A stretch of DNA of 60,407 nucleotides, filler included, from Sphacelaria rigidula (lineage: Eukaryota), in NCBI GenBank assembly GCA_964200075.2. It is 5 parts of 5 records of this genome, joined end to end, with 100 filler letters (N's around TTAATTAATTAA, not from the genome) between each part and the next. Parts side by side here need not be neighbours in the genome. Positions count along the whole stretch, not along the records: positions 48,408 to 60,407 come from CAXNAA020004249.1; 4 more parts are not named here. One strand, written 5' to 3'. Under the pieces are notes generated by a model. That model had not been told where the DNA came from. It worked only from the letters and a program-made list of their open reading frames with translations, and made no database searches. The position numbers were made by a program, and so were the translations under genes. Positions 1-60,407 of this stretch are shown here, piece by piece. How positions within the stretch are numbered: the stretch's first letter is position 1; the number at the start of each line of letters is the position of its first letter.

Positions 1-129
1 CTGTGGCGTGATGCAAAGTGTCCGAGACGTGTGTTGGCAGTTTTCCCTGTTTAGGGGTCAAAAGGTGGGTCAAAAGTCCCAAAAGTGAACAATCCGTGGG
101 CCAAAACTCTTTATGCCATAACATCCGGC

Positions 130-615
130 CTAAGACCATCTTTTTGGGAACCAAAATTTATTTTAAAGAATATGAGGAGCTCAGCCCGTCTACGGGCGAT
201 TTTCTTTCTCCCGTGAATTGATTTTTCGGACCGCAGTCCGTTGGGCAATGCTTTTCGACGGGCCTTGAGAAAACCAGATCATTTCGCCGATTCTCTGGAG
301 GTTGACTTTTGGTATATCACCTTTTTGCTCAAATCGGGCACTCCCGCATCTCCCGCGATTTTTGCAAAAATCGGGAGAAAATTGGGGGAGATGCGGGGGT
401 GTCCCGATTTGAGCAGAAATATGATATACCAAAACCCAACGTCCAGAAAATCGCAGACTTTCTCTGGTTTTCTCACAGCTAGCCGAGAAACATTGCCGAA
501 CGGACTGGGGTCCAAATAACCAATCCACGGGAGAAAATCGCCCACAGACGGGCTAGACGGGCTGAAGTCCTCATATTTGTACGAACCGAGATTGGTTCTC
601 ATGAAAGATGGTCTG
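130..615. mobile_element. Foldback/MITE-like element (one long imperfect palindrome)
   Basis: The left arm (aagaccatcttttt...tcagcccgtctacgggcgattttc...cagtccgttgggcaatg...tggtatatca...gctcaaatcgggca) is the reverse complement of the right arm (...cccgatttgagca...tgatatacca...cattgccgaacggactgg...gaaaatcgccc...agacgggctga...aaagatggtct). The centre is near 365. A related arm sequence recurs at ~52004-52065. Confidence 0.75.
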
Positions 616-810
616 GGAATAGGACTTCTTAAAATATCGGGGTATCGAAAATACCCTACCTGACACGCCCTTGAAGGGATCGGCATCAGCTAACGAGGAC
701 CTTTTTGATGGGACTGTAGCAATATTTAGGAAATGTGCGGGACAGGTTTTCTGACGCTTCAGTACTACAAACGTAGCTGCAACTGTACCCTGCTGTGCGC
801 GCTTTGGGAC

Positions 811-3800
811 ATGCAGGTCGTGGGAATATTGCTGGTGGCAGCGATGGTCGTTGGGGTGCGCGCAGCTGGGTCGATGTGGTCCTCGCCACGCCCCTCTGGA
901 GCTGTCGCAGCCAGCTTGTGAGTGTCTCACCACAGCAGTCAAAGTTACAGGTGCTGTGCTCACCTGTGAGAAAGCGATAGAAGATGCGATATTCCGCGTT
1001 CAGACGTCAGTGATGCAACTTTCAAAGGTCGCGACCCTTGTATAGGCAACATGTTTGTCCTCGCAGCTCAAGTAGGCCTTGAACGCCCGTCCAGCCCCCG
1101 CGCATGATACACCGTGACTTGTCTTGTTCTGGTGCTTATCGAAGTCGAAGTTCAACTTGGGGCAGGTCTCGCGGTATATGTTGTACAGGTCCCATGTCTT
1201 ATATTGCGGCGAATATGCCGTGACAGACCGCGACAACTGGACTAAAAATTGTCGCTGTGTTCTATATACTTGTCCTGTTGAACCCCCACAGTGTTGGCAG
1301 TGTCGGCGATGGCGGGAATACGGAGAAGGGGCTGGTGCTCATCAAGTCGTTCAAGACAGGAAGCACCACTCTTTCCACCTACCTAGCTCAGGTCGCCGCA
1401 ACGTGTGTTTTGTGTTTTTGGGTACCATACTGTACTGTGTTCGTTCGGCTCGGTTGGCGATTTCCGTTGCGGCAAGCCAAATATGGAAATAATATCGTAG
1501 TGCCGAACACTTGGTGTTGAGTGCTACCGCGGTGTTTTGGTTCTGTCTACTTCCCCGCATGCCGTGGTCTCTCATGTATCGACTAACTCCATGCCATGAA
1601 TGTCTCTGTCTCGTTGCTGGGGAATGCAGCTATGATGGGCGTTACGGTGATTCTGTAGAGTTGCCATGTTACTGTCCTACTTTGCACAGCGTGTTCTTCA
1701 CGTCTTGGTTTCTACATGCCGCACGTTCAGATACAGCTAGGCTACGCACTACGGTCACACTGCACAGCTGCCATATGCTGCAGTTATATTTTGCACAGCG
1801 TGTACTCGATTTCTCGGTCTCAGCATGGCGCCCGTCTCGCTTTTCACGTTCTCTTGTGCACCACGGCACTATCGACCCTAACGCCTTCAGTACATGACGC
1901 TGCACTGCAGTACGGCCTATGTACTATATCTTGCTTGACTGTCGGCGACCACAGCCTCGTCATCTCACCCGTCTTTTTCTGAAATCGCGCGAAATCAGGT
2001 GGGGAACCAGCGAGGCTCATACTTCCTCCACCCTCGAAAAACAGGCTGGTTCGCTGAAGGAGAACTGCTGGAACGCTACAACGAGGGGCAGAGGTTCGAC
2101 ATGAGCGTGCGTCACATCACCCCCTACACCCCCTATAGGCTCATGGAGCTTTTGGTGCCGCACGGCGTGTTTGTGACGATCATGCGTCGGCCTCTTGATA
2201 GATTCATATCGCTCTTCAACTTCAGGCGGGACATGAAAAGGAGATTCAAGGTGTAACTGTGACTTTCTCTCTGCGCGCGTGTGTGTTTCAATGTGATGTA
2301 AAACTAGAACTTACTCTGGCCTGGAAGGATAGGTGTAAACGCTTGGTATGGGTATTCGCCCCAATGAGCAGGTAGGATGAAAATATATGACTGCAACTCA
2401 TCCAATGGATGAATGCTTTGGTATTTGAGATGCTTGTGTATTCCTGGATTTAAACAGGTGTGCAGGTCATTTGCCCTCTTCGGTGTTGCACATCTGTTTA
2501 AAAAATAACCGTCTATCTGGGGCGACTTTTTTTTGTTTTTCGTCTCCAAGAGACAGGTAGGATAGGTAGGAACTTTTACCGTACACTTCGAAATTTTTAG
2601 TATCGTACAGCGCGTTTGAGTGCGCTCCACCTCGTCGCCGCTTCGAACTCAACCCTCAAGCTAAGCTGTCATTAAGACGGTCGGTCCGGTGTACGGGTAG
2701 TTAGCAAGGTAGGGGTGCGCTCCCACCGAGGTAGTCTCTGACTTGGATGATCAATCGTCCTCACCGAGCAAAACTCCTTGCCATGTCCCCCAGCTCGACT
2801 CTGTACACGAGTCACCCTACCCATCCGGGTGTTGATTGAATTGGTTTTGCCTTACTCGGGAAATATCTTTTGGATCGCGTTGGACAGCAGAAGGCATCGT
2901 CGTGGCGTAGGAGTGTACTCGAGGTGCTCGCTGAAGCCGTTGGGCACTGACGTTGAAATCGACTGTGGCTTTGTCGTCAAACCGAAAGCACGTGGCTGGC
3001 GTCCTCCTGCTGTTGGCTTCACCATACAGTAGCTTGCCATGTCTTGATGTATTGAAAAGTATTTTGGTCTGCACCGCGTGAGGTCTCCGCATGCTCCATT
3101 TGCGGTTGACAATGCTCCAAGTCCCTACATGAAACGGGGAGAAAGCCAGTAGTTGAGCACGACGCCGGTGACAGACAGGTGCACGTGAGGGAAAATAGTT
3201 TGATGTTGTGTCCCTTCTTTAGTGTCACTAATAAAAGGAAACATACTAGTCGATATCTCACGAAATTCCCGCAACCATACTAACCATGTTTGTGGTTCAA
3301 TACATCATTGCAGACACCGCAGGCACTGGTGGATAGCATCCAGGCAGGGAACGTGGACATGGATGACTCGAGACCGTTCTGCAACCAGCTCGCGTGGCTG
3401 CTCTCAGGAGAGAACATAGACTACACGACAGTCGTGGATCCTGACGAAGCCAAGAGGTACTTATCCCACCGTACTTTTTGACGGATCCAGCCAATGTGCA
3501 AGGGTTCAGTTTCAGGCTCTGGTTGTGTGGTGTAGGCAGTATACTTTTAGCTATACTTTCAATGAAGTTTTTGTTGGGGTAGTAGTGTGCAGTACACGGA
3601 TTCCCGCCCGGTTCCTTCCGTTGCTGTATTTAATCATGCACTACTGCTCACGCTGGGGTTAGGGTTACACGGACAGAATGCCTGTCGTCGAAGGGAGGAT
3701 GTGCATGTATGGGCATGTGGAAAACATGAGCGTGTGCTGCTGCGGCATTTGAGGATTTCGGATCGTTGCTAGTACGGTGGTGTGTGGAGTGACTTGCCGG

Positions 3801-6800
3801 CTCTTCGTGAAATGGGTGAGTGGCATGCCGGCATCGCGTGTAGTCCTACGTTCGGGAGGGCTTGGTTCAGCACCATGGTGACGATCGTGCAAACCTTGCA
3901 TCTTTATTTACCGTCGAAGATATGCTAACAAGGTCAAAAACGCGTACGATAGAAACGCTGCATCACCCTGGGAGCCGTTGTGTTTCCGTTTTGACCGCTT
4001 GACAGGGTGGCCGATGGCATACTTTTGGAAGCGGAACATCGGAAAGTGACGGTACTCTTAACCGAGCGGATGTCCGAGTCTGTGGTACTTCTCGTGAGTC
4101 TAGTCTGCTATGCCGCTTACGCATTATTATACCTATTTGATCTATTGAGGTTTCGTTGAACGTCAACGTCATTGTGTTGCTGAGGTTTTTCACGGGCATG
4201 TTGCTATGCTCTAATGTTGATCGTTGCTCTGTCTTTGAGGAGCACCACCATTTGTCGTTGCGCACATGTCTATTACGCATCTGACGCGTCAGTTGAAGGT
4301 AATATAGCACCAAATTGTGCGATTAGTGGCTTTTTGGGCCATCAAACGGTGGGTGCTACACTGTTCGCTTACTGTGGAATCAACTACGATCCCCCACATG
4401 GCTCTTTATCATGGGTCACTATGTGGAATCCCCCCCAATACTATGATCTAAGCGTGGTCGTTCTTTGACCACGTCATACGGGAACAAAAAATCCGTCAAA
4501 CTATAATTTTCGGTCACTCTCGCTCCAAACTGTTTTTTACAATGCCACGTTATGGGGCATTTATGCAAATAACAAGTGTCGGAACTTCAGTTTGCGGCAA
4601 AAGGTCGTTCGCATTTCTACAGTAGAAGTGAGTCGCATTTTTGACCCTAACAAACTGACTATCAAAAGTGAATCCCCTCTGTATTCTAATGGCCCCCCTT
4701 ACAATCATAGTTTTATGTTACCGCGCCCCGGTGGTTCAACAATTTAATTATAAAACGTCGGTGGGCGGAGTTAACGGTTAAGGATTCCAATCCCAGCAGA
4801 TGCGTTTTTTTTTTTTTTTTTTAAGAGTTCCTGTCGTTCAAAATGTGAGGGCATATGTGGCAAAGAAAAATTGACGAAAGGCCACGCGTGCTGATATGTT
4901 AATGTCTTGATATATTGATATGTCAGGCATGAGGAGAGAAGGGGCAATTTGTTTCCTTCACACGACGGAATCGTCCCAGAAAAGGATAAAAAAAATGCTC
5001 CAACATTGCCGGGAAAAACATGGAAGTAACGGTTGACTTCGTCAAGAAGATAGTGTAGGACACGGGGCATGTACCACTGTTTACCGGTAATCATGAAACA
5101 ACAAGCAAGGGCAATGATTGCAGTGACAAATGACGTTTACTCTTGTGTACTACTGGGGGTGAAGAATCCCTCGTTTTGAGCTGTCGAAGAAGCCATGAAA
5201 GATCGCGCAACAACTTTTTTTGCGCCAAATGAACTCGAAGGCAGTGCTGCCGTAGCACATGGTAAGTGCATTATTTAAAGTAAGTTCGAACCCTATAATC
5301 AATCTGTCTTGCAGGCATCTGTACCGTATGTACTACTCTATGTGGTGATGTTGGCGATGCAGGTTTCGGTAGGGGCTCAAATACTAGATGATATCACGCC
5401 CTAGCAAGCCTCCTGTGCGTACAGCTGAGCAGACTAGGCTTGGAGCCTATGCGAACGCGCTGGGACTCCTTGTGCGTGCCGTTAGGCTCCGAGACACAGT
5501 GTGGGATTAAAGCTGTTTTTTACGTTTTTTTTGTCAGCACCCCGTAACAAGCAGCACTTCTCCATGGGTCGTCCGTTCGGCGGTGCATAAATACATTTTT
5601 TTTGCCATGTATGGGGTCAAGAAAAACGTGAGATAGTCCCCAGGACGCTCTTCGACAGGAGTATCGGTGATTCCACCCTACCACCATATGAGTGCTGCAG
5701 ACAGCTTTGAAATCCACTTTGTACATTTTGCGCCTGTGTGTGTGTTCCAGCAAACAAGTGTAGATGACAGACAAGAGTAGTTTTTCCTATCCCATATCCC
5801 ATATGAGTTGATGGTCAAATGTGGGTAGGTGTCTCATTCCAGCAGGCAAACAGCAGGTATCGGGCAAGATTTCCCTCCACCGAAGAAGTGGTCCACACCC
5901 TGGACAATGTTTGGTCAATATATGCGATAGACCGAAAGTGTACTGGATAAAGTAGAGACCTATTGCATCTAATGACCGTAGAGTGCCCAGGGTGTGAAGT
6001 GGTGACACGATGCAAGAGTGTAAGGTCGTTCCTATGATGACAAGCGACATCACCACGTGCAGAGCGGAGAAAAAACTAGAGGGCGAACTGTAGTGCCTTC
6101 CCACTACGATATTTTCGAGTCCAAACCCCCGGAAATTTTGCACGGCTTGCAATATTTTGCCGTGTTTAAGGCTCACCTCATGGGCTGGGATATTGAAGAG
6201 CTGGAGCTAAGGCGAGGGTCTCAACGCGTGCAAGCCAGAGCGGGCGCTATCAGCAACAAGCATGGACAGACACGCCGCGCTACCGCAGCCAACACGACTT
6301 TCACTGGAGGGAACCCGCACGCCCGTCAGGCTACTGGCAGAGGAAATAATCGTGTTACTAGGGATGATGAAGGTGTGGGCAAGGGCAACCAGGGTGTTGG
6401 GGTGGGCAATGATGTCGATGAAATTATTCAACAAGCGGGAGTGCCTGACGCCGTCAAGTATCACCAAAGGCGGCGAATGGGGTCGTCTGTCCGACGCGAC
6501 TACAGCACGTGCGAGACGCTCGGCGGTGAGGCCTGTGAGAAAGCAATAAGGCAAGTGCACGATGACCAGAGCCCTACGGATCCCTAGCTCAGTTTCGGTA
6601 CGAGCGGCAACTGTACTCATCTGTGACTTTCTATGCCCGTCTCAATGCACTGCAGATCCCAAGCGCTGCTTTTGTGTCTGGGCTGCGACGATACGTGAAT
6701 GCTTACGGCGTGGCATTACCGCGCGGGGTCGTGGCCGCACGGCCAAGTAGTGCAAGTAGTCCAGACTGCTGCGTGACCACCCTTGGATCCGTTTATTTCG

Positions 6801-7903
6801 CATGAAGGAATCACTTCGTATCGATTGGTTGATCGATTGAATGATTGTCGCGCTTTAACTGATCGATAGTTATGGTTTGTTTGCGATACACGCTGTGCAG
6901 GGACTGCAACATGGTTGATGAGCTACTGTACGCGCACTATGAGCAACAATTTGATGTCCTCTTGACTCAACTGGCAGACGTCCGGCGTGCCGTCACAGCG
7001 CTGGAGGCAAAGCCACAGGTCAAGGTGAGTGCGTCCGGACGGAATTCGTCTCCAAATGTGCACCGCAGTCGAAGATTAACCCTTTGACAGCGACCCCCCC
7101 ACAGATGGACGGAGTTGGACTATGCCACTTTTTGGGTTCACAATCATTCCTTTGTCGCAACACAAAACGCCTTTTTCACGAACATGTGAATATTTATTTT
7201 CTATATAGAAAGTAGTACCGGAGAACCCCTGACCAGTTTTGACCCTGCAGTCAAATGCGTGCAGAGTCGGTATGTATGTGTGCTGTGTGTCTTTCCTGGA
7301 TACAACGGCAAGATATAGGATACGTGTGCCACCGCTCTCCACTGAACACAATTTATTGCATGCTGCTGATCCTTTTGCCTAGTGCTCAACAACAACGCTA
7401 CAGACTGTGAAGCTACGTTGGCAGCACATGAGGGCTTAGGCAGGCGGCGTAGGCCACGAGCAGAATACAAAACAAGTTATTTGTATCCATATCATTCATG
7501 GTTGATTCCCCATGACCAAAATGAGTCGTGGGAGTAGACAGCGAATTAGTCCAACGTAATCCACCCGAACCGGATGAATGTACTAATTTTGACGATCATG
7601 ATTGGTCAGAATGGGTATCCTGCGCCTCTCGGGCCTCGTGCAAGGCTCATAATTTTCCGCGGGAAACTTCCTAATATACATGGTCGACGTGGTGAGCTTT
7701 TTGGCTCCTCTGCGGACAGACACCCCCGCTCATCAATAACCACACACCCCGGCCACCGGAAACTCCCGAAGGTCTCCGGACTGTCAGCCTGTGGAGCTGT
7801 TCCGAGGCGACGCTCGCTGTGTAAGGGGAGTGAAGATTGTCTCGTAGAACAAGTGACTGAAATATTTGAACATGTGGAATCTCGATCCCACCTTTTCTCT
7901 TGA
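811..7903 (+). CDS. Galactose-3-O-sulfotransferase-like (Gal3ST family) carbohydrate sulfotransferase, 8 exons, ~495 aa
   Basis: Phase-consistent exons 811-917, 1292-1391, 1999-2250, 3314-3456, 4006-4093, 6171-6550, 6901-7024, 7610-7903 (sum 1488 nt). Motifs: hydrophobic N-terminal anchor (VVGILLVAAMVVGV), 5'-PAPS loop IKSFKTGSTT, 3'-PAPS motif TIMRRPLDRFISLFNF, NQLAW, LLTERMSESVVLLAHLMGWD and NMVDELLYAHY. The start codon and last exon are less certain than the core. Confidence 0.88.
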
Positions 7904-10900
7904 CGTCCAATTGCCTTGTGCGATATCATATCGCGATGGTGTCGTAAAACCGCTTCTTCAGCTGTAACCGCCACCTATATGGTTCGCTAGATGGCTAGAT
8001 GTGCTCGTCATCTTTCACGTATGACCACATTTCGACTTGTTTACTTCAAAGCAGGCGATGAAACAAGCCGTGACAGTAGGTCTTACCCCCACTTATTCGG
8101 CGTCGTTGCAACTGCGGTCGATGCGGTAAAGATGATAGCAGCATGAGGCAAATGTTGGGGTACCGCATATGTGATACAGATCCAATCCAAGCCCCGAGGC
8201 ATCATGGTGGGTTATTGTTGATGTTGTGATCAGTCGTCTTTCCGACAATAACACTTCGTCACCTACCCGGACCGAGTACATCTCCAGCGGAGTATTTTTC
8301 ACGTGCTGTACGAGCAGGGAAGCTGATTATCCACCCCCCGGCCTTCGCCCACGGCCCCCGCTCCTTGACGTTTGTTCTCGTGTGCATCTTGGATTTGCCG
8401 TACTGTGCTGTGCTACGCCGTGCTGTGTCGTGTCGTGTTAGAGTGAAATGTCAAAGTTGGAAAGTGGCACGTTTCCGCCGAACTGCATAGAAGCAGCAGA
8501 ACAGGGAAAGTTTGCGAGGCAACCAGGGGGAGACGAGACGGAAGACCAACGGTACAGGCGACTGCACTCATGTACCGGTCGTCCGCCATGAGACGGTTTC
8601 AACTCCCCATGACACACGCAATAACAATAATGGGTGTCATTTTCTGGAACACATGCAAAATCTTTTGAGCCATTTGGGCTTCTATTGAGATATATACTCA
8701 TGTAGTTGGTAGTGTGAGTCTTGTGTGTCGCGGGCTTTGTTGGTGACTTGAAGTGGTTTCTCGTAAATCTTATGTGTTATCGCTTTCTCTTTCAATTGTG
8801 TTTTTTTTTCTCGTACATAAAACACTTATTCTGTTCCGTTTCATTTACAACGAGTGCGGTGGTTTGTCCTCTTCGTCATATGTTCGGCGCAATTCGCACG
8901 GTTGGATGTTATTAACACTCTAGTATCCCAGATGGAAATTTTGTGTTACGTCTCTTTGGTGACTGGAGCTTTAGCGCATGGATCTTGTCATGCAGTCTTG
9001 TGCTCTCTAGCGTACACTGGCCCTTGCGTGTGGACGACGCCAATGTATGCATTAATATTGTAGGGAGAGGGGAAAAGCATCGCGATTGTGTGTGTGAGTG
9101 TGTGAGTGTGTGTCGTTACTTCCGTATTATGTATATGGTCGGTTTCGTATATGAGGGAACTGAAGCACCCTACTACTGATTGTCTCGACATGGTATTCAC
9201 ACGCTGTATATGTGGAGTAAGAGTTTCTGTCTCGCTGTTGGTCGCAGTCATCGGACTCTTGGGTTGGGCTCAGTGCCCTTGCGCGCGCGCACGATGGTCG
9301 TGCAGTGTGTCAATCAACCCGCAGGGCTCTCGTATTGTGGGGTGGGAGAGACCAGCGGCGGCGTCTCCTCTCTCCGGGCCGTAGGAAGAGGTAAAAAGAA
9401 GCGTCAAGGTACTCCCCGGTCGTTCAATTCTTCGCCGTGCGGTGGGTTAGATGGTGGCTGTGGAAGGCCGGTGGTGGTGAAACGTGGGTAGACTTCGGAA
9501 CAAAAGCGAGTGAAATATGGATAAGGAGGAATTGATTGAATATAAACATAGGATGACGATAGTAGGTGCCGGGGAGTGGACCAATCCCACCATCACACTA
9601 TCGGAGGAAAAAAGGGTGTTCTGCGAGGCCCTTATGCCTCGCGGTGCTGTTTGGCCCTAAATCGCGCTTCTTCTCTTGCGAAAGTTGGTGTGCATGCTCT
9701 TCATGGCCTGTGGTCGTGCGTCTTTGCGTCGAGATTGATTCTTGAGTGATTTGGGCCAAGCGCGGGCAGCTCCAGCATTCGCGTCCACCACCACCCTTGT
9801 GGCTGTAAACAGGACCGGTGCACCCGCTGTTGTCTATTGCCCTATTTTTTTGCGGTATGCCGAGAATGACCCTGAAAAACTCTGCGCTGCGTGCAATGCA
9901 GCCCCAAAATCTGTGCTGGCGCAGATACGCATTTTCTAACCTTGGTGTGCGTGCGCCTGCAAGAGTAATCGTCGTACGTGGTATGTGTGCGAATGGTTTT
10001 CGCGACAGGCGGTACATGGCGCAGTTTGAGCCCAACCAAGCAACATCTTCCACTTATCCTACTGTAGCGTGGTCACAGGGAAACCGGCCGTTGTTATGCC
10101 GAAGAGATCATGGGACGAGATCAGACGTCTTCAGAGCGCCCCCCACACTGGTAGCATTGGTCGCACTCGGTCACGCCCTCGCCGCACAATTCGTCGCAGC
10201 TCGGCGAACAGTACCGGCATCCAAGCGTCTGAAATACGTTCAATGTGTGAAATGACGAGGGGTGGGTCAGGGCAGAGTTGCAATGATTTCCAGGAAGAAA
10301 GCGGGCTATAGGATGGTTCCACCACTTGAGATGAAAAACGAACCACCGGTGATTTTCGACTCAGAAGTCGAGAACGGGGAGATGCATTGTTGAAGGAGAT
10401 ACACAAATCGACTCACGTGATGATGGCCAGGAAATTTTCTTTTGGGGGGGGGCGAATGAGGTCTACTTGACAGTTTCGGAAAAAGAAAGCGCCTCTTCAT
10501 CTTATGGATAAGAGGAAAGATAGAGTAAAACTCCCGTACCCATGGACTTCAAATAGTCTATTCGCACCTCTCTTCCAGGTTTGACGCCTTCATCATCAAA
10601 CGTGGAGAAAAAATATCAAGGCATGCATATCCTCAAGGGCCTGAAAGAATCTCGTCCGACCTAGTGGAGGTGTTTCCTTGAAGGTTCGTTTTTGGCATAA
10701 CTTCTAAAATACGACGAGTGGTGTCGAAACAGGAATTACTGTTGTTGCATTGATGTCGTCAAGGCTCGTGGCATATGTCATGGCACTCGAACAAAATTGA
10801 GTTACGTGTGTTGAACTTTTCATCCGTCCGTCCCCTAACTGTCGTATGCCGTATTGGATATGACAGCAAATGCGGAATGTAAGGGTCCGAATGATTGATC

Positions 10901-11049
10901 AGGCCGCACGGCGCAGTCCGTGTTCTTGGCTGTTGTACGGTAGCGGGGAACTTACTTCTTGTGCCCCCGTCCGCTGCTACTCGGCCTGTTTGTCCCGGAC
11001 ACACTCCTTTGTCTCGGTAAAAGTAAACGTAAAGGGACCAGCCTGCACA

Positions 11050-11925
11050 ATAAACACGGGATTTTACAAATTGGAGATGATTTTTTATTGAGGATGAGAA
11101 CCCGGAGAATTGAAATATTTGTACCAACACCAAATCTTCGAAGTAAAGTTCCACTCCTTCACCTACTGGTAGCTGTTGACAACTACTATACAACACGGGA
11201 TCTTACAAATTGAAGATGGATATTTTATTGGGGATGAGAAACCCGGAGAATTATAATCGTGTCCACACCGAATCTTCGAAATATGGTTCCATTTCTTCAC
11301 CTACTGACAGCTGTTGACAACTGCTACACGCCATATAAATTTGGATTTTGATCACGGAAATCTTGGGGTCCTAGGTGAAAAACCAATTTCGGAACCATTT
11401 GGGCGTCCATTCGGACACCCGGAATTCCCACAAATTGTTTTTGCACCTAGGATCCTAACATTTTGGTGATAAAAATCCAAATTTATATGGCGTGTAGCAG
11501 TTGTCAATGGCTATCAGTAGGTGAAGAAATGGAACCATATTTCGAAGATTTGGTGTGGATACGAAGATTTGAATTCTCCGGGTCTCTCATCCCCAATAAA
11601 AAATCCACCCCCAATATTTAAGATCCCGTGTTATACGCCACACAAATTTGGATCCTGATAATCGACACGTTGGGGGCCTAGGTGAAGGAACAGTTTCGGG
11701 GAATTCAGATCCGATCAGATCGCCCAAATTCCTCAAAATTGGTTCTTCACCTAGGACCCCGATATTTCGGCTATCGAAGTCCAAATTTGTAAGGCGTGCG
11801 GTAGTTGTCAATAGCTACCGGCAGATGGTGAAGGAATAAAACCATATCTCGAAGATTTGACGTGGATACGAAGATCTTAATTGTCCGGGTTGCCCATACT
11901 CAATGAAAAGTCCATCCCCGATGGG
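11050..11925. repeat. Compound foldback element: inverted arms plus extra tandem copies of the arms
   Basis: 11190-11385 is the reverse complement of ~11435-11635 (e.g. cttcgaaatatggttccatttcttcacctactga / tcagtaggtgaagaaatggaaccatatttcgaag). The left unit is also duplicated at 11053-11190, and the core plus right arm again at ~11640-11925. Confidence 0.8.
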
Positions 11926-12003
11926 TAAAATAACTGGATCCTAGAACATCGGGTTCATACAAGATATGGGGTTGAAGTGGCATTTCTCTTTTGCAGGGAA
12001 GAC

Positions 12004-12103
12004 NNNNNNNNNNNNNNNNNNNNNNNNNNNNNNNNNNNNNNNNNNNNTTAATTAATTAANNNNNNNNNNNNNNNNNNNNNNNNNNNNNNNNNNNNNNNNN
12101 NNN
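12004..12103. other. Artificial contig linker (N-TTAATTAATTAA-N, 100 bp)
   Basis: N runs flank a 12-mer that gives stops in all six frames. Confidence 0.97.
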
Positions 12104-12469
12104 CGGGCAACCCCCGAGATAGTTTTAAGAAGGTCGGGGGGCATGAGGTCGTCCATGTGAAATTCATCAGTAATGACTTTAGGTCAGGGAAAGCACTGTT
12201 TTCGAGTTGAAACGCATTAAAATGTTGAACCTCAATAACGAATCCAGGCTGTTAACTCGGGTTCCCCGCTATGTACTCCTTCGTTACGAGTCAAAGGCGA
12301 TTCTGTCTCAAGAAATGCAGGAATCTCCAACGGGATCTTCAGAGGTATTGCAGTATCTCAAACTATAGTTCCCGCTCGGTAAATTCTACCGTAAAATCAC
12401 TGTACTGCCTGTCGATCACAAAGGTTATGACATACGCACATAGCAGTCATAAACTTTCACACGTAGGAC

Positions 12470-13564
12470 AGCTCATGAGCTAGCTCATCTGCGGGCGGTA
12501 GCTCACTTGTCGTCAAACATGTACATGTGAGCTACGTCCGATAGCTCAACACAAGGTAAACGTGCCTTGATGAGCTACGAGCTGGTAGCTCACCCAGGGC
12601 AAACATGCGTAGCTCATGCAGTTCTCATAGCTCACCCAGGGCGAATATGAGCTGATGAGCTACGAGTTGGTAGCTCACGCAGGGCAAACATGCGTAGCTA
12701 ATGTAGCTCTCATAGCTCACTCAGGACGAATCTGAACTGATGAGCTACGGGTTGGTAGCTCAACTATCTCAAACGTGCGTAGCTCATACAGATCACATTG
12801 CTCACTCAGGGCGAATATGAGCTGGTGAGCTACGGGTTGATAGCTCACTCAGGGCAAACATGTGCAGCTCATGTAGCTCTCACAGCTCACCCAGAAAAAA
12901 CATGCGCGGATGAGCTACGTCCGGTAGCTCACCCAAGGCAAGCAAGTTTAGCTCACCTAGCTCTTGCAGCTTCCTCCGGAAAAACATGTGCGTGTAGCTC
13001 ACGCAGCTCTTACAGCTCACCGAGAGAAAACAAATGCGGATGAGCTACGCTCGATAGCTCACCCCATGCAAACATGTGTAACTAGCTGGAGCTGCTGTTT
13101 CCCGCGGTCGCCATTGAGGGCGAAGTGTGTGTGTGTGTGTAGTTGTGTGTGCGTGTGTGTGGTTGTGTGTGTATGTGGTGGCTATGGTGCGGATGACTTC
13201 TGATGCAGCCATGTTGATTGTTGATATGTTTACAAAAAGTAAATCCATCGCTATACGAAACGGAACAGGTGTGTGCGCATCTAGCCGTTATCACGTACGT
13301 ACAATTTCAACGTGTATGAGCATCTGAACAGAAACAGCTCCAAGATCGGCGTAGCTCCCGTAGCTCTGTGGCTCAACCAGTGCAATCATGCGTAGCTCCC
13401 GTAGCTCTCGTAGCTCATCCAGGGCAAACATGTGTAGCTCATCCAGGGCAAACATTGTAGCTCGTGCATCTCTCATAGCTCATCCGGGGCAAACGTGCGT
13501 AGCTCATGCAGCTCTCATAGTTCACCCAGGGCTGATATGAGCTGATGAGCCATGGGCTGGTAGC
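12470..13564. repeat. TAGCTC/GAGCTA-rich tandem satellite, ~85-bp unit (left part)
   Basis: The unit atagctcacccagggcgaatatgagctgatgagctacgagttggtagctcacgcagggcaaacatgcgtagctcatgcagctctc recurs at ~12627, 12712, 12797 and 12882. It is interrupted by a (GT)n-containing segment at ~13090-13345. Confidence 0.9.
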
Positions 13565-13822
13565 TGTGACGAAAATACGCCGTTATGTTGAGTTGGTAGT
13601 GATGATATGGATAATGACTGGGGGCACGGGGATCCTGGAGGGCTCTGGATAATGACCGGGGGCACGGAGATGGTATATATACGTCTAGAAAGCTGGTGCC
13701 CTGGAAGGTCACTCCGATAATATGAGATGTCGTAAAGGCTGACAACTGAAACTGAGGCAAGGAAGGATAGGGAGTCCCTCAACAGCAGTGATCCAGCAGT
13801 TCTGCCACTGCCTGGCGTCATA
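13565..13822 (+). repeat. 5' LTR
   Basis: Colinear and ungapped with 18978-19235, with about 30 mismatches counted by eye. Confidence 0.93.
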
Positions 13823-14167
13823 ATGTCGATATTAATGCTAGTGTTAGTGCTAGAAACCTGCTGGAAAGGAATTCGGCGGAAGGAGTCTGGTAGCTGTGAA
13901 AACCTGATAATCCACGGACGCCTGGAGAGGATTTCAGCTGAGGAGGCTGCAGAAAGGTGGCTGACCTGTGATTGATCCAGAATGGAGACTTGCTGAAGCT
14001 GCGTGCAGCGGGAGCTTGAAGGCTCCTACGACTGTGTTTAGCGGTGACGAAGCAAGGAAAGTGCAATTCGCGAAGGTCCGCTGGCCTGCAAAGGTTCGGA
14101 GGTAGCCGGTTATAGCTACAGCTATGGCTGCCGGCTTACGAGGTACGTCCACCGTGACATCCGTGGT

Positions 14168-17100
14168 CATGCGGGAAGAGTTACGACCTCCCCAATACGG
14201 GGATAGGTACTCAGAGAGTGCATATCGCCCTTTTTTACACGAGGTATTTGGAATACGAGAAGCTTATTGAGCACGCTAAGGTGCCGTGCGGCATCAGGTG
14301 GTGACAATGGCTCAACAAGTGCCAACTCATGTACAGAGAGTGTTCGTTCGTTTGAAACATGATGAGAGCACTATCACCCGCCGTAATTGGTTGCGGCGAT
14401 CGAAAAGTATGCTGGGCATGCGGCGGGCGCCGAGGTAGATCTGATCCAAGCGTCCGCGGCCGTGGCGAAAGCTGTCGCCACGGATTCTCGGGGGAAAACG
14501 ATGTTGGAGCGGGTGGAGCCCATCTTGGCCAATTTGGAGAAGTACTCGGAGAATCACGGAAAATCCGAACGTGGAACTAGTATATCGTTCCCCCGATGGT
14601 GAGTTCATTCCCGGCAAGGCAGCAGTAATGACTAAGGCTTTGGTGGAGGGGTTGGCACCGGAAAAATTCAAGCAAGCGGTGCTTATCAAGTTGCAGCACC
14701 AAACAGACTGGAAGGCCGACCCATACCTGGTAATGAGCACCGTCGTGGCCGAGGCCAAGGAGTGGCAGAAAGTAGAGGTGTTCGGTCAGTCGTCCCCCTC
14801 TTCGCCGAGATCTTTGCGCAACCATGGCTCGGAATCGGCCGGTAGCACCGCGAGTATTACTCGTCACCGCTGTGGCCAGGTCGGCCAGTACACGCGCGAT
14901 TGCCCAACGTCTTTCGGTGGCGAGTCTGGGCAGTCTAGTGCCGCGCGGCATCAGTATGGTCAGCACAAGGGCATAATACGAGGTAATCATGGTGGCGGCG
15001 GCGGATCCTCCGGCAATGGAGGATCGCAAGCGAGCCCTCAGCAGCAGAACCAGCAGCAGCAGAACCAGCAGCAGCAGGGGCAGTGGCGTCAGCATGGGCC
15101 TGGCTCTGGGTCCGGCGCCACCGTACGTGCTGCTGCCCCGCAACGGGCGGTGCAGGTGGCCCCGACTTCTACAGAGTCGAACACTGCGCCGGCGCCGGTG
15201 GTGGCGCCGGCGGCGACGCCGGCAGCAGCGCCAGGCGCGACGCCTGTTGATGTGTTGGTCGGAGGTTCGCCAAATTACTTGTTTGCTGGCTGGGGGACGT
15301 ACCTGCCGGCGGTGCCGCCGTCTTCGCCTGCGCAGCTTGCGCAGCCGTGGCGTCAAGTGGGATTAGCGGCGTATCGGTCGGCGGAAGAAACTCCTGGGGA
15401 GCTTGCCGACAGATACACTCCTTCGGAGTTATGTCTTCCGAATCAACGGCAGCATGGAGCCATTGTGGTTCGGTCTGTATTGGATTCTGGCGCCCATGTC
15501 TCTAGTCTGCCGGTGCAGATGGTTGAGATACTGAAGCGTTAACTCCCGGGTGTGCCGCTGCGCATCCTACTTTCGCTCGGGGCGCGGCAGGCAGTCACCG
15601 CGTCGGGTCAACATGTTGCCGTCACGGAGCGTACTGTTCCGTTGCAGCTAGCCTTCAAGACTGCTTGGGGGCTGGCGCCGTTGCCTCCGATCTCGTTTGC
15701 GATCATGCCAGGGTCAGATGGCCTTGTTCTTCTGGGGCTGTCGACGCTACAGGGTCTAGGAGTCGACCCGTATGAGCGGTTGAAGGACTCCATCAAGACG
15801 CGGATGTCTCCGCCTAGTACGCATGTGGAGACGTCCGCCTTTTTGGGCAATCGTCGCGTGAGCTTGTCGGTGGATGCTTTTGAGGAGGCTGGGGAGCAAA
15901 TGACTGAGGAGCGGGATGCGGCGGTCGAACGCTTAGTGAAGCGCGGCCCGGGCATGTTCATGGACCCGGCGGAAGAGGAGTCCGCTCGGAAGGTCGCGCT
16001 GGAGGAGAGCGTAACGAATGCTGTGGCGAAAGGTCTCAACATTCCCAAAGCGGAACGCCTGCGCGGCATCTTGCATCGCCGCGTCAACGCGTTTCGTCCT
16101 GCGCTGCGGGGTGATCCCCCTGCGGGCGTGGAGCCCATGCATGTTCAGCTGAAACCTGAGGCATCCGCGGTGAAGGCAAAGCCGCGGTGGTATAAGCCGG
16201 TGAAGTCGAGCTGGTTGGCGTCCTGCATGGCGGCTCTTTTGGCGCTTGGGTTGGTAGTCTGGAACCTGCTGGCGGTATGGTCCAGTCCAGCGATGGCGGT
16301 TCCCAAGAAAGACTCGTTTCGCCTGGCAAGCGACTACAAGGCCGTAAATGATCAGGTTGAGAAGTCGCCGGGTGTGATGCCGAATCAAGAGTCGGACATG
16401 CGTGATCTCTTGAGTGCTCGTATTTTTGGAAAGTTGCACCTCCTCCAAGGTTATTGGCAGATGCCGTTGGCGGAGGAGGCGCAGGAGATTTTCACAACCA
16501 CGACCCCGCTAGGCTTGTTCACCTCGAAGCGAGTGCCGCAAGGCGTGTTGAATGCCACGGCATACTTTCAAGGTATCATGACAAAACTGCTTGTCGGCTT
16601 GAAATGCAAGTTATGGGTGGATGATGTGTTTTGTTTTTCGCGGACACGGAAGACGAACTTTTAGACACGGTTGATGTTATCTTGACTCGTTTAGAGGGTG
16701 TTGATTTGTTTGCGGCGGCGCACAAACTCACTTTATTCGCTAGTGAACTCGTATGGTGTGAAAACGTGTGCTCACACGGATGCGTATCTCATGACCCTGT
16801 CAGATTGCAAGTTTTGTCTGACATGCGGCGCCCAGAGACGGCCGCAGAATTCATGCAATTCCTGCAGGCCGCGAATTGGCTGCGTGCCTCGTTGCCCCGT
16901 ATGGTAGAAACCATAGCTCCCTTGCGTTTTTTCCTCGAAGAACTCACGGCGGGTGCTGCGAGGTGGACGAAGCGTGGTGCAAAAAACCGCGCTATTCCGC
17001 CTGCATCGTGGACGGAGGGCAGGTTGCAGGCATGGGCGGCAACGAAGGATCTGTTCGCTCACGCCGTGACGCTGTTCCATCCTCATCCTGATCGTCAGGT

Positions 17101-18903
17101 GCTAATGTTTCCGGATGCACCTGAGTGTCAATGGGGTAGTTTCGTTACGCAGGTGCCTAAAGCGAAAATGCAAAGACGCCTGCCGGCTGAGGACATGACG
17201 CATGGTTCTTGGCCAGTACCGTTACTCGATTTGTCATATTTCGGGTGACCGTGACGCGTGGGGTGACTTGCTTTCGCGTTGGGTGAATATTCCGGCTTTG
17301 CCTGTGCGCGTTGTGGCTGTGTATGGTCCGTGTGAACCTGATGACTCGATGCCGTCCAAATCTATTGTCCGCCAAGCGCAACGAAAAGACCATGGGGCCG
17401 AAGATGCGGATGTGCGATCTTTCGAGTCGAACGTTGGTACTGCTATCTTGGACAACGAAGGCCTGTTTCGTGTGCATGTGCGTGGCCGGAACGTTTTGTG
17501 GATTCCGAGTTGTGACAGGGAGTTGCAGGTACGTCTGATGATTTGCGCGCAACGCCGGGCATCGTGATGTGGCTGCGACGCTTATGCGCTTACAAGAGTT
17601 TTGTGTCTGGCAGGGGATAGAAACTCATGTGCGCGAATTTGTCCGTCAGTGTTCGCTGTGCTGACTCAAGGGCGGGTGATGTGGTGATATGGTTCCCCGC
17701 CCGCTCGGCGAAACGGTCCACGGGGCTACGCCGGACGAAGTCGTTCATTTTGACTTCTTGTACGAGGGCGAGAGTGGCCCACTAGCTTCCCAAGGTTTGT
17801 CGGAATATGCTGGGTTTCGGTACATTTTGGTAATCATGGATGATTTAAGTAATTTTGTGGCTCCGGAATCAGTAGCAGTGTGTACTGCCGAATCGACCGC
17901 TGCATCTTTGTTGTATTAGTGCAAAACTTTGTAAGTGCCGTGTGTGTAGGTGAGTAATACTACCACGCATTTCAAGAATGCGATCTTGGCCCGATTGCGA
18001 GAGGCGTTGCTCGTTGATAATCAGTTTGCGGTAGCGTATTCTCCGTCGTCTAAGGACACGTGCGAACGCATGGTCAAGGAAGTAGTTCATGCTCTTCGCT
18101 CTATTCTTCTTGAGCAGCGTAGAGCGGTTTCCAAGTGGGTGGAAGTTTTGCCGGCGATGCAATGAGCGCTCAATACAGCGTATCGTTATCGGTACGATAC
18201 GACGCCGTACAACGTGATGTTTGTTCGTGCCCCTTGGACGTCTTTCTCGGTGCTGACATCTTCGTCGGCGGGAGAATGGAAGTGTGATGTTCTGGACGAG
18301 GTTCAAATTAAGAGTGCATTGCAAGGAGTCTTGGAATTGCAAGAACATCTCCACGTTCAAGTGCAGGAACGTGTTGCCGCTAAACGTGCGCGTAAACGTG
18401 AGAGGTCCTCGTCGGGGCTGGAATTTGCCGGATTTTGAGGTAGGCGACTATGTCTCGTATGCACGCTTGCGTCGTCCGGGTGTTACACCCAAGTTGATGG
18501 CGACGTGGACTGGTCCATGGAGAGTGGTTGGTGCTCACCATCCGCACGTGTTCGAGATTCAGAACATTTTTTCGGGTCGTGTTCAGATCGCCCATGTAGT
18601 TCGTTTGCGTTTTTATGCAGACGCGCAGCTTAATGTTACGGCTGACGTTAAGGACGTGTTCCAGCATGCTTTCAGCCAGGGCAATTTCAGATGGCTGGTA
18701 TTGTCCGAGTGGCAGAAGCAGATGATCGTTCGTTGATCGTGTTGGTCGACTGGGTTGGTTTCGAAGTTGAGGAGCGTATGTGGGAGCCTTTCAAGGACAT
18801 TTTTGACGCCGCATCGGAATTTCTCACGAAGGAGTTGCGTAAACTGCGCGTGACTCGTGCCGTTGTTGCTCGCATTACGAGTGAGTTTGGTATTCATCTG
18901 TGA
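14168..18903 (+). pseudogene. gag-pol pseudogene of the gypsy element (stops and frameshifts)
   Basis: Degenerate zinc knuckle RHRCGQVGQYTRDC (~14860-14905), protease VLDSGA (~15478-15495), RT motifs LASDYKAVN, LLQGYWQMPL, RVPQG, WVDD (16320-16626), RNase H start FPDA (~17110), integrase VVHFDFLY/YILVIMDDLS and WTGPWRV, and chromodomain VLVDWVGFEVEERMWEP (18740-18790). The 5' boundary is approximate. Confidence 0.92.
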
Positions 18904-18977
18904 CTCATTCATCGTTTTGGCGTTTTCGATGTTTCAAGCTTGTTGATCGATTTTTGCCCAACGCGCTTTGGGGGTGC

Positions 18978-19235
18978 TGTGACAAAAATACGCCGTTACG
19001 ATGAGTTGGTAGTGATGATATGGATAATGACTGGAGGCACGGAGATTATGAAGGATTCTGGATAATGACCGGAGACATGGAGATGGTATCTGTACGTCTA
19101 GTAAGCTGGTGCTCTGGGAGGTCACTCCAATAATATGAGATGCTGTAAAGGCTGACAACTGAAACTGAGGCCAGTAAGACTGGGAAGTCCCTCAACAGCA
19201 GTGATCCAGCCGTTCTGCCACTACCTGGCGTCGCA
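18978..19235 (+). repeat. 3' LTR
   Basis: Matches the 5' LTR and is preceded by a short G-rich tract (tttgggggtgc). Confidence 0.93.
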
Positions 19236-19548
19236 TAGCTCATCCAGGGCAAACGTGCATAGCTCATGCAGCTCTCATAGCTCACCCAGGACGAATGTGA
19301 GCTGATAAGCTACGGGTTGGTAGCTCACCTGTCGCAAACGTGCGTAGATCATATAGCTCCCATAGCTCACCCAGGACGGTATATGAGCTGATGAGCTACG
19401 AGTTGGTAGCTCACGCACGGTAAACATGCGTACCTCATACAGCTCTCATAGCTCACCCCAGGAAAAACATGCGTAGCTCATGTAGCTCTCATAGTTCACC
19501 AGGGAGCTACGCTGAAAAAGAGCTAGCTCGAGCTATAGGGAGCTGATC
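19236..19548. repeat. TAGCTC satellite (right part, resumes in register after the LTR element)
   Basis: Joining ...gggctggTAGC to tcatccagggcaaacgtgc... restores the unit consensus. Confidence 0.9.
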
Positions 19549-19583
19549 TGTCCGGCGTGTGTCAACTTTTGTTGGCCATTCAA

Positions 19584-19767
19584 CGGCGAGAGTAGGTCAT
19601 CTGTTGAATCGGCATTAGTTTCGCTTGAACGAAGTGAGCATGATCCAGATGGACAATCTTCGCGGTCGAAGCGTTGACCCTAACGGCGATTCGGGTAGTC
19701 CATCTGGATCACGCATACTTTTTCAAGTGGAATCGACGCCGATTCAGCAGGTGACCTACCCTCGCCG
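19584..19767. mobile_element. Small hairpin MITE-like element
   Basis: Outer arms cggcgagagtaggtcatctgttgaatcggc and gccgattcagcaggtgacctaccctcgccg; inner arms tgatccagatggac and gtccatctggatca. Confidence 0.75.
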
Positions 19768-21629
19768 GAAAACATTTTATGTGCCCCCGGGTGCACCATC
19801 GGCACCCTGGGATTATAGCAACAACACGTGAGGCTGGTCAGTGCCGCATGACCACGGCCCTGACCGTGGTGACTTGGATCACACTTTCAATCGGAGCCGG
19901 GACAGCCAACGCAGAGTAGAGTAGTACAACAGTAACATGATGTCGCCGTCTCTTTCATCTTTCACTACTCGTCGCGTGGTCGAGTCTCGAAAATAAAAAA
20001 TCCTCCGTGTTGATTGCTGTATTCGTATTGAAACCTTTATTGAAACCTCAAAACTCTATGCTCGCTTACTTCCCTTACTGCCCATCCATGTACGATGCAC
20101 GCAGCGAGAAATTATATGGAGGGAAAACAGCTGCCGCTTTGTGTACCCAGAGGTACAGAGGACCCAAGGTAGAGAGTGTGGTGTGTACCGGAACAGACAA
20201 CATCATGGCGGCTATATTATATATATATATGTGTGTGTGTTCTTGCTTCTTGGTTGTGTTGAGTCTATCAGTACCTCCATGTGCGCCGTGCCGTCTCTAC
20301 AGCAAAATAAATGATGACCTGCATACTGGAGGGTTCATATCAATGCAGGTGCTACATGGAAATCCAACAACAACACAGAGGACCGTACGATGTTGTACAG
20401 ACATTATTAGTGCAATGTCGCCTTATTCTCTTCCTCCTCCCGCGCGTTCCTCCCTTCGTCTATTAGCACAACTACTGTGGTAGATCACAAGGACTTGAAT
20501 TGGCCAGGTATGCCCCGTGCGCTTCCCCGGCGCTCATTTCATCGATCATACATCACGGCTACCACTACACAACAAGAATCTTTTTCTGTTGCAAAACTCC
20601 ATTATTACATTCATGACACCCATGTCAGTCCTTCAACGTTCCTGGCATGAGTACCTCGTGGAGCCTTCGTTGAGTCCGCCTATTGATACAACGATACATA
20701 TACGTGGGCACGTCATGAGTCAGCACAAAGGTATGCCAAGTCCACTCCATACATCTCAACGTTTCTCACGTCTGCTGCCCATCCCCGACCCCGTCTCCCT
20801 ACTGCGCGGGAGAAACGCTCCGCCGAACATCGAGATCAATTTTACTGTAGATCCCTGTCTTGTGCCTCGCCTGGCGTCCCCCCGCTCTCCCCCGGCCTAA
20901 CTCCCTTCGTCGCACCGAACGGATATCTACAGGGCTCGATCTAGGTTGGTAGTGCTGAAGGAAACACTTTCTTAGAAGTGTCTGAGCGGGGACGGGTCCT
21001 CATAGCATTTTACGTAGCCTTCATACCTGCCGTTTTCGTCGTCGTTATTGCAGCTATGATTTAGGGCGGGGAGGGACTAGTATGGAGTTTGGGTTTAGCT
21101 TGTTGAATAGCGAAATACGAGAAGAAGAAAAATACGTAATGTATACGCTGAGATCGAGCAAACATTCGATGATTGGATGAATTGATCGAAAAAGATTCAC
21201 AACTGAATGTACGGGGGAGTCGATTAGCAGACAAGATATATATATATATATATACATATGAATATGTAGAAGACACATCTCTGCAGTGACATACTAGAGA
21301 CTGATGCCACACATGTATGAAGAACCAGAGCAAGCAGGTACAAGGTAGGAGGAACGGTCCGAAAGGACCAGATTACCGAGGACCCTGTAATGCCAACGAT
21401 ACAAGACAACTTGGGGTGATGCCAGGAAGAACCGGATATCAGGACGGACCAACATCCCCCCAGGAACTGGTCGCCCCCCTGGCGATCACTTGTCGTCTCG
21501 CCCAACTTACCTACATATACAAGAAGAATTTATCGCCAGCCTTGGAGTGCCGTCGGCATCAGGACGAAATATCCCAAGACAGTCTGTTCCTTAGTCTGCC
21601 TACCCTAGCGGTACGCCTTCCTCACATAT

Positions 21630-22398
21630 ACTCGCACATATATTCTGTATGGGCAATGGCGTAGAAAATATGTACCTTCTCGTTTTTTGCCTAAGAAAGG
21701 TAAGAAAAATGGCCAGAAACGCGAAAACAGCCAAACACGCCATTTTGACCGTTTTCGGTCCGAATTTTTCACGCACACCATTCGGGGGGGGCATTGGCAC
21801 CCGAGCCTCGAACAAAATACGGGGGGAAAACACGTTACTCGAGAGATATGGCCACTCGAAAACGGACGTTTCGCCTGCAGAAACCACTCACTTTTTGTAG
21901 GCTAAATTTCGTCCAGGTATACCTGATCTGGGAAATATTTCTCTATCGTACCTTATCTGGGCCACCGATCGGCCGAGAACGTACCTGTGCTAGGACATCG
22001 CTCTCTACACTGTACCTGACGCGGCACATCGCGCGCAAGGGAGTCTACGCGCCAACTCCGACCATGGCGCCCACACATCCGGCTCTTTTCCCGCTCATTG
22101 GCCGTTCACGGGCGCCACAACGTCCACAAAAGTGAGCGGTTTCTCGAGGCGAAACGTCCGTTTTCGCGTGGCCACATCTCTCGAGGAACGTGTTTTTTTC
22201 CCCGTATTGTTTTCGATGCTCGGGTGCCAATGCCCCCCCCGAATGGTGTGCGTGAAAAATTCGGACCGAAAACGATCAAAATGGCGTTTCTGGCTGTTTT
22301 CGCGTGTCTGGCCACTTTTCGTACCTTTCTTAGGTAAAACACGAGAAGGTATACCTTTTCTACGCCATTGCCCATACAGTATATATGTACTTCGAGTA
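21630..22398. mobile_element. Non-autonomous element with ~260-bp terminal inverted repeats
   Basis: 21630-21900 is the reverse complement of ~22122-22398 (ctgtatgggcaatggcgtagaaaa... / ...ttttctacgccattgcccatacag), with an ~220-bp spacer. The ORF track shows mirror-image peptides on the two strands. Confidence 0.88.
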
Positions 22399-22453
22399 CA
22401 AGGTTTCCCTTCGGGAGGTTGATACGGGTGTGACGCAAGTCGAAAATACATGG

Positions 22454-23450
22454 TCAAGAGAGGTTGTTGTATCTCAATGTACAATATTGATCGTGGCTGT
22501 ACAACACACTAAATGTGTTATCGGATGGTGGCTCCGGACAAGGTTCACCAACTTGAGTAACACGAATATGAAGGTTGTACAATTGTTGGGCGGCAATGAT
22601 TTCGATATGTGTGGCATATGCGTACGGACGCAACATGAGCTGAAGGTAATGTTGAACGCTATTGTACGTTTGGTCGGAACAACCAGCAGTCCGTATCTGT
22701 TCGAAATCAGTTCCAGCTGAGATTGAAGTGTGCAGTGCCATTCCCTCAGAATCTGGAATTGGATCATCATGAAGGTGTTCGGAAATGTGTGGGATAAGTT
22801 GCACATTCGAACTAAGCTGCCGCCCGTCTTCTCCCGTTGCCCCAAGCTTATAGTCTCAACCTCCGTGACTGACCTATTTGTTTGAGTTGACCGGTCTACA
22901 ATTGCCTTTACACTAGCCTCGCTTGTTCACATTCGTACCCGTTCAACAAACCGCAGATTGTCGCTACGCTCCGATCTTTCACTATGCATCTCTCTGGACA
23001 AAAGAGTGGCTTTGGCTGGCTGTTAAAATGCGTGGAACATTCTTGGCATGTTTGTTCTCACTTGGGAAGCTCGCGGAAATGTTCTTTCAGTGCTTCGCTT
23101 TTTCTCTGCACACAACAGTTGCGTTTTTTCAAACACGGCCAAACGTTCCACCGGGCCTTGTTCATCGGTCCTTTGTTTCACCGGGCCGTTTTTTTTAACG
23201 GGGGCATGTTCTTGCAGTGCTGTCGTTTCCGCTCCACATGAAAGTTTCATTTGTCTGGACATAGGAGTGGTGGTACTTGTCTGAAACGACTGCACATCAC
23301 TGTGGCTTCCACATCACCGGGCGTTTTCTTAAAGCAGGGTGATGGTTTACTGCGGCAAAACATTACTGTGCTGCCGTGCTGCCATGCCTTGTTCAACTCG
23401 CCAACGGCCCATTGCACGGTCTTGCGTTTGCTGCTGGCTGTTGCCAAGGC
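22454..23450 (-). pseudogene. Decayed ORF with C-terminal OTU-like cysteine protease domain and a possible upstream HNH-like motif
   Basis: YLQLMLRPYAYATHIEIIAAQQLYNLHIRV...FSVLYSHDQY resembles the OTU core (Y..M....W...IEI.A...LY...I.V...L.Y...HY). Upstream, NFHVERKRQHCKN...ARWNVWPCLKKRN loosely resembles HNH. There are stops and frameshifts. Confidence 0.5.
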
Positions 23451-24105
23451 AATGTTGAATTGTTTTCAGCTGCTTTGCTCTCATGTTCTCGTGACATTGG
23501 TGGCATCACCGGTGTGTTCGTGCTCCCAAATGAACCAGAACGCGACAAAGAGAAACACGGGGGAAACAATACCCCGCCAAGAGTAATCCTGTTTCAAGTT
23601 TGCCATGATCTTCAAAAGACTTTCGTGGTTCGGGTTCCTGTTTCAAGGTTTCCATGATCTTGAGAAGGCTTTTGTGGTTTGGGATCGACACCCCACGAAA
23701 AAGGGTCAGTTTGAGCGACTTTCGGTGGCCAGAACACGCGCCATAGGTATCAGATGATACCCAAACCTGAACGGTAGTGTACTGCTGACCCTCCTCAGTG
23801 TGCTGCATGAGAAAGCGCGGGATAAAAAATCTTGCTGCTGGAGAAAACGCGGCAAAAGCGGTGAAGCATGCGAAATGATACATGCACATATACACACTGT
23901 ATATAGAGCACATATATATAGTATATATATAGAATATTTCGAACTCACGAACGTCAAGCATACTTTGTAACGAGGCGTCCACGAGATTCAATGCTGATAA
24001 TAGTGTCCAAGTTCCTCCGCCCCCACCCCGGGAGATGACTGTTCGGGCCAATGCCAATGCTAGGGGTCTGGTTAGCAGATTCGTACTTTAATTTGTGCGG
24101 GGGTA

Positions 24106-24205
24106 NNNNNNNNNNNNNNNNNNNNNNNNNNNNNNNNNNNNNNNNNNNNTTAATTAATTAANNNNNNNNNNNNNNNNNNNNNNNNNNNNNNNNNNNNNNN
24201 NNNNN
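24106..24205. other. Artificial contig linker
   Basis: Same N/TTAATTAATTAA spacer. Confidence 0.97.
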
Positions 24206-27200
24206 CACCCAACAACTGGCCCACCCCCCCCCCCCCCTATTGTAGGATGACTCTAGCATCCACCGTGACTCTACTCATTCACGTCTACACGGCAAGATTC
24301 GACCTGTCACGGCTATAGGGCAAGCATGGCGTTGTCTCATCACACGGTGAAATCAGAGCCTACAGGAAAATTGAACAGCTGCGTTACACAGCGAACTCGG
24401 GCGTACAGCAGTTATGGCATCCAAGAATACAGCAAAGCGGTGTAGAGAATCATTTCATCTTCGCATCAACCGTGATGTGGTGTATAAAGCAAGCACCAAG
24501 TTGCCTCATCTCACAGCTCCTTGCACGATCGGCTTTCACATTTCGATCCTGTGCACTCACGCGTGAGGGCAAGTTTTTATTTCAAGGCGTGAGGGAGATC
24601 ACACCGCTTCAACGTTTTCATTGCTGTGTGCGAAATACTTGAACTGCCACGGCGTATAAAGCAAGCACAGCATAGCATGGTCTTTTACGTGGTCGCAGGT
24701 GATACCCCTCCTAGCTTCATGTAACATCGTGTTTCCCCGTATACGCCTTCGTGTGCTTCACTCATTATCTGTTAGGCGGTTCGCCTCTCGGTTACAACGT
24801 GTCAAGGCAAAAGTAAGGTTGGATAGCAGCAGATCGATGATAGTACTTTGGGCGGGGGATTGCACTTTAAAACCCGCTATCCTGTTGAATGCATATACAT
24901 ATGGAACCCCTGTCATGCAACATGCACCCCAATCTTCACTTTGCAGAAATCAAAGCATATGGCGACAGCGGCGTCAGATGTCAACGAGTCCAACGTTACT
25001 CCGTCCAGCGGCAACGCCTAGAGCTTAACCTTGAAGCAGTGGGGTTGAACAACGAATAATCACGTTGGGAGCAAGCAAATGCCGGACGACTGTTGGAAGT
25101 ACGCAAGCATTGGTGCAAATATTTGTGCAATGCAAAAGTCAGTAGTAGTACAGTACAGAACAACACAGTACAGTCGCTTATCATCAGGTGTCCACTCGCA
25201 ACACACAGATTTTCATGTCGCGAAAAACTCAAAATACTCCGCATTTATATGGTGAAATGTACGGGAAGTGCTTAGCTTTGGCTCAACAGTCAAGTGCATC
25301 GATATTGAGCAACATCAGGTAATATCTCGCCGAACAGTAAGGCACGATTGATATAGGATAATGGTGAGGGATAACTGGTAGCATTCGAATGATAACAGTA
25401 CGCCGCATCAGGTTACAGGAAGATGGGTATCAGCCTGATCCATGCACTGTGCAAGCGTTGTGCAAATTCATGTTTGGTGACAGGATGCACACAGCAGATG
25501 ACCTGCTGTAATACAAGTTCAACAGCAAGAGACAGTTCATCAACAGCTTGATTTAACCAGTTTAGGTGGAGGATATCTCTGATTTTTAATAGGGTACAGC
25601 AAGCTCAAATTTAAGCAGGCATCACTGAAACGACATCCTTCCGCACCATGCGATATAGACATACATGCGTGCGCTTATTGCAGACACATCGTAGTCGTGG
25701 ATAAATGCCGTGGACACGCGGCTTCACGTAGATAAGAATAACCCTGCACGCATGCAGTAACTTGATTCAAAGCGACAGCATATGCGCATCAGTTCGGTAT
25801 GTCTCGGGCTGCACAATCAATCCCACGTTTCACAGTAGTGACGGTTCACGAATTTAAATCTAACCCACATGCAGCATGGGCCAAGCGTCATCCCCACGTC
25901 ATCCAGTAAACCGTGGTTTCACTCCAAGCGGGTAGCCTGGTGTTATCAGCATCAGCCATCATTTCCTTTTCCTCCATAGGCTACAGCTTGTTATGGCAGG
26001 GCAAGTTGACTGATGACATCGCCAAGTTCTTCAAACACATGAATCCGAATGATGGACGCAGTGCGGTCAGTTGAACTTTCAAATCCTCCGCAGTTATACT
26101 ATAAAACGTATAGACTATACCGATCTTTCATGTTGACTGTACAGTATGCAACGTGAACACAACCTGAACAGCTGTAGCCGCTGCTACGGGCGCACCCCAA
26201 ACATCAAACTCAGTCGTTTGGCAATAACCGCTGCGTTAACGCTGTGGACACGCCTCTTCAGGTGACACAGCCGACAGCGCGTTCAAGCGCACACGGGATT
26301 GACCGAGGACCAGTTCGTTCATTCGTCATTCTCAGACAGCAAAATTCGTCATCACATGCGGGGTTCTCGTTTGAAGCAAACAACGAACTTTCATATATGA
26401 GGACCGAAACATCACGGTGGCTGATGCGTTGTTGAAGGAGCGCATTTAGGAAAATTGCAAGAGGAGTGATCAACATGTCACAGATGACAACAGTCGACCC
26501 AATAGTCCCGGTTGAAAGCACGCTGATACAAACAGAATAGTGTTGTTCATAGTTGTTGTTGACAACGTATATCACTGCGATGCGAGCCGATGACCTAGAG
26601 CGAACAAACATATAGTTAAGTCAAATCATGCGTAGACAAATGCGTGATGATTAATATATATCATGTTGAATACGCAGGAATACATCGTACTATCCTTATC
26701 CCCCACGCCACGCCACGATCCGTAACAATATCTACTCTACACCCTAAAATATATCCACACATAGTCATGGTACAAGGCTCGAAAAGCAGAAATCCTCCAT
26801 CCAACGAACGCTCCGGGAACGCTATCGGTTGTGCAGATGGACAGTCGATGCGCAGCAGATAAGACAATCAACCATACAACGTTTATCACATCGACTGCTA
26901 TTCAGCACATCGATTTCGATCTTCCAACAAACTGGCGTCTCTCAACGGCTATATCAAAAATTCATATCCAAACGTTGTTTTACTTCCACACATGTATACT
27001 AGAGAGATCCCGAGGCCAGCCCTTGCAAATACCATGACAATAGCCCACTCTGATACGTGAGTTCGCAGAAGCTCGAAGAGCTTCGAAGACTCGCGTTACA
27101 CCACAATCTCCCACACCACAAAAAAGGGGAAGACTGAACACGACAAAGAGCAATGGAGACTTACCCTAGCCTGGCAAACAACCCTTCAGCCTCGGCGCAT

Positions 27201-28092
27201 GACCCACGCGGTTGCGCTATCATCCAGTCTCTGGTACACACAAAGGAGGCGCCTAGCCTGACAACTACGGCCTGCAGTATTTGCACGTGACCCTGGTCAA
27301 CTTTTCAACCCACCAACATAAAACACAACCTACGCTCCGCCGATGAGATCAGCGCGTGACTCGGACAGGCTTACGGCCGAACACTCTGGAAAGCCACGCA
27401 ACCCAGGCTGTTCCTTAGGCAACGGGAAGTGTAGTATTCACGGTCGAGCGGCATCAAGGGGGAACGCAATACTCGCGGTACGATTTCACGTTAATCAGTT
27501 TCGAGGGGCCCGCCAAGGCATAACGATCAAGAAGACATCACTTTCAACATTTAGGTGGTGCATGAAAAAACTCATACCGGTGAAAAGACCGACGAGATAG
27601 CTCGCGGTGTAGGGTCTAGGAGCGTCAGCAGTGGCCGATTGAAGCTCCAGGATCGTGCAGCGATAACCGCCGCGCGACGCGTACTGAGGAAGCCCGGGGG
27701 ATCGGTCATTCGTTTTCGCACACGCCGAGAAACAAAATCCACAGTTATCACACCCCAAAACACGTGACAATTTACTGAGGCTGAAGTCCCATGTATTATG
27801 TACTTTGGCCTAGTCGCCCTCGAGAAGGCAGCCTCAGTACACCTTTGTCCTGTTATGCTCCCACGAACAAAGGCTCAAGCCGTATGTGCCAGGTTGCAAT
27901 GCAGAGCTGGATGCAACAAATCAATACAATACAAACCACAGTAGCAGTTCAAGCCCAGATGTTCACAGAAATAGGTTATCTCCTTGTAGGTTACAATACG
28001 AATCAGAGCCAGTAGTTCCTCCCAACTACAAAGCATACTGGTAAGGACTCACTTGGAAATCAGAGCAACGGCGGCAAAAGCTGATGCTATCC

Positions 28093-28411
28093 TGAAGTGT
28101 TGCAATCAGCTTCGTATTGCGAGATCATCATCTTTTTGTGTTGTTTGTGTTTGTGCATGTGTGTGTTTGTCGTTATTTTGTTGTTCTTGCTGTTGTTGTT
28201 TGTTGTATGTTGCTGGTGTTGTTGTTTTTGTTGTTTTTGTTGTTATCGTTGCTTCCTTTCCTTCCTTTCCTTCCTTTCTGGGGCCGTTACTTCTTTTTCT
28301 GTTCATTTATTTCTTTTTTCTATTACTATTCTGTTCTTTTTTTGCTGCTCCTAACGACGGACGGGATTGTTGCAGTCAACTAATGTGAGATAATCAATCA
28401 ATCAATCAATC
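28093..28411 (+). mobile_element. SINE-like / non-LTR 3' end with (AATC)n tail
   Basis: agtgttgcaatcagc, then a GT/T-rich body, then tgttgcagtcaactaatgtgagataatcaatcaatc. A homologous reverse copy lies at 50011-50310. Confidence 0.75.
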
Positions 28412-29229
28412 AGTGTATAGACACACATCTGATAAGTGCATGTAGAGCGGAAACATGTCCCCCAAGTGCGTGCAAACACGGGTAGAAGCAATCATCTGTG
28501 CGCAGGTACTCCGTATGTTTTCATAAAAGTGCTCGAACGGAGCAAAAAGGACACTGTATTGTTGTATAAAGCCGAAGAAAAAACACACACGAAAATATGG
28601 ATGCGCGGTGGAGCACGGCATTAGTTCGCTGCTGCTGGAGAGAGCCGTGCACGAGCGATACCTCGGCATGGTGGTCGGAGGGCGGGTTCCTCACACCAAG
28701 AACCATCATCGGGGTGAAGCGATGCTGTGCTGTCGGGGCATCGTGAAAACAATCATGCAAAATCATGTACAGCACATAAACTGTACTGTATATTGCTCCG
28801 CAAGGACGGAGGGTGACACTGGGGCACAACACTGAAAACCTCTATTTGGTGCATACATGGGTCATCCCCGCGAGCGTAGACTAACTGTGAGCTCAAGGGG
28901 TAAGGCCAGTGCTAATGTAGAGATTGCAGAGTGCACATCGTGAACAGAGTTGCGCAGTGGTGGATGTGATACAAGTAAACAGCAGTCTCCAGTTTGTTGT
29001 CAGCATTTGCTTAACTCTACAGTGCAGGTTGATCACTGAACTAGGCAAACAACAAAACTTCGGTCAACGATTACGAAATTTCACTTCTTCGTGTGGGACC
29101 TTTCATTCTACTTATTATTTGACTGCCATTCATTTGTGCACGAGTTCGTTCATATTCATTTACTACAGGTCGATCCCTTCACATCTGTTCATAAAGTACT
29201 CAAGCTCCAAACCGTCTCACCGTTAACAT

Positions 29230-29617
29230 TGTAACAATCGTAAGCTCACAGCACGTGGGGAGACAGTCCAACGCAGTACAGTACACGTCGATCATCAGGA
29301 TATCCTTGTTCACAGCTTCAGGTGATTCGATTTCTTTTGTTCCTCGGTGGTGTTGATAGCCAGAGTCTTCTCGAGAAGTTCTGAACATCAGGGCATCATA
29401 GCATTGCACCGATTCTTAGAAAGAATCGGATTCAACCAGATGTAAGAGGTATGTTTATGTACTCCGTATCTTGACGGATTACTTAACATCCTCACCCCTG
29501 ACCGCAGGTACTAGCCAGTTCCCGCGATCAGCCCTCCGGGCCCGTATCTTTGTTCCGAATCAACGGCCCATCATTGTACTGTCCCCGTTCCACCACATCA
29601 CGCCGCGATCCGTAACA
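29230..29617 (-). repeat. Putative 3' LTR (~388 bp)
   Basis: On the minus strand it begins TGTTACGG directly after the polypurine tract and ends ...TGTTACA. The partner LTR is not in the contig, so the distal end is inferred. Confidence 0.6.
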
Positions 29618-29889
29618 CCCCCCCTCAGTCCTAGGGTTGAAAACCCTGGGACTGACGTGATTCACACGATGGATTGCCGCGTTACCATGTCCCTCTTCCA
29701 AGTGCTCAGTGTCAGGGTGTAGCCGTCGATCTTGATAACCGTTCTGCCGGGTAAGACTACGTAGGGAATTTAAACACTGTGCAAGACGATCCTTTCCAGT
29801 CCGGAGGCGTCCTTGATCTTGTTGACTGCTCTACCGGGTTAGACCACGTAGGGAATTTAAACACCGTGCAGAACCATCCCTTCCCCCCA

Positions 29890-32800
29890 TTAATTAGATC
29901 CTGAAGTGGCTCTGGTACCCTGTTCCTTCACCGCATTTTTCCGTACCTCCGACGGCGTCATCTCTTCCCAATCCCCATCCTCATACTTGATACGGTAATA
30001 CAGCTGACGAAAGTCGAACACTTCCCCGTTGAACTCCTGCCGCTCACCTTGGTTGTCCACAAACTGTTTACGCATTCTGGTCCCTCGAGGAATGAGTCGC
30101 AAAGCTTCATCCCGAGCAAAATAATCTCTTTCCGCTCGAGATGGGTTAACGGATGGGCGCGGTTTGGTTTGCGGGTTATGTAGTTCCCACAAAGCATGAT
30201 ACACGTCCAACTGTAGCCCAGTGAAACTATCTGAAACTTCCTCCTCTGAAAGCCAGTGAGACTCGGTTCCGTCATGAAACAACCCCCGATAGGCTCACTC
30301 CCAAGACGATCCTGATCCTAACACCACCTTCCTGTCTGTCGATGCATACAGTTGCGGAACGGTCGTGATCTCCTCAGCTAACCCCAAATCAGCCCCCCAC
30401 GCTAACCGAGAGTATTCGTCGGGAAACGGATGCCGCAGCTGTTCAGAGCGCACATGAAATTTCTTCACATTGGCTGCCGAGACCGTCCATTCCCGTACCT
30501 TACGTCCTTGAACACTGACCTTAAGGCTGAGACCGGGTATCACCACTTGCTGTATTTTCCATGGCCCCGTCCACAAGTCGTGCACTAGTATAGCTGGCAC
30601 ATTTTCTTGTACGAGGGAGCTGTCGGACTCTTTCACCAACACTAGATCCCCTACCTGAGCTCGCGACCCTGCTGACTGGCGGGCCAACTCGACGTTTCGA
30701 CTTAACCGTACTTCCTCCCTTTTCTTGTGGCGTTGGGTCAACAGCTCGTGAACCTCCTTCAAGTTCTGGCGTTGTTGATCCACCGTGTTATTCAACGGTG
30801 GAGATTCCGCCTCGGGTGACACCGCGTCTAATTGGGTGCGTGGCTCGCGCCTGAAAAGCAGCTTTAATGGAGTCGGGCTGTTAGGCAATGCTGGATCGGG
30901 AGTAGTACGGTGAATCCACACAGCGGGGTCAACATACTCATCCCGCCTTTCCAGCCATTGCTTACAGAGCTCGGCTAAAACGTCGTGCAACCATCCACCG
31001 TACCGTTCCACCGCGCATTGACCGCGAAGGTGCTCTGCCGGACCATGATCCAGCTTCACCTTCATCCACCGGCATAAAAGGTTCACTACTTCCGACGTGA
31101 ACTCCCCCCCAGCGTCACTCCTTAGAAAATAGGGTACCCCGAACGTCAAGGAAAGCTTCAACAGACATTTCGCGACGGGCACCGTAAGCTTGGCAGCCAG
31201 GGGAGAAGCAAAGAGGAACTTGGTTGCTCGATCCACGATGATCAGCAAGTACCGGTTACCTGAGGCGGGAACTTGCTTCATGTCTGATATGTCCATCTCT
31301 AGCACTTCCCATGCCCGCAGGAATTGTGCGGGTCGCATCGCTAAGGTGTCACTGTTGGTACGCTTGCGCCGGCGATATCCATACGGTAACACGTATTTGC
31401 GGGTATCGGCAAAAAGACCAGACCATTCGTACCGTGCGTTGACTACCGCAGTCGTCCTCATTACCCCAGCATGCCCGTGCATAGTTTGTACCCACGCAAG
31501 CAGGCCTGGCACTAAGCTGCGTGGGATAGCTAGTTTGGCTGGCTCCTCAGGGGAGGTGTACCATAACAGATTATTCTCGTCTAGCACGTACGCATCCTGC
31601 CTCTTACCAACTCCTTCGTCCTTAGGCCTGCCGTTCAACCGATTCTTGATGGGTCCAAGACGGGAGTCCCGTTCTTGTAATAAAGCGAGTTGCGTGTTGT
31701 CCATCAAGATTGCCTTCGCCTGTTCGAGAACGGTTCTAGGGTTACCTGTACCTGATATCAGCTCCTCAGCTGAAGCCTCCCCCCCACCATAGTCTTGATC
31801 CGACTTATGTTCTGCCGCGGGAACCGACGAGCGAGTTACTGCGGCTCCCCAATTTTCTGGCGACTCATCCTCATGGGGCCACATCGCTGCGAGCGCACTT
31901 AGGCCTACGTCCTCGCTTCGAATCTGAGTCAAACTCAACAACCCTTTCGCTTCCAAGCTAGGTAAAACCGCCCCCATCATCCACGGATGAGCGAAATCAG
32001 CTACAATATCTGACATCGCATCGGTGTTTACCGTGGGTGGGGTCTCGTAATAGTCGAGGGTGGTCGCGACTTTCACAAAATCGACTCTTTCCAACTCTAC
32101 CGCTTCCTCCCATACCCCTGCATCCGCCTTGTGGGTTGTGAATTCCTGGCGCCGCGGTTTCCCTCTCGTCAGCCGAGGACGAGTTAACCTAGGCAACGGA
32201 TCCTCGAAACGGTGAGTAGCCTTACTTTGCCCTGTCGGCTCCAAGAAATGGGTGCCAGCCCGTCCCAATAGCTGACTCAGCGGGGGGCAGGTAACACCGT
32301 ATGCTTCCACCCGCTGTTTCCACGCGTGCAGTGTTTTTTCTCCTTGCTGATCCGCCTTCAGAGCGACCACATAGGTTCGTTTCTTCCGATACGGAGCGCC
32401 CACTTACACGGCGGAGACAGACGCCTGCTCGACGCAGCAGCCGGCTCCGCTCAGTAGCGGAGTCACGCTCTTCTCCCAGCCTGGAGAATGCACCTTTACA
32501 CCTGTACTCTCCAAGATCAGAGTTGTCGCTGACTCTGAGGAGAGGAACGACTCGACCAATTCTCGGGCACCTTCTACGGATTCCGACTCCCCCGCACCTT
32601 TATCAACGGGGGTAACCCTACTCGTATCTCCCACCAACACTTCTGGTTGTACCTCCTCCATCACGTTGTGGAAAGAAGGGCGCCCCGGAGTCGTACGTAC
32701 CAACCCGACTCCATTTCCAATCTGGTTCACCCTAACACAATCCAACGCTTTCCAATCTGCATCGGTGGCTGCCACTACCTCCAAGAACTTCTCCGCGGCC

Positions 32801-35800
32801 AGGATGTTGCCCCCGCCTTCACAATGGACAATCAACGCGGGAGGTCGTTACTTAACCGGTCTGGTCATATGGTCTTCGGAGTCAATGATAACTCCTTCCC
32901 CCGTTTCCGGTGGATACCAGGTGCTGACTTCCTCCAACGCCAATGTCATCAGGTCTGCGGATTCTTTCGGGTATTCAGCCTCCAGTTCCTTCAGCAACAT
33001 CCCATCTAGTTTGGGTCCTTGTGGTCCTCCCCCTCCGCCTGGTTCCGCTTCGGTATCATCGTCAGGGAATGACACGTCAATGTCACCTTCCCCTGGGCTG
33101 GCTCCCTTGCAGCCTAGACAGAGCGTCTGGCAACTGGTGTTCGCGTCCAGCTCGCACTTGAGGACCATATCATACTCCATCAATCTCAGTGGCCACCGGT
33201 GGAACTTAGGCGACAAGTTTTGGCTACGAAATAATCATGTCAACGCAATGCAATCCGTGACTAGCGTAAACTTTCGCCCACATAGGTATAATCTGAATCG
33301 CTCTACGGACCACAGAACAGCGACTACTTCCCTCTCTGATGCTGATCTTTCTTCATCCGCTCGTGACCATCTATGGCTGGCGTATTCGATGATCCATTAC
33401 CTCTCATCCGCCTCTTGGACCAGGGCGGCCCCTGCTGCGAACTCTGAAGCGTCTGAGTGTACCACGAATTGTTCATTCCAATCCGGGTACGCTAAGATCG
33501 GATACGACATCAGGGCGCTCTTGAAGTCGAGGTATGCCTGTTGCTGTTGGTCCCCCCACGGGATCTCCATCCTCCGGGCTCGCTTGGAGGCGAATCGTGG
33601 GTCCCTCAGCAAGTCTGTGAGTGGTGCCGCCATATTGCTGTACCCTTTTATGTACCTCCGCAGATATCCGGTCATACCTAAGAACGACATTGGCTCTTCT
33701 ACCCTCTGCGGCTCCCTCAACTGGGCGATCGCCTCGATCTTAGACTGAGAAGGTCGTATTCCCGACGCGTCGACCGTCATCCCCACGAAGTCCTGTTGCT
33801 GGGTTCACCACTGCGATTTCTGGAAATTCACAGTGAGGCCTGCCTTCAGCAGGCAATAGAGCACAACCCTCAACCCCGTCATGTGGCCGGCGAAAGTCGC
33901 GCTAGGGCACAAGATATCATCCAACCAATTCTTGACACCCTGCGCTGGCAACAACGCTTCGGATAATGTTCGGTGAAATGTCGCGGGTAATACCTTGAGT
34001 CCGAATCCACAACGCTAATATTGCCATAGGTGCCCCCGCGCGTCGCGAAAGACGGTGAGGTGTCGGTCCTCCTTCGCCACGTCCAACTGGAAAAATCCGC
34101 TCGCTAAGTCTACACTCGTGGAGTACTTGGATCCCGCCAGGCCACTATATATGGTCTGTATATCCCCCAAACCACCGCTATACGACTCGAGGAGTTCGTT
34201 TAGTCCACGATAATCCTGACACAACCGTAAACTACCGTCCTTCTTCCGCACCGTGACGCAAGCGGCTGCCCATGCGGACGTCGACGGCTCAATGACCCCC
34301 CGCTCCGCGAGTTTCTGAACTTCGTCTTGTATAGCTGTTGCTTGTTCTGGTGAGTACCGCCTGGTACCGGCAGCGAATGGCTTGCACCGGGGATCTTTCA
34401 GTCGTAGACGTAACGGTTCCCCACGCGCTGCTTTCACCTTGTTGGGGTCCACCGCAAAAAGTCCTGTTTCGTTGAAGTCTCCTAAGATGGACAACAGCTG
34501 TGTCTTCTGCGTCGGACCCAACTGACCCATGTTCGCTTCCGTGAGATCTACTCCTATGGCTTCAGGTGTGTCCTTTTCCTCCTCTTCCTGCGGTTCCGGC
34601 GGCGGATGAGGAGGGGCTGGCGCAGTCCCTCGATCCTCCAGCTTCGACTTGAGCGTGGTGCCCGAGTCGGACACGTACAGATTCTGCAACCGCTCGCGAT
34701 CTCGGACATTCACGGCCACAACTTTCGCCACTATAGTACCCTTCTTCACTAGGCGAGCATTCTTGGCCGTGTTGACCACCTTACATATCAACGGTAGCTG
34801 TGGATCCCACCACTGCACTCCCCTAGCTACCCCCATCTCAGCTTTCTCATCTAAATCGAACAACTTTCGAGGTTCGATCAACAGGAGTTGGCGTTCCTGC
34901 GGTGGAGGACCTCGCACGTAGCCTGGGACTAGCTCGCTAACGAAGCCTTCCAATCGCGCGTCCTCCGTCAGCCTTAGAGGCCACTGAAGTGTAGCGCCGT
35001 CTTCCCACGCCGCTCCAAGGCTCTTCCATACCTCATCCCATGCTGCCAGATCGCTCTCCCCAACACCCCCGTCGGGTCGTCGCTGAGCGCGCTCGGCTTG
35101 ACAGCATAGAAGAGATCCCACCCTGCCGAGTCTCCCTGTCCAGTGAAGTGATCGGCGTTAACGGCTCCGAGTTTTGGAGAGCCATTAGACACGAATCTCA
35201 CCCACGGGGCCTCCGGTGATGTCGGAATCCCGACTGACACTCAAAAGACAGCGTGCTCTTGTTCCTTCTACAGAAACTTGCCCCCAATATGAACCCATAC
35301 GGCAATCCATCGACCACCCTAACCAATACCTTCCTTATTCTATCCTTTGGATGGAACCGAATCGGAATTACCGCTGACCCCAAAACCTTTATCGGCGGCG
35401 TCCTGCTGTCACTAGGATTTGCTGCCCTCAGGAATCCTGCTCCTTGCTGCTGTAGTTTGCCCGATATGTTCCCCCAAATCACCAAAGACTTCCACCACTG
35501 CTTTGATGCATAGCTTCCCCCCCCCGCCCCGGTGTCCAGTAACGCCGTTACTGGTAAACCGAGGCTACTTTTACTGTGGTGCCAAACTCTACCTTGCACC
35601 CACAATTGCTGTGCATCAACCCTGTTCACTGCTGCTAATCTATCCGTCTCTATGCTGTCCCCCGGGGACTGCGGCCCCATGGCGCACCTTCATTCCTCGC
35701 CTGTGGCGTCGAAACGGTTGTCAGCGCACCCACCGTCTCGACGTCCTCCTCCGCGTCACTTCCTGGTTGGTCCAGGGTGTGGTCGAATCCCCGATCCCCG

Positions 35801-36000
35801 TACTGATTGTCGATAAGCCCGAACAAGTCCCCCAGTTGTAGGCTCGTGAGTTTATCTCTCCTTGTCCTGGGCTTTGCTTGGGACTGCTCCGGCTGCTTGT
35901 AATAGCCGAAGGGGATGCGGTCATTGTCATGGGAGAACTTGCAGCTCCCTGTGTCGTTGCTGCTGCAGTCCCGCCCATACGCATGGTTGAAGCACACGCC
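29890..36000 (-). pseudogene. gag-pol of the second gypsy element (several in-frame stops and frameshifts)
   Basis: ORFs 35650-35997, 35198-35680, 34015-35121, 33397-33786, 32848-33216, 32404-32835, 30295-32403 and 29890-30282 join into one polyprotein. Confidence 0.92.
31940..32845 (-). other. C5 cytosine-methyltransferase-like domain within pol
   Basis: Motifs in canonical order: I-II ALIVHCEGGGNILAAEKFLEVVAATDADWKALDCVRVN; IV region QPEVLVGDTSR (no PC); VI TTLILEST; VIII VSAV*VGAPYRKKRTYVVAL; IX-X-like LERVDFVKVATTLDYY...IVADFAHPWMMGAVL. Confidence 0.75.
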
Positions 36001-36206
36001 CAGAAGACGTATGGCGACGTCACGCTCCCCTTTGGGCGCCTCTTGGGCGGGAATGAAACCTGTCGCCGGTAATCGAGTGTACTCACACTCAATGTTGGAT
36101 ACACGCGGACAGGCCTGGATGAGTTGGAAATAGATATAGTGATTGGATTATGACATATGGGTGAAGGGCATATAAGAGATACAGTTCTGTTATTAAAGGT
36201 ATACCC

Positions 36207-36306
36207 NNNNNNNNNNNNNNNNNNNNNNNNNNNNNNNNNNNNNNNNNNNNTTAATTAATTAANNNNNNNNNNNNNNNNNNNNNNNNNNNNNNNNNNNNNN
36301 NNNNNN
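36207..36306. other. Artificial contig linker
   Basis: Same N/TTAATTAATTAA spacer. Confidence 0.97.
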
Positions 36307-36684
36307 GCGTCTTCCCCTTTGTTGTAGGTGGAGTTCGTGCCTACCATAACCATGCACTTTTTTTTTTTTTTTGGGGGGGGGGGGCTATCGTAGAAAGTGT
36401 CCCTAGAATACAGTGTATTTTCGCACTCAATCGGATACTTGAGGTACCTGAGGGTGTATGGTACTGCGATCACATTGGAAAAAGAGGATATCCATAATCT
36501 GCAGCAGCATAGCCTGCTAGGCGGACCTTCGAAACGCACCATCATCGATATTGAACATCTCTTTGTAACCATTAATATATTGATGAGGCACTCAAGGGCA
36601 CGACTAGAATGCAGATGGTGATCCGACACACACACAGAGAAAGGGTACAAAAAAGGAAAAAACAGCAAGAAAAAAAGTATGTAC

Positions 36685-39600
36685 CTGTCGGTTGAAGTCT
36701 CCCTGAAGAGATTCGTTGGCGAAGTTGATGAGCAGTTGCTCGAGGTTGTTCTTGGAGCCAAAGTTTTCGAACCCTGTCATACGGAAGATAACAGGAATAA
36801 AAACAGCGCAAGAGAAGTCAGGGGACGAGTCCTCACTGGAGAATAACCGGCGACGCAATTTTCCTGGAAAATGATTCATGACCTGCAACAGGTCCTCACC
36901 GAAAATGTCCAGCAGTCCAATAAATGGCAGTTTCTCGTCATCCGATAGCTTCCCTCCTGCCCCGAGCGACAGGTTGATCGCCTTCACTACCCAAAGGAAA
37001 ACCGCCTGCAAAGTTGTGTATGATTGCCATCGACACGTCGCAGGAAACGCAGAAAGAAACGATTTTTGTGAGAAGGAAAAAAACGAGGGTAAGATGACAC
37101 TCGATCAACATTCATCATTCCGAAACCATTACTCACCACGAGTTGAGCGAAGTAAAAAACGCAAGCAAACAATAGTGCGGACCGTACACGGTGAACAAAT
37201 GATCCAGCACCTTCAGCGCCTCTGTCGATGATGTCTTGTTCGCGTATCAAGAGTCAAACTTTGAGGGTAGCTGCACCGTGCATTCATCACATTTCCTCGA
37301 AAAAAAAACCAAGTCTCTCCAACATGTTTTCCTGAAAAAGTATCACCACCCCCTCCTTCTCAGCGTCAACGTTGCCCGTTCCAACATCTAACCTGAGATC
37401 AATTGCTCAACCTTTCAGGTCTCCCTCGACTCGCCCGCATGCGCGTCCAACACCATCCAATCAGGCCAAACCGGCAACTTTCCCCAACACATTCAGCACG
37501 AGTGTCTCGTGTGTGCCGTGATTGTTTTTACGGGTAGGGCCAGCTATGGATGCGCCTTCATTTCGAACAAATTCCGCAACATTTCCCTAGCCGATTCCCA
37601 AGACATGCATCGACCCACGGCACCCTAGTAAATGCTTCATTCGACACTCGATACGCCACGTACCCTATACACGAGACACGCAGGGACACCTTATACACAG
37701 GACACGTACGGTACCCTGAGGACTTCAATAATATGTACACATCGGACACGCAGGAGTACCCCACCCTGGGCATCTTCGAGATCAACGAGTACATGCCCCC
37801 AAGCGATATTCTGCCTCGAGTAAGGTGTATAGTACCTCGTAAAGAGACTTGATCGCTGCGTCTCGGGATCGCACAGCCTCCTTGATCCCCAAACGCTTGG
37901 TGAACACCTCCCCTCGAGTCACGGGCACCACCTTGATGGTCAGCATGTCCTCGAGATTCTTCACCCCAACCCCCAGAAGATTCGCCGTTGTCTCCAGCGT
38001 CTACAATAGCACCCCCCAACCCCCAAAAGCAGAAACAAGACGAGCAAGGAAGAAAAAATTCAAGGCTCGGACGAACGGATGATTCGTCTGGATATCACTT
38101 GATTTCATTGTAATTGAATCGTATCGTAAGAATCAATCCTTGGGCTTTGTTCTCAGCATTACACCCCAGGTACGCGTACCTCAGGCACAAGGAATCGCGT
38201 GCAATTGCGTGGAGATTTTCTTCATTTCATCAGAGAGCATTTTTTTCTTCCTCTTTTTCGGTCAATCAGGGCTAAAAACGTAGATTTGGTCATTCGAACC
38301 GCCGATGATTTCTCCGACCTTCGCAACATTTTACAATCTTCCCACATTCCTCCTCTTTTCCAACAACGGAAGGTACAGGTGTTTTCATTTATAGTCTCGC
38401 ACATTTCTTTTCATTTCCCTCTCACTTTAAACCCCTCTCCTTCCTCGGGATGAGTGTGTGGTGTCAAGGAATCAACCTATCTCTCCCCCGGTACGTGCCC
38501 TACATATTTGGTCTCGCGGATTGGGTCATGACTATCAGCACTCCGCACCGCGTCAACTCACGTCACACAAACCCAGTCGACTATGTTGTTTACTCACGTT
38601 CTCACTCTTTCCACGGTGGAAATTATATAGTACGATAAGAAACCCAACGCATCGGGAATCGAACCCCGTTCTTTCCACCCCAACGGCGAAATTCGGACCA
38701 CTACACCACGGGGGCGCGGCTCATCACCATCACCCAACACTGAAAACATGAATTACCTCTCTGTCCGAGATGGCTGCCACCGGACCTTCTTGGTGATCCG
38801 CCTCGCTGAATTGCAAAGTGGACAGGTGCAGCACAGCCGACAGCGCTTTCCATACCTGACGAAACAGAAAAGCAAATAATCGTCAAAATGGCGCAATCAA
38901 CTTTCCTTCCATCATTACTACAGCGCGTGATACTATTTAGCACACCATGGATTCATTATTGACGATACAGTCACCATTACTGAAAAAAAAAAACACAACG
39001 TACAGAAACAGTCACGTCAAGATAAAAAAAAAGTATATATGCCAAGCACCGATTTCCAAACTGAAAGCATCTTGTTTTTAAAAAAAGCACCTGTACGTAT
39101 CATCTTGTCCGGACTTCTTCCATCTTCAGAGTACAGCCAAATTGGAAAGATATCATCACGTCTTGTTCAGTACACCCGTGCTCACCTTTCAAACCACCTC
39201 ACTTTTTCCAAAAATAAAAATGAAAAATAACCCGAAAATAGCCCTTATACATATGCGATCGACTCATGAAGGACACCCCCCCCCCCCCGTTCCCCCCGCG
39301 CGCATGTATCCCTCCTCGCCCACCTGTAGCTGCACGTCTTCCTCCACACCCATGGTTGTCAAGGCCACCTGTATGGCCTTGAAACGTTCCGCATCGTCAA
39401 CGCCTTCCAATCGGATGCATCCACTGGATGCCAGGATGGGGTACGAGGAGGCGCCTCCCAACTGAACATCGGGGATATCACAAACGGAGCAAAAAAAAAA
39501 ACGAGACGGACACCGAAAAATATATATTTTTATAAGTGACATGACGGTTGTGAGGTCGTGTAGGCGGGGCCGGAAACAAACATATTTCCTGAGCGTGATA

Positions 39601-42600
39601 CACAATCATGCACGCTCGCTACGCGCTCGTGCGTGGGTAGCAACGTCGCCTAGCGGGGAGAGAGCGGGTGATAGGTCCATTTTGAAAGCTTGCAAACAAA
39701 ACTAGCTACTTGCAGGGGCATGTCACCATGGTTCTTCCCGGCCAAAGTGATCCTACTCCTCGGGCTTTCCTTCAACCACATCAGCGAGATACGTTTCCCT
39801 GCCCAGTGCTATACCTTGAGCTGCTTGCCCAGATCAGATCGGCCGGCTCCCGCCACCATCTCGTAGAGAATGTGAAAGTTTCGCTCTCCCTGTGTTGGAA
39901 GATGACCGTTAACATACCACGTCGAACAAAACGCGCGGTAAAAAAAGACGAGGAACAGAGTAATGGGTGAGCCAACTATTCCTCATCCTACAAACAGATT
40001 GAGGGTATGATGTACAAAACGTTCTTCACACCTTTTGACCCATCACTCAAGGGGGGGGGGGGGGGGGGGGGGTTTTCTTTCTGAAAACCCCCCCCCCCTG
40101 TTTTTTTAATATCAAGAACCCACCTTTGCGGAGGGGGNNNNNNNNNNAGTGGGCTCCCGGCTTGCCGGGTGTTTGCAAGAGAGGCGGGGGCGGGGGGCGT
40201 GCGACATATCTTTCTGTGACAACACCACCACTGATATTCTATTATCAAGAGCCCACATTTGCCGGAAGGGAGAGAGCACGGGACGGGACGGGACGGGACG
40301 GGGGGGTTCAAGGGAAGGGCTTCTAACTCCAACAAATTAGAGTGCCAGACGTGGTCAGACTTTGAAAAAACCATGTTCCTCGAGTCGGGGCAAGTATTTG
40401 TGCATTTTGCGTCACTTTCGTATGAGTCTACCGCAAGTCAGAGAGGTCAAAATGATGAACGATAGTGATGACAACACCAGTGAGGCGGCTGAGTTCTTTA
40501 GTTTCATGAAGACCGCGCCGCACCGACGAGTGTGCGCATAGGGGAAAAAACGTACTGGTTACGCAAATGGGAACACTCCTGCAGCTAATAGGCGGCTCGC
40601 AGGTAGGTCGGCTCGCAGGTAGGTACCTCCCTATTGCTTAGTAGTGGTTCCTGGGCAACATGTAAAATTGTGTCATATGCCCAAAAAATAGGGACAGCAG
40701 TGGCCGGGAGAAAGTGAAGCGGGGCATGGTATCTATGGTGCCGAAACTGAGGGATATGCCACCCTCTGCATCTTGAAAAAAGTTCCAACTTGAAATATGG
40801 CTCCGTTTCTTCATCTTCCATGATGAACTGGGCTGATGACGGCAAATGCTCGTCGTTCTCCCCGTAACCCTACAACGTTTCCCGCTCTCTGTTGTAGAGC
40901 GTGGACGGTGCGCACACTCAACACACACCCACGTCGACCAGGGAAACTGCAACCGGGGAAGCGCGGTAAGCATATCCTGCACATCACGTGTCACCAACGG
41001 CCGCATCACGACACCCACGCTGAAACAACGGATATCCACCACACTCTGGACAATGAACACAAATATAGACAATTGCTTCAGTATTAGACGTGGGGGAAAA
41101 CCTAACGATATACATTGTCGAGCACAAAAAACGAAGAGATGCATCTATTGATACGTTTCGTCAGGGACAATATATGTGTGCGGGAGTCGATCAATAGTCC
41201 ATGGCATATTGCAATGGATTGAAATCACTGGCCATCGATGAGCATCGCGTACCACAAAACATGCTGGGATGTATTTATCGATGGCCATGGCCGTAATCAA
41301 GATATTTGGTTTGTCACCCATCTATCGGTAGCCTTCGCCGTCACCAATAGATTCGGTGAACAATCTATCGATAGCCTCTGCCGCCAACAATGGATTCCGG
41401 GGTATTTATCAATTTAGCCAATGACGTTGACTATCGATTGATTTGGGGAGCATCTATCGATAGCCAGTGACGCCAACGATAGGTTTTGTTGAATATATTG
41501 TTCACGATAGTATTAATAGTCTGATCACATCGACGGCAATACCACTCACACCTTAATTGTCTCATGTCCACCAGAGGGACAACCATGACTCCAAACACCA
41601 CATCAACAACAAAATTCGCAAACTGTTGTTCACACATCTTGCCGATTCCGACAATATACAATCGTCCCAAAAATTAAGAACCGTGACGTCATAAATTCAC
41701 AAGTGATATCATATATTTCACACAAAAAAACTCGTAAGCTTATGTTCACACATGTTGCGAATTCCTTCCACATAAAATCGTTCCAAAATTTTGGAATCGT
41801 GATGTCATAGTTTCACAAGAAGTGTCTACCTGTGGCTTCTCTACTGTACTTCAACAGAGTATAACATACGCTATGCATATCATGTTGCAACGTAAGTGCG
41901 GCAATAGACGACGGAGGATTTCTACCGGGAGGCATTGTATACCGCAGTAGATGATGGTATGTATCTATCGCTACTAATTGCCATGGACAGATTTTGTACG
42001 CAATCTATCAGTATCAATTTCCGTCATCGATATATTTGGCATACAGTCATAAGCCATCGCCATCAAAAGATTTGGCACACCGTCCATCGATCGCCATTTC
42101 CGTCACTGATATATTTGAAAAACTATGGATCGATACATTCGGTCGGCGCTTTTAGTTTTCGATGTACGCCCACAACAGACTGCTGCCCGGACAAAAGTGA
42201 GGGAAAGGGGTCTTTCGATAGACATTGCCGACAACAATGGAAAGAGAACCTTGTCGATCGACAGCCATCACGGATGAGAATGCTGGCATCTACTGCGGCA
42301 GACTCTCTCGTTACTGCAATTTTAAACTTCTCATTGTTATTATAATTTCCGCATATTAGTCCCATCTCTCGAACCCGTGGTCACAGGCGATGCCGTCTGT
42401 TGTCCAGGGCGGATATATCCAACAATTTATCCATCCCTCCACTCCTCTTCACCCACAACACCTCAACGATCTACCATGTTCGCTCTTCAGTGAACCTACG
42501 CCGCCCCCCACGAGCTCGAAGCACCCACGACCATCTACACATACCTCTCCCTGCGCGAGCACGCGGCTTTTCTCCAGTAGGTACGGTTCGATAAACGCGC

Positions 42601-45600
42601 CGTCCAGACATGCGATTTCCCCCGTGGTGAATCGAAGCTTGAGGAACTTTCCGAACCTGGACGAGTTGTCGTTCCTCAAGGTCTTGGCATTACCGAACGA
42701 CTCCAAGATGGGGGATGACTCCAGCACTTTCTGCTCTAGCGCGGCGTTCGCAACGCCGGAGGAACGTCGTGCAAGATACCTGCTCGACGGGTCACAACGG
42801 TTTTATGTTATTTGCCGAAAACAATTATCAAGTGATGAGTGACTGTGATCAACCAACCACTCTGAAGTACATAGGACGACAGCGGGTACCAACATTTCGG
42901 ACGTGAACACGCTACCGACAAGATGATGACGATACACTCAAGACGTGAGGTATAATTCTGCACCAGATAGAAGTGAAATCTACATGGGGTATAGTGTTGT
43001 TTCGATCCAGAATAATTTCTTCAGAAATTGATGGAAATCGTCTGCTATACTCGTACAGCATCTGATTTTTGAGCTTGTCATTTCCGTGTGTTTGGGAGGG
43101 GAGATGATATACTCATTGGTTGCTTGGATAAGTCGTTTCACCATTGCTCGCGCTTCTCTTTCGAGACGGAGCACCGTTCCTATTCCTAATAGAGACACCT
43201 TTAACATTGGATGGGGGGGGGGGGGGGGGGGGAAGAAAAAATTTTTTAGAAAAAAAAAAAAATTTTTCCGGGCAAAAATTTTGGGGGGGGGAAACAACAA
43301 AAAAAAAAAAAAAANNNNNNNNNNGTTGGGTGTGTTAGTGGGGTGGGGGTGGTGGGGGGGGGGGGCAGTAAAAGCTTACTTGAAGTAAAATAAATCATTT
43401 CCGTGTCATCAATTCGAGTTGGGGACACAACCAAATAAACAAATAAAAACGACTCGGAATCTCGGAGCACATGGACAAGTAAAAATTTCGAAAAAGGAAC
43501 GAGTATGCAGCTCCTGCTGTACGAACGAAGTTGCAACGCGCACAGCCTATACCTATATACAACACAAGTAGGCATTGCCACTATTGATGATGATTTTGAT
43601 TGGTTGATTGATTGCCGCACATTAACTTACCCCCCCGGGATCCAGCCGTGGTCACGTGATGGACGTACCCGAGGGAAAAAAACTGAAAAAAAAAGGAACA
43701 AAAAAACTCGAAGAGGACGACGTGTGAAGGACATGAAAGAAAAAAGACAATCAACGTCAACAAGAGCAAAGCCGAGAAAGAATGACCTACCTGAAGAACA
43801 AAAAAAGAGTTAGGGTTCGGAGAGTCATCATATCGAAAAAAGACGTAGCACGCCCGTTACCCACCTCAAGATAATCTTGACCGTTTCCGTCTTCCCCGCT
43901 CCGGACTCCCCCGACACAACGATTGACTGGTTTGTCCCTTCCCGACCAGCCCCCATGCGCATTTGTCGGTACGAGAGCTGCACAAATCAGGGAAGGAAGG
44001 AGGAAGGATAAGGGAACGGGGGAAAAAAAGGAAATGTGAAGAAGAATCGGTCACTTCCAGGGGCAGAAACAATTTTCTCGTCATGAATGCCTTTTGTACA
44101 ATCCCAAGCAAGTGGCGGTCGTCTTCGGAATAAATTCCCGTAAATACCCAAGTACCTTTGGACTTGAAAAATATGTCAAAATAGTACGCACTGTCAGAAA
44201 ATTCATGTATTGGCGGTGACGCACCCACTGCCGCTGATACGGTCATGATACAATCAAACAGACTTGTCGGTCATGTGCCAGAACATTTGTTGCCACGAGC
44301 AAAGCGGGAGGTTTCACGCCCAGCGTTCATTGGGGGTTCGCGAATCGAGCAGATGTCGCTACACACGTCACAATACGTGTAAAAAATACTGATGCTCATT
44401 AATAAGAGTAGTCACCCATATTTTTTTTGCTGTGTTTCTTGTCGTTCTTGAGTTCCTTCAGCGCCCACGTCCTTCTGTTTTAATAATGAGGCGTGACAAT
44501 CCCGTGTACATTTGGAGTATGGCCGTTGTATGCGTTAATTCCTCCTTCATTACCCATGACAGCAGAGTCGAACGATAGCACAAGTTTCCACTCTTGGAGG
44601 AGCCAAATGCCAAGCATGGCAGTCCATAGCAACGGCGAGCGGGCGGTTGGGCGGGCGTGCGGGTGGGTTGACGTTTTGGGGGCGCGTTCTTCACACACAC
44701 GACGTAGCACTCCAAGTTGCCTCAAGCCAAGTCTCCGCCAACACAACCAACAGCTCAAACCCCAGCAGGTCCGTATCCCGCAGAGCTTGTCGTGCTACTG
44801 TACGCGGTGTACCGTTCTATACCATGATATTGAAATGTGCGTGGCAAAGATTCCACGGCCTCAAGCCCCCCTGTCTTACCTTCCGGTCAGACTAACTCTT
44901 CCGAACCGCTGAAAAATAGCCAGGTCAACGACTCAGGCCTGTAACGGTTCTATTAGTTCCCCAATATGGGGAGGAGTCTGATATCCAAATATGTCACTCC
45001 CTCCCTCCCCCCGTACACGCCTTGCAGCTCGATATCGCGCGTTCGGCTAGCCTTTGCCCATAGCGTTTACCGTCGTTAGACAATACTCGGCTTCTTACTG
45101 CTCATATCTTCACGCGGTCAAACAACAAAAATCAAATATTTCTCAAAAGTGAAGGGAAAACGTCTGTCGAGATTGAGACCCTCAGATATCCGTTGTAACA
45201 TCCCAACAGGCGTCAGCTGGGCCCGCTGGACCGCCGGGACACGGCCGCATTTTTTCCGTATCTTTGTACTCCTACTTCAGGCCTTCCCTTTCCTCCAGAC
45301 AGGCACATAGTTGCGAGGTATGACTCAAGGTCACTCCCTCGGCACAAGCCTAACCTTACGGCGTGGCGGATTGAATGAGCAACCCCGCATAGCATCGTCC
45401 CCAAGGGAAAAATAAAGCTCGTCACACATGGCCCAATCACGCCATTCGACGATAGAAATCAGGTACTTCTCCGAAGAAAAAAAACATGTCTGTCGGAATA
45501 GGGACCCTTCGTCTTCTTTAACATCTCAACAGGTCTTAGCTCGGTCCGTTGAACCACCAGGGCGCGGGCGCATTCTTTGTTCTCATAATACTTGCACTCC

Positions 45601-46019
45601 CCTCCTCTTCCTTGTAACGTGGTGTCGACTTTTTTTCGTCACACTCGTACGCTATAAACGACATGAACCGGACCCCCCCAACCACAAAAAAACAAACATT
45701 TGGACGTCTGCTGCTGGAAATTAAATTGAACTCCGTATGCGGTCCGCACCTGGTTTTTTCATCTGTGAAATTCAAACGTTCGGGGCATGGCAGTCAATGC
45801 AGAAAAAAACGTGTAGAAAATAAAAATGTGCGCTTCAATGGTCATTACATATTTTTCCGTGTTCGTGACTTTGGGATTGGAGGTGATGTAGTCGCACATA
45901 CATACCTCGGCGATGGCATACGGATGAGGTGTTTCCGGGTCGAGAGGCTTCTCCATGAACGACTCAATGCTGGGCGAGGGTACCGCCTTCAGCGGATTCA
46001 CAGCCAGCAATATTGTTCC
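36685..46019 (-). CDS. Myosin heavy chain, motor domain (partial, 9 internal exons)
   Basis: Phase-consistent GT-AG exons 46019-45906, 43977-43865, 42779-42545, 39889-39815, 39461-39324, 38855-38757, 38000-37836, 37005-36900, 36773-36685. They encode [16 protein letters not shown]-loop [16 protein letters not shown], switch [39 protein letters not shown], switch [14 protein letters not shown] and [14 protein letters not shown]. Both ends are missing. Confidence 0.96.
38079..38280 (+). repeat. Dispersed repeat, second copy at ~47881-48075
   Basis: atgattcgtctgga.atca.ttg...gaatcaa.cc.t.ggct...tcagc.tt.ca.cccaggtac is shared by both sites. Confidence 0.7.
41140..42300. repeat. ATCGAT-rich intronic repeat element with an internal ~118-bp tandem duplication
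   Basis: Dense (ct)atcgat(ag) motifs on both flanks. 41611-41703 is duplicated at ~41728-41819 (tgttcacacat...atcgt.ccaaaa...cgtga.gtcata..ttcacaag). Confidence 0.6.
43095..43208 (+). repeat. Dispersed repeat family (also 49258-49337 +, 59476-59590 -)
   Basis: Shared core gttgcttg...agtc.ttt.accattg...cgc....tttcgagacggagcaccg. Confidence 0.8.
43585..43810 (-). mobile_element. Diverged copy of the (AATC)n-tailed SINE-like family
   Basis: The minus strand reads a T-rich body, then tgaccacggctggat...gttaatgtgcggcaatcaatcaaccaatc. Confidence 0.55.
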
Positions 46020-46959
46020 CTGTTCAAACGGAGGGGGAGATACATGAGAGAGCGACGACATGGTTCAACACAACAGGATATTGAAAAAAAAAATACTTTC
46101 ATCATCGTGACATGCATTAGAGCTGGTGTCTGTCATCCGCCTTTTCTTCCCCTCCAGTTCCGTCTTCCTCAACTCCAAACGTTCAACGAGAATTTCTGCT
46201 TTGGCCTTGTTTACTTCAGGTATAGTACGTTCATCATGTGGATAATGACCACAACGGGATTCCTAGGGGAACAGGTGACGTGCGACAATGGATTACATGA
46301 ACTTACCTCCCCTTCTCAGAACGAGTCCTCTGTCTCGGGGCATCCGTTCGACCCATCCCTCCCTGGGTACCGATCTCGAAATTTATTCAAGAGGGAAGAG
46401 ACTGGATGACAATTGTTGCGATCAGCTAATGTGAAATATCAGTCAAATCAACAAAGCAATCACGTCCATTGAAAGTTCGCCGACAACTCGTCTTCTCACG
46501 ATTGAAAAAATAAACATTGAAAGCAACCATTAATATCGGGATTTCGGACTCGTCCTCTATTGAAAAACTTATTCACCACGAGTGTCTACCCCGTACCCGC
46601 CCACCTTTCAACATTCCCAAAACATCAACAAAACTGGCGACTGCGAGAATGTCTTGACTCAAAAAAAAATATATACAGGAACAAAATTAGCTCGCGATAT
46701 TCTTGTGAGCGACAAGAAAAAAAGATAGAGCTGAGAATTTGTACGTGAACAATGGTTGGTACTCGATTTTACTTGATTTTAGACTCAAAGTTCTGAGAAA
46801 ATTCATGGTCTGGGGCAGGTGAGCAGTCGACCCAGCTCGTTCAGAACGTGCTTTGGTTTAAAATCAGCTGAAAGGCGTCGATTTGAGCTCTAGCAAAGCA
46901 CACTGCCTAGGGAACATTCTGCACCACCTTCCCCAAGGGTTCTCGGTATACCTTGGTCG

Positions 46960-46988
46960 GGGTTAGGGTTAGGGTTAGGGTTAGGGTT
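46960..46988 (+). repeat. Interstitial telomere-like (TTAGGG)4
   Basis: gggttagggttagggttagggttagggtt, directly after a ccaagg...ccttgg hairpin. Confidence 0.85.
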
Positions 46989-48307
46989 GGTGGCATCTCC
47001 ATAGTACCAGCCTTGTTGACGTACAAATCCTCAGGTCGCCTAATAAACGGAGCTCGACGATTCAAACAATCAAGGCGTTTTCATCCACCGAATTGGCATC
47101 ACTTTTACGCTTGGAAAATTGAAGAAAATAACTGCCAGACTCGTGAAAATTCGCTTTCCGCTCAACCCTTAAACCGCGAAATTAGTCTTTCTGGATCATG
47201 CATACATTTTTCCACTTGAAATTGATGCCGATTCAACAGAAGACTAACTTCGCGGTCTGAGGGTTAAGGGGTCAACGCAGGACTCACTCTTCGAAAACGC
47301 AGTAGACGAACGGTTTCTCACCGACTTCACCTCCATCGTCGTATCTGATGTGGGAAAGTCTTTCGTAGCAAGTGTGCACGTCGCACAACATTGATCCCCC
47401 GCAAATGTCGACCAACAACTACGCGGATAAACTTCGTAGAAATCTCTGAAACTTCGGGTTTCTCGGGTTCCACTAATATCACCAAGTTCGATGACGCACG
47501 CATCGATCACATGCACAACTTCCCGCGAAGCCGAATCCTGCGGTGACGAATTAATCGCTTCCTTCCATTTTGCGCGTGTACGAATATACGTCATCATGTG
47601 CACATATACGACCTCATTCCTCTCCTCCTGATTTCGGGAGAATAACCCCCGACGGCACTCGGATACGCTCCCGTCTGACGAACGGCCCAATGCATCAACT
47701 AACGATTACTGAGAGCGGAAAATGCGGAGGTTGATTGAGACAAAGGTTTGATCCTTTAATCCGATGAGAAGGGTCATCTATTGATTTGGCATCATTCTTC
47801 ACCCGAAAAATGATAATTGCAAGACCCAGATGACGCAACCTGGCCACCAAGGGGAAAACTTGCAAGGGTCAGACAAATCAATGATTCGTCTGGAAATCAT
47901 TTGGTTTTAGTAAGACAGATTCGACTCGTACGAATCAACCCCTAGGCTGTTTTCAGCGTTGCAACCCAGGTACACGCAGCCCAGACACGCGGAATGGCGC
48001 AAAATTTTCGTGGATACCCCTTGGACCAGCGGTGAACTTTTTTCTCCCTCTTGGGCGATCAGGCCGAAGAAATTTGGTGATTCTTAGTCGTGATGATTCG
48101 ACCCAACCATGGATACTTGGCCATTGAGCGCGAGGTCGCATTTCGGAAAAATATCGCCTCGTCATCCTTAACGCAGACAAACCCGATGCAATACTTACTG
48201 TAGGTAGCTCCTCGTCGTGCGCGACCTACCCAACCTACCCCGCCCAGCCCCTCAACGCTCCCCCTCCCCCTCCTGACAACCCTCCCCCCCCAGCCCCCAC
48301 CCACACC

Positions 48308-48407
48308 NNNNNNNNNNNNNNNNNNNNNNNNNNNNNNNNNNNNNNNNNNNNTTAATTAATTAANNNNNNNNNNNNNNNNNNNNNNNNNNNNNNNNNNNNN
48401 NNNNNNN
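48308..48407. other. Artificial contig linker
   Basis: Same N/TTAATTAATTAA spacer. Confidence 0.97.
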
Positions 48408-50010
48408 CGCACAACATGATCTAGCTCGACCACCACCATGGTTACCGCAAAAAAAACTCAAGCGCGCAAAAAAGAATCGGTAACCTGGTTGCCTCGCTTA
48501 CGCAGTGAGTGGCGTGGGGGGCTATAGCTTGTAGCTTGAAGCTAGATGGCGAGAGGCCATAGGCTGCAATACCCTGTGTCCAGAGGCTGCAATGACCCAC
48601 TGCTGCGTCATGTATCATGAGTATACGTAGTGCGGACACAAAGGGTTGGCATATATACCATGGTATATATATATATAGATATGGTATATATGTCATACCC
48701 TTTGTGCGGACACGTTGTTTCGACAGGTGCTGCCGAAACAAAGAAAAGTTTAAACAATCGTCACGTGACAGCTGTACAGCTGTCTGTTGAGTGTTCTCTG
48801 CTACTTCAGTTATCGTCGGGGGCTGTGGTCGGAGAAGATACACCAGGCGGGTGCGCGCAGGTTGGGACATACAACCTGAGCCAGCACGCCGGAGCTGCTG
48901 TATCCTCGTTCATTGCCGGTAGCAGCTGTCTGTGTCGCAGCGGCGCAATGTGTAGACCAATCACAGCCGCTTTTCGATACCTCCTTCTCATATCTCTCAT
49001 CTGGTTGAAGAAAGGTCGCCGCATCTTGGTATATTTAAAGACTCTGATTGGTCGAGAAACCTTGCAAATCATACTCTTTGCCCCTATCTGTGGGCCCAGT
49101 GCCTATTTTTCAATCAAGCACATTTCTTAAAACTTCGAATACCCAAATTGTCGTCTTCCCCTCATGCTACTGCCACAACGCGACAACAAGGACGCGAAGG
49201 GGGCGCAGAAGGTACGCATATTTTCGCAGAAAAAAGGTTCAAGTGAGGCATAAAACAAGGGGGGGGGGCGTATTCATTTGTTGCTTGCCTTAGTCATTTG
49301 ACCATTGACCACGCATCCCTTTCGAGACGGAGCACCGCATAAAACAAGGGGGGAGAGCTCATTAAAAACTAAAAGTGAGGCACGTGTGAAAAGGGGTCCC
49401 GAATTATGAGGGGTGTTCGTGAAACAATATGCGAAAGGAACCATCGAGGGGGAGTCGCCAGCAACGTACACGAAGGTGGCACATGCTCGAAATAAATGCA
49501 CCTCACCTCCGGCACAGGTTTGAATATACACGGCTAGCCGCGAGAATATGTGACGGCTCGGAGACATACGGGGTGTTACACACTTCAGGACGTTGCCTAT
49601 CTAAACACGTGCTCGATTGCATGCCACATGGCGGTACTCACGAGATGCTTCGTCTCCGGGGTGCCTTTGGGTTGTGCTTCGCGTTCTCCAGTAGATTACG
49701 CGACACACCATACATACGCCTGCGAGAAACAACAATTGCAAACGTACTTCTCCGAAGCAATCATAGAGCCTTTGCGCGGCCCCAGCTTCTCGTATGGCAC
49801 CTGCCGGTGAACCCAGGCAAATCTCGCTGAAGACGTGGTCAACCTAGCGAAGTCCTGCTGTTCGAGCTCCAGCCGCTGCGCATCATGCATGCCTTTGATA
49901 AACTTTCCGACAGAGTCCAGTATCGTGCAGCAGCGGAAAGACATAGTCACCATCGTACAGAGGTCGGTTGGCCGCTTCAAGCACTTGGGACCAGGTGGAG
50001 GGGTTGCACA

Positions 50011-50310
50011 TTGATTGATTGCTTGATTCTCTCACATTAGCTGATTGCAACAATCCAGCCCATGGTCAGGAGCAACAAAAGTAGAACATAATAATAAAAA
50101 AATACAAAAAAAAGAAAGGACAGAAGCAACGGCCTCAGAAAGGAAAGAAAGGGGGCAGCGATAACAACAAAAACCACCACAACCACCACCACCACCACCA
50201 CCAACAACAACAAAATAACGACAAACACGAACACAAACACAAGCACGAACAAAAACAAAAAAAATACGATTATCGCGCATTATTACGTAGCTGATTGCAA
50301 CACTCCAGCT
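50011..50310 (-). mobile_element. SINE-like / non-LTR 3' end with (AATC)n tail
   Basis: Reverse-complement homologue of 28093-28411. Confidence 0.75.
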
Positions 50311-51224
50311 CCAAATCAGAAACAAACATGGGGTGGTGGCAGCTCCTGTTTTTCGGATGGAAACGTTGTCGACCGCCTCAAGGGGTGGAGTGTTCTGCAA
50401 AACGCGTGAGAACAGAAAGCGGCCGGCCTCGGTCAAGGGCATGGTGGGTGGCGCAGACTGCTGTTTACGCGGATGCAGGAAAGAGTAGCTCAGCTGATAC
50501 TGAGTTCGTGAGGGTGGACATCGGTGTCGAGTGGACAAGCGCATCCGCGCGAACCGATGCTCTGTCTTTACCACAATTTTGTTGTGGCACTTTGAAGTAC
50601 TGTTCACAGGGATACGGGCGTATGTACAGCATCGATCGAACCCCCCTTCGTCATCTGTACACGCTTAGGGGCATATAAACGCCAGAAAACGCATGATAGA
50701 TGGAAAATGAAATTTCGAGTTCAAATCTGTGCTTCTGTGGTGAAACTTCGGCGGGGCGAAGGTTTTCCAACTGCATGCCGTGTGTATACGGATAGTATTT
50801 AGGCGAATTGCAGCACCGGGGTTCCTGTGCAGTCTTCCTCGTGGGGGGACCGAACGCAACAGTACACATGAGACAGTCATGACACCTTGTCCTATCCGTC
50901 TTGTCGTGTCAACATCAAAGAACGTATGAGCGCTGTAACCTTCTGATTTTCAAAACGACGGGAATGTGAACTTGGGAGCACCCGCTTGTGCGGTGTCGTG
51001 TCCGCACGTCGCACCTTAGGGGCAAGATTGAAGATTTACCGGGATGTGCACCGTACGTGCTAATGCCTCAGCACAACGTACAACAACAAAAAAACGCCGA
51101 CACATCCGCCAACGCGTCCACCCCCACACCCCGCTCAGACCATTACACACCACACCCGTTTCATCCAGGCAGTAAGTAAGTCACAGCTAGCGCGATCCTG
51201 ATACTCGACCTGTAGTACAGTGAA

Positions 51225-54200
51225 ATGGCCGTGGCTCTCACGGTCGCCGATGAAGGCGTTCCACCGTCCCCCCTCGATACGGCAGGGGCAAACAGTAAGC
51301 TGGAGGCTTGGTTGCACAAACGGCACGTTGGACGTTTCGACATCCCCCTTAGCCAGTTGACTCTAACGTCGCTGTCCAGGGAACTGAATCTGCGAGGACT
51401 ACAAGACGTCATGAGGTCTATCAAGGTGAGTGGGTGCCTTACTCACAACCCACCAGCCGTCGTACTTGGCAGCGAGGCAGGTGATTCGGTCACTGCTGAG
51501 GCCATGGCAGGCGCTTCTTTTCGTGTCCTAGACGGCAACCACCGAGTCAACACAGGACAGCGCATCTTCGGGCTGGAGAAGCGTATTCCATGCAATGTGT
51601 ACAGGGATATATCGGCGAACGACATGCACATCATCGGAGATGGTGGGTCATACTGTCACACCTGGAATCGTACCTCGTGGTTTGGTGCTCATTAGGTGTT
51701 TGTTCTAATTTTGCAGTGGTCTGCACGGGGTCAGCCCCTCCCCAAAAATACTCCGCACCTCCCTGCGCTGGGGCGGTGGAATCGATCCGAGCAAAACTCT
51801 CTCGTTTTGATGCAGTCGGGTGCCTATGGATTTTCAAGCTTTCGATCCAAAAAGACAGTGCAGCTTTGCAAGTGCAGGTCGGGTAGAGTATACTCGATTG
51901 CGGGATATTTTGGAAGTCGTACTTACTGTACACGGATTGGGGGTAGGGTTTCAGAGCGACTTTTACGGCAACAAACCCCGGTTTTTACACATAATAGGAG
52001 CACGTCAGCCCGTCTACAGGCGATTTTCTCACGTGGATTCATTTTTCGGACCCCAGTCCGTTGGGATCGCGCTCCGGATATTTTGTGGGTAAGACTCCGT
52101 ACCACGCAGTTTCGTCCCTGATGCCCGCCATAGGAGAAGATGCGCAAGGTTTCGCCAACAAAAAATAAACAAAGCACACCCGACTACTGTAGTGCATCTA
52201 TCCCTGTGCTCAACTCTTGCTCTATGCTGCAGGGTTGCGGTCGTAGCTGAGAATGAGTTGGATGTAGTTTGAATCATCATGTGAACTGGTGATGTTTGGC
52301 GTATAGGCGTGTTTGTGTTCAAATCATCAAGCTGAATTTTTGTTTTTTACTATTTTTTGTTTGAAGCCCCGTTTCAACGTTTTTCTTAATCAGGCGTGCT
52401 TTATGCGCCTTATTCCCGTCCTTGTTGTGGCGTTGTAGGAGTATCCCTTCACGAGGCGCGCCGTCTAGCACACGGGCGAGACGACAAGTTGGGCATCCGA
52501 AGTTTGTGTTGATTATTATAAAAATGAAGCTTTTCCTCTGTTCTCGAGTTTGGAGCCCACAACCTGCACACCGACTGCACGAGTCACCATCCCTAATCGA
52601 CCACGTCAAAACGTTCACTCTCCACATACTCATGTCGGCACGACGGCGCAGCCTTGAACGAGGTGGGAGAGACGCTGTCAGAACGGAACAAGTACGATAA
52701 ATTTTATATGTTCATGGGGATCATCGGGTCCATACAAGATCGCACGAAAAAAGATAATGTCGGAGCGGAAGCGATTTCAGAGGAGTTTACGAAGGTGAGT
52801 GGGAATCTGAGAAAGGGCTCTTTTGGAGCTTTCACGTCGTCGTAAACCACAAGCGAGAGCTAGACGGACACCGACACGTTGGAATGATTTGCTCTACTCG
52901 TTGGGGTGGTTCCAGGACATTTCCTCGTTCTCCGTTGGCCGTACTTTTTCTTTTCGCCAACCAAAAACTTAAGTTCAAGAACAGTCGGAAACGGTCAAAT
53001 ACAAAGAAATTCGCCATAAATTAGCCATATTTTTCTGTATTTGACCCTTCCCGGACATTAAATCTTCTTTGACCAAAATAAAAAATGCGGCCACCGAGAA
53101 AGGGGAAAATGTCCAGGGCCCACCTCAATGAGTGAAACAAATCATCGTAAGGTGTCAAATTCCGCCTAGCTCTCTGTTTAGGCGTGGAACTATGCCAGAG
53201 TTACATGGCAGTTTTCCAGGTTTTGATTTCAGTTTGTTATAAGAAGCGGCCTGAGTGGCGTGCTCGAGTAGATAGGAGTATATCGTTTCACGGGACCAAC
53301 ACTGCTGCTGTACCGCATCGCCGACTTCACTAGAGTGTGGCGTGCACTGCATGACACAGACCATGATGCTACACCCTACTCTACGCTCCGACGCGGCAGT
53401 CGGCTGCAGGAAGAGTACATACGCCTGCTCTTTCGGTTCTCACTTCACTTGTTGCCAGGGCTCGGGTGTGTGTATATGTTTGTATCCACGTGTGAGCGGG
53501 GGTGACCAGCCCATACACTTCGCACCCCGTTGTGGCAACGTACGAGAAGCTGAGGTTAGTTGAGGTTGCTTGATTCGGATCTGGGGTCAGTGGACCACTT
53601 CCTTCGTTCGACCACTTCTCACTCTCACTGCTTACACCCACGGTTTCCGAATACGTCAAATGAAGATACTAGAGAACAGTTGATGTTGTTGGATTACACC
53701 CGATTGCCCTGCCTGAACTCCGTATTGTTCGTCCACTGCGCTCTGTCAGCGCGCGCGGGGTAACTTGAATCGCGTGACGATAGCCCGAGCAAAAACAGAA
53801 ATGTTCGACAGTAACACATGTTTCCTACGTCCGTCAATGCATGCCGGCACCCCCGGCCCCTCTTCAAACCGACAGCTGCACGTGCGGGTCTCGTCCATGA
53901 CGACTCTGCGGCAATGGAAAAAAGCGGTTGTGTCGACATCGCCAGAAGCGATGAAGGCCATCGCTTGGGCGTTTCAATGCGACCACCGTGGCGTTGACTC
54001 GGGAGCCATATCCCTGGCTTTTTTCAAAAGCAAGCAGTACGCAGACCTGCATGATAAACCCCAGGCCCAATCCATCGCGATCAACATGCTCGTCAGGTAT
54101 ACACCACCCGTCTAATGCGGCTAGATAATCCCATGATCCTTACTTTATCGCATCTTGCGTCAGGGTCAATCGCTGGGGACTTCGACGTACGATGCGTAGT

Positions 54201-57200
54201 GTAACGCACCCGAACCCGACGCCCACAAAAACACAGACGCCGATCGTGCATCGCTGAGGAACGCGCTGGAGCGGCCACCCTCTAATCACACACCGCTCAA
54301 CATGAATAATGAAATCGCTCATTGCACATCGGCGATGATGACCGTTTTCAGACGAGAATGTTTCTCATCAGCATCGGACTCTTGTACATTCAGGGTCCCG
54401 TGGAAGGGTCTCCGAAAACGAGAGCACCAGACAGAGTTGCCGGTGGGCGGGACATCAGTTCCGCCACACGCGGCTTCCCTTGGTCCCGTCATGCAGCATC
54501 TAACGGGTGAAAAGTCTTATGTACTCTTCACAGCACACATTATATATTCGCGCTGCCCGCAGGTTCCAAACGGCGAACAAGACGAATCCTAAAGCGAGTG
54601 ACTGGGGGCGTATCTCCACAGATGCACAAACAGCCGCAACCCTCCTGGAGCGTTCAGAGAGGCAGATCCCTCGTGAGGCGTGGACCGACGTCTTCGAAGA
54701 GTAAGTTTGCATTAACTGTAACACACGCGTCGATTGCGGTGGACCGTAACCGTTGTCGTAGGCTACAGCATTTCGAAAGTAAGGACCGCGCGTGCAGCAC
54801 ACGTTTGTGTTACGCTTAGGCTTGCACCCCGTATGCTAGCACACTTTCTGGCATCATTCCACCTTGCATAAAAAGCGTTGCGTTTCAGCAGGTGGCATAG
54901 ATAGCGCAGCGTTTCGGCAAGTAGCGTAATCGATAATATTTTTTAAATCGCGGGCAAAATCGAGCATGTATTCTCTAGTAGAGTTGGCAACAATGATCTA
55001 AATGTCGACGTGGTGTGATATGTTGGGGTTAAACTCTGCTATCATCGACCGCGGCCGGGTCTGAAATACGTGAATGTTGAGGAACCAGTCATTCAAACTG
55101 CCGGTCTGACTTTCGTTTCTTTGTTTCACTTCATATATCTAAACATGTATTCACAGTGTGTACTATGCATGTAGTGATCAGTGGGTCTGGATCCAGTCGA
55201 AATGGCGCGCTTGTTGGATATTTCGAGCATAATTGAGCATAAATCCCATCTTGCGAGCATAGATCGAGCACATATTTTGTGAAATTCGCGCATAAATTGC
55301 GCTCCACGAGCCGAATCTTTTGTGTAACTACTAGCATTACAAAATGACTTTACTAGCATGAGTGGCAAAAGCGTAGTAACGCTCACGGGAGGTATTTTGC
55401 GCTCCGCGAACATCATCGCGACTAGGGTTGCTCGCGAGTTGACTCGCGGCACATACGGGCTGGAGGATTTCAAGCTGCACGTCACGGACTTCATCACATC
55501 AGTAGACAACAGCATGAAAGAGACACGGGCAAGCCTGCCCGAGGAAGAACGGAATGGAGCAGCCATGAAGGAGTTCGAAGATGTCTGTTTGGGCAAACTC
55601 CAACGGCGGCTGGACCCGGTACGTGACCGATACACAAAAGTCAAGAGTTAAATGTTGGATAGTGAGTAATTCGGGCGATAGGTTGCCAAGACGATACAAA
55701 CGTAAGGTGGATCGGACATGCTGCTGTGAAAAATTAGTCCAAATCGCGCAGAACGGGCTTGCGACGCGCGAAATTGGCGCATGCCAGTCATGGGCACAAC
55801 AAGGATGATACCCGATCGTCCAGCAACGTGGTGGGGAGACAATTGAAACATTTCCGCGAGGTTGTTTCCTACATTTTCAACCACGGCCCGTTTTCGCGGA
55901 AAGCGCAAAGAGGGGCCCTGAGGCGGTACAACGATAGCTGGAGGAAGAGGTGGGACGAGGCCAACAACACCATCGCTTGCTTGAAGTTGGCGAACGCGGG
56001 CAGCGAGAAAGACGACGACGAGGATGCTGGTGAATCGGAGGAGAATGATAGCGGTTGTTAACGACCGGCTGACGGCAGCCGCAAAGACGAATTGTGTCCC
56101 TCGTGCGACCCATCATCAGACGTCAGGTGAGAAGGGATAGTATGAATCAACACGTCAGCCGTTTCGACGGTGCCGAGCACACCAGTTGACCTCGCGGAGT
56201 ACAATGCTGCCGTCCACAAGAACGCTTCGTGTAATGATTGAAAGAGCAATCACCTTGCCTGGAACACCGTCAACCGCTCGACACTTTCATGCCGTCCTCG
56301 CAGTTGCAGATAACATTGCGTACACTGCGGGATGAAGCACCAGACCTTCTGTGAGCTGCTTGTGCCCGTCTCCGAGGATGCATCTCTTGCCGAGAGGAAG
56401 CGACGTCTTTGCCTTGTCTGCGAGGACGAGCCGGGGCACCAGAAGAGGAAAGGGGACATAACTGACGGGATCGGAGGCGGAGGGAATCTAAAAAATAGGG
56501 GAAGAAATCGTCACAAGCAGAGCAGTTGCTGCCCCCTGTCGGTCCCACCGTGGAAATCAGAAGGGGCGAGGATAGGTTGCCGTTGTGGAGACTGTGTTGT
56601 CGACTGAAGCTCACCTTTAGATTGCTCCTTTAGACGACGGTTGTGACAGCATGCATAAGTCGGTCGACATGCGACACTGGGACTGTCAAGCGCAGCTGTT
56701 TGGAGGTGCCCTTCCTGTCTTTCGGCCCTTGAGGACGACGGCGCGCGGTAATTCTGACCGCCATTGGTACGGCAGAATCCGATCATATCCACATGTATAC
56801 CATCTCCAGTGATAAATGATGGAGAAGGCGTTGAGTATGATCCTGGTGGCCGTTGAGGAGGTCGATCAACCTCGCGCACTGCTCGACCATGAAAACCTGA
56901 CGGTGCAGCCGCCAGCCTAGCCACCGTAGTGGAACGCACGCCGAAGAATTACGCCGGATTAGCCCCCACCCCAACGCCAGCCCAAAACCGCCAGCGAAAC
57001 AATGAATGGCTATCCACCGTGTGATGTTCGATTCCAGAGTGCATGGAGAGCCTTGTTTACTCGACATGGGCGAAAACAAACAGAAGCATTAATATTCTAA
57101 TCTGCTCAATATGAGGGTATTTTTTCATATCGATTTTACGTGTTGGTTGTTGCCCCCCCCAAACCAACCACTTTCTCGGGACGGGCTATATCGGAGAACA

Positions 57201-60200
57201 CACGCCACACCCCACGACATGCGGACGACCAGCGCGCAACGAAGGAAAACTGACGATGCTATTGCGTGCTTGCGACGTGATATTGTACAGGGCTCATCAC
57301 GCGAGCATACACGAGGATAATCTACTCCGCCGCCACTGCACTCTTATTGACCAACAAGAGCCACTCCCTGTGAAAAGACCGCCGAAGCTCATCATAGTCT
57401 CCATCGATGTCGAGAAAACAATGCTGAGCACGACAAACGATGACAACAGGGGATACTTCAGGCGGTTCGTTGAAAAGGTGCTGGGGGTCTTGCATCCGAT
57501 GGGCACCATCGCCTTTGCAGTCCCGCGGCCCTGGAATCGACACGGACATCGTATCCAAGGTATCACGGTCTGCACGGTTCGTGGCAGGCACAACCGCGGC
57601 ATCGATGTTGCTGAAAACAGGGTAGACACGTCTTGGTCGGTATCCGCCACACGAGCGCGGATAGGGTAAAGTGCGTGCTTCGTTTAGTCCGTCACATTGA
57701 ATCGCTGATTTCGTACATCGTTCATTGCTCTGATACGGCGTCCTGTGGTGATCTTGATACTCCCCGGGCACCCCCCGAACATCCACCGTCGCTGCGATCC
57801 ACCGCGGCGCGCACCTCTACGCAGACGCGATCGAAGTCGACCCTTCTATGGTGGTCGAAGACGACTACGTGGAGGCTCCCGAAAGAAACACGAGAGGTAT
57901 CATTTTTACCCTCACATGGAGGGCATTATGGTGGGACACAAGCAACCGAGCGAAGAGAACAAAACATTCACGGTAAACCCGAGGGTGACCTTCGCCGATC
58001 CGTACAGCACGAAGAGCAACGGTAAAGCGCCAGAATGCTGGCAAAAAATGGGCAGGGGGGCAGAGGACAAGCTTGCGTACAAGCAGGGCGGGCCTGTTGG
58101 GGGACCTGTCAATTCCCTCCCGCCGCGGGTACTGACTACATTCGTCAACAGGTGATAACATATTTTCTGACCCCGTATCCTCCTTCCCATCTTAGACAGT
58201 ATGCACTTTCGACGATCCTAGTGGAAACTTCACTTCCGGTGGGCGGGTGACGCCGGAACATGCCGCGCCGTGAAAGACATGAGATGAGTCGATGTCATCG
58301 TGGGCGTTGTGGCCAACAACACCCGCATATATATGTGTGTCACTTCCGGATGTTGTGCTTTTGTCGAACGGAAGGGGGTCCGAAATACTAGAGAGATCCG
58401 AGGCATGCATGCACATGGTAATTTGTACATGTTGGGACAAGTCTCCGCAAAAGCTTCGAGCGGGAATCATCAAATTCAAAATGCTCCCCACAGTGATTGG
58501 TTGTGGTGAATCTTTCATGACGTCGGGATCATCGTACTGTCATCGGACAGGTTTTCCCTGGCAGGAGATGCCGTGATGGGGATCGGGGTGGAGAGCTGGC
58601 AGCTACTGGAAGTCGCTCTCGAGTTCGGTCGTCCCACGGAGCTCTTCCTCCACAACCGCGGTCTCGCGACCGAGGTTGGGGGCCGTATGGAGAGAGCCTT
58701 CCAAAAGGCTTTTATGTCGGGGATGTTCAAGGCAAGCCTCCAAAAAACCGAATGCTTGCTCGAGGTATCGCGATCCTTACTCCGCGTCTTTGGCCGATGC
58801 GCAGGCACCGAATCGGATTTGATTACTCGCGACTTACATCTGATGTGCCAGATGAAGCTCACACCAATGACCCCGACCTCGCGTGTGTTCATGCGTCACG
58901 TTTGACGGCAGTATGATATCAGCGGCGAGGTGTTCGTGGGGCCGACGCTGCTCCCATCAGCGCTGCCCGCAGACACTACGCCGGGAGGATTGCTGGTTCG
59001 GGGTCCGGGAGACACGACCGAAAAGATCATGACGGGTGGTGCACAGACTTTCGGCTACACGCTGGAGGTGAGAACAGCGCTGCATGGGGGGCGGTAAAGA
59101 CACGGTAATCCCGTAGTCCTCTTTTCCTTCGCCTCTTACCGTCGTTTGCGTCCTGATGTGTACGTGAGTGTCTCATGATTTGAAGGGATGCCGAGCGTGC
59201 ACGAGAAAAAACAAAAACGCACACCTATGAGCCTTTTCCCCCCCCTACCCTAACGGGACGAAACGGGACGTGGTAGAGGGAGAAATCCGGGACGTGAACA
59301 AAGGTGGTATGCAATCGTTTGGTGCATTAGACAACAGGGAGAAAACGATGGCTCTCCTAGGAGATAGACGGTGGCTAGAGACGGCGAAACAGAACGGGGA
59401 TAAGATGCAAAAGGTTTTTGTCTAATACGTGGAAAAACGTGGTGAGCTCGTGAAGAAACGTGATGAGCGCAAAAATGTTGAGGTGTCTTCATTAGGAGTA
59501 GGAACGGTGCTCCGTCTCGAAAAACATGCGTGGTCAATGGTCAAACGACTGAGGCAAGCAACAAACGAGTACGCCCCTCCCCCTACCCACTGAGAGGTCG
59601 GTCCAAATGAAAAAGGTGACATAGGTGTGCATTTTGTTTTTCGTACACCCTTGATGATGTAGTTTTTTTTACTGCGTGGTATCGAGTTTTTTTCCCTCCT
59701 GCTTTACCGCACCTTGTGAAAGACACATTCTTTTTCGGGTCCATTTATGGGCGCGTCCACATCGCGATGCCCGGGGGACATGTGGTTTCGGGAACAACTA
59801 CACATCGTGGTTTTGAGACCCCTGTCTGAGCGCTGATTCCAACCACTGCCCCTCCTCTGTATCCCGAACTGACTGTCTCATGTTCGTTGCCGCCGCCCGT
59901 CTCTACCTTGTCCACCGTTGAACTCGGTCGCAGCGTTCGACGTCCAATCAGATGAACGAGCTGTTCCTCATAACGAAGCCAGGCCAGCAGAAGATCCTAC
60001 ACCCTGAAATTCCCTCGTGGGGAAAGTACCGGGTATACAACACGCCCAGAGAGGCTGTAATGTCGATACCTCGAGAAATCCTGGATCAGAAATGTATTGG
60101 CCTGGTCTTGGTCGCATCCAACAGACAACTCAGGCGCCTCGTAGAACCCGGCAGGGAAGCCTGCCAGCCGGAAGCGGCACTGTATTTGGAGGTCTCAGAC

Positions 60201-60407
60201 ACCTGCTCATTCTACCACTTGGAATGGGATACGTGCGGGGAGGGGGTTGTGATGGGGATCAGGTCGAAAATACCACACAACGGCCCCAGAGACTCCTATA
60301 TTACCGCTGCGATAGGCAGCGCAGATGGTACGCAGCATGCTGTGATAGTCAGTGTGCAAGAGAGTCGAGAGAGGAAAGAGAGGCTCACCGCGAAGCAGCG
60401 TATCGCG
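51225..60407 (+). CDS. Multi-exon ParB/Srx-domain protein with a degenerate N6-A/N4-C methyltransferase-like fold and a possible SET-like C-terminal region (partial; may be a pseudogene)
   Basis: Phase-consistent exons 51225-51642 (DIPLSQL...LQDVMRSIKVSG...FRVLDGNHRV), 52652-52794, 53876-54096, 54563-54700, 55357-55618. Later coding blocks lie at ~55752-56058, ~57350-57620 (YFRRFVEKVLGVLHPMGTIAFAV), ~57900-58151, ~58196-58238 (ALSTILVETSLP), 58565-58764 (GDAVMGIGVESWQLLEVALEFGRPTELF), 58912-59067 and 59952-end (open frame). The splice structure between 55620 and 58560 is unresolved, so one gene rather than two is an inference. Confidence 0.65.
52867..53156. mobile_element. Intronic foldback/MITE-like element
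   Basis: Left arm gacacc...atgatttg...ggacattt...tggccg...ggtcaaataca pairs with right arm tgtatttgacc...cggcca...aaatgtcc...caaatcat...ggtgtc. Confidence 0.75.
59090..59712. mobile_element. Intronic diverged inverted-repeat element
   Basis: aaaaacaaaaacgcacacctatg (~59207-59229) pairs with cataggtgtgcattttgttttt (~59620-59641). Outer gcggtaaag pairs with ctttaccgc. It contains a copy of the gagacggagcaccg repeat. Confidence 0.5.

Follow-up and report, generated by a model that had tools for sequence, protein, structure and literature searches.

The window, which here means the whole 60,407-nucleotide stretch of Sphacelaria rigidula DNA analysed (five parts of five records, joined), carries the visible part of a degraded Ty3/gypsy element on the minus strand (29893-36206), and all features described below lie on this strand. 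The 5' end is cut at 36206, the end of a 12-kb piece flanked by linkers of N and TTAATTAATTAA, and no LTR pair was found within that piece. The degraded pol runs from 35157 to 29893, and the frame 35157 to 30295 was translated with stops read as X (P0001). In this translation, Pfam matched the reverse transcriptase (RT; 33772-34251, residues 303-462, PF00078 (RVT_1), E 3.2e-13) and RNase H (33172-33558, residues 534-662, PF17919, E 8.2e-26, and PF17917, E 6.8e-24). The integrase zinc-binding region (Integrase_H2C2, PF17921, 31390-31521, residues 1213-1256) and the integrase catalytic core (rve, PF00665, 31039-31308, residues 1284-1373) gave matches under the respective cut-offs (E 7.3e-4, 20.1 bits, cut-off 25.5; E 1e-6, 29.4 bits, cut-off 32.6), and together they share 56% identity with P0158, an intact relative of 2024 aa that is collinear with the window element in four blocks along 35392-29935. 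A protease-region remnant (35162-35392) was located by tblastn with residues 1-72 of P0158 (39% identity, E 1.2e-10); it had no Pfam match, and a DTGA motif was spotted in it by eye. The original prediction correctly placed an additional domain between RNase H and integrase in a Ty3/gypsy pol, and it overlooked the C-terminal Tudor domain (29941-30084; PF21743, PTM/DIR17-like Tudor, E 1.2e-7, 31.8 bits, over the cut-off of 27.2). As read from these matches, the pol order is protease, RT, RNase H, C5-methyltransferase (C5-MTase)-fold domain, integrase and Tudor.

This copy is heavily damaged. The protease remnant is in frame -2 and the remaining pol in frame -3 in the tblastn search with P0158, which marks a frameshift. 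Just after RNase H, a short stretch (33086-33153) is out of frame through two compensating one-base indels in the window copy; most other aligned contigs have one base fewer at 33086 and one extra behind 33153, and the usual ADALSR-type motif after RNase H is readable in the other frame. Seven in-frame stops were counted across the whole pol frame. The stop at 30295-30297, a sense codon in all other aligned contigs, severs the Tudor tail, and the two point stops predicted in the insert are TAA codons, one upstream of motif I (32848-32850, X770 of P0001) and one within the methylase-like domain directly before motif VIII (32404-32406, X918). Because of these stops and frameshifts, the copy is, judged from its sequence, dead and would yield no protein. 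The insert between RNase H and integrase is the methyltransferase-like domain of this defunct member of a Ty3/gypsy retrotransposon family with a high copy number.

The interval between the Pfam matches of RNase H and Integrase_H2C2 spans 550 codons, which revises the earlier estimate of about 450 extra codons. About 328 of them form the C5-cytosine-methyltransferase-fold core without the catalytic Pro-Cys (31897-32880), and the remainder consists of linker and the usual pre-integrase stretch. The AF2 model of the core is a complete C5-cytosine methyltransferase (pLDDT 83.2, pTM 0.84), obtained from an input alignment dominated by Cys-bearing relatives and by a network that already knows the DNMT fold. 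In the Foldseek search against PDB, C5-MTase-fold enzymes accounted for 50/50 among the matches listed (E from 1.4e-8), including DNMT2 and one C5-carboxymethyltransferase. VIA-align gave Z scores of 21.5 to M.HaeIII and 21.3 to M.HhaI, with 262-266 residues aligned over model residues 12-320. Dnmt2 structures were among the top fold matches, and no Dnmt2 kinship can be inferred because their ranks are tied with those of bacterial and DNMT1-type enzymes.

The five predicted motif strings are all present and collinear, and in the model they occupy the canonical spots, following strands 1, 2, 4 and 5 and preceding strand 7. The motif I-like glycine loop HCEGGG (32809-32826) follows strand 1; the family consensus is GCGxGG, its core columns hold Gly in 39/48 and 40/47 relatives, and it maps on FAGIGG in a low-confidence extension of the hhalign alignment. 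The motif II-like VVAATDAD (32755-32778) covers model strand 34-40, with the acidic residue ending strand 2, and its columns hold Asp in 46/59 and 54/60 relatives. At the motif IV position after strand 4, EVLVGDTSR (32617-32643) has Thr-Ser in place of the canonical Pro-Cys, as had been predicted for this copy. Motif VI, LILEST (32503-32520), at the end of strand 5, keeps the Glu of ENV and has the Asn replaced; Glu is found in 54/67 relatives and Asn in 1/67. Motif VIII, GAPYRKKRTYVVA (32362-32400), lies before strand 7 and keeps the second Arg, which is present in 46/61 relatives, and it was aligned to LPQHRERIVLVGF of Dcm. The domain descends from a C5-cytosine methyltransferase, with catalytic and target-recognition subdomains and motifs in canonical order.

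The kinship is less direct at the level of single sequences. The window domain matched no Pfam family at E<=10 and no PDB sequence, and the family profile found no DNMT among PDB sequences. PF00145 was matched at E<=1 by 8/72 aligned family members, and one relative scored above its cut-off, P0028 (23.2 bits, cut-off 22), which is related to the window domain at E 1.5e-17. For the domain of one relative, 29/30 ESM-Atlas neighbours were PF00145 clusters. When the domain profile was aligned by hhalign with a profile of seven real C5-MTases, the match reached E 1.7e-4 over motifs VI-VIII (probability 49%), with LILEST on LENV; the mapping of motifs I-IV is a forced, low-confidence extension, in which G-N-A-C-R of the family falls on G-F-P-C-Q. 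The comparisons with Dcm alone were not significant (E 0.23 and 0.26). The proposal of a C5-MTase-derived domain in a gypsy pol is borne out by the AF2 fold, Foldseek, VIA-align and hhalign; as for the Pfam profile, the match comes through relatives only, the window sequence having none.

The domain is widespread among brown-algal elements. The window domain matched 154 cluster representatives at E<=1e-3 and 56 at E<=1e-10, and the named relatives (11 among 30 looked up) all came from Ectocarpus, Cladosiphon or Nemacystus, three genera of Ectocarpales. In gene models of these genera, the domain occupies the same pol position, and P0158 is an uninterrupted pol with RT, RNase H, methylase-like domain, integrase and Tudor. 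The Ectocarpus proteins P0155 and P0159 are members of the wider family described here, and contig records with at least 80% likeness numbered 2522, 2339, 2411 and 889 in four runs. Rather than a private insertion, the domain is a long-inherited component of a gypsy lineage present in Ectocarpus, Cladosiphon and Nemacystus.

As regards the catalytic residues, Pro was found at the motif IV position in 0/69 relatives, and no PC dipeptide occurred, so that no copy restores PCQ. The catalytic position itself holds Cys in 33/66 relatives, each as Ala-Cys-Arg and including all long or intact pols, and Ser in 18/66. The intact pols carry GNACRR in motif IV, LEC in motif VI and GVPTGKxR in motif VIII. 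In the window sublineage, motif IV reads Thr/Ala-Ser/Thr, and the Cys of motif VI is mostly Ser. The Cys is missing from the window copy, from P0002, P0009, P0026, P0050 and P0055, and from a starred clade of 8 rows; this state is shared by several relatives and is not private to the window copy. Over 53 rows, the motif IV and motif VI pair is Ser-Ser in 10 and Cys-Cys in 20, and the Cys is replaced singly in P0037, P0048 and P0122, which belong to otherwise Cys-bearing clades. The tree showed 5 changes at the Cys, and a single Cys-less clade was not rejected (p-AU 0.262). The Cys-less relatives found were all fragments of at most ~264 aa, and 8000 candidates included none that was a long pol belonging to the window's sublineage. 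Ala-Cys-Arg persists in 33/66 relatives, including the long or intact pols, and the loss of the nucleophile belongs to the window's sublineage and not to the capture. The predicted replacement of the catalytic loop thus holds for the window sublineage, with its Ser or Thr, and not for the wider family.

Constraint was gauged as percent identity to P0158, region by region. The RT and the methylase-like domain were 78% and 63% identical in P0157, 68% and 59% in P0155, 68% and 55% in P0156, and 58% and 54% in P0007, with linkers, where covered, at 41-53%. By these values, the domain of Cys-bearing elements is nearly as well kept as the RT. In the window copy, the identities were 47% for RT, 54% for RNase H, 56% for integrase, 32% for the methylase-like domain and 25-31% for linkers, so divergence of the domain in this lineage has been much faster, down to linker level. 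Sites conserved in Cys-bearing rows were better kept in Cys-less rows too, both within one clade (r 0.21, p 0.02) and over both Cys-less clades (r 0.32, p 8e-6), which weakly supports some site-wise constraint after the Cys loss. With a domain so close to linker level and a weak correlation within the clade, the "conserved pseudo-enzyme" of the original prediction stays a tentative reading for this lineage.

We consider it fairly probable that the domain as a whole is a C5-MTase-derived, inherited part of the gypsy pol, possibly active in Cys-bearing elements and, if anything, a non-catalytic module in the window's lineage. In Cys-bearing elements, it would probably still bind SAM and flip or methylate a cytosine of the element's own nucleic acid, the substrate being the element's cDNA, or RNA as with DNMT2; we give real catalysis in these elements somewhat less than an even chance. 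With Ser or Thr in place of the motif IV Cys, covalent catalysis would be closed off to the window's lineage. If the domain acts there at all, it may serve as a non-catalytic module that binds nucleic acid or SAM, and since it lies directly upstream of the integrase-Tudor part, it may remain attached after processing. We hold this module tentatively, at just under even probability. A comparable natural protein is DNMT3L, which has the DNMT fold, lacks the catalytic residues and functions by binding a partner and not as an enzyme; it is a mammalian host regulatory gene, unlike the retrotransposon domain of the window.

A rather unlikely alternative, still the most serious one, is that the domain lost its function with its cysteines in the window's sublineage and is a tolerated spacer that drifts with little if any constraint acting on it. 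This would account for an identity to P0158 of 32%, near the linkers and far from the 47-56% of RT, RNase H and integrase, and for the finding of Cys-less relatives only as fragments; decay does strike the Cys codon, as in P0037, P0048 and P0122. However, the frame is open and all other motifs are recognisable in two widely differing Cys-less clades, the conserved sites are better kept within the Cys-less clade, and a compact pol would be expected to delete a useless spacer of 330 codons. That the Cys-less domain still methylates or modifies nucleic acid through another nucleophile or a non-covalent route is very improbable: the window copy retains the glycine loop together with Asp in motif II, Glu in motif VI and Arg in motif VIII, but a second Cys, which follows that Glu, was lost jointly with the first, and loss of the motif IV Cys kills activity in the C81A mutant of Pmt1, as reported for that enzyme (PMC3526270). 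Chance resemblance, an assembly chimera or a private insertion has almost negligible probability. That the window sequence itself has no direct match in Pfam or among PDB sequences would fit such a reading, but the reading is contradicted by the 154 relatives, the same pol place in three named genera, the uninterrupted ORF of P0158, the fold Z of 21.5 and the thousands of contig records.

Gypsy-borne DNMTs have been published before. KnitGypsy-Dnmt3 of Klebsormidium nitens, as presented by de Mendoza et al. (2018; PMC5890265), similarly has a C5-MTase domain inside a gypsy-type Pol polyprotein and many copies. Its domain is of the Dnmt3 type, with the key residues conserved and Ka/Ks below 0.2, and its green-lineage host methylates its own DNA, whereas in the window family the motifs are degenerate, Pro-Cys is absent throughout and Cys is missing from the window's lineage, the named hosts are brown algae and the pol has a Tudor domain at its end. 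SymbioDIRS-Dnmt3 and SymbioLINE-Dnmt of Symbiodinium are likewise retrotransposon-borne and long retained, but their backbones are of the DIRS and LINE types and their residues are canonical; CG methylation in yeast was seen with SymbioDIRS-Dnmt3, and the SymbioLINE-Dnmt that was tested gave no de novo DNA methylation (PMC5890265). According to the same source, purifying selection acts on TE-borne DNMTs and some of them are active, and methylation of cDNA or RNA during retrotransposition is its authors' proposal for the Symbiodinium elements (PMC5890265). The EpiLTRs of Cymbomonas and Euglena are described as LTR elements in which, as here, a DNMT is joined by a chromatin-reader domain; their DNMT is sister to DNMT4, is accompanied in both hosts by an adenine methylase and a chromodomain, and in Cymbomonas is added to pol at its 3' end (bioRxiv 10.64898/2026.05.21.726589). 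In contrast, the domain of the window element is placed between RNase H and the integrase, its reader is a Tudor domain, and it has no adenine methylase. Gypsy-10_Ec32 of Ectocarpus, compared with the window family by its description only, is also a brown-algal gypsy pol with a C-terminal Tudor, and a methylase-like domain is absent from that description (Genome Biol 2025, PMC12477816). Like the Cys-bearing relatives, Pmt1 (Dnmt2) of S. pombe has the C5-MTase fold, with a residue other than Pro ahead of the catalytic Cys (PSCQ), and it is reported to be active on tRNA and not on DNA, activity being abolished by C81A; unlike the window element, it is a host gene that keeps the Cys, ENV and the other motifs (PMC3526270).

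The CpG observed/expected ratio came to 0.97 for the element and ranged over 0.94-1.06 among the five pieces of the window, which speaks against the family acting on genomic CpG. Since its brown-algal relatives share the domain, a mobile element has retained a methylase-like part in algae that are thought to have little DNA methylation.

The methylase-like domain lies in a degraded Ty3/gypsy pol on the minus strand. The pol frame runs from 35157 to 30295 in one reading frame with six internal in-frame stops. Its stop-read-through translation (P0001) matches, in Pfam, RVT_1 at residues 303-462 and RNase H at residues 534-662, followed by the integrase zinc-binding domain (residues 1213-1256) and the integrase core (residues 1284-1373), the last two below the curated cut-offs. 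The order of reverse transcriptase (RT), RNase H and integrase is that of Ty3/gypsy elements, and the integrase region of the window copy is 56% identical to that of an intact relative, though its Pfam scores fall short of the cut-offs. Past the TGA at 30295-30297, the pol frame continues for 134 codons, which contain a PTM/DIR17-like Tudor domain (PF21743, 31.8 bits against a cut-off of 27.2). A Tudor domain at the pol C-terminus is characteristic of the Gypsy-10_Ec32-type lineage, and weaker PF21743 matches were present in three related proteins (P0007, P0156, and P0158). A remnant of the protease region was found upstream at 35392-35162 on the same strand, in another frame than the rest of pol, while no Pfam family was detected in the protease region or elsewhere in the three upstream ORFs. 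The pol order of protease, RT, RNase H, insert, integrase, and Tudor is therefore drawn from the domain matches together with this upstream remnant.

Five pieces, each about 12 kb long, make up the window; N runs around TTAATTAATTAA join them at 12048, 24150, 36251, and 48352 (approximately 12004-12103, 24106-24205, 36207-36306, and 48308-48407). Because it is a concatenation, features cannot be traced across these joints, and one of them cuts the element. The element lies in the third piece (24206-36206), whose end at 36206 cuts its 5' part short of any 5' LTR. No LTR pair was found: blastn of this end against 24206-30000 gave no match, and self-search gave no second copy of the element in the window. 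Seven in-frame stops and one or more uncompensated frameshifts make this copy dead. Of 1374 places that differ between copies, the 40 best supported include two of these stops (30295-30297 and 33397-33399), at which every other aligned contig has a sense codon, and two compensating one-base indels, at 33086 and 33153, by which most other copies differ from the window copy. These two stops and the indels are defects of the window copy itself.

Several other features were observed around the element. Shortly after the pol stop comes a 70-base direct repeat (29728-29797 and 29815-29884), its units 83% alike and spaced 87 apart. In the sequencing runs, the stretches 29500-29947 and 35996-36206, which do not resemble each other, have a summed contig depth roughly 5 to 45 times as high as most of the pol interior. 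The high-depth stretches and the repeat are compatible with an LTR, a leader, or another high-copy repeat. On the plus strand, a 457-codon open frame with no known content (32375-33748, no start codon required) overlaps, antisense to pol, RNase H and the first part of the methylase-like domain, and probably just reflects coding-strand composition. Another retroelement, unrelated to this one, lies at 14445-17248 (plus strand); its long ORFs contain a gag-like zinc knuckle, a stretch resembling a protease, and an RT (16131-16646) that shares 26% identity with the RT of the present element.

The original prediction was that a captured cytosine methyltransferase-like domain separates RNase H from integrase in this pol. 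An insert is indeed present at this place, and the motif strings quoted for it (including HCEGGG, VVAATDAD, EVLVGDTSR, and LILEST) all occur, collinear and where they had been located, as do the two TAA stops within it (32848-32850 and 32404-32406). Its size had been underestimated, since 550 codons rather than about 450 lead to the zinc finger. At the sequence level, the insert of the window copy (31897-32880, minus strand) matched no Pfam family at E ≤ 10 and so stayed below the gathering score of PF00145, the DNA methylase family; it matched no chain among the PDB sequences, and a word-indexed search for long proteins gave none among 8000 candidates. Relatives were found by an exhaustive phmmer search of 1.84 billion representatives, with 154 proteins reaching E ≤ 1e-3 and 56 reaching E ≤ 1e-10, before two false positives were discarded. 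The latter, P0051 and P0057, are bacterial HYR-repeat surface proteins in which a 33-residue stretch was matched nine times, and they were left out of later alignments. PF00145 was detected at E ≤ 1 in 8 of the 72 alignment members, and its gathering score was reached among the relatives scanned by P0028 only (23.2 bits against 22). A match to this profile at its gathering score was obtained for one relative and not for the window copy.

Support from sequence comparison was weaker than that from the structural model described below, but in agreement with it. When the domain profile was aligned by hhalign with a profile of seven C5-methyltransferases (E. coli Dcm and six phage enzymes), motifs VI-VIII were matched at E 1.7e-4 with a probability of 49%, and LILES was paired with LENV and GAPYRKKR with LPQHRER. 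With E. coli Dcm alone the E-values were 0.23 (local) and 0.26 (global), neither of them significant, and the comparison became informative only once the six phage enzymes had been added. The sole match of the family profile among PDB sequences was a nucleoside phosphorylase at E 1.8, which was dismissed; no DNMT was among the matches. In a language-model search of the ESM Atlas with the domain of a Cladosiphon relative, 29 of the 30 neighbours were PF00145 clusters. These neighbours are bacterial-type clusters, which for the DNMT clade of the domain serves as a lead only.

The AlphaFold2 model of window 31897-32880, built from an alignment of the window insert with 71 relatives, was predicted with a pLDDT of 83.2 and a pTM of 0.84 and recovered the C5-methyltransferase fold that the original prediction had proposed to look for. 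All 50 of the PDB matches listed by Foldseek are enzymes of the C5-cytosine methyltransferase fold, including DNMT2, DNMT1, DNMT3A/B, DIM2, DNMT5, MET1, M.HaeIII, and one C5-carboxymethyltransferase. VIA-align superposed 262-266 residues of the model on M.HaeIII (Z 21.5) and M.HhaI (Z 21.3). Since these alignments cover model residues 12-320 and nearly the whole of the reference chains, both the Rossmann catalytic subdomain and the target-recognition subdomain are present in the model. The model, Foldseek, and VIA-align agree on a two-subdomain C5-methyltransferase fold closed by motifs IX-X. In the model, motifs I and IV follow strands 1 and 4, motifs II and VI close strands 2 and 5, and motif VIII precedes strand 7. 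The canonical order I, II, IV, VI, VIII, IX/X is therefore followed according to the model strands, with motifs VI-VIII also placed by hhalign and the rest by a low-confidence extension of that alignment. The Z scores of bacterial, Dnmt2, and DNMT1 chains run from 21.5 to 19.7, a spread of about 2 units that singles out no particular DNMT clade. Mainly on the predicted fold, we consider the DNMT ancestry of the insert to be established.

The domain is not private to the window copy. Long pols and gene models from three genera of Ectocarpales carry it. In Cladosiphon okamuranus and Nemacystus decipiens, four gene models have it directly behind RT and RNase H, and a search with the Cladosiphon domain gave 12 long proteins, two of them from Ectocarpus sp. 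CCAP 1310/34. The most complete architecture is that of P0158, an uninterrupted ORF of 2024 aa with RT, RNase H, a 700-residue gap containing the domain, the integrase zinc finger, the integrase core, and Tudor. Among 30 relatives looked up, the 11 with species names all belong to Ectocarpus, Cladosiphon, or Nemacystus. Contig records at ≥80% likeness to the element numbered 2522, 2339, 2411, and 889 in four sequencing runs, so the family is high-copy where it lives. Kinship to the Ectocarpus proteins P0155 and P0159 was seen by sequence, while Gypsy-10_Ec32 is likened to the element by its published description only. These relatives show that a Tudor-bearing gypsy lineage of brown algae has long carried the DNMT-fold domain and passed it on by descent.

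The catalytic motifs vary across the family. At the Pro place of motif IV, none of the 69 relatives covering the position has Pro (Ala in 40, Thr in 13); the Cys place has Cys in 33 of 66 and Ser in 18, and the Gln place has Arg in 50 of 62. In motif VI, the Glu of ENV is retained in 54 of 67 relatives, whereas its Asn is found in 1 of 67, with Cys in 32 and Ser in 19. The second Arg of motif VIII is present in 46 of 61. The spacing of G-N-A-C-R equals that of G-F-P-C-Q, and a forced hhalign extension sets the family Cys on the catalytic Cys, with low confidence. All long or intact pols have GNACRR or GDACRR, LEC, and GVPTxKxR; P0158 and the Ectocarpus protein CAB1114741.1 are examples of intact Cys-bearing pols. 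The window copy has Thr-Ser in place of the catalytic Pro-Cys and keeps the motif VI Glu and the motif VIII Arg; of the SAM-binding features, only the glycine loop and the motif II Asp are readable from its sequence. Cys is absent both in the window copy (GDTSR, LES) and in its nearest relatives (P0002, P0009, P0026, P0050, and P0055), so its lack is inherited in this sublineage and is no accident of the window copy. The missing Pro-Cys had been read correctly for the window copy, but the suggestion of a Cys-less family does not hold beyond its sublineage: none of the members has Pro-Cys, half of those sampled keep Ala-Cys, and the nucleophile has been lost in the sublineage of the window copy. 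The original interpretation is supported in part, and what stands of it is a DNMT-derived domain in a gypsy pol, common to its relatives.

The residue after the motif VI Glu (alignment column 222, window 32506-32508) and the motif IV Cys place (column 184, window 32620-32622) change together. Of 53 rows, 20 have Cys-Cys, 10 have Ser-Ser, and 3 have Cys-Ser; the rows are kin, and the joint change may reflect one or two events only. RNA m5C methyltransferases work with a pair of cysteines, one in motif IV and the other in motif VI. The paired positions may hint at a two-Cys chemistry of the RNA-m5C kind, or may simply reflect the kinship of the rows.

The history of the Cys loss was approached with a tree of the 33 rows filling at least 105 of 125 columns, with other alignment rows excluded and the motif IV columns left out. 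Eight of the Cys-less rows form a starred clade, and the others group around the window copy. As 13 of the 30 inner forks of the backbone are open (two long rows being joined), and a single clade of the 11 Cys-less rows was not rejected in the AU test (p 0.262), we claim neither one Cys loss nor several.

Constraint on the domain was gauged by two proxies, domain-wise protein identity and site-wise correlation. Identity to P0158 in RT and in the methyltransferase (MT) domain, respectively, was 78% and 63% for P0157, 68% and 59% for P0155, 68% and 55% for P0156, and 58% and 54% for P0007. Since the linkers in these four Cys-bearing pairs, where covered, are just 41-53% identical, the domain is conserved there nearly as well as RT. 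For the window copy, the corresponding values were 47% for RT and 32% for the MT domain, with 54% for RNase H, 56% for integrase, and 25-31% for the linkers. Judged by these identities, the MT domain of the window lineage has changed about as fast as a linker. Sites conserved in the Cys-bearing rows were somewhat better conserved in the starred Cys-less clade (Spearman r 0.21, p 0.02, 124 columns). Over both Cys-less groups the correlation was more distinct, with r 0.32 (p 8e-6, 191 columns), a value that may include time before the loss. Because the Cys-less relatives found by phmmer are all fragments, constraint on the domain after Cys loss is only suggested by these comparisons.

Covalent catalysis would be closed to the window lineage, and the domain may instead serve as a weakly constrained binding module, which may stay joined to the downstream integrase-Tudor part; we favour this reading tentatively, at somewhat short of even confidence. 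A tolerated relic, carried without function, fits the linker-like rate of change and fits the site-wise correlation less well; we regard it as less likely than the binding module. Beyond the binding module proposed for the Cys-less sublineage, Cys-bearing members may, by analogy with known enzymes, still methylate the cDNA or RNA of the element itself. In Schizosaccharomyces pombe, Pmt1 is reported to have PSCQ for PPCQ, to be active on tRNA and inactive on DNA, and to be killed by C81A (PMC3526270). With this precedent, a residue other than Pro before the Cys is compatible with activity. The CpG observed/expected ratio was 0.97 in pol and 0.94-1.06 in the five pieces, so that no CpG depletion was seen that would mark lasting CpG methylation of the element or its host, non-CG or transient methylation being outside the reach of this measure.

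Retrotransposon-borne DNMTs have been described in other hosts. Those of the LINE and DIRS elements of Symbiodinium and the KnitGypsy-Dnmt3 of Klebsormidium are reported to conserve the key residues, with Ka/Ks below 0.2; SymbioDIRS-Dnmt3 methylated CG in yeast, and methylation of cDNA or RNA during retrotransposition was proposed by the authors (de Mendoza et al. 2018, PMC5890265). EpiLTRs with a DNMT were reported in Cymbomonas and Euglena in a 2026 preprint, whose available text lists known DNMT-bearing TE cases and mentions no brown alga, Ectocarpus, or stramenopile (10.64898/2026.05.21.726589). The accessible part of a 2025 survey of eukaryotic DNMTs gives TE-embedded DNMT3 only for streptophytes and dinoflagellates (PMC12344493). 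Gypsy-10_Ec32 of Ectocarpus, which has a homologue in Tribonema, was reported as the first TE with a Tudor domain, and the main text of the same paper, in the portion available, gives a methyltransferase only in a Sola-1 DNA transposon (PMC12477816). Our literature searches found no TE-borne DNMT from brown algae or stramenopiles. Like KnitGypsy-Dnmt3 and other TE-borne DNMTs, the window element carries a DNMT in a retrotransposon; it differs from them in its degenerate active site and in the Tudor domain on the same polyprotein.

A genome usually has one DNMT2. Brown algae of the Ectocarpus, Cladosiphon, and Nemacystus type are generally regarded as lacking DNMT1 and DNMT3, and little or no 5mC is known from Ectocarpus. 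In Saccharina japonica, approximately 1.4% of cytosines are reported to be methylated, mainly in CHH, with six "DNMT2" genes and no other DNMT described in the text available (PMC6916402). Some of these genes may be retrotransposon-borne DNMT-like domains of the insert's kind. In a broader and distinctly speculative reading, which we hold to be improbable, the Tudor-bearing gypsy lineage of brown algae would harbour a long-conserved two-Cys C5-methyltransferase (Ala-Cys in motif IV and Glu-Cys in motif VI, changing together) still active on the cDNA or RNA of the element. The window sublineage would then represent a transition to a non-catalytic module that helps integrase-Tudor to choose or hold its target. 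If this were true, kelps, for which low, non-CG 5mC and several "DNMT2" genes are reported, would have in the domain a source of this methylation that has been missed.

The finding adds a new host group to the retrotransposon-borne cytosine methyltransferases, of which earlier cases came from dinoflagellates, a charophyte, and, in the 2026 preprint, a prasinophyte and Euglena, and it places the domain in a lineage present in at least three Ectocarpales genera. For annotation, such domains evade Pfam and may be overlooked or tallied among the DNMT-like genes of the host. The presence of a Tudor reader on the same polyprotein as a methylase-like domain suggests a link of chromatin reading and nucleic-acid marking in one element. 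The change from Cys-bearing to Cys-less members is a natural series of one domain, which bears on what a DNMT fold does for a retroelement besides methylation, and the family is a candidate source for any residual cytosine methylation in brown algae.

Follow-up and report, generated by a model that had tools for sequence, protein, structure and literature searches.

Does the stretch from position 51225 to position 60407 of the analysed DNA from Sphacelaria rigidula (the window, 60,407 nucleotides with filler included) hold one spliced gene in which a ParB-like domain is combined with a DNA methylase, or does it hold separate genes, or the remains of a gene that once worked? At a rough probability of 0.58, we favor the reading that the locus is a single brown-algal gene with 13 or more exons, whose product would combine a ParB/Srx-fold domain, a dead beta-class methylase domain and a tail, and would resemble accessory proteins of algal transposons. 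This corrects the gene model for a locus that has so far been annotated only in part.

Our 13-exon model has 998 codons in the window, with all 12 junctions GT-AG and phase-consistent, and the full gene probably has about 1050 codons. From N- to C-terminus, the predicted protein consists of the ParB/Srx-fold domain with DGNHR, a helical region, a CxxC…CxxC cysteine-rich block, a low-complexity linker, the methylase-like domain and the tail. The exons, with the evidence for each, are:

51225..51642, + strand: exon 1, carrying the start codon and the DGNHR-bearing ParB/Srx-fold domain; donor GTGGGT; AlphaFold2, Foldseek and phmmer.
52652..52794, + strand: exon 2, where the helical region begins (ALNEVGETL...); tblastn with P0002, 59% identity, E=3.5e-14; phases fit.
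53876..54096, + strand: exon 3, helical, holding TLRQWKKAVVSTSPEAMKAIAWAF; tblastn with P0002, 50% identity, E=3.3e-16; X1 contig piece 53870-54098.
54563..54700, + strand: exon 4; tblastn with P0002, E=2.2e-6; X1 contig piece 54561-54701.
55426..55618, + strand: putative exon 5, placed by phase and GT-AG logic only, inside the colinear P0033 alignment.
55738..55985, + strand: putative exon 6, helical block …WDEANNTIACL; weak donor GTTGGC; aligns with …ADIENN… of P0033.
56304..56549, + strand: putative exon 7, cysteine-rich CxxC…CxxC block and basic Gly-rich linker, with a layout like CAIC…CKDC of P0033.
57291..57559, + strand: exon 8, start of the methylase-like domain, with strand KLIIVSIDVEKT at the DPPY position and the RRFVEKVLGVLHPMGTIAF unit; hhalign and local alignment to P0033.
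57825..57868, + strand: putative exon 9, followed by a 53-nt GT-AG intron.
57922..58151, + strand: exon 10, central part of the methylase-like domain, with …PPRVLTTFVN at its end; hhalign; acceptor pyrimidine tract taccctcacatggag.
58551..58764, + strand: exon 11, degenerate SAM-loop region FSLAGDAVMGIGVESWQLLEVALEFGRPTELF; motif I region in hhalign.
58912..59067, + strand: exon 12, where the tail begins; identical in P0083; X1 joint 59065->59932.
59934..60407, + strand: exon 13, tail, running open to the window end; multi-copy; matches to five Sphacelaria proteins.

Exons 1-4 are confirmed by tblastn with the Sphacelaria paralogue P0002, and exons 11-13 by the identical annotated Sphacelaria rigidula protein P0083, which is reproduced exactly when exon 11 ends at 58731, before an alternative GC donor that is the public annotation's choice. 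We infer the middle exons from phase and GT-AG logic and from colinearity with the Cladosiphon protein P0033. Contigs of the sequencing runs are short and settle the exon chain at one joint only, the GT..AG joint in run X1 from 59065 to 59932 (cut at +2) between exons 12 and 13. Two other arrangements were considered and set aside. A frameshift at 57896/57898 was dropped because the 53-nt GT-AG intron 57869-57921 preserves the frame. The earlier note had also placed a mini-exon, LSTILVETSLP (58196-58238), as the helix before the SAM loop; it was rejected because no GT/AG pair in the right phase joins it to GDAVMGIGV, and PPRVLTTFVN is instead spliced (58151|58551) to R-FSLAGDAVMGIGVES.

The N-terminal domain, in which a ParB/Srx core had been recognized from VLDGNHR, bore out that description. 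An AlphaFold2 model of exon 1 (pLDDT 87.5, pTM 0.75) gave 24 PDB matches at E<=0.001 in Foldseek, and among the matches listed all are ParB, Noc, KorB, PadC or sulfiredoxin; the top match is the ParB structure 6sdk_A (E=2e-5), and the best matches have TM 0.50-0.53 over 105 columns. VLDGNHR is encoded in exon 1, and across 69 aligned family sequences D103, G104, N105, H106 and R107 are each invariant or at least 90% conserved, so that residues 103-107 present a nucleotide-pocket motif of the G-x-x-R type (GERR / GGCHR / DGxHR). Judged from the predicted structure, membership of the exon 1 domain in the ParB/Srx fold superfamily is confirmed. In sequence searches, phmmer with exon 1 found 71 relatives, the named ones all from brown algae, and the closest of them, P0001 (52% identity, E=1.3e-31), matches PHROG families of ‘ParB-like partition protein’ (E=5e-6 and 4e-5). 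Pfam ParB_N (PF02195) had no match in exon 1 at E<=1, none of 11 ORF blocks from the window had a match at E<=1 to a ParB, methylase or SET family, and neither ParB_N nor N6_N4_Mtase was found at E<=0.01 in the 71 relatives, which gave only weak matches to GmrSD_N (E=0.0036) and ddrB-ParB (E=0.007). Canonical partition ParB proteins have a GERR box II, a parS-recognising HTH and a ParA partner. When the N-terminal family was compared with 26 chromosomal ParB proteins by hhalign, the similarity was weak (probability 1.5%, P=0.033); their GERR box II aligns with DGNHR, the canonical GERR itself being absent, and the alignment stops short of the helical region. A profile of the 69 N-domains also drew phycocyanin matches from PDB sequences, which share a DGNKR look-alike motif and were judged to be chance.

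For the downstream blocks, the claims at issue were that they keep the order of a beta-class methylase and that the catalytic and FxGxG motifs have degenerated; both stood. Compared by hhalign with 11 beta-class N6A/N4C methylases, the 57291-58764 blocks and their Cladosiphon relative gave a probability of 72% and P=3.4e-5 over 179 colinear columns, the query being a 4-row family alignment that is shallow (Neff 1.8) and includes the conceptual splice of the window sequence. The score was 41.4, against 16.4 for the reversed control, 13.1±2.7 (max 24.5) for 60 column shuffles and 16.0±3.5 (max 25.1) for 60 block shuffles, and with the window sequence left out the motif I region was still matched (P=0.0025). 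The permuted beta-class order, with the catalytic strand first and the SAM-binding unit last, is kept in this colinear alignment, and ESM-Atlas features for residues 575-815 of P0033 fall in N6_N4_Mtase clusters only (score 0.91). Descent of the domain from a beta-class N6A/N4C DNA methylase thus appears confirmed at the profile level. Pfam PF01555 gave no score in the window blocks or relatives; against PDB sequences, the profile of alignment A3 found nothing at E<=10 and P0033 nothing below E=0.14; and an AlphaFold2 model of the Cladosiphon C-terminal domain built from 4 sequences (pLDDT 34.4) was unusable for a fold search.

The motifs by which such enzymes are defined are missing. In place of the catalytic (D/N/S)PP(Y/F/W) motif we found SIDVEK in the window, CLNRAP in Cladosiphon and CLTRSP in the fragment P0078, and DPPY is also absent in the alternative alignment register, which gives DSDL or DIEL. 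The FxGxG SAM loop is likewise absent, with the reference DPFxGSGTT aligned to GIGVESWQ in the window and to TFTAESDG in Cladosiphon. Both motifs are missing in all four family sequences in either alignment, the loss being common to Cladosiphon and the fragments P0077 and P0078. The domain therefore reads as a pseudo-methylase, as the earlier note had suggested, with homology kept at the profile level and the catalytic and SAM-loop motifs lost.

Degenerate motifs would also fit a decaying pseudogene of a once-active ParB-methylase element gene, with no function of its own, an explanation that we consider unlikely. The partial public annotation (P0083) and the many partial tail copies agree with it, as does the only stop codon that interrupts the 13-exon model:

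56311..56313, + strand: in-frame TAA in exon 7.

However, base 56313 is a C in every covering contig, from runs X1, X4 and X6 (X5 is without cover here), giving TAC (Tyr), and the other 12 exons are open and in phase over 9 kb. The 26 coding-block differences listed between the window and the run contigs comprise 9 synonymous and 17 non-synonymous ones, which suggests weak coding constraint and is in line with decay. Against this, the loss of motifs is shared with Cladosiphon, P0077 and P0078, which argues for an old, maintained pseudo-enzyme rather than fresh decay.

Quite improbable in our view is a division of the locus into two or more genes, a short ParB-like one (exons 1-4) and an unrelated downstream one with the methylase-like and tail exons. 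None of the 7 sequencing runs on record, from 2 studies, is listed as RNA, the X1 contigs in the middle of the chain are unspliced (across 55542-55935 and 56379-57159), the middle exons use weak splice sites (e.g. GTTGGC), and the public annotation P0083 starts at 58576, inside exon 11, leaving out the ParB part; all of these would suit separate genes. Most database relatives are also short N-terminal pieces of 100-300 aa, but these entries come mostly from short contigs of ~1-8 kb. The separation is opposed by Cladosiphon g13236 (P0033, a predicted protein of 843 aa, with isoforms P0075 and P0076), which unites ParB and methylase-like parts and with whose residues 31-840 our model is colinear (score 335 versus 65.6±10 for shuffled sequences, max 92.5; 184 of 663 residues identical). 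With 12 of 12 junctions GT-AG and in phase, one chain links both parts in the window too, in keeping with the earlier note's claims that the gene is spliced and eukaryotic and that it holds both parts.

The brown-algal family forms 68 clusters below 50% identity, and the 90% cluster of one relative has 45 members on many contigs; the gene family looks multi-copy, on counts that are uncalibrated for the ParB-methylase part of this locus. A word-index search with P0033 returned only P0033 itself; its C-terminal region, used as a separate query, brought up 2 fragments. Among viral sequences, no match at E<=1 came from 50,697 phage records searched by tblastn with P0033, and viral contigs scanned with exon 1 and the tail as queries yielded no relative that could be confirmed. 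A metagenome scan (query A5) picked up 2 loci in which small phage-like ORFs resemble the query at motif level over 29-35 residues, matches that we regard as uninformative on the algal gene.

The tail encoded by exons 12-13 is lineage-specific. Exon 13 matches five Sphacelaria proteins, P0083 at 100% identity and the remaining four at 82-88%, and its word depth is ~50 times that of the ParB part. These downstream exons had been likened to a SET domain, a comparison that was not sustained by Pfam, PDB-sequence or profile-profile searches. We rate as very improbable the corresponding explanation, that the tail (58912-60407+) is a divergent SET lysine-methyltransferase and the whole a ParB-methylase-SET protein like red-algal PAG2 and PAG3 fused. 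Fusions of PF01555 and SET are known in red-algal transposon accessory genes, according to the available part of that source (bioRxiv 10.1101/2025.02.11.637652), and reading phase ties the tail to the methylase-like exon. However, Pfam SET (PF00856) was found at E<=10 in none of the window pieces, P0079, P0081 or P0083, phmmer of the tail against PDB sequences gave a single chance match, and the SET motifs NHxCxPN and GEEL-Y / ELxFDY do not occur in the tail. When the tail family, a shallow alignment (Neff 1.1), was compared by hhalign with a reference set of 36 SET domains, all bacterial, the probability was 0.4% and the score 14.1, within the range of shuffles (12.1±2.1, max 21.2). Equally hard to credit is an active 6mA/4mC writer with non-canonical motifs, for although the overall beta-class layout is kept and an Ectocarpus protein of this type figures as a predicted N4C/N6A methylase in the accessible part of its source (PMC12477816), PF01555 is without score here and neither defining motif survives in any of the four family sequences.

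ParB-like and methylase-type domains in one protein are a feature of accessory proteins of giant algal transposons, and the locus has both, in degenerate form. The gene may, as the earlier note proposed, be cargo of a large DNA transposon; this would fit the two 2025 papers on algal transposon accessory proteins, as far as their accessible parts describe them, and the multi-copy look of the family. The association with chromatin that had been proposed for the protein is pure conjecture. A myosin gene lies upstream of the ParB-methylase gene. No transposase families were found among 69 ORFs of 36.3-51.4 kb, the 3' side being truncated at the window end, and the window yielded no flanking long inverted repeats or terminal repeats and no tandem inverted-repeat array adjoining the gene within 36-60.4 kb. 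One pair of inverted repeats, 49258-49337 / 59505-59584, was considered as element ends and rejected because both belong to a short repeat of very high copy number, the right one within intron 12:

59481..59584, no strand assigned: very high-copy dispersed repeat inside intron 12, with inverted copies at 43110-43200 and 49258-49337; repeat-pair search and depth.

What could a protein of this kind do? The ParB-like module may bind DNA, possibly in a nucleotide-dependent manner, the dead methylase domain might serve as a DNA-binding or protein-scaffold module that writes no methyl mark, and the protein as a whole could then tag certain DNA or screen it off, be it the element that it belongs to or loci of the host. 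A wider proposal, which we put forward as speculation and hold to be decidedly unlikely, is that brown algae maintain a large, fast-diverging family of dead ParB-methylase proteins as nucleotide-dependent DNA clamps or ‘readers’. These would serve to mark, protect or partition giant transposons, or domesticated elements descended from them, while no mark is written on the DNA. Its basis is the 68 clusters below 50% identity and the motif loss that Sphacelaria and Cladosiphon share, the methylase layout being kept in these two separate brown algae with catalytic and cofactor motifs gone. The wider proposal, if true, would give a eukaryote a ParB-based self-recognition system that is independent of methylation. 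If the dead form is indeed maintained, the use of the methylase domain would lie in DNA or protein binding, not methylation, which would leave fewer hypotheses on how such elements recognize their own DNA or protect it in a lineage reported to lack cytosine methylation, as Ectocarpus is in the part of PMC12477816 that is accessible.

Among known systems, the chromosomal CTP-dependent clamps ParB, Noc and KorB share with the predicted protein the fold of the N-domain, an Arg at the box I position and a GERR motif in register with DGNHR; they differ in that DGNHR replaces GERR here, as in Srx and nuclease-type ParB domains, and in that they resemble it only weakly at the profile level (P=0.033). 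The ParB-methylase fusions of phages and plasmids, and the E. coli methylase YhdJ (PF01555), offer the same ParB/Srx-fold N-domain and the same order of catalytic strand, RVLK-like unit, and helix with SAM loop and GR.F.G.E, whereas here DPPY and FxGxG are lost, 12 introns and long low-complexity linkers are present, and a cysteine-rich block and a tail have been added. ParB and methylase accessory proteins of giant algal transposons were first described in 2025, as far as the available parts of the two sources go (PMC12477816; bioRxiv 10.1101/2025.02.11.637652). In red algae, PAG2 (PF01555 DNA methylase and SET) and PAG3 (ParB-like and 2OG oxygenase) are Plavaka accessory genes, the suggested role of ParB being to bind the DNA of the element itself (bioRxiv 10.1101/2025.02.11.637652, accessible part). 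They resemble our locus in that ParB-like and beta-class methylase modules are algal transposon cargo, and they differ in that the modules are split between two proteins in red algae and united in one here, where SET and 2OG were undetected. The giant DNA transposon Sola1-1_Ec32 of Ectocarpus carries a 1104-aa accessory gene with ParB and a DNA methylase predicted to be N4C/N6A, together with a Sola1 transposase, 282-bp terminal inverted repeats and a target-site duplication (PMC12477816, accessible part), none of these last three being found in our window. Its methylase, compared here by description only, is recognizable as N4C/N6A, whereas the domain in Sphacelaria is invisible to Pfam and has lost its motifs. 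Full-text searches turned up the two 2025 algal papers and the Iyer et al. 2015 review as the only sources bearing on eukaryotic ParB-methylase proteins, and we found no mention of a motif-dead form in the parts available of these three. What the Ectocarpus and Sphacelaria proteins have in common is a brown-algal host, a ParB-like N-terminus and a prokaryote-type methylase domain on one protein of ~1000-1100 aa, and an intron-bearing gene. ParB-methylase transposon accessory proteins are thus already known from Ectocarpus and red algae, to the extent that these sources are available, and what is new here is the apparently catalytically dead form.

At 51225-60407 (+ strand) a single spliced brown-algal gene carries both a ParB core and a degenerate domain resembling beta-class methylases, as an earlier note made from the sequence had claimed; the SET-like domain that it placed after them is unsupported.

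Searching 11 stop-to-stop blocks of this interval against Pfam (E ≤ 1) gave three chance matches and nothing else. For exon 1, phmmer found 71 related proteins at E ≤ 0.001 among 1.84 billion representatives (14 at ≤ 1e-10 and one at ≤ 1e-30), or 68 once P0015, P0053 and P0069, repeat proteins that matched over several stretches, are set aside. Three of the 20 clusters looked up are named, all from brown algae (Sphacelaria rigidula, Pylaiella littoralis and Cladosiphon okamuranus). None of the 71 relatives reached Pfam ParB_N and two had weak ParB-clan matches (GmrSD_N, E = 0.0036; ddrB-ParB, E = 0.007). The closest relative, P0001, matches two PHROG ‘ParB-like partition protein’ families (E = 5.1e-6 and 4e-5). 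The AlphaFold2 model of exon 1 from a 69-row alignment has a pLDDT of 87.5 and a pTM of 0.75, and Foldseek against PDB returned 24 matches at E ≤ 0.001 (best 6sdk_A, E = 2e-5, TM 0.51), with ParB, Noc, KorB, PadC or sulfiredoxin among the matches listed, in line with the ParB core noticed earlier. Against 26 chromosomal ParB proteins the N-domain profile matched weakly (probability 1.5%, P = 0.033); the alignment is in register as expected, DGNHR facing GERR. These relatives, model, Foldseek and profile results place the domain in the ParB/Srx fold, in its DGxHR type; a canonical partition ParB was rejected on the DGNHR that stands in place of GERR and the weak profile match. Small proteins with an RV(L/I)DGNHRI signature were also seen on phage-like metagenome contigs (L158, 3832-4542; L159, 9677-10699), and the DGNHR-type ParB/Srx domain is therefore present there too.

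Both ends of the exon chain are anchored by Sphacelaria proteins. The 301-aa paralogue P0002 matched four successive blocks by tblastn, fixing exons 1-4 and their GT-AG junctions, and the partial 137-aa S. rigidula protein P0083 has exactly the sequence encoded by 58576-58731, 58912-59067 and 59934 onward, a match that uses a GC donor after 58731 and independently fixes exons 11-13. In Cladosiphon, the 843-aa full-length protein P0033 (EukProt g13236.t1) has the C-terminal blocks described in the earlier note and shows the family architecture: a ParB-like domain first, next a helical region and a Cys-rich block, then linkers (acidic and basic) and finally the C-terminal domain. Our 13-exon model, built on phase and splice-site logic, has GT-AG at all 12 junctions and spans 998 codons, interrupted once by an in-frame TAA (56311-13); base 56313 is C in every covering contig of the sequencing runs (X1, one; X4, one; X6, two; X5 without cover), giving TAC (Tyr). 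The model is colinear with P0033 residues 31-840 (184 of 663 aligned residues identical), scoring 335 vs 65.6±10.1 for shuffled sequences (n = 100, max 92.5).

Exons 5-10, predicted from phase and splice sites rather than from transcripts, are weak points of the model. Contigs of X1 are unspliced over 55542-55935 and 56379-57159, which counts against the middle exons, GTTGGC makes a poor donor for exon 6, and one intron is just 53 nt. The joint 59065->59932 is present in an X1 contig; as an alternative to splicing, it could be a genomic copy without the repeat-bearing intron. LSTILVETSLP (58196-58238), previously placed before the loop, was rejected as an exon because it has no in-phase splice; the helix there is instead …PPRVLTTFVN|R-FSLAGD. 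Among 39 listed differences between the window and run contigs, 26 were in blocks taken at that stage as coding (9 synonymous, 17 non-synonymous, two of the latter in intron 6 of the final model), which suggests weak constraint at best on the gene.

For the C-terminal domain, P0033 residues 575-815 led by their ESM-Atlas features to N6_N4_Mtase clusters alone (score 0.91; 157-162 of 256 features in common), which we take as a lead only, and AlphaFold2 of the Cladosiphon domain (four-row alignment) gave a pLDDT of 34.4. Compared by hhalign with a reference set of E. coli YhdJ plus 10 diverse beta-class enzymes from phages, the family alignment matched in the SAM-loop region and nothing more (42 columns, P = 0.0025). 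Adding the window's conceptual translation gave 179 colinear columns (probability 72%, P = 3.4e-5), starting at the RVLK-like unit and ending at GR.F.G.E, with a score of 41.4 vs 16.4 for reversed columns, 13.1±2.7 for column shuffles (max 24.5, n = 60) and 16.0±3.5 for block shuffles (max 25.1, n = 60), bearing out the proposed methylase-like block order. The DPPY position reads SIDVEK in the window, CLNRAP in Cladosiphon and CLTRSP in the fragment P0078 in the register first proposed, or DSDL or DIEL in the greedy hhalign register, and GIGVESWQ or TFTAESDG replaces the G-loop DPFxGSGTT. Both defining motifs are thus lost in all four family sequences under either DPPY register, as the degenerate catalytic and FxGxG motifs had been read. 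With a profile match above all shuffles and these motif positions, descent from a beta-class methylase that lost both motifs is supported at profile level.

The 210 residues of tail past this domain have five Sphacelaria matches, four 82-88% identical and P0083 identical. The SET reading of this tail is not supported: Pfam gave no family at E ≤ 10, phmmer against PDB gave one chance match (E = 1.2), and hhalign against 36 SET domains gave a probability of 0.4% and a score of 14.1, inside the shuffle range (12.1±2.1, max 21.2, n = 40), a weak comparison given an alignment Neff of 1.1 and a bacterial-only reference. Word depth in X4, a rough, uncalibrated contig-depth measure, rises from ~250-850 over the ParB-methylase part to ~19,000 over 59668-60407, so the tail part is multi-copy.

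The window is eukaryotic, intron-rich and repeat-rich, with N gaps; no tRNA genes or Rfam families were found in it. Two LTR retroelements, over which RVT_1, rve, RT_RNaseH_2 and Integrase_H2C2 matched, and a myosin gene are marked by domain matches:

15.5-16.7 kb, + strand, LTR retroelement
30.3-35.2 kb, − strand, LTR retroelement
36607-37104, 39267-39605 and 42452-42802, − strand, Myosin_head exons

Myosin_head was found in 3 of 69 ORFs (scan of 36.3-51.4 kb; best E = 1.2e-25), and since this gene (36607-42802, −) is divergent from the ParB gene, the 5' neighbour of the latter is an ordinary host gene. The retroelement at 29890-36147 (−), downstream of the final Myosin_head exon found, is possibly inside a myosin intron; the ORF directly after its integrase has a PTM/DIR17-like Tudor domain (PF21743, E = 3.8e-8), at a position where chromodomains are more usual. 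The other is gypsy-like (RVT_1 at 15543-16664), with repeat blocks containing 85-bp tandem units on both sides (12560-13819 and 18976-19500) that are probably its LTRs. A short dispersed repeat (43097-43176, 49258-49337 and 59481-59584), one copy of which lies inside intron 12 of the ParB gene, looks like a MITE-type element; all four runs show huge word depth for it, peaking at ~1.9 million in the 49000-49380 bin. Intron 1 holds another high-copy repeat (52048-52428; X4 depth ~64,000 vs ~350 in the bin with most of exon 1), and an interstitial telomere-like repeat (GGGTTA x 4.8) lies at 46960-46988.

It is plausible that the ParB-methylase gene is transposon cargo. The domain scan found no transposase among the 69 ORFs of 36.3-51.4 kb, and neither long inverted repeats flanking the gene (its 3' side ends at the window edge) nor, within 36-60.4 kb, an adjoining tandem array was found. 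The family forms 68 clusters below 50% identity. One relative, P0045 (30% identical to exon 1), represents a 90% cluster whose 45 near-identical members lie on contigs between 36 kb and 1.6 Mb long; a single organism could carry many genomic copies, or could have been assembled several times. These two findings hint at mobility or expansion.

Similar proteins have been described. The account of the 21.5-kb Ectocarpus transposon Sola1-1_Ec32 (PMC12477816) gives its cargo as a 1104-aa ParB-like and N4C/N6A methylase protein, encoded on the strand opposite the transposase in an element with imperfect 282-bp terminal inverted repeats, and states that cytosine methylation is absent in Ectocarpus. 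A Bostrychia preprint (bioRxiv 10.1101/2025.02.11.637652) describes PAG2 as PF01555+SET and PAG3 as ParB+2OG oxygenase, and Iyer et al. 2015 (PMC4738411) report methylases linked to ParB in chlorophytes and chytrids, as well as haptophyte methylases derived from phage ParB-terminase loci. As described in these sources, such algal and eukaryotic ParB-methylase proteins are of a kind that the window's gene fits, and by its sequence the locus is a new, apparently catalytically dead variant of this recently published kind.
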